NCBI GenBank assembly: GCA_951406725.2
Contig: OX597818.1
Coordinates: forward strand, 29,326,001 to 29,390,000
Direction: 5' to 3'
Source of the DNA: Octopus vulgaris
Taxonomy: Eukaryota
Length of the DNA: 64,000 nt
The notes under the pieces are model-generated. The model was not told the origin of the DNA and did no database searches. It saw only the letters and a program-made list of their open reading frames with translations. Shown in pieces: positions 1 through 64,000 of this stretch; the first letter of the stretch is position 1, and each line of letters opens with the position of its first letter. The position numbers were made by a program, and so were the translations under genes.

Positions 1-144
1 GACAGATATCTGTCCTCATCTTGTTTGTTGCTAACACAACGTTTCGGTTGATATACCCTCCAGCCTTCATCAGGTGTCTTGGGGGAAATTTCGAACCTGG
101 GTTCTCATTCCTAAGGTATTTTTCAATGTTGTTGTTGTTGTTAA

Positions 145-176
<32 letters not shown>

Positions 177-441
177 TCACTGCCTGGTATTGAGCTCGGA
201 ATCTTGGGGTTAGTAGTGCAGGGCTACTAACCCCAAGATTCCAAATTCAATTCCAGGCAGTGACCTGAATAATAATAGTAATAATAATATTAATAATAAT
301 AATAATAACAACAACATCGAAAAATGCCTTAGGAATGAGAACCCAGGTTCGAAATTTCCCCAAGACACCTAATGAAGGCTGGACAGTTTATCAGCCGAAA
401 CATTGTGTTAGCAACAAAGAAGATGGGGACAAATATCCGTC
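1..441. repeat. ~440-bp fold-back palindrome of a Penelope-like terminal repeat
   Basis: 1-216 is the approximate reverse complement of 224-441 around a 7-nt loop (217-223); both arms carry a hammerhead motif and (AAT)/(TTA) tracts. Confidence 0.85.
33..78 (-). ncRNA. Minimal type I hammerhead ribozyme (Penelope-type)
   Basis: Minus strand GACAC-CUGAUGA-A-GGCUG..CAACC-GAAA-CGUU-GUGUU: stem I, core, stem II, palindromic ACGU in place of helix III; mirror copy 364-409 (+) has mutated core CUAAUGA. Confidence 0.65.
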
Positions 442-607
442 AAATGTAAATAGTGTATCTCTTTTTTTATTGTTAAGTGTGATCATATTCTTTCCATACT
501 TTTGCTGTTTATGGCTTGAACCACTACAGCTAATGGTTAGTTTTATGTTATTATTGTAGCCAAGTGTTTAATTTGAAAGTGACTTTTTTTTTTTTTTTTT
601 TTGACAG

Positions 608-626
608 CTATCAAAAACAATAATGA
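608..626 (+). CDS. Host gene micro-exon 1 (19 nt, phase 1->2): xIKNNN(E)
   Basis: Long poly-T tract + gacAG acceptor, GTAAGT donor; frame joins the 2599 exon without stops. Confidence 0.65.
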
Positions 627-1529
627 GTAAGTATATTATATTTTTACTTGTTTATTTAAAAAATAAAAATACATTTCTCTTAAAAAATTATTTTTTATCT
701 TTCATGATTCAGTATATTTTCCTAGCAATTTGCTTGCTAAAAAAAGGCTGCACTTCAACTGAAGCAAACCATACTTGGAGTAGCCTTCTGTACTTTTTGC
801 TAAAAATTATACTACCTTTCAACTAGTTATATTTTTCTTTCAGTGCATGCCAGATATATATCCACTTTAATCTCTATAAATGTTGATTTCTCCAATCATG
901 ATTTACATCATATGAAGATAAGGGTAGAGAGAATAAAAGAAAGATAAAGAGAGAGTTAACAAAAGAGGGAAAGGATGGGTGCACACTCTAGGCTTGGTTG
1001 CAGGCAATGAATAAATGAATGCTACATGCACATGTTGAAAGAGAAAGAATTTTGGAGACAGAGGATGTGGAACTGGGTGGAAGGGATGAAATAACGAAGT
1101 AGTTGTGGTAGGGTTTATTCAAATGAGAAATTTGTTTTATTTAATTTGATTTTAAAGTAATGAATACTTCTTGTTTTAAAATTTGTATCGGTTTCATCAT
1201 TTTGCATAAGTAATAAGGAATTTTATAAAAGTTAAATTATAATTATTGTATCTATACCATATTTTCTGACATTATCCTTGGTTGCAAATCTTCCAAAGTT
1301 ACCCATCAAGTGTTTTGATAATTAATGTTTTTACTTAACAATGTTTTAAAATAGAAAGCCCAGTAGAGTTTATCTCTTAGGGACAGCAAGGATTATCAGG
1401 AGGATCCTAAGCATCTGAAAGACTGCTGAAAACTTGTGGATATCTAAGGTCACAGGTAGTAACTTGCTATCCACAGAATACCTACCAGGAATAAGACCAA
1501 CCTGAGACAAACCAAAATAATAATAATTG

Positions 1530-2480
1530 TTTCAAATTTTAGTACAAGACCAGCAATTTCAGGGGAGGAGGCAAGTCGATTGTATTGACCCCAGTGTCCA
1601 ACTGATACTTATTTTATTGATTCCAAAAGGATGAAAAAGCAAAGTTAACCTCGGCAGCATTTGAGCTCAGATTTTAAAGATGGATGAAATGTTGCTCAGC
1701 ATTTGCTAATCATTCTACCAGCTCACAATAATAATATTTTCTATTGTAGGCACAAGGCCTAAAATTTGGGGGATGGGGACAGTCAATTACATTGACCCCA
1801 GTGTTTCACTGGTACTTAATTTATCACCCATGAAAGGATGAAAGACAAAGTCAACCTTGGCAGAATTAAATATAACAAGTTGTCACAGAATTGGACTCCA
1901 GTCTTGCAAATGTGGGTACATCCAAATAACTAATAATAATAATTGTAATAATCCTTTATACTAAAGGCACAAGGCCTGAAATTTGGCGGGAGGGGAATAG
2001 TAAATTAAATTGACTCCAATATGTAACTGGTACTTATTTCATCGACCCCGAAAGGATGAAAGGCAAAGTCAACCTCAGTGGAATTTGAGCTCAGAAAAGG
2101 CAGAGGAAATACCACTAAGCATTTTTCCTGATGTGCTAATGATTCTGCTAGCTTGCTGCCTCATTAATAATAATAATATTAATAATAATTTGTAATGTGG
2201 ATAGAAAGCAGGGTACCATCAACCACAGTACTTGACAGATATTTTATCTTACCAACTCCAAAAGAATGAAAAGGAAAGTTGACCTTGTCAGGATTTGAAA
2301 CCAGAATGTAAAGAGCAAGAACAAATACGATATAGTATTTTGTACTCACATGATGCTGTCAGTCCACTACCTTCATTTGTTTCTAACATATGCACAAGGC
2401 CAGAGATTTGCTGGGAGGGGAACAATTGATTATATTGATTCCGGTACTTGATTGGTAGAGCTTATTAACCTTAGAAGAAT
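1530..2480 (-). mobile_element. Cluster of about five degenerate SINE-like repeat copies separated by (AAT)n
   Basis: Recurring ggcacaaggcc..gaccccagt..actggtactta..aaaggatgaaaggcaaagtcaacct; opposite-orientation copy near 31585-31740. Confidence 0.7.
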
Positions 2481-2598
2481 AAGAGTAATGATAATAATAA
2501 CAATAATAAAATAAGGGTTTCTTTGTTTTTGAAAATTGTTTTATTTTGTAAATATTGTAAATATTTGATTTTTGTCACATTTTTCTTCAATTTAATAG

Positions 2599-2615
2599 AT
2601 TTTCATCAACAAAAG
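2599..2615 (+). CDS. Host gene micro-exon 2 (17 nt, phase 2->1): EFSSTK
   Basis: ttttcttcaatttaatAG / GTAAGT; 19+17 nt restores phase 1. Confidence 0.65.
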
Positions 2616-3929
2616 GTAAGTTTCAGTTTGCAAAATGTATATTTTGTTTATTTCTCTCTAACTATACGGTCTTTTGCTTGTTTCACCATCTATTTTTAAT
2701 TCAGTAACAAATTTTTCTATTTTCTTAATGCTTTTTCTAAATCATTAACTAGAACATACCTGGAAAAAATTCTGAACAAGCTTTTGGTAAAATAAATATC
2801 ATGTAGTGCATTTCATTTCCTCCAGGTCTGATGGTTGTCCAACAAATTATTTTCTATATAATATTTCAATCAATTAAAATCCATTGTAAAGGGAAACCAT
2901 ATAAGTACAGCAAGAAATGCATTATCCACCTTCCAGTTTTTTTAACATTCTGCCTACCTTATAGTTTTCACTGTCTTCCTTCCTGTCCACTGCTTAATGT
3001 AACTCAGCTAACCTCTTTCATGTTCTTTTGTCTATTCTTCTTTTATTGGTGATGCTTTACATGACCAAACCACTTGATTTGCTACCATTTGCTAATTAAC
3101 AGATGTGTTTTATGGTTGTTTTCCCAACAATTTATTTTTTAAGTCTCATATGTTTATTGTTCTATAAACTGAATGCAAAGGATCTTTCTGCAACATTTCA
3201 TTTCAAAAGGCATCTCTTCCTCATTTACAGCATCTAAAAGCTATGATTCACACTAATAAAATGAAGCTGAAGTTGCAATTTCTCTTAAAAAAATGAATTT
3301 TAATTGTTATAGTAATATTTATTTCTCCAAACAAGGTCTAAATTTGCCAAAGCTGATGTAGCTGCTGCATTCCTACTCTTTACCTCATTCTTTGATCTCT
3401 CATCTTCTGTTACTGTTTTTTACCAAATATTGATTACTTAATGCTACCTGATTTTACTTTTTTTTTTTTAAATTGTAAATGAGTAGATTGGGTTTGATGA
3501 AATGACGCCAATTGTTTACTTTTCATTTCAAAATCACTTACAGTCTGAAAATTAATATCCTGTTATCAGTTTCATTATTTCCATAGAAGTTTTATTACCA
3601 TACAAAAGACCCCACTCCATTAAATATATTCAAAATGTAGAATGGTAATCAGAATGTCTTTCTACAATTAACACTTGTAGCAACTTTTAAAATGTTCATA
3701 ATTCTTAAGAGAAAGTTCTCTGTAAAACTAAACATGATATAATTTTATTCCCTTGATTAATGATAGTGCTTACTGATTTATCAAGATGATCACTCAGGCT
3801 TTTATATTAATATATTTATAAATGACACAGTGAAGTCAGAGTGCATTTAGCACTGCTTCTTTTTTTTTATTTTAATAAGTGATGTATTTATTGTAGAACC
3901 TTTTATTGGAGAAATTCTATTCTCCAAAA

Positions 3930-4860
3930 ATCTTCTGATGCTATTGATAATATGAAATTAAAGCTCCTACTGATATATCACTGCAAAAATCCAAAGATTT
4001 TTAAAGATTATGCAAAGTTAGTTGGCTTTCAAATAAGAAAGCACAGATGACTTAGAGCCTCTTCAAAGAGCAATTTACAAACATTTTTATGTCCTACTGC
4101 AGTGTGGTACAGTGCCAAATAATATTTCCTGTAAAGTATTGTCCCTTTTAGACAATAGACCAAGCCACCCAGTAAACTTAAATGAGCTTTCTGATAATGT
4201 GAGAGTATATTTTCAAGAATAAAACTTCTTTGATCCAGCCTATGTATCAATGTGTAGTCTTAACTTCAAGGTATATATTCTGTAAAGAACTTTCAAACAA
4301 CTTTTGAAAGCAATTGACAGGAAAGATAAATTTAAGGTTAAAGATGTCTGGAAAAAATTCAACACAATGGATACTGTAGATAAAATTACTGAGTCATTGG
4401 TGAAGTAAAACCCTCCACTTTGAATATGTGCTTGTGAAAATATATGACCAGATTATATCTGTGACTTAAGTTTTCCACAAGCAGAAAAGTTTGAAAGATA
4501 TTGTGACATTTACAAATGATGTAGGGTTTGAAAAAGTTACAAAGCATTATGTTACTAGTGTACCATAAAGCAAGTTTATCTAATCAGGAGCTCATGCTGT
4601 TTTATCAAGAGAAAGTTGAGAATACAGATGAGAATGCAGAAATTCCACCAACTCCATTTAAATTGACTACAAAGTATATTGCTGAAGGGCTGGCACTTAT
4701 AGAAGAATGTCTACTGCAAGATTTTCCTGATAACAACCTGAATTGTGAATGTAATAAAAATTACAAGAGGAGTTTACTGAGCTCAGTTCATACATTGAGC
4801 TATATAAAGAGATAATGTGTCATAAACATCAAATAACTTTGTATAAGTTCTTAACCCCTC
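3930..4860 (+). pseudogene. Decayed pogo/Tigger-like DDE transposase
   Basis: Fragments read KLKLLLIYHCKNPKIFK and LIQPM.Q (cf. Tigger KLKPLLIYHSENPR, LIQPMDQG); many stops and frameshifts. Confidence 0.6.
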
Positions 4861-5340
4861 AAGCTGATTAAGATAGTGTCCCTCATCTTTCAATAATTAT
4901 CATTCCGCTTCTTCACATTATAGTCAACATCTTTTGTGATAAAAACATACTTTATTACAATATTGAGATTCTTATTTATTCTCTAATGTATTTTTCAAAT
5001 GTTTTTATGTATACTTATTGTACTGTGTATGTTTAGACATTGCTGTTTTCATATATAAGAGTGGTTATTTTGTTTGATTTTGTTGATCATATTGCTTTCT
5101 TTTGAGGGGAATTGAAAAAAGAATCTATTTGGGTGCCTCTTAATATATAGTGCAGAAACTGATTTTCTGTTGTGAGGTTTTCACAAACACATTATACCTA
5201 AAACATGATACATACACACACACATATCATCATCATCATCTGTTCTCGATGCTGAAATCTCATAATTAGAGAGGCAATTCTTTATGCAATTCTTTATGCA
5301 ATTCTTTATGCAAATCCATACACATCACATGACCGTACTA

Positions 5341-6731
5341 CAGTATTTCCTGATTGAATTCATCCCTTTCTCAAATGAATTTGTCCCTTCGATATCAAAG
5401 CCAATTTAGATTTTAAATATTTAGAAATTAGATGCCCGTAAGTTCACACAAGTTCACAAAATAGTATCTTAACATGAGAATAGTGGAGATAAACAAAAAA
5501 CTAAACTTAAAATGATTTAAATTTATTTTAAAACTCTTGTAATCACAAATATTTCACAAATCCTTCATATTCAATGCTTGTGGGATGAAAAATGTTTGAT
5601 GTCGATCATATCTTGCACAATTTATAGCAGATATTGAATCCATTGCAAGATACAAGGCTGTTTTTAAAATATTCATTCTATGAATTGTCATGGGCAAATT
5701 TTCTGGTCTTTTGTAGAGATCATTTTTATGAGTCTGTAGATAATGCTTCACAAAAGATTTTGATTCGTTGAACATTTCCTCAATGGAATTAAACATTGGG
5801 GAATAAGGAGGTACATAATTAACCATATATTGTGGTATGAAATCAATTTCAATGACACATTTATGGATGTGTGCATTGTCCATAATAAATATGACAGGAT
5901 CTGATATAGTTGCAGCGATCTTTAGCGAACATTGATGCAGAAAGTTGTGACCTTAAATGTTTCAAATTGGACAAGACCCAACATATCCATAGTGGCCAAT
6001 AACATTTAAATTTGCCCATTGACCTTCAAAAACAAAATAGATTGTAAAAAATATTTCATAAACAAAAATTTTATATAAGTATTTAGCAAATATAATAATC
6101 ATTTACTTTGAAATCCAAATGTTGTAATTTGTTTCATCAATATATACATTACAAACGGCCAACCCATTATCTTGAAGCCATTTTGCATAATAACATCGCT
6201 TCTTTTTTGTGTTTTCGTTATTTGATTCTTGAGGGTGAATTATTAGTTTTTTCAGAGTGTATCCAAAGTCATCAAGATAGCAATCAAAAGTTGATAATGA
6301 AACAGTCAAATTGATTTTTCTCTTGTAAAAGTTCTCTCATTCTTTTCAAATTTAAAGCTGGGTCCTCGTTAATCGATTCTTGTAAAAATTGTTGATGATT
6401 TTCCATGTATTTTCACTGTTAGTGCCCATGCTTTTTCTTTAGAGAATAATCTTTCGGCACAATTGTCTTCATTGTGCTGTAGTTAAAATCAAAGGAGCAA
6501 TTTTAATTTTTCAGTTTCTTGAAGTAGAAAATATTCTTTTCTTTATCCTATTCATTTACTTTCTTGTATGTCTTCTTTGGCATGTTAAAACGGTTTAAAT
6601 TATTATGTTTTAAATCTAACTTTAACACTAACATTTGAGAAAGGGACAAATTCATTTGAGAAAGGGACGGATTCATTTGAGAAAAGGACGAATTCATTTG
6701 AGAAAGGGATGAATTCAATTGGGAAATACTG
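5341..6731 (-). mobile_element. IS630-Tc1-mariner DNA transposon, defective
   Basis: TIR cagtatttcc..gaattcatccctttctcaaatgaat at both ends, TA duplication (5339-40, 6732-33); transposase fragments YIDETNYN (6103-6309) and DNAHIHK..PPYSPMFNSIEE (5554-5883; D32E spacing); 21-bp subterminal direct repeats at 6633-6715. Confidence 0.9.
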
Positions 6732-6759
6732 TAGTGCAGTCATCTCTTTTGCACACTAC

Positions 6760-8960
6760 AAATGATGTCTCTTATACCCAATTTTTCTCGTAAATCATTT
6801 ACACTCCATTGTACATGAACACTGGCATCACCTGTCCAGTAGAGCATGCTGGCTTCATTTCTTTCAAGCCTTTGCATGTCTTTTGCAGTCACAGCCCATG
6901 TCTTACTGCCATGTAGTATAGCTGTTCATACACAGACATCATACAATCTGTCCTCACTCTGAGGGAGAGAACTTTGTTCCTAACAAAGATAGCAGCTGTC
7001 TGAAATTTGCCCAGCTTGTTCTTATTCTAGCAACTACACTTACAGAACTTCCTGCCCTGCTGCTACTTTCATTGCCTAGATAACAGACCATCTCTTACTT
7101 CTAAGACTCCTCTGGACATTTGAGGGAGTCCATTTTCTGTACATTACTAGTGTTTATTGTACCTGCACATTTGTCACACACATACAGACTACTTTCTCTG
7201 TTAACCTTCCTGTGATGCTACTGCACCCCTTATGTGTCCATAGCTTGCACTGGCTACACTATATGGAGTTTCTACTATCTTTTCTACATATTGAGCAGAG
7301 TTATCTCCCTGAAGGGATCAGTGATTTGTCTGTTTTCCTACTTCCTAGGACTTAGGTCTTTGCAAATTAACTCTAAGGCCCTTTGATTCCAGGCCTTACT
7401 TCTACACTTGAATTTTCTTCTCTAGTTCTGATAGTGATTCACCAATAAGAACTAGGGCATCAGCTTAGTGGATCTCACAAGGACAGCCTGTCTTAAATTC
7501 CTCAGCAGGATTATGATAAACAAGAAGACACAATCCTTGGTGAGCTTCTACCTGTACACTAAATTTAATACTAAAGGGATGAATTCATTCATGAGTATAC
7601 TCATAGCCAACTTTCACCTTACAAACAGCCTCTTTGTACATGGTTTGTACAGCTCTCAGCAACCACTCATTTATCCCTAACTTCTGCATTGCCCACCAGA
7701 TGAGGGAGTGGAGGACCCTGTCAAAGGCTTTCTCCATGCCATCAAAAACCAAATACAGAGGTTTGTTTTTGACTAAATACTTTTGCAGTTGCCTCACAAG
7801 GAATATAGCATCAGTAGTGTCTCTTCGTGACACAAAACCAAACTGCATCTCATCAAACCTAACTCTATTCCTAATTAATTGAGCTATGTCCTTTTCTGTA
7901 ACTTTCATCACCTGGTCCAGAAATTTGATATCTCTGTAATTATTTCTGTCTAAGGTATCACCTTTACTTTTGCAGTTGTTGACTATAATGCTGGTACACC
8001 AGTCTTTGGGTATGATTCCCTGTGGACAACCTGATTAACTATATGGGTGACTAGGTTACACCCCACCAGATATTCTAAGTATTTCAGCAGTGATCCCTAA
8101 TGGGCCAGGGGCTTTCTTTGTTTTTATATCTTTAATTGCTTTATCTTCTAAGCTACTGTCAATTCAGATAGCTGGTTAGCTTTTCCCAGTCATTCTCTAC
8201 ATTTTACAGCCTATCATAGTGGCACTTCAAGGCTTCTTTCTTTACAGTGAGCCATCATCCATGCGAAAGCACTTCTCTCCTACAATATCACAATTTTCTC
8301 TGACACACTGTCTTGCAATCCAAAACACCTCAAGCCTTTGGTTCGCACATTGCAAAACATTGGCAAACTTCTTTTCTGCTTCTCCCTTGGCTAAGTATAC
8401 CTATCTTCTAATTTCCCTTCTAGCTATCTAATATAGTTCTCTGGTACGACCACTCTTCCAGGCTATCTTTGCACAATGGCTCTGTCTCCTACACTGTTTC
8501 CCCACCATGTCACCCTAGGTCTCTTTGGGACTTTGTGCAGCAACAAATTTGGTCTGTGGCTCTCAGTAAGTTGTCCCTTAGACCATCCAGTTGTCCTCTA
8601 TGTTACATGTCTGTAATTCTGCCTCCTTGTCAATTAGGATGTCTCTAAATCTCTGACTATTCAAAGAATCCTTAAGCTTCCAAATCCTTCTTTTCCAGAC
8701 TGGTCTGTTTTTTGAAATCCTTCTAGCCTGAAGTCTGAAGTTGCTAATGACTAACCTATGCTGAGGTTACATTTTTCACTAGGGAAGGTCTTTACATTTA
8801 TAAGCAACCATGTATCTTGCTTTTTAGTGTGGCCACCAGATTGATAGATTATCAGGTGACTGGCTGGTTTCCTGAAGTTGTTATTGCAGATCATTAGATT
8901 ATTTGCTTTACAGAACTCCAGTAGCCTTGTTACCACCTCATCATAAGAACCAACTCCTAT
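6760..8960 (-). mobile_element. Decayed RTE-clade LINE (APE + RT)
   Basis: RT motifs EMQFGFV..TTDAIFLVRQLQ..EKAFDRV (7585-7911); APE RLLEFCKANNLMICN (8751-8936). Confidence 0.9.
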
Positions 8961-9239
8961 CGTGGAAAGGACACACCTATTCCTTCACAAAAGACTTTCC
9001 TCTCACTCCTCCTTTCCAAAACTAAGGACCTAATCCAAAGAATGCGATCGAAGGCTTTTTTCCACGATAATCAAAAATATAGAACTGACTATAATAATAT
9101 TGCATATATACCATTATGCCTAAAAAGTGGATTTATAACTTCAATACCCATACATATCTTGCATCTATTTTCTTGCCTGCACCCTACTCTCTATTTTGTA
9201 TCACATCTAAACTAACTATGACTTAACTATCCTCTCACA

Positions 9240-9291
9240 GTCTCCGATGAAGGGATATAATTAATGAATATCCTAGAAACTGCGGTAAGAC
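9240..9291 (+). ncRNA. Minimal hammerhead ribozyme, tandem copy 1
   Basis: GUCU-CCGAUGA-..GGAUAU..AUAUCC..-GAAA-CUGCGGUA-AGAC; U4C core variant. Confidence 0.55.
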
Positions 9292-9856
9292 CTTCTATCT
9301 ATAAATGCTCTAATATCTACATGGCATTGGTTCTTTTATCTTATTACGCAAAAAATTCTTATATACACATGCTGACATAGAACCTACGTTGAACCCTTTA
9401 TTCACAATATAACCGAATCTGGAACTTAACTATGGTCTGTCTATAGCACTTATTCAGCATTATCTGGCACCTTTGGGTCTCAATGATACCATTATCCCTT
9501 ATAACCTCAACTTCGCACTATTATAAGCACTTATCCCAGGTAACACTTCTGTAATGGATAAACAATTCCTTGGCATCTCTCTTAAGGACACACCTGTTCC
9601 TTCACAAAAGACTTTCCTCTTACTCCTCCTTTCCAAAACTAAGGACCTAATCCAAAGAATGCGATCGAAGGCTTTTTTCCACGATAATCAAAAATATAGA
9701 ACTGACAATAATAATATTGCATATATACCATTATGCTTAAAAAATGGATTTACAACTTCAATACCCATACATATTTTGCATCTGTTTTCTTTCCTCCACC
9801 TCACTCTCCATTTTGTATTACATCTAAACTAACTATGACTTAACTATCCTCTCACA

Positions 9857-9908
9857 GTCTCCGATGAAGGGATATAATTAATAAATATCCTAGAAACAGC
9901 TGTAAGAC
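9857..9908 (+). ncRNA. Minimal hammerhead ribozyme, tandem copy 2
   Basis: GUCU-CCGAUGA-stem II-GAAA-CAGCUGUA-AGAC; palindromic ACAGCUGU helix III, GUA cleavage triplet. Confidence 0.65.
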
Positions 9909-10084
9909 CTTCTATCTATAAATGCTCTAATATCTACACACCCTTGGTTTTTTTGGGTTATTACACAAACAATTCTTATACATATATATATATATACACA
10001 CATACATACATACATACATACATACATACACACACACATACACATGTGTGTGGGTGTATATAATATATACCCATATATGTAGCA

Positions 10085-10520
10085 CCCTCCCTTCTTCCCC
10101 CTCGGCCCCACTCGGATCCTTCCCATGCTCCAGATCCCGCTGCAACACCTGCCCCTTCATCACCAACACCACTGCTGTCACCGGTTCCAACCGGCGAACT
10201 GTACGTATCAGGCATTCCTTTACGTGCACCTTGTCTGGACTCATATACTGCATTAAATGCAACCGCTGCAGAATGCTGTATATAGGACAGACGGGATGCC
10301 GGTTGTCAGACCGATTCGCCGAGCATCTGAGGGATGTTCGTCTACTTTCCAATTCTCACGTCACTTCCGCTCGGCCAGCCATTCCCCCGATGACATCTCA
10401 GTGTTTGGTCTTGCCCCACACAATGGCTCTCCACAATCTAGGCTTCACTTGGAGCAACGGTTCATATTCCTTCTACAGACTCTAACCCCACACGGACTCA
10501 ACACAGCCCCCTCCTCTTAG
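10085..10520 (+). pseudogene. Penelope-like GIY-YIG endonuclease fragment
   Basis: FPCSRSRCNTC..FTCTLSGLIYCIKCNRCRMLYIGQTGCRLSDRFAEHL, frameshift, then HF..RLHLEQRFIFLLQTLTPHGLN. Confidence 0.85.
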
Positions 10521-10595
10521 TGACTGCGCTCCACTTCTCCCCACTAGCATCTTTTATTTTTTGTTTATTAATTATTATTTATTTTTTATTTTATA

Positions 10596-10989
10596 CTAGC
10601 AGTATCGCCCAGCGTTGCTCGGGTTTGTAAGGGAAATAATTATATAAGCATTTTTAGAGATGTAAAGTATAATAGCCATCACAATATGGCTAACCACAAA
10701 GGGGAGGGGTGTTACTGTAGCTTTTTACGTTCTGAGATTTAATAATAAATTTTAGAAAGTTACTTCCCTTATATATGTCAAAAATGGATTAAAAATGGGA
10801 AAAACTGATGGTAAATTTTTTTTTAAATCGTAGACTCATCGTAGACGCGCGCTAATACCCAGACGGTCTCGATATGAATCACGACTATAAGATACCCGGT
10901 TTTGGTTAAACTGCACCGCAAAATGTGGGAGTAGTTAGGAATCTAAATCGTAGGAGACAGACACACAACCTCACTTTTATATATAAAGA
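10596..10989 (-). mobile_element. Non-autonomous Helitron (394 bp)
   Basis: Minus strand: A|TC start, subterminal hairpin cccgagc-aac-gctggg, CTAG|T end. Confidence 0.75.
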
Positions 10990-11151
10990 TTTCCTCTATT
11001 TACATAATATTGAGGTCTCTTTCTTTCTTTTGTTATCTTACTGTTTTTACCAATATACATATATATATATATATAAATATATATATAGTTACAGAGATGT
11101 ACTTGCATAGCAAGTGACTTGATCTGAGATCGTGTGCTGGAACGAAAACAG

Positions 11152-11410
11152 TTGCAGCGTTGAAGGTGTTTATAAGCCATTTAAGAAACACACAAAAACC
11201 GTTAGATTCACTTCAACATTTAAATTTAATTTGTCAAAATATTTTCGTCGCTTTGAGACCGCGACCTGTTAGCACGATATTTTTGTCAGTGAACAGGTCG
11301 CGGTCTCAAAGCGACGAAAATATTTTGGCAAATTAAATTTAAATGTTGAAGTGAATGTAACGGTTTTTGTGTGTTTCTTAAATGGCTTACAAACACCTTC
11401 CACGCTGCAA
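11152..11410. repeat. Fold-back inverted repeat (~119-bp arms, ~21-bp spacer) between TA microsatellites
   Basis: 11152-11270 is the reverse complement of 11292-11410; a single arm of the same family lies at 32661-32850. Confidence 0.85.
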
Positions 11411-11774
11411 TATATATATACACACATATATAAATATGTATGTATGTATGTATGTGTGTATATGTGTATGCATGTATGTGTGTGTGTGTGCGTGTCTGTG
11501 CTTGTGATTGTCCTCCACCACTGCTTGACAACGAATGTTGGTTTGTTTACATCCCTGTCACCTAGTGGTTTGACAAAGGAAACAGATAGAATAAGTACAA
11601 TGCTTACAAAAATAAAACTGGAGTTGATTCATTAAACTACAATTCTTCAAGGTATTGCCCCAGCATGGCCACAGACCAATGGCTGGAAAAAGCAGAAGAA
11701 TAAAAGAATACATTCTCTGCTTTGGTCTTATGTTCAAGGCATGAGAAAGCTTGAGTTTACATGAGAAGGCCTAA

Positions 11775-12040
11775 CAGACCTGGTAGAAACAGCAGCCAAA
11801 TCTCCCTCAAATCACACCTTACTGTCTTATGTATGTATATATATATGAGCCAATGAGGGGGACCTCTACATGGTAGCTAGACCTGGTAGAAATAGCAGCC
11901 AAATTTCCCCCAAATCACACCTTACTGTCTTATCTATGTATATATGTATGTATGAGCCTATGAGGGAGACCCCTACATGGCAGCTAGACATTGTAGAAAT
12001 AGCAGCCAAATCTCCCTCAAATCACACCTTACTGTCTTAT
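11775..12040. repeat. Three tandem ~100-bp units
   Basis: gacctggtagaaatagcagccaaatctccctcaaatcacaccttactgtctta repeated three times. Confidence 0.85.
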
Positions 12041-12559
12041 CTTTCTGCTACTTGGATATAGGTCTTATATTCCTTTCCTGTCACACACTCACGCACACGC
12101 ACACACACACACGCACCCTCACACACACACACACGCGCACACACACACACTCACACACACGCACGTTAGCTTACAATTTTATTTATATATTTGCGTGTCT
12201 ATGTGTGGAAAGTGGAAGTGGGAGGCAGAGTGAAAGAATCACTCACTACAGTAATTGAATTACTTTCATTTTATTCGTTGCCCAGTGTGCGTGTGCGTTT
12301 GCGTGTGGTGTAAACCAGACTAAGAAAAGCATTTGACACACACACCAGAATGTGAGTTTTCTGTAAATTTTGCTTAATTGGAGTTTAAATTTTAAAAACT
12401 GGACCTGGCATGACGCGATGCATTGTACTCTTAAAAATGCTAGGTAAATTGTAATTGAAGAAATCCTATATTGTAGATTTATATAACTCCCAAAGGGAGG
12501 CAGATAAAATCTGCCTTTTATAATAAGAGATTTTTTAATTTTTATAATTGTCCTTATGC

Positions 12560-13644
12560 AGTCACACACACACACATACTCACGTACCCACGAACACACC
12601 TACTCCCAACACACCACACACACACAACGTACATGCACATGTATGCACACATACTTCCACACCTATACACACACCCACACACCCCCATGCGCACACACAC
12701 ATGCCCGTGCACACACACCGGGGACAATACTCATACAGATACGCACACTCCTATAAACACCTAGCTGAGACGCACAGATACACGCACGTAAGCGCACACA
12801 CGCACATGTACCTTACGCCCACACAACTCCAAACCCCCCACATGTATACATTCACACACACACATACGTACACACACATAATACATACATAGATACATTC
12901 ATACATACACACACACGCATACATACATACATTCATACATACATACACACACACACATACATACACACACATATACCCACACACACGCACGCACACATAC
13001 ATACACACACATACATACATGCATACATACACACACATACACACACATACATATACATACATACACACACACATACACGAATACACACATACATACACAC
13101 ACACATACACACATACATACACACATACACACACATACATATACATACACACACATACATACACACATACACACACATACATATACATACACACACATAC
13201 ATATACACACGTACACACACGCACATACACACATACACGCATGCACACATACATACATATATACACATACATACGCACATACGTACACACACACACTTAC
13301 ATACATACATACATATACACACTCATACATACACACACGCATACACACATACATACACACATACATACATAGACACATATATACATACACACACACATAC
13401 ATATACATACATACGGACACACACATGCACACATACACGCATGCACACATACATATATACACGCACATACATACTATACACACATACACATACACACATA
13501 CATACACACACGCGTACATATACATACATACATACACACATACACACACACATACACACACACGCACGCACATACATACATACATACACACACATACATA
13601 CACACACACACGTACATACATACACACACACAAACTTACATACA

Positions 13645-13691
<47 letters not shown>

Positions 13692-14751
13692 ACACATACA
13701 TACATACATACGCACATACATACACACATACACACACACATACACACACATACATACATACACACACACACATACACTACATACATAGATACATACACAC
13801 ACATACATATACATACATATGTACACACACGCACATACACACATACACGCATGCAAAAATACATACATACACACATACGTACATACATACATACATACAC
13901 ACACACTTATACACATACACACACACATACATACATACGTACGTACATACATACATACACACACACACATACATACATACACACATACACACACACATAC
14001 ACACATACATACATACACACACGCATACATATACATACATACACACATACACACACACATACATACATACACACACGCATACATACACACACACATACAC
14101 ACATACATACATACACACACGCATACATATACATACATACACATACACACATACATACACACACACATATAAACACACATATAAGCCTCTACATTGTACA
14201 CACGCACACATATATACATACATTCACTCGCACGCATGTACACACACACGCACACACACACACATTTACATATATATATATACTATACACTCACACACAC
14301 ATACACACGTACAAACACACCAAAACTCACATACACACCGACAGATATACATACACAATACACACCTATCCGCGCACGCACACATACACACATACAAATG
14401 CACACATACATGCACACACATACACGTACATACACTCTCACACAAATGAACCCACACATACATCCCTACACACACGCACGTACAAGCACACACGCACTAG
14501 GTTAAGCAGCTACTCGCCACACACCCACACTCTACGCATACACACATGAACACACACATGCACACACACACACACTACAAACAACACACACACATGATAC
14601 ATATAGCCCTTTGTTTTTTGACCTGGCTTTGACCTGGCTTGATACAAACAGCTAGTAGTCATAAAGGAGTGCCTTATGACAGCTGACTTTGTCATTGCTT
14701 ATTATTCACCAAAAATACACACACACACGCACAAACACACTTGTCATCCTT

Positions 14752-14790
<39 letters not shown>
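12560..14790. repeat. ~2.2-kb compound (AC)n/(ACAT)n microsatellite
   Basis: Direct inspection; source of the His/Thr and Val/Cys ORFs. Confidence 0.97.
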
Positions 14791-14932
14791 TTCCTTTTTT
14801 GAAACTCTCTTGCTTTTAAAAACCTTGATTCTACCTCTCAACTTCTGTTCTTTCAACATGTGATCTCTTGAGCACCACCAGCTCAAATATTTTTTCCTCT
14901 GTCTTCCCTTCTTGGGATCTTTCCTTCTCCTT

Positions 14933-14967
14933 GTTTCCGACGTAGAGCTCTGCTCGAAACGTTAAAC
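14933..14967 (+). ncRNA. Degenerate minimal hammerhead in a short PLE-derived repeat
   Basis: GUUU-CCGACGU-A-GAGC-ucu-GCUC-GAAA-CGUU-AAAC; core A9 mutated; related relic at 30074-30107. Confidence 0.4.
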
Positions 14968-15069
14968 CCTCCTTCCCTTCTTTCCTGAGCGTCAATAATA
15001 CTTTAATTGTTCCACGTCCTGCGTTGCTGTGTTTTTTTGTCTTTATTTTCTGTGTTTTCTTGTTTGGAT

Positions 15070-15129
<60 letters not shown>

Positions 15130-15504
15130 GTAGAAAAATAAAAACAAACTTCTTGGTACAGTATTATATATATTTGATAAAAATGAGTAGAAATGGCTTT
15201 CCTTTGAGGAATAGTTTTAATTTTAATCTTAAAACAGTGAGTTATTCTAAGTGTGATTTCAGTTTCAAATCTCTGTAGTGCTAAATTGAGGTGAATCTTT
15301 GTTTTTTTCATTTGGTTTCGATGTTATTTCTTTGATACAAAGTTTTCTTGAGAGTATTACTACTCTGCTCCTCCACTGTTCATATCTGTTGGCTAGGTTT
15401 TCATTTTTTAGGGCTCTCCAATATGCTTGTTTTCTTTTATTTACTATGTTATTCCATCTGACTTTTCTTTTTGTATGTCTCCTTTTCCAAGTTGAGTTCA
15501 TTTA

Positions 15505-16030
15505 GTTCATCATCATTTAGTGTCCATTTTCCATACTGGCATGGGTTAGATGGTTTGATTGACACTGGTAAGCTGGAGAGCTGTACAAGACTCCAGTCTG
15601 ATTTAGCTTGCCTGCTACAGCTGGATGCCCTTCCTAACACCAACCACTCTAAGAGTGTAGTGCGTACCATTCACATGTCATTGGCATGGGTGCCTTTTAC
15701 ATGTCACTGATATATGTGCCTTTCATGTGTCAACAGCACTGGCCACAACTATGATTTCACTTAGCTTGACGTGACTTCTCAAGCACAGCAAATTGCGAAA
15801 GGTCTTACTTCAGTGAGACCCAACATCTGAAGATCATGCTTCACCAACACCGTCTCCTATGTCTTCTTGGGTCTACCTCTTCCACCAGTTCCCTCCATAG
15901 TTAGAGATTGCTATTCTTTATGCAGTTGTTCTCATCCGTATGCATCACATGGCCATACCAGCACAGTTGTCTGTCTTACACACCATATCTGATGCTTTTT
16001 ATACTCACTTTTTCTCTTAAGATTAAGATG
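15505..16030 (-). mobile_element. RTE LINE 3' end fragment
   Basis: (CAT)n tail and ggatgcccttcctaac..ccactc 3' motif shared with other RTE copies here. Confidence 0.75.
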
Positions 16031-16055
16031 CTTACACTTTGTTATATGTGCATAC

Positions 16056-16097
<42 letters not shown>

Positions 16098-16098
16098 G

Positions 16099-16182
<84 letters not shown>

Positions 16183-16329
16183 TGCATGCATACATACATA
16201 CATACATACATACATAAATACATACATACATGTGTATTATATCATCATCATCATTTAACGTCCGCTTTCCATGCTAGCATGGGTTGGACTTATATATGTA
16301 TGAATATGTGTATATGGATGATGGCTCAC

Positions 16330-18200
16330 TTGCATTTGATGAGGCTGCAAGGAGAGAGAGAGAGACACTACTATGAAAGGTTGCTAAATGAAGAGAATAA
16401 ATAGGAGGAAGAAAGTCTGCCAAATGTTGACCCAACAGAGGGACCAGCTATCTGAATTGACAGTACCTTGGTAGATAAAGCAATTAAGGGTATAAAGACA
16501 GGGAATGCCTCCAGCCCATCAGGAATCACCGCAGAGATGCTTAAAATATCTGGCGGTGTTGGCTATAGTCTAGTCACCTGTATAGTCAATTTAGGTGATA
16601 CATGAAGGAGTCATACCTAATAAGTGGTGTAGCTGCACCATGGTCAACTGCTACAAAGGTAAAGGTGATGCATAAGATACAAATAATTACAGAGGTACCA
16701 AGTTATTGGATCAGGTAATGAAAGTCATGGAGAGGGTCATAGCCCAACTAATTAGGGAGAGAGTCAGTCTCGATGAGATGCAGTTTGGGTTTGTGCCAGG
16801 GAAAAGCACCACTGATACTATAGTTCTGGTAAGACAGTTGCAGGAGAAATACCTAGCCAAAGATAAACCTCTGTACCTAGCTTTCATTGACATGGAAAAA
16901 GCCTTTGACAGGGTCCCCCAATCCCTTATCTGGTGGTCAATGTGGAAACTAGGGATAGATGATTGGTTAGTGAGAACTGTACAAGCCATGTACAGGGATG
17001 CTGTCAGTAAGGTGAGGGTTGGCAACAAGTATTCTGAAGAATTCCAGGTAGGCGTAGGGGTCCATCAAGAATCAGTCGTCAGCCCCATCTTATTCATCAT
17101 AGTCCTCCAGGCAATAATGGAAGAATCCAAGACAGGATACCTCTGGGAGCTTCTCTATGGTGATGGCCTTGCTCTAATAGCTGAGTCACTGTCAGAACTA
17201 GAGAAGTTTCAGGTGTGGAAGCAAGGTCTAGAATCGAAGGGCCTTAGAGTCAATCTAGCAAAAACCGAGTATTAAAATGTAGGAAGGCAGACAAACCACA
17301 AATCCCTTCAGGTAGATGGTCCTGCTCAATCTGTAGAAAAGGTGTAGATAGAAATTCCATAAGATATACCCAGTGTAAGCTATGGACACACAAGAGGTGC
17401 AGCAATATCAAAGGACCTGGGATGACGTGGTGAAACACAAGCTTCAAATGTTTGGCCTCACCAAAGCGATGACAAGTGACCGAGACCTTTGGAGATATGC
17501 TGTGCTTGAGAAAACCCGGCAAGCCAAGTGAGACTGTAACTGTGGCCTATGCCAGTGCAGCATAACCAACCCATTTCAGAGTACCCTTCAATCATTGGGC
17601 AATAAACTGCGCTTACGAAGACCTGTTGAAGCAAGTGAAATCCTTGTCATGGCCAATGACTGTACTGCCTGATTGTCACCCGTGCCAATGGGACGTTAAA
17701 AGCACCATTTGAGCATGATCATTGCCAGTGCCAACTGACTAGTTCCCATGCCGGTGGCATGTAAAAAGCACCATTCAAGTGTAGTCAATGCCAGTGCTGG
17801 CTGGTGGTACGTAAAAAGCCAGTACCTGACTGGCCCTCATACTGGCAGCACATATAAAGCATCCACTTCTCTCTCAGAGTGGTCGATGTTAGGAAGGGCA
17901 TCCAGCTGTAGAAACTTTGCTGGATTGGATTGGAGCCTGGTACAGCCTTCCAGTTTGCCAGTCCTCAGTCAAACCGTCCAACCCATGCCAGCATGGAAAG
18001 CAGACGCTAAATGACAATGATGATGATGTGTATATATGTATATGTCTGTATACGTTTATATGTATGTATGTAAACATCACCATCATATATTTAATGTCTA
18101 CCTTGTATACTGGCATGCGTTGGATGGTTTGACAGGAGCTGACTAAGCAGAAGACTGCACGAGGCTTCAGTGTCTGTTTTGGCATGGCTTTTATGCCTAG
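16330..18200 (+). mobile_element. 5'-truncated RTE LINE
   Basis: RT ORF 16706-17275 (QFGFVPGKST, DMEKAFDRVP, LLYGDGL); ~59-bp tandem repeats in the 3' UTR; (GAT)n tail near 18010-18028. Confidence 0.9.
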
Positions 18201-18479
18201 ATGCCCTTCCTAGTGCCAATTACCCTGCAGAGTTGACTTTTTCTAATTTTGAATTAATACAAATTGTTTATCATAAGATTACTACCCTCAAAGTTAGTTA
18301 ATTAGAATATAACCAAGCATATTCCTGTCTTTGACAGAAATTCACCACAAAATATTAGAATAACTTTTGGTTGCTTTAATATGAAACAGAATACCATTTC
18401 CAGTGCTCTAATACAAGAGTGACTTGTGATGACATTGGTGGCTAGACCTATCACTTATTCAGTTGAAGAAGGTACCATG

Positions 18480-19362
18480 TAAACTTGATATAGTATGTGT
18501 AGAACAAATCAAGTTGACAGAACTCTTCTTTCTCAAAGATTGAAAGTATTTTTTAAAAATCAAAAAGGATTAACTAGATTATGGCTGGGCGATAACAGTT
18601 TACTCAGAGTAGTCATCCTCAGCTTCCACCACAGCCTCAAGATGGCTCTGGAACCTGGCACATATGTTCCTCACTATGTCTCTGAGAAGGTCTTTGAACA
18701 CCTCCTTGACTTTGACCACCAGCTTGGCTATGTGTTGCAGGCAAAGCAGTCGGTGCCTTTCTCAACAACACCTTACTCAAAGTAACTCATGGGATTACAA
18801 TTGGGATAAATAGGAGGCCAGAAATTGGAGTTGGTGAAGTTGTAGAAATTCTTGGACAACCACTTTTGACACTTTCTGGAGGTATGGCAATGTCCTGAAT
18901 CATGCTGCCACATATGTGACCTTCCAGCAGTAATCCTTTTCAGCCAGTATTTGATCACAGTCTCCACCAGCTTTATATAGCCATCTAAATTGAGCCTGAG
19001 GCTTTGTTCAAAGATATGGAGCAAGATGACATCACCATCACTGTCTCTTCCTGTTGATCATGGCTTCATAGTCTCCATTGCAGCTGTCCATGCCTAGTCT
19101 TACAGCCTTTATGGCGTTCACAGAGAATTCAGCAGTAGTCATGGTGTTGGCATTTTAATATCTGGTGCAAATCATCAGGATGTAGGTAACACTTTTCTGA
19201 TATTCAGACGGCTTCCAGTCCTCCATATCAGCTAACATTTTCTCAACTACAACTTAAAATCTTTATACTTTCCAATGCCATTGTTAGTTCACCAATACAT
19301 CAACCTGTTCCTGAAAAAAGAAACCCTAAAAAATTATCAAATTTTGTCAGAACACCCTATCA
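18480..19362 (-). pseudogene. Decayed DD37D (maT-like) Tc1/mariner transposon
   Basis: WQHDSGHCHTS..WPPIYPNCNPMSY (cf. QQDSAPCH..WPPNSPDCNPLDY) with 37-residue spacing. Confidence 0.7.
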
Positions 19363-19529
19363 AGACAAAATCATTATTTATGCCAAGAACTTGCAGTACA
19401 ACCTCCTTATTGACCCTGCTAATCCCTCATAGTGATCTCATTTATGCAAAATTAGCAAGCCCACATCACAAAGAGCATTCTTTTTTAGAAACTGAAAATT
19501 TCTTTGCTTCTCTCTCCTCTCTCTCTCTC

Positions 19530-19582
<53 letters not shown>

Positions 19583-19901
19583 TGTGTATGTTATATATGC
19601 AATGCATACTTTTATATATACATGCACCATGATAGATACCAAGGTCATTATTCAATTTACAACCCCAAAATTATTGAAGTATATTTTCTTACATTTGTCA
19701 CACTTTAAAATAACAATTTATTATATTGGGTACAAAAAATTTTAGAACAAATGTCAGTTTCACTTTTTAAAATACACCAACTCAGTTTGTTTATTATTCT
19801 AAGACTTAAGCTTTTTATTGACTTTTAAGAAATAATAATTCAGTTTTTTTCATAACTTTTGTTACTATTTGAGCTAATGTATTCTATCCATTTGTTTCCA
19901 G

Positions 19902-19949
19902 CAATTAATACTATAGATGGAAGAGATCTTCAACATCGTAATACAGAAG
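19902..19949 (+). CDS. Host gene exon 3 (48 nt, phase 1->1): AINTIDGRDLQHRNTE
   Basis: Branch-like gctaat + ccatttgtttccAG acceptor, AAG/GTATTT donor, open in the chain frame. Confidence 0.6.
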
Positions 19950-21138
19950 GTATTTTGGCACCCTCTATTCTTATTGATACAAACTTATAAATAAAGGATT
20001 TTCTTTTTGAAACCCTAGATTATATAGAAAGTAACTTAAAGTTCCCTGTGCTAGTGCAATAAAAAGATCAAAAATTTAACCATTTATGATCAGATAGTAT
20101 TTGTCAATGAGCTAATTCTACTGACAGTAAAGAATTGAAAATGCAAGTTGTGACATTAATACCTTCCCCCTCTCGATACTCACCAGTTTACAATGTCTCA
20201 AAAAGGGCAAAAATATGCAAGACTTCTATTTTCATCCAGAAGCCACTAAGAAATTCTTAAGACTATTCTTATTTGAACAAAATTAATTTCTGTTATCAAA
20301 TATTGTATCCATTCCTTCATTACTTTTGAATTAATTTTCTAAATCATAAGATAGAGTATCTTGGATAGATTCTGGGATGAAATTTTGTTGATTTGAGGAG
20401 TTTTATGCATTTCAGTTCAAATGATAGATTTTGTCCACAATACAAAAATAACACTGATGACTGTTAATTTTCCCAAACTACTTCTCTATATACAATCTTT
20501 ATTTTATAAAGTATTGCTTAATCTTATCAGCATCACAATCAAACATTCTTTCATACCTGGTTTATTGGTAAAAATATTACTTTAAAAACAAGGGGAAATA
20601 TTTATTAATCAACATTATAAAACACTAAGACACATGTCTAATTTCTTCTTTGTTTGGGCCCACTTCCTATTACAGATGTAGGACTAGCTGTTAGTTGAAA
20701 GATGAAGCTTTTTACTGAGCAATGTAGGAGATAAAAGTTTACTGTTGACATAAAGAAAAGAGTAGCAACCACCAGCAGTTTTAGCACTAACTTATAAACA
20801 TTTCAAAGCAGAACATAGTATTTTAGTTTAGAAATCAATTTTCCTCATCAGTGCTTACATCATTTCATTGATATCGATGAGTGAAAGTTACATGTGTGTT
20901 CACATGTACACACACTCTCACACACAGCGAGAAATCGAAGTTAAAGCACTGATCCTTAAAAGCATCCTAGTTTTTAGAATGTATTTACATTACAAACAAT
21001 TCTATTTTTTAAAAGTCCATTAAAATTTAAAATAAATTCAGGTTAATATAGCTTGTCTGTGTCATAAATTTAATTACTTTTTGATATATGGAAATAAATA
21101 CAGAAAGTATTTATGCATTTCTATTCATACATTTTCAG

Positions 21139-21195
21139 ATGTACACGAGGTTGCCAATGCCATCTATGATTCATCTGGACACTTAACTGACCTAA
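21139..21195 (+). CDS. Host gene exon 4 (57 nt, phase 1->1): DVHEVANAIYDSSGHLTDL (NxxY)
   Basis: attttcAG acceptor; weak GTATAT donor; open, symmetric phase. Confidence 0.6.
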
Positions 21196-22799
21196 GTATA
21201 TTACCTAGTGATTTTCATTTATGTTTTATTTTTGTTGCTCTCTATTTATTCATTTATTTATTTGCCTAATTAAATTAATAATCTAACTTTCCTAATAGTC
21301 CCTCAATCACCCAAATGTATATCACATTACCTTGGCAAACTAAAACATCCTAATCTGTGACTACTTTATCTTCATCACTTCCAGCCTTTCTTTAGAACTT
21401 AACCCAATATTGTTACATCATCATTTTTTCCCCTCTTCTTAAAATGTTCCCCACATTCTTTTCTTAAAATATTTAATACTGGAACTTATGAACTAAATAA
21501 ATGAGAAAATGACATTACAAAAAACAAATGAAAAATCAGTAAGATGGAACTTGAGAATAAGAACAAATTGATTGACACATTAAAGAGCAACAAAAAGGGT
21601 AAAGCATAAGTAAATGATTGCTGGTCCTGAGTTACTGAAAACTGACATCAAAGAAAATGCACTTAAAATCTTTTAATTTATGTATTTACATTATTCTGGT
21701 TGAGATAATTTGAGAATGGATCAGAATGAATGATGTGATCACAAAATATCAAAAGCACAAGTTCTGCAGAGCCGAACATGTCGCAAAGTTCACAGACAAC
21801 TGATGGATCCATGCAGTTGCTAAATAGTATCCAAAAGATTGGAAAGGCCACTTAGAAGAACTTCACAACAAAGGAGGATGATCTGGTCAAGTCGTTCGGA
21901 TCAAGATGGAAAAGAATTGTACAATCAGGACAGAATTGGAAGTGCATTGTGACCAGCAGTGTATAACAACATCTGGTAGTCTGATCAATACTGTGATACA
22001 GTGATATTTACATTACACTTTGCGTGATTCCTAACTCCCTTAGAAAAGAGAAGGAAAGGTAGTTGTGTTGCACACAGCAGGGAGATGTACTGACATGACT
22101 TCAATAACAATTGATAGGGTGAATTGCTCCATACTTGTCTGTTAGTCACACCTAAAAAGAGTGATGGACCTGGTTGAGAAGAGAGTACAAATCTCTGTGT
22201 ATTAATGCTGCTCTGACCTACAGACTCTAGACCTTGTCCAACCAGAGAACTAATGTAGTTTGTGTTTATCCACATAAACAAGAAACTTGGTTTTAGTGAG
22301 AATCAGACAGAGTAGTAAGAGTAATGGAATGAATTAAATGGAGGGTATCCAATGCTTCTCCATGTTTTAAATAAAATATGGTAGTAGAGGGAACATACGT
22401 TAAAGAGCTAAAGGTAGTAAGAATCCAGAGAGGTTGCAACAAAAGGGTCATTGACCTAATGAGATGTGATGGAATCAAGGGTGTCAATGAAAGAGGGAGA
22501 AATAAGATGGTATTGAGGTGAGCTATTATGGGGAAAGAACATTAAAAGAGGAAATATAGCTGTGGAGAATAAGTGGGTGAATATAACAGAAGTAGTGAAA
22601 AAAAAAGAAAGGCTGAAGGGTCTGCTACAGGTGGGGAGAAGAGCAAAGGATGAATATACTGAAAGTATTTCAGGTAAAGAGACTGCAGAGAGAGGATAGT
22701 GAGTGAATGCCATCTCATGTCTATCTAGATTTTCCTCTTCTATATATCACTGTCCGTTCTGAGTACACAACAATTTTTATGATGCTGTCATCATCCATA

Positions 22800-25200
22800 T
22801 ACGTCACATGTACCAACGTGGTTTTCTCTTTTGCATACTATCTCTCATTTTTCTTGTCCATATTCCATTGGATGATTTGAGAGGTCTTAGGGGTGCATTG
22901 TGCCAGGGACCGCACATGGCAAGGGACTGTGTGGAGACAAAGCCAAACCCATCTGCTACCGGTACAAGTGGACAGGGTATATCACTTGAATCTGAAGCCA
23001 GGGAAAAAGCCATGGGGAAGTTGCTGCCTTTCAAACTTCCCATGTGAGCAAGTAGAGGCTCTCGTGCAGGTGCTGCACCTATAGTTGAAGTCTTAGTTGG
23101 AGGAAAGGTGTTCAAAGCCCTCATGGATATGGGCTGCACAATGTCTCTCATGACACCAAGGGTGACAAAAACAAGTGTAAGGGGATGAGTAGTGTTAGGG
23201 CACTTAACAGCAGTGAAATTGGATGTAAAGGTAGCAGCAAAGTGGAGAAGGTAGTGTGCAATTTATTGCCTAGGTGATGTCAGTGTTTGTAGAGACATGG
23301 TTTCATTTGATGGTGCAGAGGTGTCATGCACTATGAGTCTGCAACAAGAGAGGGGGCAGAGGGTTGTACCGCTTACACCATTGAGGTTAAGGATTTTCAG
23401 GCAGTGTTCAACTGTCAGCAGTGAATGGCTGAGTGGTACCAGAAAGGAGAGCCCCCAACACTGAGGAACAGGCTAAGCTGTTATCAGCATACCTTGAAAA
23501 GAGATGCCAAGAGCAAGTTTGAAAGAGAGGTAGAAAAATGGATCAAGGAGGGTATCTTAATCCTGTGGAAGAAGGAAGTGAAGAGCAGAGTGCTGCCACT
23601 AATGGTTGTGGTGCAGGCAACGAAGGGTAAGGATAGGCCGGTACTGGACTTTAGTGTCTTCTGCAAAGGTCATAAGTCACATAAAAGTGTTCAAGCTAAC
23701 TGTGAAAACACCAGAGCCAAAGGTTGGAGGAGCTGCACTGGGGCTCAAGCTTCAAAGAGACAAAACAGTGTGTTGCTCTTTTCGAGAGCAAATGAGATTC
23801 TGGAACTGGGTACTAGCATCAACAGACAAGAACTATTCTCAATGTGTGGGAGACTAATGGGTCACTATCCAATCACAGCCTGGCTCCAAAAATGTGGCTG
23901 AGTTAGATGACATGCTTAAGTGGGGGAATCTGGCCCTGAAATGGGGCTGCACTTTATCAAAATCTGAACTGATTCGACTACTGTACTTGGATGAGTGGGA
24001 TCAGTGATCACCAATGAAAGGAGGGTTCAAAACAAACAGGCTGCAGAGTTGTTAATAAAGTGCCACCTAGGCGTTCTGGGAGAGCTAGCTGTCAAACTTG
24101 GTTTGAAGCTGAGTGTGGTCTTTGTGCCCTCAGACAAGAATAAGGCATACATTCCAACTGGGGTGAAAAAGGCTTGGTTGGCAGTGCTAGAAGATTTGGA
24201 GCAGAGTATAACTGCAGTGTGTTGGCTAGGTGCCTCAGAACTAAGGAGACTGCATGTCATGAATTATATGGGCATAGATAGAAGCCTGTATCTTACCAGG
24301 AAGGTTGTCTCCAACATTACTAAGCAGAGCATTCAAAAAGTAGTCGGGAGTTGTGATAGGTGTCAATCATTCGACCCTCCTTTTGGGTGTGCATGAGCCA
24401 AGAAACATCTCAGTAGAGCACAACTAGTGATGATTGGCAGTGGATGTGACACATTACTGGCAGGGGATATATCTCTTGATGGTTATCTGTGGACCAGGTC
24501 AGAAAGCAATATGAAGGGAAATTAAGATGGGCACTGCAGATGAGGTTGCACTTATCTTGAATGAGATCTTTTGGGGGCAGGTCCCTGTGAATGAATTGCT
24601 GACAGTCAGACAACAACACTCCATTTTGTTCAAAGGTGCTAAAGGAGATACTCAATAAGTAAAATGTACACCACTTCAGCAGAATGGCTGAGTAGAAATG
24701 GAATCATGGAAAGACACCATCGCATGATCAAGGCCATGGAAGTAGTATTTTGGTACAATATGTCACCCTGATCAGGACAGGCTGAGGAGTCCTTGCTACA
24801 CAAAACGATATTCAAGTATGAATGGCAACATCCATGTACAGCATCACAACACCTTGTGGAAAAGAGAGAGCCTACCTTTGTGCAGGTAGGAAGATGAAGT
24901 TTGCATCAAGCATCCAAAGTCACTCTGTACATCTCAGTGGAACAGAGGGACAGTGATGGCTATTAATTCCAAAAATAATATCTCGGTAGATGGAATGCTG
25001 CATCATGTCTTCAGTGTTCACAGAATTGTTATTTTGTTGGACAACGAAAGTGGAGGAGAGGAAGTGGACAGCACTCCATCCCTGCAGAAATCACAGTGAG
25101 TGAGCCATCTACACAGGTGGATGGCAGATTTCAACATGGAGTGAAGTGAGGTGATTTTTGAGATGAGATGAACTGGGAGGAAAGGGTCAATGACATCAAT
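22800..25200 (+). mobile_element. Decayed Gypsy-like LTR retrotransposon interior
   Basis: Gag knuckle CQGPHMARDC, protease-like KALMDMGCT, RT PLMVVVQ..K.RPVLDF, integrase H..CDRC and LAVDVTHY in PR-RT-RH-IN order; paired LTRs not resolved. Confidence 0.8.
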
Positions 25201-25439
25201 ACCTGAGGGGTCCTACCAGAAGAGAGATTAGGAAGTGGGTGGAAGTAGGACTAGCGTGAGCTGCTTTGACCTCAGGCAGTGGGAGTGGACAGATGTGCAT
25301 TGACATGCAAGCTAGAAAGGGAATTAGCTGTAGGTTCTAGTGTTAGGTCAGACTGGTATGGTGTGACTCAGATTTAACTCAGCTGGACAGTCGACACTGA
25401 AACGTAGGTGAATTGCAATTTGTTCCTCATATTACAGCT

Positions 25440-28170
25440 ACTATTACCCAGGAGCTTTCTGTTAGCATACCCATGTATGGTCTTCTGCTGATAAATGCTC
25501 ATCCTTTCATCTGATGATACATTGCAGTACAGTTATGCGACTTCCTTGGGCACGTGTTTAAGGTTATCAGACAAGGAATGCTGCTCAAGAAACTGCTTTT
25601 CAAGACTCATGATATTATCAGCCTCATGTGCGCAAACTTGGTCAAGGGATGAACTTCAACACTTGGTGGTTAAAGATGTTGCTGAAGAGTTAGGACAGGA
25701 CATTCAAATGCAGTTTGGATCAATGTTAAGCCTCTGTCATCTTGTTTTCATTTTAGGTAGAGGCAGTCTACATCAAAGTTGATGTGGAAATCATATGAGT
25801 TCATTAGTATTTTCCAGGTTTTCACATCAACGGGTTGGATCTCATCAAATATCCAGTCAATTAGCCCAAATGTGGGCCACTGTTTTATTGAATGCAGAGA
25901 GTTCTGAGGTCCATATTTTTTTATTCAGCTGTAATATTCTTTAGTGACATGTGTTTTGTTACAGATGCCATCATAAGTTGTGTTTTCTTCCACTCCTAGG
26001 TACCTGTAATATTCCTCACCAGATACAGGGGAAACAGTTATGTCATTGATGGAGATGTTGCTAGTCTGGTTTACAGTTTTCCCTCTTTTCACAACCATAT
26101 AGCAATTATCCTGACCAAACTCCAATCCTATATCTCTTGAAAATTTTGTAACCAAGTCAAGGCTCTTTTTCATCTCATTCATATTCATCCACAAAGAAAC
26201 AGTGTGTTATTTTGGTGTTTCCATTTTCTTGTTAATCAGTGAGATACCCTTGAGACTTCCTTAACATGATTGACAAGGGGTTTACCAAAAATCTGAACAT
26301 CACAGAGAGGCTATCTCCTTGGGACACACCTCTGTATTCTGTCAGTAATAATTCAATTATTCTTTGTATATAACTTCAAGATAGTGGCCCATGATGAAGT
26401 CAGGTCAGCTATGGCTCTGACTATGCTCACTGGAATTTTATCAAGTCAAGTGCTTCTAGCATCCATGAATGGAGAACAGAGTCAAAGGCTTTCTTGTAGT
26501 CCAGCCACATTGAAACTAGGTTCCTTCTATGCTTCCACACATCTGTCATTAAATTTGTTTATAACAATTGCTTGGCACATCCCCAGACACCTTTCTTCCC
26601 AACTGCTTGTTTTGCTGTGATAATGTTATTACTTTCACAATGGTTTTGGAGGAAGGGGTTTAAACAGGCTGTATATATTTTATACATTAAGTTCTGGGAT
26701 GCAGTTGGTTGATAGTTTGTGGCTGTGTGGGTAGTTCTGCTTTTGGAGATCAGTTTTGTCTCTACCAGAACTAACCAGTGTGGTATGCTACTATTCCCAT
26801 TGAGAGCTTGCTGGTACAGGTTGATACGATAATGTTTGCAGAAGATTAGCTTCTTGTACCAGTAGCCAACAATCCTCTTCCAGGTGCCTTTCTATCTTGA
26901 AATTTCTGGATTACAGTTTTAAGGGTATCATCATCAATGCTGTAAGTCTTGGGTGTAATGCAGAGACAATAACTTCTTCGAATTTCTTCCAGCCAAAGAG
27001 CATCTTGGTTAAACTCCATGTCTTCACTCAAGATTTTTATCCAGAAGGAGTCTATGTCTTCTTGTGAAGGAGTTTCTATGATGTTTACTGCTTCTCTTCT
27101 CATGTCTCTGCACACAGCTGCCTGATTCCAGTTATTACTTTTTTTATTGCTTTTCTTTGAGTTATTCTCGTCTCATGTTGGAGTCTCTTACTGGCAGCTT
27201 TTAGCTCCTACTTACGGATCATCAGTTTGCAATTGAATGTTCTCCTTTTGCTATCTCCAGACATCACTTTTATCTCCTTTACTTTTTGTTAGTGAGACAT
27301 ATAGTGATTTGCTTGTTTGCAAGCAATAAACATCATCACATGGCTGATTGTCTTCTGTAAATCAACTTTGTCTTCAAAACCTATGATGGCACTTTCTTCA
27401 TTGTTTTGGTTTTGTTTACTTTCTGAGTGTCATTCATGTACAGCTTTGCAGTAGTAAACCAGGCATATACACAGGCATTAATATACCAGAATGAAGGCTC
27501 ATTACACTGTTGTAAATACACCTTTCTAATTTCATTGTATTTGGCTTAATTTTGTAGAGAATACACTCTCTTTGAGAGAGTACTTCAAAGCTTTTCTTGA
27601 AAAATTGTATTAAGGGCATATTTCACTGATATAACCCTGTCTGTTACTACTACAATGATCGTTGCAGTTGTGCCTGCTATTTACTATAGTTGTAGTAGAA
27701 GGACAGTGGTTAATTGCTTTAGCCTGTAATGTAGTTTGGCTGGCAGGCAGTATAGTATCTGTTGAAATGTCACTAACTGTGAAACCATATGTTATAACAT
27801 TGTTCACATTTTTGTTTATATTGTTTGGGAGATGGTTAATTTCAGATCTTGCTTTTAATACAGTTTACATTCACTAATTTTCCTATGTTCCACTAATGTT
27901 GCTTGTGGACCTAATTGTTTTGTAGTGAAATTATTTAGTTCTGGGTGGAGATTGTCCCAGTATGATTTCAGTCTATTCATATATCCAACATCAGGATTTT
28001 CTTTCACTCTTTTATATCAGTTAAGTAAATCAGTATTCAGTTCATAACTCCAAGAAAAATGTGTTTTGTATTTACAGTTTCTTCTATAACTACAGCTAAA
28101 AAGAATCTGTTTACCTGTTGAGCTTTTGTTTTTATTCTGAGCCATGTTGTTGTAAATCTGCATGATAAAA
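25440..28170 (-). mobile_element. Decayed R4/Dong-like (RLE) non-LTR retrotransposon
   Basis: FSRDIGLEFGQDNC..YRYLGV (25925-26194); PSQEDIDSFWIKI..KAPG (26846-27115). Confidence 0.7.
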
Positions 28171-28399
28171 TTAGGTTTCATTTAAAAACCACTACATGAA
28201 TAAAAGTCTCCCTCAGTTAATTCATTTGAAGATTAACCAGTTATTTAACAAGGCTGATAGCTGTGGCTTCAAAGTTGGAGATAGTATTCATCAAATTTTT
28301 TATAAAATAGTCTACCACACTAAATATGCAACTTGTCGCTTCAAATGTCATTTATTGATTGATTGATTATTTGTTTGTTTGTTTGTATGTATGTGTGTA

Positions 28400-29192
28400 T
28401 TGTGTTGAGTCAAAAGTTTTGCAATATTTTGATAAGTTATTTGCTTTATCTATCAAGTTAGAACAAAAGCAGTTTAGCATTCAAAGTAGATGCCACCATG
28501 TTACAACATCTGAAGCCAGCCCTTCTGTCAGTTCTTTGATTCCATGCTGATACCAGTTCTTATCCTTTAAGACAAAGAACTCCTTCACTGAAGCTTCCAC
28601 CTCCTCTTGATTGATAAATTTCACAAGTTTTAGAGGTGACCCATGGATCAGAACAAGTAATAATCTGAGGTCCAGTCTATATACTAGGTGTGACATCAGT
28701 TCAGTCCCTCAAGTTCCTGGGTATATTCTGAGTTGTTTGAGCTTGTAAGTACTTGCATTGTTAGGCTACAGATGAGCTTGCTTTCTGTTAATCAGTGCAA
28801 GTTATTTTTGCCACAATGGCATACATCCACTCCTACTATTCAGAGTACAGGTTGGTGTCAGTGGTTCAGCTGTCCAAAATGAACTCACAGTGAATTATCC
28901 CTTCATGATGCAGAGAATCATCTTGTATTTGAAACACCCAAGTTTTGGCAACAGGTTCCAGAATCTGGCCCTTGCTTAACTGCTGTTTATGCACATTAGG
29001 TATTAGATGATTCAGTGAAGGAGTTCTTTGCCTCAAAAAAAAAAAGAACTGGTTTCATCATGGGATCAAAGAGCTAACAGGAAGGTAGCATCTTGATGAA
29101 ATCTACTCTGAATGCTAGGCTGCTTTTGTTGTAATTTGATGAATAAAACAAATAAGTTACCAAAATATTGCAAAATTTTTGATTCAACACAA
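28400..29192. mobile_element. Mariner-derived non-autonomous element with long inverted ends
   Basis: TA|ttgtgttgagtcaaaagttttgcaatatttt ... aaaatattgcaaaatttttgattcaacacaa|TA; transposase C-terminus VKEFF..KNWYQHGIKEL. Confidence 0.8.
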
Positions 29193-30209
29193 TAAATGTG
29201 TGTGGTTTGCCTCTACTCCTCTTTGTCTGTCGCCTCTCACACTCTTGCAAACTTACCCATTTCCATTTTCCAATCCTCTGTTTATTTTCTTTCTTATACT
29301 TATCTTTTTGTACTTTGAAGGTTCACCATTATTTTTATCTCTTTTTCCAGCTACTCCAAATCACCCTTATATAATGCAGGGTAACTGTATATCTTTTTTG
29401 CAGCAAGACACTTGTTCTTGTCCCACTATCATACTTTAGCCTCTTATATAAAGCCACTTCCCTCTCTCCTACACTTCATTTTTTTTTTTGTTTTGAGTTA
29501 CTTGGTGACATCACTTGTGGCAGTGCCATGAAAAATGCACTCCCTATGTTCTGTAAAGTAGTTTGCATGAGGGAGGACATCCAGCCATAGAAATTATGTT
29601 GAAGAAGTACTGATACTCAACCCAGTACTCTGATACATCTGACGCTGTCTCACTGCCCAGCCCATGCCAGCATAGAATACAGATGTTAAATGATTATATC
29701 TGTCTGTCTATCTATCTAGCTAGCTATACATACACACCACATCACACCACTTCACACACACTAGCACTAACCCCTTCCCAGCACCCACACCACACACCAT
29801 CACCTACACGCCCACACACCATCATCCACACATCACAGACACACACTTACACACACACACACACACACATCAAAGTCACTGGCCCCTATCCACACACACA
29901 CATTCTCATGTACTCACACATGCATGCACACCATTGTTTTGAAATTGCTAATACTTTATTATCTCCCCTTCTTTCAACCTCTCCTGTCAAACCTTTTTTT
30001 CTAACCAGTCACCATGCTTGACTACTAAATCCACAAGGTTTTTTATTCTCTCTCTTTTATTTTCTCTTATTCCTTTCTATTGAAGAGTGTAGGCTCGAAA
30101 TGTAAAATACTTTTCCACTTTCCTAAACATCAAACTTATACAACTTCTTATTGTTCATACATCTGTCTTCATTTTTTGTTTTTCTATAAATTTCAACCAT
30201 ATATATGTA

Positions 30210-30600
30210 TGAAATTAACTGAGCAAAGACCGAGGTCCTAGTAAGCAAGGAAACAGACTGGACCCTAACAGCTTCAGGTAAATAATCCTGCCTGATATGT
30301 AGGAAAGGTGTAGGCAGGAGTTCTGTTCAATGGACCTAGTGTAAGTGATGGACTCACAGTGGAATCACAGGAAGGTTAATGGAGAAAGTAGTGCTTGTGT
30401 GTGAAAGATGCACAAGAGCTATAAAGTCTACAGATACATGAGAAATTGATTTTCTTGAGTGCCCTGGAGGCTCTCTAGAGGTTGTAGATAATTTCTGTTC
30501 CTAAGTGACATAATTTGCAATGGAGGAGGATGTTGCAAAAGTGTAATTGCTTGAATTAGAATAGGCTGAAAAAAATTCAGAGTTTTTACCTCTGTTGGCA
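30210..30600 (+). mobile_element. Degenerate RTE fragment
   Basis: Similar to the C-terminal RT region of other RTE copies (gcaaagaccgaggtcctagtaagc.., gtagataatttctgttcctaagtgac). Confidence 0.65.
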
Positions 30601-32068
30601 ACCAAAAAATTGTTATAGATGATGATTTCTGCCCAGGCAGAAGCATAATAATAAGAGACTATATAGTAGGCTACTTAAATTTTAGTGGTTAAGTTGTTTT
30701 TATTCAATTTCTAGATTGTGTGCTTGATTGTAGAATGAAATAACAGTAACAATTAGTTTTATGCACTAAGATTTGGAAGTAAACAAAATATATTTTTCTT
30801 AAATATTTCATTAATTAAAGATAATAAAACTGTTGTGATATGTTCCATACTCTGAAGCTACTCCTAATATTATCAAACAAAGCACTATAAACAATGTGTT
30901 AATATTATAGGAATAAAAAAAGAACGAAATTAAGTAATTTAACAATACAGTAGCAATGATGGGAAGAGGTATAGTAGATGCATTTAATAGATTTTTGCTG
31001 AAGTTGTACATAGTTTACTAGAATTACCCTTTAGCATTTAATCCGGCCAGATCTGACCCAAATATTCTTCCCATTTTATATTCAAACTGATCAGATTAGA
31101 TCTCTCACACCTACCTTACTGTCATTCCAAAACTAGGCAATCATATCATTGAATCTCAAAGATACAAGAACTCAAATCAATGTGAATAAATAAGCATTAC
31201 AGTTGAAAGAGTAATGTGAATGCTGAAGAATTGCTGTATAGTTAAATTTAAATTGAATTTATTTCTCAACTTTATAGTTTATATTACATTTGTGTATCAT
31301 ATTTAGTTGTTCATCTGATTACTTGTATGCCATAGGTGTGTACTCACAACATATACAGCAAAATACCTCAACTTACCTCTAGTTGGAATCGAATTGTAAC
31401 TTCAGGGTCTTACATCTTAAGATTTTACTCATTAATATTTACCATAATCCAGAGTTTCTATTCTGTTTATTCTATACTGTATGCTTTATATAATGTGAGT
31501 TGGTTTTTCAAAATCATTCCCATGATGCAGTTTCAGCACTCAGTTAAAACTGTTTCACTTTATGTATTATCAATATCTTCACAAGGCAAGGCAAAATCAT
31601 TAGCACACCAGGCAGAATGCTTAGTAGTGTTTCATCTGTCTTTATGTTCCGAGTTCAGATTCATCCTTTTAGGGTTGATAAAATAAGTACCACTTGAGGA
31701 TTGGAGTAATAAGTAATCAACTTATCCCCTCCCCATCCTTAAAAAGAAAAGGATGCATTGTATCCTGTCTGAATGAAATATGGAATAGAAGACATATGAT
31801 CATTGCTCTAACTTGGGACTGAATGCCTACATCAGCAACAACAATACTTCTCACATATTCATAGATATTGCTGGTTATGAAAAATAGATATTTGTTCCTT
31901 GGCTTCATTTATCTTGCTTGCATTGATAATTTAGATAATTCATTCTTTTTGTTATGCTTTCTTTGTTTGAATTTTTTTTTAATATTAAATCATTAATATT
32001 TTCCTACTCATTTTACCTGAGAAACAGTTGCAGCTAATAAATAAATTCATTTTTATTTCATCTCTTAG

Positions 32069-32110
32069 ATACGGAAGATATTTATGTTAATGTTACACAG
32101 AAACCTAACA
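32069..32110 (+). CDS. Host gene exon 5 (42 nt, phase 1->1): NTEDIYVNVTQKPN (YVNV)
   Basis: tttttatttcatctcttAG / GTAAGT, both strong. Confidence 0.8.
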
Positions 32111-32366
32111 GTAAGTATAATTCAAACAAATATCTTTATACTTTTTATTGCTTTACATACCAAGGTGGTAGCAAAATGTTTCCTCACTTGTTCTGCGGCG
32201 CACCAACAGGTGGCAGTACATGTGGCATGCACAGTGAGGTGTCCCGGCACAATCGTCAGTGTCTGATGATTGTGTTGGGACACCAGACATGCTATAAAAT
32301 ACTGTTTGGCATGCTCTCAGCACATGTAACTGATAATAGCACATAAGATCATATACTGCCTTTATT

Positions 32367-32409
<43 letters not shown>

Positions 32410-32610
32410 AGGATTGTACAGACAGAACACAACTAGGAGAAAAAGTTAGACAAAAGTAGAGCAAATGGAAAGCTAGATAAAAACTTAAAGGACAGGAAAT
32501 ATAGACAAAGGCACAACACAAGGAATATTTGCAGCTGAGTTTTCCTTGTCAGTCAATAAACCAAAATATCAACATGGTTTTGTGTATGTGCGTGTATGTA
32601 TATACCTATA

Positions 32611-32645
<35 letters not shown>

Positions 32646-32881
32646 GTGATGCAGCACAGATTTTTGTCAGTGAACAGGTCGCGGTCTTATAGCGACGAAA
32701 ATATTTTGACAAATTAAACTTAAATGTTGAAGTGAATCGAATGGCTTTTGTGTGTTTCTTAAATGGCTTACAAACAATATCCACACTGCAATTGTTTTCA
32801 TTCCAGCACACTATCTCAGATCAAATCACTTGCTATGCAAGTACATCTCCGTATATATATATATGTGTGTGTGTGTATACA

Positions 32882-32935
<54 letters not shown>

Positions 32936-32961
32936 AAATGTATATATATAGGTATATCTAT

Positions 32962-35900
32962 ATCATCATCATCGATTAACGTCCATTTTCCTTGCTAGCA
33001 TGGGTTGGAGAGTATGACAGAGGTCTAGAGAACCAGCTGTTCCAATCTGGTCCGGTAGAATTTCTACTGGTGGATACCCTTCCTAATACCAACGACTCCA
33101 AGAATCTAGTGAATGCTTTTTATGTGCCACCAGTACAAGAGCCAATAAGGTGGGCCTGGCAACAATCACATTCAGCTGGTGCTTTTTACATACCACTGGC
33201 ACAGTAGCCAGTCAGTGGGTACTGACATCGGTCATGATCGGTTGATGCTTTTTATGTGTCACTGGCACAGGAGCCAGTGAGGCAGACCTGGTATCGACCA
33301 TGTTCAGATGGTGCTTTTTACATGCCACCAGCATGCGAGCCAGTCTGAGGGTACTGGTATCAGCCATGTTCAGTTGGTGATTTTTACGTATCACCGCCAT
33401 GGGAGCCAGTCAAGGAGCACCAGCCCCAGCTACGATATTGATTTTACTTGACTCAACAGGTCTTCTCAAGCATATCATGTCGCCTGACGTATCAGGAGTA
33501 TTCTTAACAAGGCTAGGTGTGCATGGCTGTGATCTCACTTTAGTTACCGGGTCTTCTCAATCACCGCACAGCTCCAGATGTCCCTGTCTTCTCTCATTTC
33601 CTTTGTGAGGCCCAATGTTCAAAGGTCACACTTCACCACCTCTTGTCTTCCTGGATCAACCTCTTCCACCAGTTCCTTCTACAGTTATGGAGTGGTACTT
33701 CCTTACACAGCTGTCTTCATTCATACATAATACATGGCCATACCAGCGCAGTTACTTCTCTTGCACACCACATTTGATGCTTCTTATGCCCAACTTTTCT
33801 CTCAGGGCGCTTACACACTGTTGTGTATGCATACTGACATTACACATCCAGCAGATCATACTATCTTCATTTCTTTCAGGCCTACACATGTCCTCAGCAT
33901 TCATGGCCCATGTTTCACTACTGTGTAGCATGGCAGTTCGCACACATGCATCATACAGTCTACCTTTTACCCTCAGCGAGAGGCCCTTAGTTGCCAGCAG
34001 AGGTAGGAGTTCTCTGAACTTTGCCCAGGCTATTCTTACTCTAGTCGCTACACTCTCAGAGCAATCAGCCCCACTACAGACTTTGTTGCCTAGGTACCAG
34101 AAGCTATTAACTACTAGTTTCTTCCCCTGGAATGTGATGGAATCTGTTTTCTGTACATCTCCAGTGTTTATTGCCCCAGTGCATCAGCCACACACAAAAA
34201 CTATTGTCCCAGTTAAACTTCCTTTGATATTGCTGCACCTTTTGTGTGTCCATAGCTTACACTGGGTACATCATGTGGAGTTTCTACCCACGCCTTTTCT
34301 ACAGATCGAGCAAGGCCATTTACCTGAAGGAGGTTGTGATTTGACAGCCTTCCTACTTACTAAGACTTTGGTCTTTGCTAGGTTAACCCTTAGGCCCTTT
34401 GATTCTAGACCTTGCTTCCTCACCATGGTCAACTGCTACAAAGGTAAAGGTGATGATTTAGATAGAAATAACTACAGGGGTATCAAACTGCTGGATCAGG
34501 TGATGAAGGTCACAGAGAGGGTCATAGCCCAACTAATTAGGGAGAGAGTCAGTTTAGATGAGATGCAGTTTGGGTTCATGCCAGGGAAAAGCACCACTGA
34601 AGCTATATTTCTGGTAAGACAGCTGCAGGAGAAATACCTAGCCAAAGATAAACCTCTGTACCTGGCTTTCGTTGACATGGAGAAAGCTTTTGACAGGGTC
34701 CCCCGATCCCTTATCTGGTGGTCAATGAGGAAACTAGGGATAGATGAATGGTTAGTGAGAGCTGTGCAAGCCATGTTCTGGGATGCTGTCAGTAAGGTGG
34801 GGTTTGGTAATGAGTATAGTGAAGAATTCTGGGTAGAGGTAGAGGTCCACCAAGATTCAGTCCTCAACTCCCTCCTATTTATCATAGTCCTCCAGGTAAT
34901 AACAGAGGAATTCAAGACAGGATGCCCCTAGGAGCTCCTCTATGCTAATAACCTTGCTCTAATTGCTGAGTCACTATCAGAACTAGAGGAATGAAGCCAC
35001 TATGCTCTGCTGGACGTATAATGTCAGTGTTCGTACTCGACAGAGTATAAGTACCTTGAGAGAAAAGTTGGACCTAAGAAGCATCAGATGTGGTGTGCTA
35101 GAGAGATGGCTGCACTAGTATGGTCATGTGGTGAGAATGGATGAGGATAGCAGTGTTGAAAAGTGTCACACCCTAGCAGTTGAGGGAACCTGTGGATGCG
35201 GTAGACCCAGGAAGCATGACCTTCGAACATTAGGCCTCACTGAGGCAATGACTAGCGATCGAGGCCTTTGGAAATGTGCTGTGAGACCATAACCCGTGGC
35301 CTATGCCAGTGGTGTAACCAGCCCACTTATGCATACCTATCCTTCATTGACACTAAACTCTGCTTGCGAAGATCTGTTGAGGCAAGTGAAATTGAAATCA
35401 AATTCGATGACAGCACCGCATGACTGGGATCCATGCAGGTGTGAAAAAGTGCCACACCCTTGCAGTAGAGGGAACCTGTGGAAGAGGTAGACCCAAGAAG
35501 ACCTGGGATGAGGTGGTGAAGCATGACCTTCAAGCGTTGAGCTTCACCAAGGTGATGACAAGTGACCAAGACCTTGAGAAGACCTAACAAGCCAAGTGAG
35601 ACCATAACCGTGGCCTATGCCAGTGCAGCATAACCAGCCCATTTAAGAGCACCCTTCAATCATTGGGCAATAAACTGTGCTTGCAAAAACCTGTTGAGGC
35701 AAGTAAAGTCGTTCTCAAGGCCAATGACATTAGCAACTAATTGGCACCTGTGCCAGTGGCACGTAAAAAGCACCATTCAAACGTGGTTAATGCCAGTGCT
35801 GGTTCACTGGTCCCATCCAGGTGGCTTGTAAAAAGCACCATTCAAGCATGGTCGTTGCCAGTGCCACCTGACTAGTCCCCATGTTGGTGGCATGTAAAAA

Positions 35901-36150
35901 GTACCATTTGAGTGTGGCTAATGCCCGTACTGCCTGAATAGCCCTCATGCCAGAGGCATGTAAAAGGCACTCACTACACTCTCAGAGTGGTTAGCGTTAG
36001 GAAGGGCATCCAGCTGTAGAAACATTGCCAGATCAGATTGGTGCCTGGTGCAGCCTTCTGTCTTGCCCACCCTCAATCAAACCATCCAACCCATGCCAGC
36101 ATGGAAAGCAGATGTTAAACAACAACAACAATGATGATGATGATAATGAT
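32962..36150. mobile_element. Divergently joined RTE LINE segments (minus 32962-34419; plus 34420-36150)
   Basis: RT motifs on + at 34420-34990; RT C-terminus and 3' end on - at 32962-34419; tails at both outer ends. Confidence 0.85.
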
Positions 36151-36225
36151 ATATAGATGTATGTATATATATATATATATATATATATGGCTGACCACAT
36201 AGTGGTTCTTTAGCCCTTTAAATAT

Positions 36226-36285
<60 letters not shown>

Positions 36286-36385
36286 TTATTACAGATATAG
36301 GGTGAAAGATAATTAATTTAATAAAATCAACAAATTTCACCTAGTAGTATTTCGGTATGGAAAAGGACCGTATTCGGTAAAAACT

Positions 36386-36740
36386 TATATAATTATAACA
36401 ATAAGGGTTTTGCAACAAGTTGCTTGACCACATACCAAAAATTTTAGAAATAGCAGCCAAAGGACTACTATTTCCTTTTTCTACAAAAATATGTCTCCAC
36501 AGACAACAATATTTGTAACTCACATATGGCAAAAAAAAAAGAAGAAAAATAATGAGATCAAACAGTCTTCGGTTAATTATGGACGTACGTTTCTGGATTA
36601 GACTCATTTCTTTCATCAACATAATATTCCGATAAATCTAGAAATGAGAGGAAAACTTGCCCCCTATATTTCCGACCAAGCGTTGTTTCTAAAATTTTCA
36701 GTATGTGGTCAAGTAACTTGTTGCAAAACCCTTATTGTTA

Positions 36741-36750
<10 letters not shown>
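36386..36750. mobile_element. MITE-like element with ~65-bp terminal inverted repeats in TA context
   Basis: tatataattataacaataagggttttgcaacaagtt..gaccacatac..ttttagaaa mirrored at 36686-36750. Confidence 0.7.
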
Positions 36751-36779
<29 letters not shown>

Positions 36780-38345
36780 CTAAATGTAAGGATAAGTAAG
36801 TTAGGTGGGTCAATGTACAAAGTATATTAAAATACATATACAAAACGGTCTGATTTTCACAGAATAGAAATGATATCAAGTATTACAAATCCAACAGCTG
36901 TTTCTGGGGGATCGGGGATCCAAAATAATGTTTGTAGATTGATTGTCGAATGAGATGAGCCTCCATCTTCAGGGAACAGATCTTACATTTGAGGTGTTGA
37001 CAGAAATAAGCTCAAAGATGGAATGACTTTGTGAAGATTAAGTGTATTAGAGGAGGGAATTGGAGAGGTATTCAGATAGAGAATAGTGAGAGGAGAAAAT
37101 AAATTTCAATAATTAGGCATTAATAAGGAGGCTTGTAGGGAGTTATAGTAGTAGAGATGGAAAGTAAGAGGAAGAGGGGAGGGTGATTTAGGTAGTATGT
37201 AAATGGTAGTCCTTTATGTTACTTTGTAAGAAGGCTATACAATTAATGGTTGAGATAGTGAGAAAGGAAATGGCCATTATTTGAGAGAAATAAAGTTGAC
37301 TGGTTCAATAGCAGAGGGAGATGGCTAAGGTATGGAGAGATGTGAGGGAAGATAGGGTGGGAGGTGAATCGATGGTCAATATAGCAGTTGTTAGTAGGAC
37401 AAAGTAATTGGGTCAGTATTGGAGGGGGATTGCCATGAAATGTAGAGGTGTATGAAATTGAATAGAGGGATGTGAATAGGGATCGGGTAGAAGTTGGTTG
37501 GTTAGTATCCAAAGGAGTGGAGTAGTGGTAATTACTTTTGGTAAGGGGGAGAAATAAGAAGCTATTTAGGAGGGTGGAGAAGTTATGAGGGAAGTAGGTA
37601 GTGGTTTAGAAGAATTTGCAAAGGTTTGAGAAATTGTGCAGGTAGTTCTTATTATGTAGTAGGTTGCTAGGATGACTATGCCTTAGTTCAAGGTTAATTT
37701 TGAGTATGGATACTAATAGTTGAGATTACATAGATTTAATAAAAGATGTACCTGTATTTACAAGACAAAATTACATCAGAGAATTTATTAAATAATGTGT
37801 TGTGAAGAGAAAGGATGGTTAGCAATTTTCTTAAACATAATTTGCGCATACTGTATTTTGCATTGTTTGGGGAAGCCTCACTTATCATGGACCAGGATAG
37901 GGTACTTGGAATATTTTGAGATTTAAGGTTGTGTATATAAGTTGCTAAGGAGGTTGATAGTTTAGAATTTGGCTAGGAGAAAGAGTTCATGTATGCAAGA
38001 TAGCGGCACTTGCAATCAACTGTGTCAGCAATATATACCCTTGTTTGGTGGGAGTGTGGTGTTATAACATGGCATTTGTAGACTACATTTTTACAAAGAC
38101 AGAAGCCTCCAAGAGGGCATAGTTGAGAAACTTGACAATTGTAAGATTTCCTTTCTGCTCTGTAGTTGGAGTTTACTGCTGGGGTGGCTGAGCTCTGTTG
38201 GTTCATTATTAGTGAGGGAGAACCTGAAGTACAATCTATATCAGTATTGGATTGGGAAATGGTATTGCAGTTAGTATATGTTGTTGTGTGGGTAGAATTG
38301 TGGGAAGATAGCGTAAGTTTGGTATTATTACTCAAGCCATCTTCC
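36780..38345 (-). mobile_element. Penelope-like element 3' part (Naiad/Chlamys-type GIY-YIG)
   Basis: NCQVSQLCPLGGFCLCKNVVYKC..VYIADT..RYLAYMNSF (37973-38347) followed by a hammerhead-bearing 3' region. Confidence 0.75.
36890..36976 (-). ncRNA. Minimal hammerhead ribozyme of the Penelope element
   Basis: Minus strand UCC-CUGAAGA-UGGAGG..CCCCCA-GAAA-CAGCUGUU-GGA; palindromic ACAGCUGU. Confidence 0.6.
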
Positions 38346-39882
38346 ATCTATATGTATATATGCATGTCATCATTATCATCTAATGTCTGTTTTCCATGAT
38401 AGAATAGGTTGGACAGTTTGACAAAAGCTGTTAAGCAGGAGCTGCACTAAGCTGCAATTGTCTGTTTTGGCAAGGTTTCTATGGCTGGATATCCTTCCAA
38501 ATACCAACCACTTTACAGAATGTTGACACGTGCCGACCCCTTTACTGGGCCTCTGGAGATTCATGCCTGCTTAGTAATCATCTGACCCTCTTGCTAGATT
38601 GTTATGCTTGCCCTCCATCTCATCTCTTGTAGTCACTGTTCCATGTCACTTATGTAGTGAAAGTAAAGCTTTGTATCTGTGTATATTCAGTACTCTTCTC
38701 TACTTCTGACATCCATTTCATACTCCTCCCTTATCTAAATGAAGATGCTTGAGTTGGAAAAGATAGCATCGTATCTTTTGGTATCCAATGCACTTTTCAT
38801 TTGTTCTCTGAAGCTGCCCACCATTGCTACCTCTCCATTAAGTCAGCTGTCTCCCATTACTTCCTCTCCATTGGATCAATCTTTCATTGACATTCAACCT
38901 CTGTTTTCATCAATATCTTGACTGTTGATCAGTTGTGCTCTCTTTTACAAGCTAACCTTGCCACCTATTTCTATTGCAATGAAAATCTGGATATATGGTA
39001 ACATCACAAGTGCTGGTGCATTTAATGCATTTTGTGAAGTGTTTGATGCATGCGCAAATTTATCATAGGGTAAAATGTCTGTGACTAAATTACTAATTCT
39101 GTTATCATAAAAGAATATATCCAAAACTCTGTAAACTGTTTAGTAGATTTGCATTGAAGTATTGAGAGAACACTTTAGTCCTGTTTTGTCAAGGACATGA
39201 CAACCTTTTTAGTGCTGGTGCCATGGGAAAAAATGCACTTTGTACACACATTTTGCAATGGTTGATGTTATGAATGTAATCCAGTCTGAGAAACCACATA
39301 AACATGATAACATATGCAAGAGTTATGGTCAAGGGACCAAGCCTAGGTGGGATCTGATCCTGAACAGTCACTTTTTTTTTTTAAACAAGACTTCTCAACC
39401 AACCCTTGTCGGCATAGAAATCAAATGAAAAGTAACAATATTGGTGATGCTGGTGATGGCAGTGGCAAAGAAGAAGAAGAAGGGGAGGAGGAGGAGGCAG
39501 TCATTAAGCTAGAAATCTGCAAGCATTTTGGTTACTTTCCTTCTAGTAGAGTATACAATGTACAAAGATTTTGCAAACATTTTGGTTCATTCTTGCATTG
39601 ATTAGAGTATACAATTTAGTAACCTATATTGTAGCTTTGACAATGTGAATTTTACATTCATGTACATAATAAACTTTAGCTCTTGCAGACACTCAACTGT
39701 ATTAATGTAGTTTCCAAATGAAAAAGCAAAAATGGTGTAATATTGCTAACTCATACTAGTTTGTTCAAATATGTGTTTGAGGAAGTGAATATTTCTCATT
39801 AACATTAGTCCTGATACTTGCAGCACAATATATTTAAATATTATCTATAATTGTATGTTCTTTTTTTTTTAATTCCTTAAAG

Positions 39883-39924
39883 ATATGAATGCTAAAGTCA
39901 ATAAACCAGGAAAGAAAACTAATG
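39883..39924 (+). CDS. Array exon A (42 nt): NMNAKVNKPGKKTN, tyrosine-less
   Basis: ttaattccttaaAG / GTAAGC; in-frame 9-nt gap relative to the 51-nt copies. Confidence 0.75.
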
Positions 39925-40765
39925 GTAAGCATAATTATATTCAATTCATTAATATAAGTACATACATTTAGGGAAGTTTTAACTGACACTAGACAGTTGG
40001 GAAGAGAATATACACACTTTTAAGATAGAAACTGTGCCTTTATGAGATAGCCTGCTAAGGTCTAAAGCTCAGGTTAGTGGTTAGTGCAGGGACCCAACTA
40101 AGCATAAGTGACAAGTGGCAAAGTACTACTCAGAAATTCCCATAATAGCTAAGAGACACGATTGGATAAAATGAAAGTAAGGGTGTTTTATGTAGTACTA
40201 GAGAAGACTTGAAGGGCCAGTCTCAGAAACTACACCAAAATGAAATGATATGAGAGAATAATGATCAATAGTCTAAGCCAAGGTGTGTTGTGATAGCAAA
40301 AAGGAATTGATTTTAACTATGATGGCTTGACCAACCCATACTAGCATGGAAAGTGGATGAATGATGGTTATGATGACAATAATGACAACATAAATTAAGC
40401 AACATGTCAGCGAATATTTGGGCCTAGTTTCCTTTCAGTAGAGAAAACAGTGTAATAACCTACATATGAATATTCTTAAACAAAACTTTATAAATATGCA
40501 TTTTGTGTTACAAATATAAACTTTGCCTCTTGCAGATTTTCAAATATATTTTCACTATTTTCTATCTTTGTTAATCCTTTAATTGTACTTTACACCACTC
40601 AATGATACCCTGAAGTAAACAGATAAAAATTAAGTGAATTTGATAATTCTTACTTATACTACTTTGTACCTTTATTTATGTGAGAGAGTTAATGTTTCTC
40701 ATTAATATTAGTTCTGGCACAGCATTAATATATTTTAAATAATATCTTTCTTTAATTCTTTAAAG

Positions 40766-40816
40766 ATGTGAATGAACTTTATGCCAAAGTCAATAAACCA
40801 AGCAAGCAAGCTGATG
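40766..40816 (+). CDS. Array exon B (51 nt): DVNELYAKVNKPSKQAD
   Basis: ttaattctttaaAG / GTAAGC, phase 1->1. Confidence 0.85.
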
Positions 40817-42317
40817 GTAAGCCTAATTATATTCAGTCCATTCATAAAACTTCATAATCTTCAAGAGGTATTAACTGACACATATCACAAAGAATACTTG
40901 TGCTTTTATGGGACAATCTACTGAGCTCTAAAGCCAAGATCAATGGCTGGTTCAAGGTCCCAAATACAAAACAAAAAGTAACATGTGAAATACTATTTTG
41001 GAAATTAACATAACCACTAAGAGACAGGTTTGGAAAGAATGAAAGAAAGGGAGCTTTATGTTGTATGAAAGACTTGGTGAACCAACCTTAGAAACTACGC
41101 CAAAAATTTAATCAACCAAAAATGTTTTACTATATACAAAGAAAGACTGAACACAGTTACTACTACACAGTTTGAGTAGAAATAACAGCGTAATATAACC
41201 TAATACATAAACAAAAAAATTTTAATCTACATATTGCATTACATCTATTATAAACTTTACTCTTGGAGATTTCAAATATATCTTCCATGTTTTCTATATT
41301 AATCCTTAATAACATGTTAGGCCATCCAAATTGACAGACAGTCTGCAAGAGAGAAGAGACACTGGGTAGATGTATAGAAATTTAATAATTTACACAGTCT
41401 TTCTGATGACAATAGAAGAGAGTGAATTGACTCCAAGTGGAAGCAGCAGAGGTTCCAGCTATCTAATTTCACAGTATTACAACACGTGGAGCAATTAAAC
41501 AATCAAATTTAGGGAAGTTAGTTCATCTCTTGAGAGTAGCTTCTGAGAGATTTAGAAAATCCATGGGTCATTTAAAAATTATTTAAGAAAAGGATTAACC
41601 TGGATGAGATACTGTTTGGTTTTGTGCCAAGCTCTATCATTGAGATCATATTCCAATGAAGTACTTAGCTAGTAGTAAGTTCCTATACTAAGCATTTGTG
41701 AATTTAGAGAATGGGACTAACCTTTTGACTGAGTCATTCACTATCTGATCTGGTAGATGCCAAGGAAAATGGACTTAAATGGATAAGTTGTGTGATCCAT
41801 AGAAGCCATGTGCAGAATCAGTGTGAGCAAGTTAAGCAATAGCAATGAATTTAGTGTGCATATGGGGGTTTATCAGGACTCCGTGTTCAGCCTTTCCTGT
41901 TTATATAGGCTTCCAAGCTATAAAAGATGTATTTAAGACAAATAAACTTGGAAACACTTGTATGCTGATGGCTTAGCTTTTATATCAGAATTTGTAGAAC
42001 AATTGGGTCAGATAGAAATTCCAAAAATGATAGCAAAATCTGCACTTAAAAGATTTTAACTTGAATCTAGTAAAAACAAATGTTTTACCATGTAGGAAGA
42101 AAGACTGAGCAGACCCCATCAAGAAAATGAATGTGCTCTGTATGCAGGAAATGGGCTGAGTGTTACCAATCTAAACAATGCATACAGAAATTTCTGCTTA
42201 TACTTCTTTGAATATTTATGTATGTGAGGGAGTGAATGTTTCTCATTAATATTAGCTCTGATACTTTCAGCACAACATTACTATATTTAAATCATATCTT
42301 TCTTTAATTCCTTAAAG

Positions 42318-42368
42318 ATGTGGAAGACCTTTACGCTAAAGTCAACAAACCACGTATGCAAACTGATG
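42318..42368 (+). CDS. Array exon C (51 nt): DVEDLYAKVNKPRMQTD
   Basis: ttaattccttaaAG / GTAAGC, phase 1->1. Confidence 0.85.
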
Positions 42369-43515
42369 GTAAGCATAATTATATTCAGTCCATTCATAAA
42401 ACTATATAAACTTTAAGAGATATTAACTGATACATATAACAGAGAAAATATGAGACAATCTGCTGAGGTTGAAAGTACAAATCAATGGTTGATGCAAGGT
42501 CCCAAATAAAAAAACACAGTAACACATAAAATACTACTTTGGAAATTACCATAACAGATAAGAAACAGATAAGGTTTGGAAATGGTGAATTTAGAGAAAA
42601 GAACAAACTCTTTGACTTAGTCATTCAGTATCTGACCAGGTAGATGCTAAGGAAACTGGACTTACACGAATAGGTTGTGTGAGTCATACAAGCCTTGTGC
42701 AGAATCATTGTGGGTAAGGTCAGCAAATAGCAATGAATTTAGTATGCATATGGAATTTTTCAGGACTCAGTGCTCAGCCTTCCTGCTTATTTAGGCCACT
42801 AAAGTATGAAAGAGGTATTCTCAACAACTCACCTTGGAAACTAATACTAATGACTCTGTTGAACAATTATTCTTTTACTTGTTGCATTCATTTGACTTTA
42901 GTCAGAGAGTGGAGGTAAGGGAGCTTTATATAGTACCAAAGACTTGATGGTCCAGCCTCACCGAAATGAGATGATATGAGAGTATTATGATATGTGGATC
43001 AAGCCAAGGTGTGTTGTGATAGCAAAGATAAACTGGTTTTAATTATGATCGCTGGACAAACCTATGCTAGCATTGACAGTGGTTGATCAATGAGAATGAT
43101 GATAAGATAAATTAAGCAAAGAGTTAGCAATTATTTAGGCCAATTTTCCTTTGAATACAAAGCACAGTGTTATATAACCTACATAAAACAAAAGTTTACA
43201 AATGTGTATTTTGCATTACATGTAAACATAGATTTTCATGTGTATGAACAATTTTTACCTTTATTAATCTTCAGTTGTACTTCACTATACCACTCAATGT
43301 CTTTTATTCTATTGTTTTTTTTCTGTTAATTTGGTAATGATAATCTGAGCTAAATGAAGAAAATAATATTATATTACTAATCCCTGCTTATACAACTTTG
43401 AATGTATATGTGTATGAGAGAGTGAATGTTTTTCATTAATATTTGTTCTGATACTTTGAATATATCCTCAATATATTTTAAATGTTATCTATAATCATGT
43501 CATCATTTTTTAAAT

Positions 43516-43566
43516 TTGTGGTCAATCTTTATCCTAAAGACAATACAAGTAAGAAGAAACCTGCTG
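43516..43566 (+). pseudogene. Degenerate array exon D (acceptor AG->AT); possible 27-nt exon 43540-43566 DNTSKKKPA
   Basis: Homologous to the 51-nt exon (NLYPKDN..); donor GTAAGC intact; internal ctttatcctaaAG in phase. Confidence 0.65.
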
Positions 43567-45293
43567 GTAAGCATGATTATGTTCAGTTCATTAATATAAC
43601 TAACAAGAGTTTGAGAGGTTTTAACTAACATATATGACAAAAATTATGTTTCTATGATTATAACAGTAGATTATAACAACCTTTACTGAACCATATGCTG
43701 AACTCTATAGATTAGATAAGTGGCTGGTGCAAGGTGACACACACTGAGACAATATTATAGGTAGCACCATAACAAGTGAAAGACTTGTAGAAAGGAGGCA
43801 TTAAGGAAAATATCAAACAACTAGAGAAGCCAAATTGTGGCTATACATAGCAAAGGGAAGGGCAAAAAAAGCAGAAGTTTGCATGTATTATGCAAGATGA
43901 GGATCAAACATGCAAGTCCATCCAAATTGGCTGACAGTCTGCAAGAGAGAAGAGGCATTCTATAAATATATAGATTAACAATGGCTTCCTCAGTCTTACT
44001 GATACCAAAGTAAAGACTGAATTTATTCCTAGTAGAAGTAGAAGGTCTAACAGCATTCCAGTTTTACAGTTTCATGACAGTGCAATTAAAGAATGAAAAG
44101 GTAGGAAATGTAGCTGCTCTCTTGAGACTAGATATTTAGAGGTTTAGAATATCCATGGGTTATTGGAAAGTTGATTAAGTATAGTATCAATCTGGATATG
44201 ACAAGAAGCTGTATCATTGAGCTCATATTCCAAATGAAATATATACAAGAGGTACTTAGCTTTGAGTAAGCTCCAATACCAAGCATTTGTGAATTTGGAG
44301 AAAGGAACAAACCCTTTGACTTAGTCATTTAGTATCTAACCTGGTAGATGCTAAGGAAACAGGACATATATGAATAGGTTGTGTGAGCCATACAAGCCTT
44401 GTGCAGAATCATTATGGGCAAGGTGAGTAATAACAATGGATTTAGTGTGCATATAGGGTTTATCAGATCTCAGTGCTCAACCTTCCTGCTTATTTAGGCC
44501 TCCAAACTATGAAAGAGGTATTCTCAACAACAAACCTTGGAAATTAATACTAATGACTCTGTTGAACAATTATCCTCCTACTTGTTGCATTCGTTTGACT
44601 GCAGCCATGCTGGTACACTGCCTTTTAGTCAAAGAGTGGAGGTAAGGGAGCTTTATATAGTACCAAAGACTTGAAGGTCCAACCTCAGAAACTACACCAA
44701 AATGAGATGATATGGGAGAATTATGATGTGGATGAAGCCAAGGTGTGCTGTGATTGCAAAGAGGAACTGATTTTAATCATGATCACTTGACAAACCTTTG
44801 CAGGGCATCAACAGTAGTTGATCAATGATGATGCTGATGATGACAAAATGCTGACTAATGATGACAAAATGAATTAAGCAAAGAGTTAGCAAATATTGAT
44901 CAATTTTTCTTTGACTAGGGACAACAGTGTAATATAACCTACATAAAACAAAAGTTTATAAATGTGCATTTTGCATTATATATAAAATTTACTCATATAG
45001 ATTTTGGAATGTATATCAACAATTTTTACGTTTATTAATCCTTAATTGTACTTCATTATCCCACTCAATATTTTTCATTGTTTGTTTTGTTTTAATTTGG
45101 TAATGATAATCTGAGCTAAATGGGGGAAATAATGTAACTTTCCTATTTCCTACATATACAGCACTGAGTATATTTGTGTATGAAGGAGTGAATGTTTCAC
45201 ATTGATATTTGTTCTGATACTTTCAATGCTTCATAAATATATTTTGAATATTATCTATAGTCATATGTCATTTATTTTTTTAACTCTTTAATT

Positions 45294-45344
45294 TAGTGTA
45301 TAATTTTTATCTTAAAGACAATACAAGTAGGAAGAAGCCTGCTG
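45294..45344 (+). pseudogene. Dead array exon E
   Basis: Homologous to D; ancestral acceptor lost and donor GT->AT (gctg/ataaac). Confidence 0.7.
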
Positions 45345-46186
45345 ATAAACATGATTATGTTCAGTTCATTAATATAACTAACAAGAGTTCAAGAGGTATT
45401 AACTAACATATATGACAATATATATGACAAAAATTATATATCTAAGACAGATTATACCAGAAGATTATCTGCAGTATTTATGGCACTATGTACTGAACTC
45501 TGTAGATTAGATAAGTAATGGTGCAAGGTGGCACACACTGAGACAATATTATAGGTAGCATCATAACAAGTGAAAGACTTGTAGAAAGAAGGCAATGGGG
45601 AAAATATCAAACAACTAAAGAGAAGCTAAACGTTGGCTATACATAGCACAAGGAAAGACAAAATAACAAAAGTTGGCATATATTGTGCAAGATGAGGATC
45701 AGTCATGCAAGTCCATCCAAATTGACTGACTGTTTGCAAGAGAGAAGAGACACTGGATAGATGTATAGAATAACAATGTCTTCCTCAGTCTTACTAATGC
45801 CAAAAGTAAAGAGAGTAAGTTTATTCCAAATAGAAGCAGAAGAGCTACCAGCATTCCAGTTTTACATGCACAGACGCAATTATTGAAGTACTAAATGGCA
45901 CGTCAAATGATATTTAATCGTGTGGAACATTTTACATGCATATCAATATTCTAAAGTTGGACCTACTATCCCTTATCCTAAAGCTGCTTCAGACAATTAG
46001 GAAGGGTTCCCGACTCGTTTCACCGTCTGCTTTCAATCTTGGATTGTGATTCGGCTCAGCCCAAACTCTCTCAGATTTTGTCTGCTGTTGCCTACTCCTA
46101 CAAGGATTGCAGCTGTTTTTTGTTCCTGATTTAACTCAGATTTGTCCTAGAGCCCATAGAAGATTGTTTTTGGTCAACCATCTATC

Positions 46187-47356
46187 ATGTCAGCTACCTA
46201 CAGATCGAAACTGAGATCTGCAAGAAGGGCTTCTCATCAAGATGATGGTCCTACCAATAGTCAGCTCAACGAGCAGTTGCTGTTGCTCAAACAAGAGGTC
46301 GAGCACCTAAAGTCTGTTGTTGCTCTTTTACTGAATAAACAGTCTCCTATTGATGCAGAGCCACCCTTGATTTCTTCCCTGGAGACATCCAAACCGAAGG
46401 GAACAAAATCGAAGCGGCCAAAGAAGGCGAAGGAACCGGCGGTCGTTTCTGCACATGATCGTTCCTGTGCGGATTCTTCCTCATCTGCCTTTTCGGTCCC
46501 GGAGGTTCCCCAACCTAATTTGAGGAGTGTAGACTCAAACCCACCTGAAGACCGTTGTTCTCCCCAAAAGAAGAAACGTAGTCAAAACTCCAGTGGGGCA
46601 GATTTAGCTATGAAACCTGATCACGATAAAATCTGTTTGGATTCTCCCTCACTTGTCCTTCCCATTAATGCCATTGCTCAACCAATTCTGAACGATCTCG
46701 ATGTGAGTTCATCTGGGGAGTGGTGCTCCCCCAAACCGAAGAAGAGGCAGTGCAGTTCCAAACCAGGCAGGAAAGTTATGACCACTAAACCCATTCCGAT
46801 CGACCCCACAGGCCGACATAAGTCTGATGGCTATGAAACCACCCTTTCGAAATCATCCAACGAAGAATCGAATACCGCAGCTCATAGTAGAGAACATTTT
46901 GCCCACTCAAGATCAGCAATAATTTATGGTAAAGCTGAATCCACCTGTGATACAGGCATAAACCGCCTAAAAGAAGACATTAATTTTGTTTCCATTTTAG
47001 TTGGAGAATTGTTCTCTGTCAACGAAAATGTCAGTATCCATAAGGTCGCTCGGCTAGGAAGATTCCAAGCGAACTCAACCTCAGATACTAGACCACGCCC
47101 AATAAGGGTAATCTTTTCTTCCGATCAGGAGGCTTCAACCTTTCTGAACAGAGCTCAGACGCATGTCTGGGAGGACCCCAATATGGGTTTTCGCGAGGAA
47201 TACTCACTGAGAGAGAGAATTCGCTGGAGAAACCTAATATCCGAACTAAAGATGACAAAACAGATGGGAGAGAAGGGTTTACGCATCCAAGACGGACAAA
47301 TAATCAAGTCCTACCTCTGGTCGCATGCTGTAGTGCTGACAGGGAAAGTGAATTGA
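46187..47356 (+). CDS. LINE ORF1 protein (389 aa)
   Basis: N-terminal coiled-coil-like segment; C-terminal AIIYGKAES..RLGR..RPRPIRVIF typical of CR1/L2 ORF1. Confidence 0.85.
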   Translation: MSATYRSKLRSARRASHQDDGPTNSQLNEQLLLLKQEVEHLKSVVALLLNKQSPIDAEPPLISSLETSKPKGTKSKRPKKAKEPAVVSAHDRSCADSSSSAFSVPEVPQPNLRSVDSNPPEDRCSPQKKKRSQNSSGADLAMKPDHDKICLDSPSLVLPINAIAQPILNDLDVSSSGEWCSPKPKKRQCSSKPGRKVMTTKPIPIDPTGRHKSDGYETTLSKSSNEESNTAAHSREHFAHSRSAIIYGKAESTCDTGINRLKEDINFVSILVGELFSVNENVSIHKVARLGRFQANSTSDTRPRPIRVIFSSDQEASTFLNRAQTHVWEDPNMGFREEYSLRERIRWRNLISELKMTKQMGEKGLRIQDGQIIKSYLWSHAVVLTGKVN

Positions 47357-50242
47357 GGGCAAATCGAAGTGAAGTAGATACCCCCGTCAACGATGCTATC
47401 TCTGATACCCCTTATTCTGCTTGTTCCCCAACTCCCGCCCCTCAAACTTCACAGCTCAGCATCGTCTATACCAACTCGTGCTCCTTATTTCCAAACTTCA
47501 GCGAACTATTTACACTGGCCATACGTGACTCCCCTGATGTGATAGCTATCACCGAGACTTGGCTGACTCCAGCAGTAAAGGACTCAGAAATCCACCTACA
47601 GGGCTACGTCCTCTTCAGATGTGACAGAGAAAAAAAGGCGAGTTGGAGGTGTTGCTGTGTATGTTAAATCTGATCACAAACCGTCCAGCGGTATTCTACC
47701 CACTAATGCTCAACCTACAACAAAATTCGATGCCGTCTATTGCAAGCTGAACCTATCCGAGTTTTGCCTGCCCGTGTTAGCTGTTTACAGGCCGCCTCTT
47801 GCCGACCCCCAGGACGATGCTCATTTACTCGAAGCGATAAGATTCGTTTCAGCTTCGCATGACTGTTTGATACTAGGAGACTTCAACGCTCCCACGATCG
47901 ATTGGCCCGCATCAATTTGTACAACATCTTCCCGGTTCGACCAGGCCCTTCTTGGCATGGCTGAAGATTGTTTTCTATCGCAACATGTTGAATATCCGAC
48001 AAGGCATCGGTCTGGGCAGCAGCCATCTATGCTGGATCTGGTATTCTCCCGCTATCCAAGATCAGTGTCAGACGTATCTGTGTGCGCCCCTCTTGCCAAG
48101 AGTGATCATGCGGTCCTGAAGTTCATCATGCACACAACTTTTTCTACGCCCACGACTACTTCGCTGCCACGTGGAGTCTTCTCTGCAATTAATCTTGAAA
48201 TTCTAACCGAGGCTTCCGCGCTTCTGGACTGGCGATCCCTGATGACGCTGTCCTCAGTTGACGAACTATGGTCATCCCTCAAAGCATATGTAATCTGGTT
48301 GACTGACCAGGCAGTTCCCGTTGGGCTTCCCATGAAGAAGAAACACAAGCCCTGGGTGACAAAGAAGGTTAAACGAGAACTTCGACTCAGAGATATTGCT
48401 TGGGCTGAATTCAAAAATCTGGATTCGACTGCAGCTTTTGAGGTGTACAAAACTCAACGAGACCGAGCCGTGAAAATTGAAAAGGAAGAACGCTTCAGTT
48501 ATGAATACAAAATCGCGGCAAATGCCAGTAGCAATCCAAAAACCTTCTTTGCCCATGTCCAATGGAATTCCCGCTTGAACAACCAGATTGCAACGTTGGT
48601 AGACTCAACAGGCGTATCGATTGAGGACCCTTATCAACAGAGTCAATTATTTGCTGAGGCTTTTTCAACTATTTTCAAACAAGATGATGGTCGTGAACCC
48701 CCTCCATTTGATAGATCGGTACCTCCAATGCTTCAATTGGTCATCACGCGGGACGAAGTCAAACGTGTTATTCAAGGCCTCGATGTCAACAAGGGTCATG
48801 GCCCTGACGGCATACACCCACAGGTTATCAAAGCATTGGCTCCAGTCATCTGCGAGCCCTTAACACATCTATTCAATATGTCATTGGCGACGGGTGTTAT
48901 ACCTGCGGACTGGAGAACAGCGATAATCTGCCCAATTTTCAAGAAAGGGAGCCGCGAAGACCCGCTTAACTACCGACCGGTTTCCCTTACATCAATAATC
49001 AGCAAGATGTTCGAAACCATCCTGAAGAAAAGTATGATGCTCCACCTCCAAAACACAGCCTCTATCTCTGATTCCCAACACGGCTTCGTGCCGAAGAGAT
49101 CATGCTTGACCAACTTACTGGTAATGGAAAAATTGGTGATGCGCATCCTCGATGATAGTGATGCTGTTGACATCGTTTTATTGGACTTTGCCCAAGCTTT
49201 TGACTCGGTAAACCACCGCCTATTACTTGTCAAGCTTCAAGCATATAGTTTCCATCCGGATATTGTACGATGGGTTGGTGCCTTCCTCTCAGATCGCTCC
49301 TTCCAAGTCCAAGTTAATGGTTCGCGGTCCGACGTCTCCAGTGCGAGCAGTGGCGTGCCTCAAGGTTCAGTGCTTGGGCCCTTATTGTTCTTAGTCTTCA
49401 TAAATGACTTGCCCGACGACCTCACGCAACACACCCTTCTATTTGCCGACGATATCAAACTGGTCGCTCCTCGCGGTGATATAGAGGATCTTCGTCGATG
49501 CCTCCACCAAATTTGGAGGTGGTCTAACGAATGGGACCTGTGTCTGAACGTGTCAAAGTGCTGTCATCTGCCTATTGGCTCTCCTCCTGCAACGCAACTT
49601 GATTTCGAGCCGGGTCGTCTGCTGCTGGAGAGGACTGATCAGATAAAGGACCTGGGTATCTTGGTGGATTCCTCATTTTCGCCTTCGGCCCAGTGCGTCC
49701 ATGCTGCCAACAAAGCACGCGGAATTCTGTTCTTGATTCGACGGTCATTCGGAATGCTCACAGCAGCCATATTCCTACCACTCTATGTCACGCTGGTGAG
49801 ACCCATATTGGAGTACGGGATTCAAGCATCTTCTCCTTATCTCCTCAAAGACATACAGCATCTCAAAAGAGTCCAGAAGCTGGCTACCCGCATGGTTCAT
49901 GGTCTCAAAAATTTGTCCTATGAAGAAAGGCTGAGGACGCTCGACCTTTATTCTCTAGAAAAACGCCGCCGCCGTGGTGATCTCATTCTCGCCCACAACA
50001 TCATAAGTGGAAAGTGTAACCTCTCGAAAGAGCTGTTCTTCACTCCTGCCCCAGAGCGTCGGCTGCGGGGTCATTCCAATAAGCTCTACCTGCAACGATT
50101 TCATCTCAATCGAAGGAGAGGAGCTTTCTCCGTCCGGGTTGCGGATCCGTGGAATAAGCTGCCAGACGAGATGGTGAAGATGCCGACGACCGCTTTGTTC
50201 AAAGCCTCCCTTGACCTCAAGTGGCCTGAACTCTTTACATGA
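47353..50242 (+). CDS. LINE ORF2 AP-endonuclease/reverse transcriptase, single +1 frameshift at A7 run 47630-47636
   Basis: YTN, ITETWL, GGVAVYV, LGDFN, SDH; NYRPVSLTS, QHGF, GVPQGSVLGPLLF, FADD, YEERL..RRRRGDLI. Confidence 0.92.
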
Positions 50243-51172
50243 ACACCACCCTGTACTTAACTCTATGTCCCCCTACATGGCCTTGCTATTTGCTTTTGAG
50301 CCAAATTAACTAACTAACTAACTAACAGCGTTATAACAGCACAATTGAACAATGTAAAGATAGGGAAAGTAGCTGGTCTCTTGAGACTAAATATATAAAA
50401 ATTTGGAATATCCATGGGTTATTAGAAAGTTGATTAAGAATAGGGTTAACTTGGATATGCCAAGAAGCTGTATCATTGAGATCATATTCCAAATGAAATA
50501 ACTACAAAGAAGTACTTAGCTAGGAGTAAGCTCCTATACCAAGCATTTGTGAATTTGGAGAAAGGGACAAATCCTTTGGCTGAGCCATTCACAATCTGAT
50601 CTGGTAGTTGCTAAGGAAACTGGATTTTGATGAATTGGTTGTGTGAGCCATACAAGCCTTGTGCAGAATCACTGTGAGCAAGGTGAGTGATAGCAATGAA
50701 TTAAGTGTGCATATGGGGGTTTTCAAAACTCAGTGCTCAGCCTTTCCTGTTTCTTTAGGCCTCCAAGCTATATAAGATGTATTTTAGATAGATAACTTTC
50801 AAAACACATGTATGCTGATGATTCTGCTTTTATATCAGAATCTGTAGAAAAACTGGGTCAGATAGAAATTCCAAACATGATAGTAAAATCTGTATTTGAA
50901 GGGCATTAAATTTAATCTAGCAAAATATAGGAAGAAAGACTGGACTCAGATACCATCAGGAAAATGAATGTGCTCTTTATGCTGGAAATGAGCTGGTAGA
51001 AATATCATAAGGTGTTCCCAGTGTAAACAATACATACATACGTTCCTGCTTATACTTCTTTGAATATTTATGTATGTGAGGGAGTGAATGTTTTTCATTA
51101 ATATTAGTTCTGATACTTTCAGCACAGTATTACTATATTTAAATCATCATATCTTTCTTTAATTCCTTAAAG

Positions 51173-51223
51173 ATGTGGAAGAACTTTATGCTAAAGTTAA
51201 CAAACCACGTATGCAAACTGATG
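51173..51223 (+). CDS. Array exon F (51 nt): DVEELYAKVNKPRMQTD
   Basis: ttaattccttaaAG / GTAAGC; closest paralogue of exon C. Confidence 0.85.
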
Positions 51224-52053
51224 GTAAGCATAATTATATTCAGTCCATTCATTAAACTATATAAACTTCAAGAGATATTAACCGATATATATAACACAGA
51301 CAATCTGCTGGGGTTTAAAACCAAAATTAGTGACTGGTGCAAGGTCCCAACTAAAAAAACGCAAAGTGACACATAAAATCCTACTTTGGAAATTACCATA
51401 ACAGATAATAGACAGGTTTGGAGAGAGTGAACGTAAGGGAACATTATATAGTACCAAAGACTAATGAAAGTCCAGCCTCAGAAACTACACCAATATGAGA
51501 TGATAAGAGAGAATTATGATCAGTGGATCAAGCCAAGGTGTGTTGTGACAACCAAGAGGAAATGGTTTTAATTATGATGGCTTGACAAACCCATGACAGT
51601 CTTTGATCAATGTGATGACAATGGGGGCAATGATAATGACAAGATAAATTAAGCAAATAGTTAGCAAATATTTAGGCCATCTTTCCTTTCAATAGAGATG
51701 CCACTGTAATATAACCTACATAACACAAAAATTTATAAATGTGCATTTTGCATTACATGTAAACATAGATTTTCATGCGTATTAACAATTTCTACCTTTA
51801 TTAATCATTAATTGTACTTTATTTTATCACTCAGTGTATTTTCATTCTTTTGTTTTTTCTGTTGATTTGGTTATGATAATCTGAGCTAAATGGAGAAAAT
51901 AATAATATATTACTAATTCCTGCTTATACAACTTTGAATATATATGTGCATAAGAGAGTGAATGTTTTTCATTAATATTTGTTCCGATACTTTCAATACA
52001 TCATTTTAAATGTTATCTAGAATTATATGTCATTATTTTTTAACACCTTAAAT

Positions 52054-52104
52054 TTGTGTTCAATTTTTATCCTAAAGACAATATAACTAGGAAGAAGCCT
52101 GATA
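52054..52104 (+). pseudogene. Degenerate array exon G (acceptor AG->AT); possible 27-nt exon 52078-52104 DNITRKKPD
   Basis: Paralogue of D; GTAAGC donor intact; internal tttttatcctaaAG in phase. Confidence 0.65.
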
Positions 52105-53442
52105 GTAAGCATGATTCAGTTCATTAATATAACTAACAAGAGTTCAAGAGGTATTAACTAACATATATGACAATACATATGACAAAAATTATATATCTAA
52201 GACAGATTATAACAGAAAAAAATCTGCAGCTTTTATGGTACCTCATACTGAACTCTATAGATTAGATAAGTGATGGTGTAAGGTGGCACACAGTGAGACA
52301 ATATTATAGGTAGCATCATAACAAGCGAAAGATTTATAGAAAGGGGGCAATGTGGAAAATATCAAACAACTAAAGAGAAGCTAAATTTTGGCTATACGTA
52401 GCACAAGGAAAGGTAAAATAACAAAAGTTTGCATATATTGTGCAAGATGAGGATCAGTCATGCAAGGCCATCCAAATTGCCAGGCAGTCTGCGAGAGAGA
52501 AGACACACTTTAGATGTATAGAATAACAATGGCTTTCTCATTCTTACTGATGTCAAAAGCAAAGAGTGAATTTATTCCAAGTAGAAGCAGAAGAGCTACC
52601 AGCATTCCAGTGCAATTGAAGAATGAAAAAGTAGGAAATGTAGCTGGTCTCTTGAGAATAGATATTTAGAGATTTACAATATTCATTCGCTATTGAAAAA
52701 TTGATTAAGAATAAGATTAACCTGGATATGCCAAGAAACTGTATCATTGAGCTCATATTCCAAATGAAATAACTACAAATAAGTATTTAGCTAGGTGGAA
52801 GTTCCTATACTAAGCATTTGTGAATTTGGAGAGTAATTTGGACTGAGTAATTCACTATCTGGTCTGGTAGATGCTAAGGAAACCAAACTTACACGAATTA
52901 GTTGTGTGAGCCATAAAAACCGTGTGCAGATTCACTGTGAGTAAGGTGAGCAATCGCAATGAATTTAGTATGCATATAGGTTTTATCAGGACTCAGTGTT
53001 CAGCCTTTCCTGTTTATTTAGGCTCCAAACTATGAAAGATGTATTTTAGACAACCTTGAAACACCTTTATGCTTATGACCTAGTTTTTATAACAGAATCT
53101 GTAGAACAGTTGGGTTAGGCAGAAATTCCAAACATGATAGCAAAATCTGCATTTTAAAGATTTTAAATTGAATCTAGTAAAAACACATTTTTTACCATAT
53201 AGGAAGAAAGACTGAACTCAGATACTATCAGGAAAATGAATGTGCTCTTTATGTAGGAAATGAGCTGGTAGAAATTTCATAAGGTGTTCTTAGTGTAAAC
53301 AATGAATACATAAGTTCCTGCTTATACTTCTTTGTACCTTTATGTATGAGAGGGAGTGAATGTTTTTCATTAATATTAGTTCTGATACTTTCATCACAGC
53401 ATTAATATATTTTAAATAAAATCTTTCTTTAATTCCCTAAAG

Positions 53443-53493
53443 ATGTGAATGACCTTTATGCTAAAGTCAATAAACCAAGCAAGAAAACCTATG
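53443..53493 (+). CDS. Array exon H (51 nt): DVNDLYAKVNKPSKKTY
   Basis: ttaattccctaaAG / GTAATT, phase 1->1. Confidence 0.82.
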
Positions 53494-54315
53494 GTAATTA
53501 TATTCAGTCTATTAAGAAAACTACATAAACTTCAAGAGTTATTAAGTAATACATATATACATATAACACAGAAAACTTGTACTTTTATGGAAGAATCTAT
53601 TGAAGTCTAAAACCAACATCAGTGGCTGATGCTAAGTCCCAACTAAGCATATGTGACATGTGGTGAAGTGCTACTCAGAAATTACAATAACAGCTGAGAA
53701 AATTTGGAAAGAATTAAAGTAAGAGGGGCTTTATGAAGTATTAATGATGTGAAAGGTCAGCCTTAAAAACAACACCAAAATGAAAAAATATGAGAGAATT
53801 ATGATCAGTGGATCAGACCAAGGTGTTTTGTGATAGCAAAAAGGAACTGGTTTTAATTATGATTGCTTCACAAACTCATGCTAGTATGGACAGTGGATAA
53901 ACAATGATGAAGGTTATGGTGGCGATGATAACGATGGTGGTGATAAGATGAATTAAGCAAAGAATTAGCAAATATTTAGCCCCTTTTTCCTTTGAATAGA
54001 AACAAGTTATGTAACCTTATACATGAACAAAAATTCATAATTGTGCATTTTGCATTATTTCTATCATAAGCTTTGCTCTTGTAGATTTTCAAATTTATCT
54101 TTAATATTTTCTACCTTTATTCTTCTTTAATTGTACTTTACACCATTCAGTGGTTTTTTTTTTCTATTAATTTCATAATAGTATTAAGATGTAAATGGAG
54201 AAAATAATATGATATTGTTAATTCCTACTGTTAGTTCTGTTAGTTTCAGCACAATATTAATATATTTTAAATAATATCTATAATTGTATGGGATTTATTT
54301 TTTAATTTCTTAAAG

Positions 54316-54360
54316 GTGTGAATGATCTTAATGTCAATAAACCAAGCAAGAAACCTGAAG
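54316..54360 (+). CDS. Array exon I (45 nt): GVNDLNVNKPSKKPE, tyrosine-less
   Basis: ttaatttcttaaAG / GTAAGC; in-frame 6-nt gap removes the YAK core. Confidence 0.75.
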
Positions 54361-54999
54361 GTAAGCATGATTATACTCAATCTATTAATGTAACTAAATA
54401 TATCTAGGGAGGTATTATCTGATACATGAGAATAAGAAAGAGAATGTACATACTTAGAACATGACAGAAAACTTAAATGTTTATCAGACATCCTGCTGAG
54501 TTTTAGAGACTGGTTCAGTGGCCTGTGATAAGTCCCAAATAATTTAAGGTGACATGAGATGAAGTACTACTATATACAGCACCATAACAGCTAAGAAATA
54601 AAATTATAAAAACTAGGTGAAAGTGAAGTATTATGCTGTACTAGAAAAGACTTAAAGGCCCAGTTCCTATGTAAACTTGGAGAAATCTATGTCAAAATAA
54701 GAGGAGCAGTATTTATGAAATATACTGAAAATATGGCACATATGTATATAAATATAGGTATAAATTTATGTTTGCAAGTATGTGTGTATATCTGGGCCTA
54801 TGCAAAATTACACCTGCTAAGTCATCATCTTCTGCTCCTTTTGCCAATTTCATGCTACCACCCTCCATTTCATCTCTTCTACTCACTGTTCCATGCTACC
54901 TATTAAAGGATTTGAAAACATTGGATCTGTGTATATTCAATATTTAGTACCCTTTTCTATATCTAACATCCATCCATATTATACTTCTCCCTTCTCTAA

Positions 55000-57160
55000 T
55001 TATCCATAGGTCCCAGCCTGAAAAATCCTCTGGAATAGACCAGTTGATTCTCATCAATTACCAGAGTTTCATTGAATGTTGTCACACTTACCCACCACTA
55101 ATTCTCTATAGAACACCAAAGTAAAACTTCCACCAACTGCATTGCCCAACTGACAGGAGACTGTGAGTGCCTGAAGACACTCTAAGTACTAGGTGCTCTG
55201 CTTTAGTCTACTCTTGATCCACAACCACAACTCAGTTAAAGAAATGAGCTTTGGAAGAGCAAATCTGACTAACAGCAACCCCACCTTCTCACTAGCAAGG
55301 AAGCATTGGGGTTGTCATAGCCTCAGTGCAAGTCTGTGTATCAGCAGCCACAACATGCCCAGTCGTCCATTCAGCAAGTATTGACAGCAAATGGAGTGCC
55401 TGACCAGTGGAGAATATCCCCTCCACAGAAAGCAGAAGAATATATTCTCCAGTTTGATCAGACATAAACTGGGGTGAGGCATGATGGTCAGGCAGTAATA
55501 TATGATGTAGGCAATATATGCATTCACCACCTCTGCCTGACCTTTCAGAAACAACTTTTTCTCAGCCCATTTCTGGGTGAGATTGGCCACCCTGCATTCA
55601 AAATGTAAAAGACCTTGGAAAAAATACTGCAACAGGATTTGTCCAATGCACCAGTGATTCTTCTCTATCTGGAGGTCCAGACCAAAACCCAAGTAATTTA
55701 ACTAGTCCCTCCATCCAACATCCCATGACATTATTGGATGGCATGGACTTGCCTCTCCAGACGCCAAACTTTAAGCCCACTGACTGCCCTCAGTTAATTT
55801 TCACTCCTGTTATTGCTTCATATTCTTTTAGAACAATGCCAATCAGGTTCGTGTTCAACACTATGACAGTGACATCATATGCATATGCTGACTCAGTTCT
55901 TCCACATCCTAGTTCACATTGGATGTTTCTCAATGCCTCCAGTTTCCACTGTAGTTGCCTTAGAGTCAATACATTCAGAAGAGATGAGAGGAGACACTCT
56001 TGGCAAGCCAAGTACATGGTGCTGAATAGTTCCAATAAGTAACCATTCACCTAATCTATTGAGCAGATGTCATTGTACATTGCAGCAATCCAACCATGGT
56101 AAATGGCACTGAAACTGGCCACCATGAGAATAGCCACCAAATATTGGTGGTCGATCCTATTATTGAAGGCTATTGAGAGATCCAAATTGATCAGTTGTCA
56201 CCCATGCCAGCTTCTTTATCTACTATGTCTATGATATATCACATAAGTGGAGGTTGTCATGGACAGATCTGCTTAAGATGGTACATGTTTGCACATCTCC
56301 AATCAGCTCCTTGACAACAAGCACCAACATTTTGCTAACACTTTGGCCAAAATTTTTTAATCTGCATTCAGCAGCATAATAGGCCTAAAATGTTCTATTT
56401 GATGCCCTTTGTTTGAGTCCTTGACCTACAGAACTAGGAATTCTCCCATTCTGCTGCTAGTTGTGGTAGATATATGCTAAGAGGCCACCAAACAAGTCGG
56501 GCATATGAAAGTAAATCTCATAGAGTAGGCCATCCAAACCAGGCAATTTGCCCCCCCCCCTCCCATGCAGCATCCATCATTGCATCTTGTGTTTCTGGGA
56601 CTGTTATCAGCCTTTTGTGATGTGATGCTCCACCTACCTTAGCAAGAGTTGTAGTATACCATCAAAGTAGGCACTGAAGATCCATCCTACATTCCAGACT
56701 GCTGTTCATCCCAATCGGCTGAGTAAAGTGCTGTTGAAATGCTGCAATCATCTGCTCATGTTCAAGTACCAAGCATCCATTTTGGTTCACCAAAAACCAA
56801 ATTGTGGCTTTGTTGCCACATTGTGCCTCTTCCACTGAGGCCTATCAGGTGGTTTTTGTTCCCTCATTTCTTAGAGCATGCATCTTAGCTTTGATAAGGC
56901 ATCCTTCATGCTTAGTGTTGAAGAACTGGTCCAGGGACAATCTCACCATGAGCACATCAGTTTCAGTGCCCTTCATAAGCACTTCTAAGTTATCCTCCAT
57001 TTTATTTCTTTCTGTTACTTATGCCTTACTAAACCTAATGGATTCTGCTCTAATTGCCCTTTTCAGAGCAAACTACCAATTGTTGTTGAGGACTGACTCC
57101 ATCAACGCCTGCTTAACTAATACACAGATCCAGTCTGTAGGTTTGGCACACCAAAAGTGA
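55000..57160 (-). mobile_element. Decayed L1/Tx1-clade LINE
   Basis: SAYAYDVTV (YADD), LKEYEAITGVKIN, KLLGFW, FFCFLWRG..NGRLGML. Confidence 0.75.
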
Positions 57161-58132
57161 TGCATTCAGCTTCCTATGAGGCCTATTTAGGTCAACTGTG
57201 CAGATTGCAAGTTTCTGGTCTGTGTAACTGACAATAGCTTTCAGCATTGTCATTGAGTGTTTTATTGTCTTTTCTTCCATACAGAATCTTAACTTTACTG
57301 TACCATACTTTCTTCCCCTGGTGACATAACTTTTAATAATCCAGACTGGTCTTAGACATTTTTCTTTGTCTTTTTCTGTGAACATTTTTCTATGCCTTTT
57401 TCTGTCATCTGTTCTAATTCTTTTATTTTAATAGTAATTTTTCTATAAGTAACAGTATTTGGTTTTGCCTTTTGTTGGACACAGAACAGGATTGTTAACT
57501 TTGTGTCTTTCTTGTTTCATTAACATGTATTTTGCTTGTTTTAATTTATCTACCTGGATAGTGATTTTTTTCTCTTGTATTCAGTGGACAATATTAGCAA
57601 AGGCAGTGATGGGTGAGTTGTCTGTTGTGTCTTCTAATTGTGGTGGCAGCAAAGGTGGAAAATGTTGGCGTGTTGGTCAGACAGTTTTAAATGCTCATAT
57701 CATTTTCACATTTTTGCTTCTGTAAAGGTTCTTGTTGATTTCATGTTCTTTCTCATTTGCTTAGTTATTGCTATTTTTAGTATTGTGGTTGTTATTGTTT
57801 TGATTGTCACTGACTGTGGTAGTAATAGTGGTGGTGCTAGTGATGCTGATTTGAGCCAATGGTGGGGAAGCTATATCAAAATTTTCTTTTTCTTTTTTTT
57901 TATCTTGTTTGAAAAGGGAAGATTTATGGTCAAAAGCTCTGCAAGTATTTTTTCAAATTTTTGTTGATTCAAAAGTTTACTCCAATATTTTTTTTGTATC
58001 ATCCTTCTGTAAGCTAACAAATCTTTGTGAAGTTAGCTTCATTCAATTTCAGCCCTTTGGTGTCTGAAACTGTTTATCATTTTCAGACTGACCATATTTG
58101 AAATAACAATAATAACAGTAATAACAATAATG

Positions 58133-58501
58133 ACAAGAGCACCCAGAGAGCACAAACCTCCACCAAGGCAACACCAACGTCCTCAAAACGATTAGCCGGA
58201 GATGATTTTTAAAATGAGAATATCTGAAATAAACTCAACTGCTCTCACAAACGAGAATACTAAAAATGAACCCAACCGCTCTCAAAAATTAAGTAAAAGA
58301 CAGGAAAAAATAATCCAGAATCCTTGCCCAGTACTGGATCAATCCCAAAAGTGAAATCAGTTCATGCCAGTCATGAGGCCAAACATCCCTGAAAGTTTCA
58401 TCCAAATCCATCCAGCGGTTCTTGAGATGTCTTGTTCACGGACAAACAAACAAACAAACATGACTGAAAACAATACCTCCGCCTTCGCTTAGGTGGAGGT
58501 C

Positions 58502-58503
<2 letters not shown>
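58133..58503. mobile_element. Helentron-associated (HINE/DINE-like) non-autonomous element followed by (AAT)n (58502-58625)
   Basis: Subterminal acctcc.cc at both ends, terminal hairpin acctccgcct..aggtggaggt, internal (CAAA)n. Confidence 0.55.
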
Positions 58504-58537
<34 letters not shown>

Positions 58538-58591
58538 GTAGTTGTAGTAGTAATAATAATAATAGTAGTAGTTATAATAATAATAATAGTA

Positions 58592-58626
<35 letters not shown>

Positions 58627-58779
58627 TCATACTTCTCAATCTTTCTCTCCATTAGTTTGTATGATCCTAAAATAAAAGGGGGAAAATAATGCAGTATTGC
58701 TAATTCCTACAATGTTTGTTTGTATTCATTGTGTTTAGGTAGTTACTGAAGAAATTAAAGGTACATGAATGACTACTGA

Positions 58780-59500
58780 GTGCCTCGCCACCCATGTAGA
58801 GAAGCTCAGTCAACAAGGTGAAAACCAGCAATGAGTTCAGTGATGAATCTAATGTGCATGTAGGGACTTATCAGAACTCAGTTCTCAGCCTTTCCTGCTT
58901 ATTACAGTCCTCCAAGTCATAACTGAGGAATTTGAGACCAGCTATCATTAGGAACTCTTGTATACTGATAGTTTAGCTCTTAACAGCAGAATCTGTTGAA
59001 AAACTGGAGCAGAAGTTCTAGACATGAAAGCTAAACCTAGAATTGAGGAACCTTATATTAAACTTTGAGAAAAACTAGCATTTTAGTAAGTAAGAAGGGA
59101 AGCAGGACCTTGATACCATCAGGAAAATTACCCATTCTCCATGCAGGAAAGGAATCAAGTGGAATTCTTTGATGTGAGCCTAGTGTAAAGTGTAAGCAAA
59201 GGACAAATGAGGTGTGGTGGGGTAATATATAGGTTAAAGTAGAAGATAAATTTCATATACAGAAGGATCATTAGAGAAACAAACACTGAAAAGCTCTCAG
59301 GATGTAAATTCTCTCTAATGCCCAGATGTCTCCTTAGAAGTAGCTGGTAACCTTTGTTACCAATCTGTCTTAACAACCAAATAGGTGTTCAGATTAAAAG
59401 TTCAGGGAGTTATTATCTTTGTTGGGAACAAAGGGCTTCTCTCCAAAAATGAAGGGCAAATTTTCTGATGTTGATATGCAGAGTCCAACACTACACACTT
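58780..59500 (+). mobile_element. Degenerate RTE fragment
   Basis: Similar to RT ..gtcctccaagtcataactgaggaatttgagacc..ctcttgtatactgat of other copies. Confidence 0.65.
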
Positions 59501-59696
59501 TTTTACTTAATTTATGTGATTTCCTAAGGTAAATGAGGAATATAATATAATATCACTAATTACTACTTATACTACTTTATATATGTAAGAAAGTGAACAT
59601 TTTTTATTAATATTTATCCTGGTGCTTTACATACTACATTAAAATATTTTAAATGTTATTTATAATTATGCCATTTTTTTTTTTAATTCCTTAAAG

Positions 59697-59747
59697 ATGT
59701 GGATGATTTTTATGCTAATGTCAATACACCAAGCATGAAACCTGATG
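59697..59747 (+). CDS. Array exon J (51 nt): DVDDFYANVNTPSMKPD (YxN)
   Basis: poly-T aattccttaaAG / GTAAAA, phase 1->1. Confidence 0.8.
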
Positions 59748-59807
59748 GTAAAACATGATTATATTCAATTCATTAATATAACTACATTCATTTAGCAAAG
59801 AGTAAAT

Positions 59808-60240
59808 CATCGTCATCGTTTAATGTCCATTTTCCATGTTCGCATGGGTTGGACGGTTTGACTGAGGACTAGCAAGCCACTAGGTTGCATTAGGCTCCAA
59901 TCTGATCTAGCAAGGTTTCTACAGCTGGATGCCCTTCCTAATACCAACCACTTCGACAGTGTAGTGGATGCTTTTTTATGTGCCACTGGCATTGGGAGCC
60001 AGTCAAGCAGCACCAGCATCAACCATGTTTGGATGGTGCTTTTTACATGCCACTGGTACAGATGCCAGTCAGGGGGCACTGACATCAACCACATTTGGAT
60101 GGTGCTTTTTATGTGCCACTGGCACGGGGAGCCAGTCAGGTAGCACTGGCATCGACTCACCCTAAATGGTGCTTATTACGTGCCACCAGCATGGGTGCCA
60201 GTCAGGTGGCACTGGCATTGGCCACAACTCCGATTTCCAT
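59808..60240 (-). mobile_element. RTE 3' end with ~59-bp tandem repeats
   Basis: ggatggtgcttttt.atgtgccactggca..agccagtcagg units; (CAT) tail. Confidence 0.8.
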
Positions 60241-60581
60241 TTTGATTTCCTGTGTAGAATAAGCAGCTTAATAATCCATGTATGAACGTATTTACATAAA
60301 ATTTTGAAAATTCCATTGCATATATAATAAACTTCTTGCAGGAATTCACATTAACTCTAATACTTTACACATTTATTAATTCTTACAAGTTCATAACTAA
60401 CATTCACTAGACAAGAAAATCAAAGTATTGAAGAGATTTACAATGGTGAATTTCACATCTTGAGCAACTACTGTTGTTGAGTACCCACCATCAGTCCTGC
60501 TTATGGACATCTCTAACATGAAAATGATGTTGAAAAATAGTGAACAGATTCTCTTAATGGTAATTTTAGCTCTTTTAAATA

Positions 60582-60722
60582 TTAGGTTGTCCCAAAAGTT
60601 CGTAAACACTTGCGAAAATTGAATTATTACTCACCAAGTACTAACAAAAACAACAAAAATTATTCCTCAAAATAAAGACCATTATTTTCCAAGACTTTCT
60701 ACGAACTTTTAGGACAACCTTA
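60582..60722. mobile_element. 141-bp mariner-type MITE
   Basis: TA|ttaggttgtcccaaaagttcgta ... tacgaacttttaggacaacctta|TA. Confidence 0.8.
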
Positions 60723-61032
60723 TATCTATAAAATATTTTAGTGAAAGGAATAGTAGATGGCAATACTAAATACTTGGACACATTCAATTTAGTCCTACTG
60801 CATTCTGAGCTCACATCCCATTGATATCAGTTTTGGCTTTCATCTTTCTCTGATCAACATAATAAATATCAATGGAATTCTAGATTGACTGTCTCCTAAT
60901 TTGTATGTACTGTGAAAAATTGCTATTTTTTAATGTTGTTTATATGATTGCTTTTCTTTTTGATAAGTTTGTATTAATAGTATGTTATGTTTACTATATT
61001 TTATATTCAACTGTTATATTCTAAATATCTAG

Positions 61033-61088
61033 AAACAGAAGATGGTAGCTTGAATGACAATTATGAAAGCAACAATCAAAGTAATGAG
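61033..61088 (+). CDS. Penultimate exon (56 nt, phase 1->0): ETEDGSLNDNYESNNQSNE
   Basis: ctaaatatctAG / GAG|GTAAAT; supplies the phase switch the last exon needs. Confidence 0.75.
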
Positions 61089-61435
61089 GTAAATCCATAA
61101 ATATATTTTAATTTTCTTTCATAGTGGTTATATTAAGATGTTATCTTGAAATAATTATTTAAAGATGTGTTTTTTACTGTCCTTTTCCTGAAGGTAGATA
61201 ATATTAGAGCAGTTGAGATAAGTTTAAATTATCCCTTCATATTGTTATTTTTGCATTTAGTACTGTATGTGAAATCAAACTGTGTTTTATTGATATTTCA
61301 TATTTCTTTAATAATGACATATTAAAATGTATACTTCTAATATGTTTAAATGTCTGCTTATAGATTTAAAAATGTACTAATATATAATTGCTTATACTTA
61401 TAGTTTGTCATTGTTCTTTTTTTAATTCAATCTAG

Positions 61436-61558
61436 CCTGAATCTGTCCAAGAATGTAACTATGCAGAACTTGAGTTTCTAAACAATCCTGGAACAAGCAA
61501 ACCAGCACCAAAACCTGTAGAAGAAACTATTTATGCTGATCTAATATTGGACAGTTAA
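61436..61558 (+). CDS. Terminal coding exon: PESVQECNYAELEFLNNPGTSKPAPKPVEETIYADLILDS* (ITIM/ITSM-like pair)
   Basis: ttctttttttaattcaatctAG acceptor, phase 0, 41 codons to TAA. Confidence 0.85.
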   Translation, partial: PESVQECNYAELEFLNNPGTSKPAPKPVEETIYADLILDS

Positions 61559-62660
61559 TCTAAATTTTTTGCCATTTTTTTAGACATGTTGATATATGTA
61601 CCAATTATAGCAACTCTACATTTTATTCACACTCTTAAACAGATGCTAGTAGTTTACGAAGTACAGATAATCAGAGTACTTCTTCCATTTATAAAACAGT
61701 GAACACTTCAACACTTCATTTACTTGTCCAAGAAGGAAAAAATCTTCTCAAGGCAAGCCTTCATTCACCAGTATGATCTTGTCCTTTGCCTATCACTGGT
61801 CTTTGTGCTCCTGTTTTTTTTACCTGTTTTTCGTAAACCATAACTACAATAGCTCTTCTGAGTGTGCTAACTTTATATTATTCCCACCCGAAACTCACAT
61901 TCCTCTTCTTTCCAATTCTATTGTGTCTCATCTACCATCAAATTTGATAGACACCAGCTACTTGTCTTCCTCTATTATTATGCATTCCCTTCAACTTGCA
62001 GCATTTTAAATTAACCAAGTGCCAATAATAACCCTTCAGATATACCATTCTCCCTATTCTAAAAGGTCTAAGAAGCTATTAACTGATATTTTTCTCTTTA
62101 CACAAACAAATATAGCCAAATATAAAGAAAACATTTAAATCTTTTACATCTTTTTTGTATCTGATACTCAAAAGCTTTATTTTTAAATAATTATTCAAAA
62201 TGTTTTTGATAATGTATTTTGTACTCCATAACCTTTTCTGGAAGAATGGATACCACAGTCCTTGGTACTGCTTAGCCTATTCAAACAATTTCAAATGTGA
62301 TAGCTATTGACTGTGGTTACACTGGTTTTGTGTATCAAAAATCATTTCTTTCTCTTTAGATATATTTGTCAGTATATCACTAGAAACAATACATGGAACT
62401 GCAATTATAGTACACTGTTACAAATATTTATTTTTGGTAAGATTTTTTTTTAAATGTATATTTTATAAAGTAACAAGTTTTCAATAGAGCTTTTGGTAGC
62501 ATTATAAGAACACAATACATTAAAGATTTTGGACAAGATTCTAGATATTATTTATGATTCAGATGTTCCTTTTCTATAAAGTGTGTTAAGTAATATACTG
62601 ATTTTTTTTAATGCAAATTATAATGTTTCCAAGATTGATACAACGATACACTCTTGTAAG

Positions 62661-62666
62661 AATAAA
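62661..62666 (+). promoter_or_regulatory. Candidate polyadenylation signal AATAAA
   Basis: Hexamer ~1.1 kb after the stop in largely repeat-free sequence; weak evidence in AT-rich DNA. Confidence 0.3.
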
Positions 62667-63421
62667 TAGCCGAGTGAATTAACCTCAGCACATGCCTTTA
62701 TAAAGTTATCCATTATAACATATTAGTCACTCTTAACAAGTAAGTGAAATCTTGTGAGCATTCCATGTAGATCTTTACCAGTTCTATAGATTTGGACTAA
62801 ATATCTAAAAATACCATTCCAGTAAGAGTTTCTATGTCATATGCAGCAACTGCATTGGCAAATTCTTATTCTTTTATGCTTATGGATGTCTACAAATAAG
62901 CATTTGCCAACATGGAAGGAAGGCGCTAAACAATGATGATTAATGAAGTAAATCCAGTTAAATTCTTGTTTCTTTGTTTTCCAATGTGAATCATTATAAG
63001 ACAAACACAATATGGCTGTTAATTTGTTTACTTTTGGCACTTATGAGAGTTTGTTCTCCAGTTGTCTATAACTAGGCAACAGTTATGACTAATTTTAATT
63101 TGTTGATGAAGTTATCTTTTTTGTTTTTTCTTGTTTTTTGTTGTTTATTTTATTCATAAAACTATATACTAATCAAATCTGTTTCTGATGGGGTTTGGAC
63201 CCTATTAAGTAAATTTTTTTCAAACCATTTCCAGTTTTTGAAATTTGTCTCATCAAATTTGAAGTCTTGATCTTATTGCAGAAATTCTATATTATTTACT
63301 TTTTGACTTTTTGATCATTTTGACATCTGAAGTGTGGCACGCTTGTGCATTTGTACAGGCAATGTTGATTTGATAGAGGGAGTGAATAACTATGCAGCAT
63401 AAATATTTAATTATTATAAAC

Positions 63422-63795
63422 AGGCATAGGAGTGGCTGTGTGGTTAGTACCTTGCTTATCAACCACATAGTTCCAGGTTCAGTCCCACTACATGGCATCT
63501 TGGGTAAGTGTCTTCTACTATAGCCTCGGGCTGACCAAAGCCTTGTGAGTGGATTTAGTAGACGGAAACTGAAAGAAGCCCATCATATATGTGTGTATGC
63601 ATGTATATGTTTGTGTCTCTGTATTTGTCCCCCCCCCCCAACATCACCTAACAACCGATGCTAGTGTGTTTGCATTCCCGTAACTTAGCAGTTCAGCAAA
63701 AGAGACTGATAAAATAAGTCCTGGGGTCGATCTGTTCGACTTAAAAGCGGTGCTCCAGAATGGCCACAGTCAAATGACAAACAAGTAAAAAGAAA
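63422..63795 (+). mobile_element. tRNA-derived octopus-type SINE
   Basis: Box A tggctgtgtgg, box B ggttcagtccc, body ttgggtaagtgtcttctactatagcctcggg..gacggaaactgaaagaagccc; related 3' half at ~11490-11705. Confidence 0.85.
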
Positions 63796-64000
63796 CCATT
63801 TGTGCAGCAAAAACTGAACATTCATATGTCATCTTCAATGGGAGATTCTATTGTATATATATATAGTAAGAGGAGGGATATAATATCTAGGCAGATACCA
63901 AATTTCTGTATGTAAAATTCCAAGGCTGGTTCCTTCAGATAATGCATTTTTGGTTAACTTCCTTTAATTCCCATCTGATGTTACAGTTTATTCCTTGGCT

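Follow-up and report, generated by a model that had tools for sequence, protein, structure and literature searches.

A tandem micro-exon array in the cytoplasmic tail of an octopus immunoglobulin-superfamily receptor encodes four candidate Csk-SH2 docking sites

Introduction

Membrane-bound sites of the form pY-[A/S]-x-V are found in the Csk-anchoring adaptors PAG/Cbp, LIME, SIT and Dok-1, which carry one or two such sites and little or no ectodomain. Table I of PMC2194115 gives the Csk-SH2 library consensus as Y[T/A/S][K/R/Q/N][M/I/V/R] and includes PAG Y317, a Csk site that ends in VNKP. Bacterial EPIYA effectors carry a similar motif: H. pylori CagA Y899 lies in EPIYAKVNK (PMC2999339, Table 1), and the available text of PMC3593179 reports that EPIYA-A/B and Bartonella BepE bind Csk and that the variable repeat of CagA is mainly EPIYA-C, the SHP2 site. 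PECAM-1 and SIRP-, CEACAM- and Siglec-type receptors combine several immunoglobulin (Ig) domains, one transmembrane (TM) segment and a dual ITIM-type tail; according to the available text of PMC5664058, the eight cytoplasmic exons of PECAM-1 are alternatively spliced, and skipping of exon 14 removes SHP-2 binding. Hydractinia Alr and the Botryllus fester co-receptors (FcoRs) are multigene receptors, encoded in clusters, whose Tyr motifs are of activating and inhibitory kinds; the FcoRs change these motifs by allele and by splicing (available text of PMC9546547 and PMC11507803). Csk sites, ITIM/ITSM tails and spliced tail exons are already known as parts; little is known of the receptors that cephalopods use in immunity and self/non-self recognition.

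Here we analyze a 64,000-nucleotide stretch of Octopus vulgaris DNA (the window, to which all coordinates refer; all features lie on the + strand) that contains a tandem array of micro-exons in an Ig receptor gene. The receptor shares the layout of PECAM-1, a likeness rather than a demonstrated orthology; PECAM-1 has no four-fold Csk-type array, and the same available text does not describe its tail exons as tandem motif copies. Unlike the Csk-anchoring adaptors, the octopus protein presents four identical sites, one per exon, on a large Ig receptor. It shares the YAKVNK core of CagA Y899, but lacks the EPI prefix, is encoded by a host gene with introns, and resembles CagA EPIYA-A and the Bartonella Bep proteins in a short motif only. 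Alr and the FcoRs use ITAM/hemITAM plus ITIM motifs rather than Csk-, Grb2- and PI3K-type arrays derived from one micro-exon, were not homologous as tested, and function in allorecognition, a role that we do not ascribe to the octopus genes. A shark CEACAM5-like receptor (P0127) and Capsaspora CAOG_03119 (P0163), compared by protein sequence, have tails that likewise end in 3-4 tandem Y[AS][KQR]V[NHS]K motifs, but are unrelated to the octopus receptor or related merely at the Ig level. Our literature search found repeated YAKVNK in print for H. pylori only and returned no description of the octopus receptor family, whose loci may carry other ids in supplementary single-cell or transcriptome tables.

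Results

An nhmmer search recovered ten homologous exon-plus-flank copies between 39883 and 59747 (E 2e-69 to 1e-16; next match E 2.9) and, within 264 kb, no further copy save a distant relative at 32069. Both the ten copies and the four (E/D)LYAKVNKP readings reported in the first-pass annotation of this DNA were borne out: copies 2 (40766-40816) and 6 (51173-51223) encode ELYAKVNKP, copies 3 (42318-42368) and 8 (53443-53493) encode DLYAKVNKP, and contig joints show all four as spliced 51-nt exons. Copies 1 (39883..39924, 42 nt, MNAKVNKP) and 9 (54316..54360, 45 nt) are spliced with the Tyr deleted, copy 1 through a GT..AG joint in 4/4 runs. Copy 4 has lost its original acceptor and is used from an inner AG as a 27-nt exon without Tyr (43540..43566; joints on both sides in 4/4 runs), which is absent from the public gene model. 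Copy 5 (45294..45344) is a pseudo-exon that has lost acceptor and donor, and copy 7 (52054..52104) has lost its original acceptor and has a weak donor; both are joined across in 4/4 runs, and use of an inner AG in copy 7 was not seen in the contigs. Copy 10 (59697..59747, 51 nt, FYANVNTP) is likely a cassette exon, joined from copy 9 in 1/4 runs and absent from the public gene model.

AG..GT thus stands at homologous places in 7 of the 10 copies (42, 51, 51, 51, 51, 45 and 51 nt); the AG is gone from copies 4, 5 and 7, and the GT also from copy 5. The earlier count of ten phase 1->1 exons therefore falls to eight observed as exons, all phase 1->1 with lengths divisible by 3, of which only four read YAKV and one YANV. 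A LINE lies inside the array (46160..50242; 398-aa ORF1, 887-aa endonuclease/RT ORF2), outside the gene product. Genome-wide, the YAKVNKP codon pattern has seven matches, four of them inside the array; the other three have no evident exon context and equal in number the matches of the reversed control (3).

The array lies in the gene for CAI9722608.1, an uncharacterised O. vulgaris Ig-superfamily receptor, and codes for the middle of its cytoplasmic tail. Exon mapping placed seven Ig-type exons and one TM exon upstream of it, and the protein has the Ig domains (Pfam matches over cut-off to Ig_3, I-set, Ig_2 and C2-set_2), single TM segment (aa 551-569) and cytoplasmic tail of a type I receptor; the nearest solved structures are weak matches to Robo, MAG and Dscam only (E about 1e-6). 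A 19-nt juxtamembrane micro-exon (phase 1->2, 608..626) and a 17-nt micro-exon (phase 2->1, 2599..2615), both bounded by AG/GT, match aa 578-584 and 584-590 of the gene model (P0001). Three phase 1->1 tail exons of this model follow: 48 nt without Tyr (19902..19949), 57 nt with a single Tyr in AIYDSS (21139..21195), and 42 nt with YVNV (32069..32110), which we take to be a Grb2-type site. The last of these is the distant relative of the array exon (nhmmer E 0.005-0.017). Beyond the array, the 56-nt penultimate exon (phase 1->0, 61033..61088) encodes NYESN and has a counterpart in Argonauta.

Because the array exons are too short, the terminal exon served as query in the protein search for the host gene. 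A motif scan of 264 kb gave no convincing host gene of the phosphatase, kinase or EGF-repeat kind, and the ESM Atlas gave leads below 0.9 only (SCIMP, LST1, C1orf162), without a fold. An intronless copy on C15 contains two Ig stretches that are absent from the public model and present in the genome; considered as a fossil mRNA, it stops right after the TM segment and is therefore uninformative on the tail.

In all four runs, from four studies, the assembled contigs follow the path of copies 1, 2, 3, short 4, 6, 8 and 9 through GT..AG joints, from which the RNA status of the contigs is inferred, the source runs not being recorded as RNA. Contig depth is uniform along this path in three of the four runs; the remaining one, X9, splits into contigs at depths of 30.7, 60.5 and 29.1. 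These steps may reflect a second isoform or haplotype, and depth arithmetic did not discriminate between allele and isoform. The first-pass annotation had read the array as a set of sites whose number is tuned by splicing. Such tuning was not seen, since the four LYAKVNKP exons travel together in 4/4 studies. Among 15 joints listed of 22, none skips a YAKV exon, in contigs that cannot show absence and, being assembled, drop minor isoforms, so that minor skips would stay hidden. The splice sites of the YAKV exons are strong and alike (15-16/20 pyrimidines, donors 7/9). Nor is exon symmetry, which had been taken as a sign of skipping, evidence of it, because phase 1->1 applies equally to the tail exons further upstream. 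Variable splicing does hold for the paralogs and probably for copy 10, and we infer that splicing toggles mainly this copy, adding a YxN site.

The duplicated unit, repeated in tandem to give the array, comprises an exon plus intron. In flank comparison the units are mostly 66-84% alike, so the copies are old, and exact repeats reach 61 nt at most; the age and divergence of the copies argue against fast copy-number change here and make the proposed within-species tuning of copy number doubtful at the array. In pairwise comparison of the four YAKV exons, all 13 differences in the eight core codons are synonymous, against 7 synonymous and 29 non-synonymous ones in the eight flanking codons, a test that is partly circular because the four copies were picked for carrying the motif. 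In a DNA tree with paralog exons, one paralog row of which was offset by 2 nt, all ten copies fall into a single clade (98/95) with copy 10 as the deepest array branch. An origin of YAKV from YxNV through one N-to-K change fits this tree, copy 10 being YANV; the YATV and YALV of Argonauta leave the direction undecided.

The last Ig exon occurs at 11 loci at least, seven on C5 (27.4-29.4 Mb) and four on C28/C31, and the Ig regions are 86-93% identical to those of the closest paralogs, as in a clustered paralog family. The array profile matches the YxN exons of paralogs together with their flanks (E to 1e-18), and the array unit is homologous to these exons. In the searches made, the YAKV tail type is found at one locus only: YAKVNK or TxYxx[ILV] occurs in 0/12 related coleoid tails, YxN in 11/12 and YxxM in 9/12. 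Paralog tails consist of these homologous YxN micro-exons accompanied by YxxM exons, and show recent amplification or alternative splicing: in one neighbouring paralog, three exon units of 4.7 kb share 96-98% identity, and the 8 RefSeq isoforms of an O. bimaculoides paralog differ in three segments of the tail (14, 20 and 14 aa) and at the C-terminus. Tail motif classes differ sharply between the array gene and its paralogs, yet the split into inhibitory and activating members, as inferred outputs, is not clean, since the array-gene tail also carries YVNV, and paralog tails also carry YATI and some ITIM-pattern matches. The activating member of a vertebrate receptor pair has a short tail and, in its TM segment, a charged residue that serves an ITAM adaptor, whereas the paralog tails are long and Tyr-rich and their TM segments, by eye, have no central charged residue.

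An Argonauta relative presents YATVN, YALVNK, YxN, YADL and TIYADI in conserved order, and its gene model has two Csk-type sites against four in O. vulgaris. Trees did not settle orthology (AU p 0.20 and 0.18); since the ectodomain trees did not reject a clade of the array gene with the Argonauta relative, ectodomain homogenisation is not claimed. Searches of O. sinensis and O. bimaculoides proteins returned no orthologous tail.

The four sites lie in the cytoplasmic region and match pY-[T/A/S]-[K/R/Q/N]-[M/I/V/R], the Csk-SH2 consensus; the extended pattern Y[TAS]xV[NQC]K appears in 0.1% of shuffled tails. The loose consensus also accepts YANV and YANI, present in three paralogs, so K versus N is no clean switch, and the Argonauta YATV and YALV depart at +2 from the library consensus in its strict form. 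The likeness to PAG and the consensus fit that the annotation stated agree with Table I of PMC2194115, and the identity of YAKVNK to the CagA EPIYA-A core with Table 1 of PMC2999339. The octopus motif is (N/E)(E/D)LYAKV in a host membrane receptor and departs from E-P-[I/L]-Y-A, the motif of secreted bacterial effectors and Pragmin-like proteins. The best tail matches among 5.8 billion proteins (E 0.015-0.3) come from BID-domain effectors of Bartonella in which DLYAKVNKP is repeated. The likeness to CagA is convergence on a widespread motif, found also in shark, Capsaspora and Bartonella, and not descent; it is limited to the short motif, and the repeat variation with which the annotation drew its parallel concerns, in CagA, mainly EPIYA-C, as noted above.

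The last coding exon (61436..61558), read in the sequence and in public runs, encodes an ITIM-like CNYAEL and an ITSM-like TIYADL, a C-terminal TxYxx[I/L/V] with an upstream Yxx[L/V]. The two tyrosines, Y763 and Y787, are 24 residues apart (Argonauta Y872 and Y897, 25 apart), and tandem ITIM/ITSM tyrosines are typically spaced by about 22-27 residues. The canonical ITIM is [S/I/V/L]xYxx[I/L/V], from which CNYAEL departs by a Cys at -2, in Argonauta too. This exon and the 3' UTR were found in 20 public runs, and the exon has one real match in the O. vulgaris genome.

Discussion

On these sequence features we favor, with slightly better than even confidence, a reading in which the array forms the mid-tail of a single-pass Ig receptor, the four LYAKVNKP sites would be a mostly fixed candidate Csk dock, the terminal pair would recruit an SHP-type phosphatase, and the cluster would have its inhibitory member in this gene. 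From the array of Csk docks first proposed, this reading keeps the docks (consensus match, cytoplasmic tail, splicing into the transcript, synonymous-only core change) and drops their tuning by splicing or copy number; it adds the host gene, the ITIM/ITSM-like pair and the paralog family, which the annotation had overlooked. Ligand binding or clustering would lead Src-family kinases to phosphorylate the acidic-x-Leu-Tyr sites; the Csk SH2 domain would bind pY-A-K-V, so that Csk is held at the membrane and the Src kinases are shut off, and the ITIM/ITSM-like pair would engage tandem SH2 domains. The number of sites would be set over evolutionary time by duplication and decay (two in the Argonauta model, four in O. 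vulgaris), with copies 1, 4 and 9 remaining as spacers after loss of the Tyr and copies 5 and 7 unused. Paralogs with YxN and YxxM arrays may give an opposing Grb2/PI3K output on similar ligands.

The cluster likely resembles a paired activating/inhibitory receptor family, in which the paralog sites are likely activating. More tentatively, as a possibility that we do not consider the probable outcome, coleoids may have a paired-receptor system whose output is encoded in micro-exons: an ancestral Tyr exon would have been amplified per paralog and retuned at pY+1/+2 (YAKV for Csk; YxN for Grb2, with YxxM), and exon copy number and splicing would set dose and sign beneath near-identical ligand-binding domains, the array gene being the sole brake. 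If the reading favored above holds, octopus has a clustered family of activating and inhibitory Ig receptors, one of them a candidate brake, and the two Argonauta sites, the four of O. vulgaris and the YxN arrays of the paralogs form a natural series in which motif number and the +2 residue can be tested against SH2 choice. Repeated YAKVNK would then be an ordinary host design copied by bacterial effectors.

Could cells or individuals instead vary the number of Csk sites, as a valency rheostat, through skipping of YAKV exons or copy-number alleles? The symmetry of all eight used exons, the occasional use of copy 10, the unexplained depth steps of run X9, and the isoforms and near-identical units of the paralogs speak for such a mechanism. 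We nevertheless consider it unlikely, given that the four YAKV exons are in the path in every study, that no skip joint was among those listed, that their splice sites are uniformly strong, and that diverged units with short exact repeats would be a poor substrate for unequal crossing-over.

The sites may also be real phosphotyrosine docks read mainly by a different SH2 protein (SHP2, a Src-family kinase, or a Crk/Nck type), with the receptor acting in adhesion or neural wiring instead of inhibiting immune signalling. The mixture of YVNV with YAKV in the tail and the weak Robo, MAG and Dscam matches point in this direction, and the available text of PMC3593179 reports that EPIYA-like sites bind several SH2 proteins. 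This too we regard as improbable: residues +1 to +6 closely follow known Csk sites, and Y-A-K/Q-V-N-K is repeated in the otherwise unrelated shark Ig receptor and Capsaspora tails. Moreover, paralogs that lie in clusters, duplicate fast and have near-identical ectodomains are more typical of recognition receptors.

The Csk-dock reading finally has to be weighed against neutral duplication, in which a single Csk site is enough, symmetric exons survive by keeping frame and the extras are decaying; five of ten copies without Tyr or unused, the LINE inside the array and the mere two sites of Argonauta would fit this, but it is the least probable account, as all eight core residues persist in four copies despite a divergence of about 20-35% in the introns and flanking residues.

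Structure of the array and its host gene

On the forward strand at 39883-59747 we found ten homologous segments (copies 1-10, numbered 5' to 3'), matched by nhmmer at E values from 2e-69 to 1e-16, the next match having E 2.9; searching 264 kb with a profile built from the ten returned nothing further except a distant relative at 32069. The first-pass annotation had taken all ten for homologous exons of phase 1->1 with lengths divisible by three. The homology holds for every copy, but AG and GT stand at the homologous places in only seven, which are of phase 1->1 and 42, 45 or 51 nt long. The original acceptor is gone from copies 4, 5 and 7, and copy 5 lacks its donor as well. Four copies do encode LYAKVNKP, as had been claimed, and one encodes FYANVNTP; deletions have removed the Tyr from copies 1 and 9. 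The YAKVNKP codon pattern has seven matches in the 2.8-Gb genome, four of them within the array, against three for the reversed control. Elsewhere in the window, 12853-14594 is a 1.7-kb imperfect (CA/TACA)n tract, and the introns hold many SINE-like 66-bp repeats and LINE fragments.

The host gene, whose structure, splicing and homology were observed directly, was identified with the 40-codon exon at 61436, which as a query returned a single, uncharacterised Octopus vulgaris protein of 794 aa, CAI9722608.1, with Ig domains and a tail of small exons. Its TM exon lies ∼10 kb upstream of the window. The gene model uses six of the ten copies and omits ∼130 aa of Ig sequence that the genome holds, seven Ig-type exons being evident. 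The tail ends with CNYAEL and TIYADL, 24 residues apart. Genome-wide, a single real match to the terminal exon was obtained.

Likenesses of the motif

YAKV matches the peptide-library consensus for the Csk SH2 domain, and the PAG Y317 site ends in VNKP as the array motif does (both from Table I of PMC2194115), confirming the likenesses proposed earlier. The proposed identity with the CagA EPIYA-A core is likewise correct, since CagA Y899 reads EPIYAKVNK (passages of PMC2999339); Csk is bound by EPIYA-A/B and by BepE (passages of PMC3593179). The pattern Y[AST][KQRTL]V[NHS]K occurs in 10 of 190 retrieved proteins, an enriched set gathered by searching with the array gene's protein, and its carriers include a shark CEACAM5-like receptor (P0127, four sites), a Capsaspora membrane protein (P0163, three) and Bartonella effectors. 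A YAKVNK-type motif is not octopus-specific, and what CagA shares with the array is a common host motif, reached by convergence. Among other membrane receptors, catfish P0136 has a tandem Tyr-motif tail with ∼14 YATAEL repeats, and the cuttlefish relative P0028 has EPQYIN repeats in its tail. Among the literature matches listed for YAKVNK, all 16 were by title on H. pylori or bacterial effectors.

Splicing of the array

The last exon and UTR were present in 20 of the 24 runs listed. We examined splicing in four runs, one from each of four studies, with contigs aligned over 39860-59850, a stretch that excludes the exons flanking the array on both sides. The RNA label is itself a guess; we read the runs as RNA because GT..AG joints across introns show splicing. 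The array had been claimed to be tunable by splicing, but this finds no support so far in the joints: 1>2, 2>3, 3>4, 4>6, 6>8 and 8>9 are present in all four runs, and none of the 15 joints shown skips a YAKV exon (a further 7 joints and 390 loose ends lie outside the display, and contigs lose minor forms). Joint 9>10 was seen in one run of four, copies 5 and 7 were joined across in every run, and an inner AG served as the acceptor of copy 4, giving a 27-nt exon (43540-43566) that lacks its Tyr. In run X9 the array path is broken up among contigs whose depths are 30.7, 60.5 and 29.1, and bin-depth arithmetic fits allele and isoform alike. A rheostat, in which splicing or copy number varies the number of Csk sites, is unlikely; duplication and decay, rather than everyday splicing, appear to determine that number.

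The inner AG that rescues decayed copy 4 as an in-frame exon is present in every copy, inside the YAK codons, so that intact copies too have this latent acceptor, whose use would remove the Tyr in frame.

A candidate inhibitory receptor

We lean toward the view that the array gene is the inhibitory member of its receptor cluster, acting through Csk docking and recruitment of an SHP-type phosphatase. Src-family kinases would phosphorylate the four YAKV sites, where Csk would dock to shut these kinases down, while the terminal CNYAEL/TIYADL pair would recruit the phosphatase; phosphorylation and binding, like the receptor's ligand and cell type, are what we infer. Such a receptor would work like PECAM-1-type inhibitory Ig receptors (PECAM-1 tail exons are alternatively spliced; passages of PMC5664058) and may be likened to the clustered Alr and FcoR families (PMC9546547, PMC11507803), yet it belongs to none of the three. 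Counting against a clean inhibitory reading are the Cys at -2 of the ITIM-like site, a YVNV also present in the tail, and YATI and YANV sites in paralogs (family receptors with similar Ig parts). That some other SH2 protein reads the sites, with a role in adhesion, strikes us as rather improbable, the YAKV match being to the Csk consensus.

Our literature search (main texts, few of them from subscription journals) found no description of the array gene or receptor cluster; five locus ids returned no papers, and reviews PMC11999971 and PMC13428168 yielded no relevant passage on cephalopod receptors.

The paralog family

The design of the family is of greater interest than the CagA parallel. The last Ig exon matched at least 11 loci in the O. 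vulgaris genome, seven on contig C5 at 27.4-29.4 Mb and two each on C28 and C31, and the closest paralogs are 86-93% identical to the array gene in Ig regions. We compared the tails of 12 related proteins, drawn from O. vulgaris, O. sinensis, O. bimaculoides and a cuttlefish, some models being partial or fused: none contains YAKVNK or TxYxx[ILV], 11 contain YxN and nine YxxM. YxN is a candidate Grb2 site and YxxM a candidate PI3K p85 site. The array profile matches YxN exons and their flanks in the two paralog regions examined (E down to 1e-18). One paralog tail (C5:28179137-28193854) comprises three 4.7-kb units of 96-98% identity, the best spot for seeking copy-number variation, and eight RefSeq isoforms (annotation-based) are listed for an O. 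bimaculoides paralog, differing by 14-, 20- and 14-aa tail segments and the C-terminus.

Each 4.7-kb unit carries YxxM, YVND and YGNI exons, and O. sinensis model P0004 has two similar units. A ∼503-bp tandem repeat (∼ten copies, >99% identity) occupies C5:28205705-28210544 in the tail region of the three-unit paralog. Paralog tails P0002, P0014 and P0174 have YATI/YATL exons resembling CagA EPIYA-C (EPIYATIDD), an SHP2-binding segment. The loci at 8.04 and 10.69 Mb on C28 and at 6.8 and 9.2 Mb on C31 have equal last-Ig-exon scores, as very recent duplicates or assembly haplotigs. At C15:67.916 Mb (fetched locus L021:3762-4989), an intronless, frameshifted ectodomain and TM copy that ends before the tail is a processed fragment.

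Age and constraint of the copies

Along with the exon, the duplicated units span 0.2-1.7 kb of intron; their likeness is mostly 66-84%, with a longest exact repeat of 61 nt. A 22-row DNA tree places all ten copies in a single clade (98/95); within it the four YAKV copies cluster together (94/92), and the deepest branch leads to copy 10. Pairwise differences among the four YAKV exons number 13 synonymous and 0 non-synonymous in 8 core codons, against 7 and 29 in 8 flanking codons; a hand count per column (core 4/0, flank 2/8) gives P 0.015, a partly circular test because the copies were picked for having the motif. The Argonauta protein GAB1598814.1, 45% identical, lends independent support to constraint on the tail motifs: YATVN, YALVNK, a YxN exon and the terminal pair follow one another there in the same order. 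Trees do not settle whether it is an orthologue of the array gene (AU p 0.20, 0.18). Neutral redundancy of the copies, compatible with their decay but set against this constraint, is very doubtful.

Inside the array, 46160-50242 (+) is a LINE with an open 398-aa ORF1 and an 887-aa endonuclease/RT ORF2. All four runs have contigs across it that differ from it at many places, so this LINE family is also transcribed from other copies.

What the first reader, a model, noticed from the sequence alone, without database searches (positions are those of the whole stretch)
61436..61558. C-terminal ITIM/ITSM-like tandem (CNYAEL ... TIYADL) with 24-residue Tyr spacing
Seen: two YxxL motifs 24 residues apart at the C-terminus, the second with Thr at -2; the first has Cys at -2, so it is non-canonical. 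Established: PECAM-1, PD-1 and SIRPalpha use tyrosine pairs about 23-25 residues apart to engage the tandem SH2 domains of SHP-1/SHP-2. Inference: an inhibitory, checkpoint-like receptor in a mollusc, coupling SHP2 recruitment to a Csk-site array.
Basis: partly seen in the sequence, partly recalled or inferred. Interest (0 to 1): 0.7.

Follow-up and report, generated by a model that had tools for sequence, protein, structure and literature searches.

The report
Octopus Ig receptor SHP2-docking tail
This is the last exon of an unstudied octopus cell-surface immunoglobulin receptor, and it carries a pair of tyrosine motifs, also kept in the paper nautilus, that look like the docking sites vertebrate "brake" receptors such as PD-1 use; binding and an immune role are untested.

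Summary
Observation confirmed. 61436-61558 is the final coding exon (40 aa + stop) of an Octopus vulgaris single-pass Ig receptor model (P0001, 794 aa). Y763 (CNYAELEF) and Y787 (TIYADLIL) are 24 residues apart. Neither meets the strict ITIM or ITSM consensus, but both fit published SHP2 SH2 preferences. Upstream lie four duplicated mini-exons encoding YAKVNK, identical to the Csk-binding CagA EPIYA-A site; Argonauta has two related units. None of 10 other Octopus family tails has this exon; 9 of 10 carry YxxM and YxN repeats instead, behind ectodomain blocks 60-90% identical to this one. Best reading: a SHP2 plus Csk docking tail that damps Src-family signalling (0.6), possibly the inhibitory member of an octopod paired-receptor family (0.35). 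Phosphorylation, binding, expression and ligand were not testable. ITIM-bearing Ig receptors are already known in oysters and other invertebrates, so this is a new variant of a known kind.

The parts
61436..61558 (+). Terminal coding exon (P0001 755-794 + TAA) with the tandem tyrosine motifs
   Evidence: homologous to Argonauta P0017 864-906
61454..61477 (+). First motif CNYAELEF (Y763), predicted N-SH2 site
   Evidence: 5 of 6 N-SH2 pattern positions; Argonauta CVYADLDF
61526..61549 (+). Second motif TIYADLIL (Y787), predicted C-SH2 site
   Evidence: T-2, A+1, L+3 fit the C-SH2 library consensus; Argonauta TIYADINM
61033..61088 (+). Penultimate exon (phase 1 to 0) with Y746 (YESN; YENN in P0007, P0015, P0017)
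59697..59747 (+). Extra 51-nt repeat exon with intact AG/GT (YANVNT), not in the P0001 model; candidate alternative exon
54316..54360 (+). Repeat exon that lost the tyrosine by a 6-nt deletion; in the model
53443..53493 (+). Repeat exon 4, YAKVNK (Y709)
51173..51223 (+). Repeat exon 3, YAKVNK (Y692)
42318..42368 (+). Repeat exon 2, YAKVNK (Y675)
40766..40816 (+). Repeat exon 1, YAKVNK (Y658)
39883..39924 (+). Repeat exon that lost the tyrosine by a 9-nt deletion; in the model
32069..32110 (+). 42-nt exon with YVNV (Y630, YxN type); same exon class as repeats in paralogue tails
21139..21195 (+). Tail exon with Y615
19902..19949 (+). Tail exon
2599..2615 (+). 17-nt micro-exon; its peptide is also present in Argonauta
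608..626 (+). 19-nt juxtamembrane exon, first exon of the gene inside the window (TM and Ig exons lie upstream of it)
   Evidence: no ectodomain match in the window
43396..43625 (+). Degenerate copy of the repeat unit (original acceptor AG lost)
45170..45403 (+). Degenerate copy of the repeat unit (acceptor and donor lost)
51932..52158 (+). Degenerate copy of the repeat unit (original acceptor AG lost)

Best explanation
The exon encodes a two-tyrosine docking site for the tandem SH2 domains of an SHP2-type phosphatase, at the end of an Ig receptor tail that also carries several Csk-type sites. Shown: receptor anatomy, motif sequences, spacing, conservation in Argonauta. Inferred from vertebrate biochemistry: on ligand binding a Src-family kinase phosphorylates the tail; pY763 binds N-SH2 and pY787 binds C-SH2 head-to-tail, opening the phosphatase; pYAKVNK repeats recruit Csk, which switches off Src-family kinases. 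The net effect is most likely a brake on tyrosine-kinase signalling at the membrane, with Csk also feeding back on the receptor's own phosphorylation. Cell type and ligand are unknown; haemocytes are a guess.
For: Single TM at about 551-573 after Ig domains. Argonauta hians homologue keeps both motifs 25 apart: 11 of 18 motif-block positions identical against 4 of 15 in the linker; 0 of 20,000 shuffles reach the exon alignment score. First motif has hydrophobic +1, +3, +5 and acidic +2, +4, the N-SH2 pattern of PMC8007070, and from pY on fits the PD-1 ITIM consensus Y(A/G)(E/V)L(D/E)F of PMC12151841. Second motif has T-2, A+1, aliphatic +3 as in the C-SH2 consensus and is a strict ITSM in Argonauta. 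PD-1 Y223/Y248 are 25 apart and bind N-SH2 then C-SH2. YAKVNK equals CagA EPIYA-A from pY to +5, a Csk-binding site. Among the four YAKVNK exons the motif codons show 4 synonymous and 0 replacement changes, the flanks 2 and 8 (Fisher p = 0.015, motif window chosen after seeing the data).
Against: Neither motif meets the strict consensus in O. vulgaris. Cys at -2 is not among the residues listed for N-SH2 binders. Motif-versus-linker conservation is not significant on one pair (Fisher p = 0.08 two-sided). Only one homologue has the exon; 0 of 10 other Octopus tails do, and a 40-residue search found only P0001 among 4 candidates. Pattern scores are not exclusive: tyrosines in P0008, P0014, P0016 and P0021 also reach 5 of 6, and 6 of 10 named paralogue tails contain a strict ITIM match. 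No binding, phosphorylation or expression data. SHP2 recruitment often gives positive output (established knowledge).
Confidence: 0.6

Rival explanations
1. SHP2 does dock here, but the receptor is an adhesion or guidance molecule (PECAM-1/PZR-like use) in neural, epithelial or vascular tissue, with a positive or cytoskeletal output such as Ras-ERK activation, not an immune brake.
For: Ectodomain matches are generic Ig adhesion proteins (Robo, contactin, CEACAM, Dscam, NEGR1). The tail has a YxN (Grb2-type) site at Y630 and Argonauta keeps YENN. Gab1, IRS-1 and PDGFR, which are activating scaffolds, use the same SHP2 motifs. No expression data.
Against: Csk-type sites point to Src inhibition. 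Rapid lineage-specific expansion with swapped tails resembles recognition receptor families more than conserved adhesion genes (inference). Nearest language-model clusters include several CD22, MAG and CEACAM1-like sets, though also fasciclin-3.
Confidence: 0.22
2. The tyrosines serve another partner: a single-SH2 protein such as SHIP, or the AP-2/AP-3 sorting machinery that reads unphosphorylated YxxL near the C-terminus.
For: Oyster CgNCAM1, with two ITIMs, was reported to interact with CgSHIP2. YxxL fits the YxxPhi sorting signal (recalled). Strict ITIM/ITSM tests fail in O. vulgaris.
Against: Conservation of Ala +1, acidic +2/+4, Phe +5, Thr -2 and of the 24-25 spacing is what bivalent SHP2 binding needs and is not needed for sorting (inference).
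Confidence: 0.13
3. The pair is a chance pattern or the exon is wrongly joined to this gene by the annotation.
For: 80 loose pairs occur in six-frame translations of the window. The P0001 model is visibly incomplete in its ectodomain (no signal peptide, large gaps against Argonauta). No transcript was seen.
Against: The independent Argonauta protein has the same order of tail elements ending in the same exon; splice phases fit throughout, including a 17-nt micro-exon; this pair outscores the other 79.
Confidence: 0.05

Closest known systems
PD-1 ITIM/ITSM tandem (PMC6994217, PMC12151841, PMC8631942)
   Same: Two tyrosine motifs 24-25 apart at the end of an Ig receptor tail; first fits Y(A/G)(E/V)L(D/E)F, second has Thr -2 and Ala +1; order matches N-SH2 then C-SH2.
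   Different: Cys at -2 of the first motif, Leu +3 and Asp +2 in the second; many Ig domains rather than one; long repeat tail with Csk-type sites; no sequence evidence of orthology. Convergent motif use, not a PD-1 homologue.
SIRPalpha (SHPS-1), PECAM-1, CD22/Siglec and CEACAM1-type inhibitory Ig receptors
   Same: Multi-Ig single-pass receptor with YA[DE]L motifs; SIRPalpha N-SH2 binders read YADL; CD22, MAG and CEACAM1-like clusters are among the nearest by model features.
   Different: Only generic Ig similarity; ligand-binding residues not tested. PECAM-1 spacing is recalled, not checked.
Oyster ITIM receptors CgNCAM1 and CgIgIT2 (PMC11841013)
   Same: Molluscan Ig receptors with cytoplasmic ITIMs described as immune-inhibitory in haemocytes.
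   Different: CgNCAM1 has three Ig and one FN3 domain and was linked to SHIP2; no FN3 was detected in P0001 or P0017. Sequences were not compared. CgIgIT2 was seen only as a cited title and a review sentence.
Hydractinia Alr and Botryllus FcoR families (bioRxiv 2022.03.04.482883; PMC12582321)
   Same: Lineage-specific invertebrate Ig gene families whose tails differ more than their ectodomains and carry different tyrosine motifs; Botryllus swaps motifs by alternative splicing.
   Different: Those lie in mapped allorecognition loci with ITAM/hemITAM members; the octopus paralogues carry YxxM and YxN repeats, and no function or polymorphism is known.
Helicobacter pylori CagA EPIYA region (PMC6952403, PMC4412286)
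   Same: Csk-binding sites (EPIYA-A reads YAKVNK from pY) upstream of SHP2-binding sites, with copy number varied by duplication.
   Different: CagA is an injected bacterial protein; the match is a six-residue convergent motif, not homology.

Membership tests
ITIM (strict) | (S/I/V/L)xYxx(I/V/L) | tested here: not met
   Cys at -2 of Y763 and Thr at -2 of Y787; same in Argonauta (consensus)
ITSM (strict) | TxYxx(V/I) | tested here: not met
   O. vulgaris Y787 has Leu at +3; the Argonauta homologue meets it
SHP2 bisphosphotyrosine docking motif | First site with hydrophobic -2, +1, +3, +5 and acidic +2, +4 (N-SH2 pattern) | tested here: met
   5 of 6 positions in both species; the miss is Cys -2
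SHP2 bisphosphotyrosine docking motif | Second site with T/V/I at -2, Ala +1, I/V/L +3 (C-SH2 pattern) | tested here: met
   lacks the aromatic +5 seen in the best binders
SHP2 bisphosphotyrosine docking motif | PD-1-like spacing in head-to-tail order | tested here: met
   24 and 25 residues against 25 in PD-1
SHP2 bisphosphotyrosine docking motif | Located in a disordered cytoplasmic tail | tested here: inconclusive
   After the single TM; Argonauta tail pLDDT under 50, but the whole model is weak (mean 51, 14 sequences)
SHP2 bisphosphotyrosine docking motif | Phosphorylation-dependent bivalent binding and activation of SHP2 | not testable with these tools
   No octopus SHP2 sequence was retrieved and phosphotyrosine cannot be modelled here
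Inhibitory immune (checkpoint-type) Ig receptor | Single-pass Ig-superfamily architecture | tested here: met
   Pfam Ig_3, I-set, Ig_2, C2-set_2 and one TM
Inhibitory immune (checkpoint-type) Ig receptor | Expression on immune cells and ligand-dependent inhibition | not testable with these tools
   No expression or functional data; gene id absent from the paper library
Paired receptor family | Near-identical ectodomains with different signalling tails | tested here: met
   N-terminal block 60-90% identical in the best-matching stretch across Octopus proteins; tails differ; rests on predicted gene models
Paired receptor family | Genomic clustering | tested here: inconclusive
   Same longest-contig length within each species and close LOC numbers; positions not measured
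Paired receptor family | Opposing outputs and shared ligand | not testable with these tools
   YxxM/YxN as activating is recalled motif knowledge; 6 of 10 paralogue tails also hold strict ITIM matches
PD-1, SIRP, PECAM-1 or Siglec orthologue | Specific ectodomain homology | tested here: not met
   Only weak generic Ig matches in solved structures, none to these proteins at the top; no cross-phylum tree was built

The most novel reading that the evidence does not exclude
Octopods evolved their own paired-receptor system. An ancestral Ig receptor with Csk sites and a SHP2 tandem (kept in Argonauta and in this gene) expanded in Octopus into a same-chromosome family whose ectodomains stayed alike while tails were rebuilt from duplicated mini-exons into PI3K/Grb2-type activating forms. 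This gene would be the inhibitory, self-sensing member, with brake strength tuned by the number of Csk exons copied or spliced in, converging on the CagA layout of Csk sites before SHP2 sites.
Probability: 0.35. Interest if true: 0.75.

Novelty: new variant of a known kind. Interest (0 to 1): 0.5.

Why it matters
Cephalopod immune receptors are poorly described. A defined candidate inhibitory receptor, with sister genes that share its ectodomain but carry other tails, gives a direct way to test whether octopuses balance activating and inhibitory recognition as vertebrate NK and myeloid cells do. The conserved Cys at -2 also suggests that strict ITIM/ITSM patterns miss real SHP2 sites in invertebrates. 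If the receptor proves to be an ordinary adhesion molecule, the finding is one more SHP2-docking tail.

Tried and rejected
Ab initio exon scanning of 1-40000 was too noisy to use; the gene was mapped from the database protein instead. No ectodomain or TM exon lies in the window. The 40-residue exon search found no relative but P0001; the Argonauta homologue came only from the exhaustive search. A search with P0017 returned only itself and missed the known 45%-identical Octopus family, so these word-index blanks say little. Cluster members of P0001 could not be listed, so O. sinensis or O. bimaculoides orthologues hidden in clusters stay unchecked. AlphaFold of P0017 was weak (mean pLDDT 51, pTM 0.31) and its fold search gave only generic multi-Ig hits with TM-scores under 0.25; not used as evidence beyond 'Ig chain'. 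The Atlas search with the tail gave hits of 0.82 or less (LST1, SCIMP, SIT among them), within the range of shuffled sequences. No complex prediction was sent: no SH2 partner was available. The membrane-proximal tree was mostly unresolved (8 of 11 inner branches open). Orthology to PD-1, SIRP or Siglecs was rejected for lack of specific homology. Literature: 'ITIM + octopus + immunoglobulin' gave 5 papers, none on this gene by listing; the locus id gave 0; searches listed nothing on this family. The library lacks most subscription papers, and no supplements were read, so expression tables naming this gene may exist.

Full report
Verdict. The step from 'docks SHP2' to 'immune checkpoint' remains an analogy. 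Interest 0.5; new variant of a known kind.

What is in the sequence. Positions 61436-61558 are a 123-nt phase-0 exon after a pyrimidine-rich AG acceptor, ending in TAA. The two Tyr codons are at 61460 and 61532, giving CNYAELEF and TIYADLIL, 24 residues apart. A search with the 40 residues found one protein among 4 candidates, P0001, an uncharacterised 794-aa Octopus vulgaris protein, at 100% identity. It has Ig domains (Pfam Ig_3, I-set, Ig_2, C2-set_2), one hydrophobic segment at about 551-573 and a tail of about 221 residues. Thirteen window exons, all with AG acceptors and GT donors, reproduce residues 579-794 exactly, including a 17-nt micro-exon at 2599-2615. The Ig and TM exons lie upstream of the window. 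The model's ectodomain is incomplete, with no signal peptide and large gaps against the Argonauta protein. No transcript was seen.

Is it more than chance? The loose pattern is common: 80 YxxL/I/V pairs 23-25 apart occur in stop-free six-frame stretches of the window. On a six-position SHP2 N-SH2 pattern summed over both sites this pair scores 9; the other 79 score 7 or less. In 100,000 shuffles of the tail, a loose pair 23-25 apart in the last 40 residues arose in 0.23%, a YA[DE][LIV] pair in none, and a loose pair 20-30 apart anywhere in 11.6%. The tighter patterns were chosen after seeing the sequence, so these are guides only.

Conservation. An exhaustive search of 1.84 billion representatives gave 310 hits at E <= 0.001, of which the best 150 were listed. 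Among the 159 stored proteins only P0017 matched the terminal exon besides P0001. P0017 is an Argonauta hians protein of 906 aa, 45% identical in the N-terminal block. It ends in CVYADLDF and TIYADINM, 25 apart, so the unusual Cys at -2 is kept. Motif blocks are identical at 11 of 18 positions, the linker at 4 of 15; this contrast is not significant on one pair (p = 0.08 two-sided). The exon alignment score was reached by 0 of 20,000 shuffles. Argonauta also keeps the order of tail elements: two YAxVN units, a YENN exon, then the tandem. A dated tree puts Argonauta-Tremoctopus at 46 Ma and Cirrata-Incirrata at 101 Ma (PMC7104719, passages); the Octopus-Argonauta split should lie between (inference). 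No squid, cuttlefish or bivalve orthologue was identified; one more distant unnamed relative (P0028, 36%) has a different tail.

Motif fit. Strict ITIM is (S/I/V/L)xYxx(I/V/L) and strict ITSM TxYxx(V/I) (PMC8631942 and PMC12151841, passages). The O. vulgaris motifs meet neither; the second Argonauta motif is a strict ITSM. SHP2's N-SH2 prefers hydrophobic residues at -2, +1, +3, +5 and acidic at +2, +4 (PMC8007070, first two of eight parts); Y763 has 5 of 6 in both species, missing only at Cys -2. From pY on it fits the vertebrate PD-1 ITIM consensus Y(A/G)(E/V)L(D/E)F. C-SH2 prefers T/V/I at -2, Ala +1 and I/V/L at +3 (PMC12878756 and PMC12151841, passages), which Y787 has; it lacks the aromatic +5 of the best binders. 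PD-1's Y223 and Y248 bind N-SH2 and C-SH2 in that order, and linker length matters (PMC6994217 and PMC10231330, passages). Against over-reading: tyrosines in four other family proteins also score 5 of 6.

The Csk array. Ten copies of a roughly 230-bp exon-plus-intron unit lie between 39.7 and 59.8 kb. Four encode YAKVNK, one encodes YANVNT and is absent from the model despite intact splice sites, two lost the Tyr by in-frame deletion, and three lost their original splice sites. YAKVNK is identical from pY to +5 to CagA EPIYA-A, and EPIYA-A/B bind Csk while C/D bind SHP2 (PMC4412286 and PMC6952403, passages; PMC3561454, passages, for related mammalian sites). Among the four copies the motif codons carry 4 synonymous and 0 replacement changes, the flanking codons 2 and 8 (p = 0.015, post hoc window), which suggests the motif is under selection.

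The family. A whole-protein search returned 14 other proteins, 13 named as Octopus and one without an organism. Within each species those with a contig share one longest-contig length and LOC numbers are close, which suggests a cluster; positions were not measured. Ten have tails and four are truncated models. None of the ten has the terminal exon (best local scores 20-40 against 80 for Argonauta). Nine of ten carry both YxxM and YxN motifs, which P0001 nearly lacks (0 and 1), but 6 of 10 also contain a strict ITIM match (tail starts of P0003 and P0008 were set by hand). By its N-terminal block P0001 nests among Octopus proteins, next to P0002 and P0009 (85-88% identical), and a P0001-Argonauta pairing is rejected at p-AU 0.025 (10 rows, long Argonauta branch). 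So the ancestral tail sits on an ectodomain that tracks the Octopus expansion: duplication with tail replacement, or ectodomain gene conversion. All are predicted gene models, and mis-joined models could imitate part of this pattern.

Mechanism. Most likely (0.6): a Src-family kinase phosphorylates the tail; the tandem binds and opens SHP2; the repeats recruit Csk; together they damp kinase signalling, and Csk feeds back on the receptor as described for CagA. Only the anatomy and conservation are shown; every binding step is inferred from vertebrate and bacterial data, and an octopus SHP2 and Csk were assumed from established knowledge, not retrieved. Rivals: SHP2 docking with adhesion or positive output (0.22); SHIP or sorting adaptors (0.13); artefact (0.05).

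Comparison and novelty. ITIM-bearing Ig receptors are described in oyster (PMC11841013, passages), and lineage-specific Ig families with mixed tyrosine tails in Hydractinia (bioRxiv 2022.03.04.482883, passages) and Botryllus (PMC12582321, passages). An ITIM-like pair in a mollusc is therefore not surprising. It works like a PD-1/SIRPalpha tail but is not a member of those families, and it fails both strict motif definitions. What seems undescribed is this octopod family, the multi-copy Csk exon in front of the SHP2 tandem, and the tail swapping. Searches: (listings only); two reviews searched by term showed nothing on it (PMC11999971; PMC13428168). Subscription papers and supplements were not seen. 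YxxM as PI3K-type, YxN as Grb2-type, YxxPhi as a sorting signal and the PECAM-1 spacing are recalled labels.

Noticed in passing
window 46160-50242 (+): A LINE-like element with two long open frames inside the repeat-exon region: 398 aa without Pfam match and 887 aa with endonuclease and reverse transcriptase domains, followed by short TAAC repeats near 50305. Open frames suggest a recent insertion; no target-site duplication was found.
   Followed up: partly
window 59697-59747: Repeat exon with intact splice sites that is missing from the protein model; its motif changed from YAKVNK to YANVNT, a YxN type, so alternative splicing could swap the partner.
   Followed up: partly
window 61033-61088: Y746 reads YESN here but YENN in P0007, P0015 and Argonauta; this copy may have lost a YxN site. 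Different terminal sequences follow this exon in the four proteins.
   Followed up: partly
window 42201-45403 and 51053-53545: Units at 42318 and 51173 are about 95% identical and each is followed by a degenerate copy, suggesting a recent multi-kb segmental duplication flanking the LINE.
   Followed up: no
P0003, P0004, P0007, P0012, P0014, P0015 tails: Paralogue tails are themselves long arrays of 14-20 residue repeats with YxN and YxxM motifs, up to 29 tyrosines in P0004; some units hold two tyrosines 8 apart, closer than an ITAM.
   Followed up: partly
window 5554-5952 (-), 7585-8034 (-), 16676-17275 (-), 33609-34931 (+): Fragments of a DDE transposase and of reverse-transcriptase retroelements in introns (the 7585 and 33609 frames judged by likeness to the 16676 frame).
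   Followed up: no
window 12700-14600: About 1.9 kb of CA/TACA microsatellite giving long spurious open frames on both strands.
   Followed up: no
window 62519 and 62661: ATTAAA and AATAAA, about 1.0-1.1 kb after the stop, are the only such hexamers downstream and are candidate polyadenylation signals.
   Followed up: no
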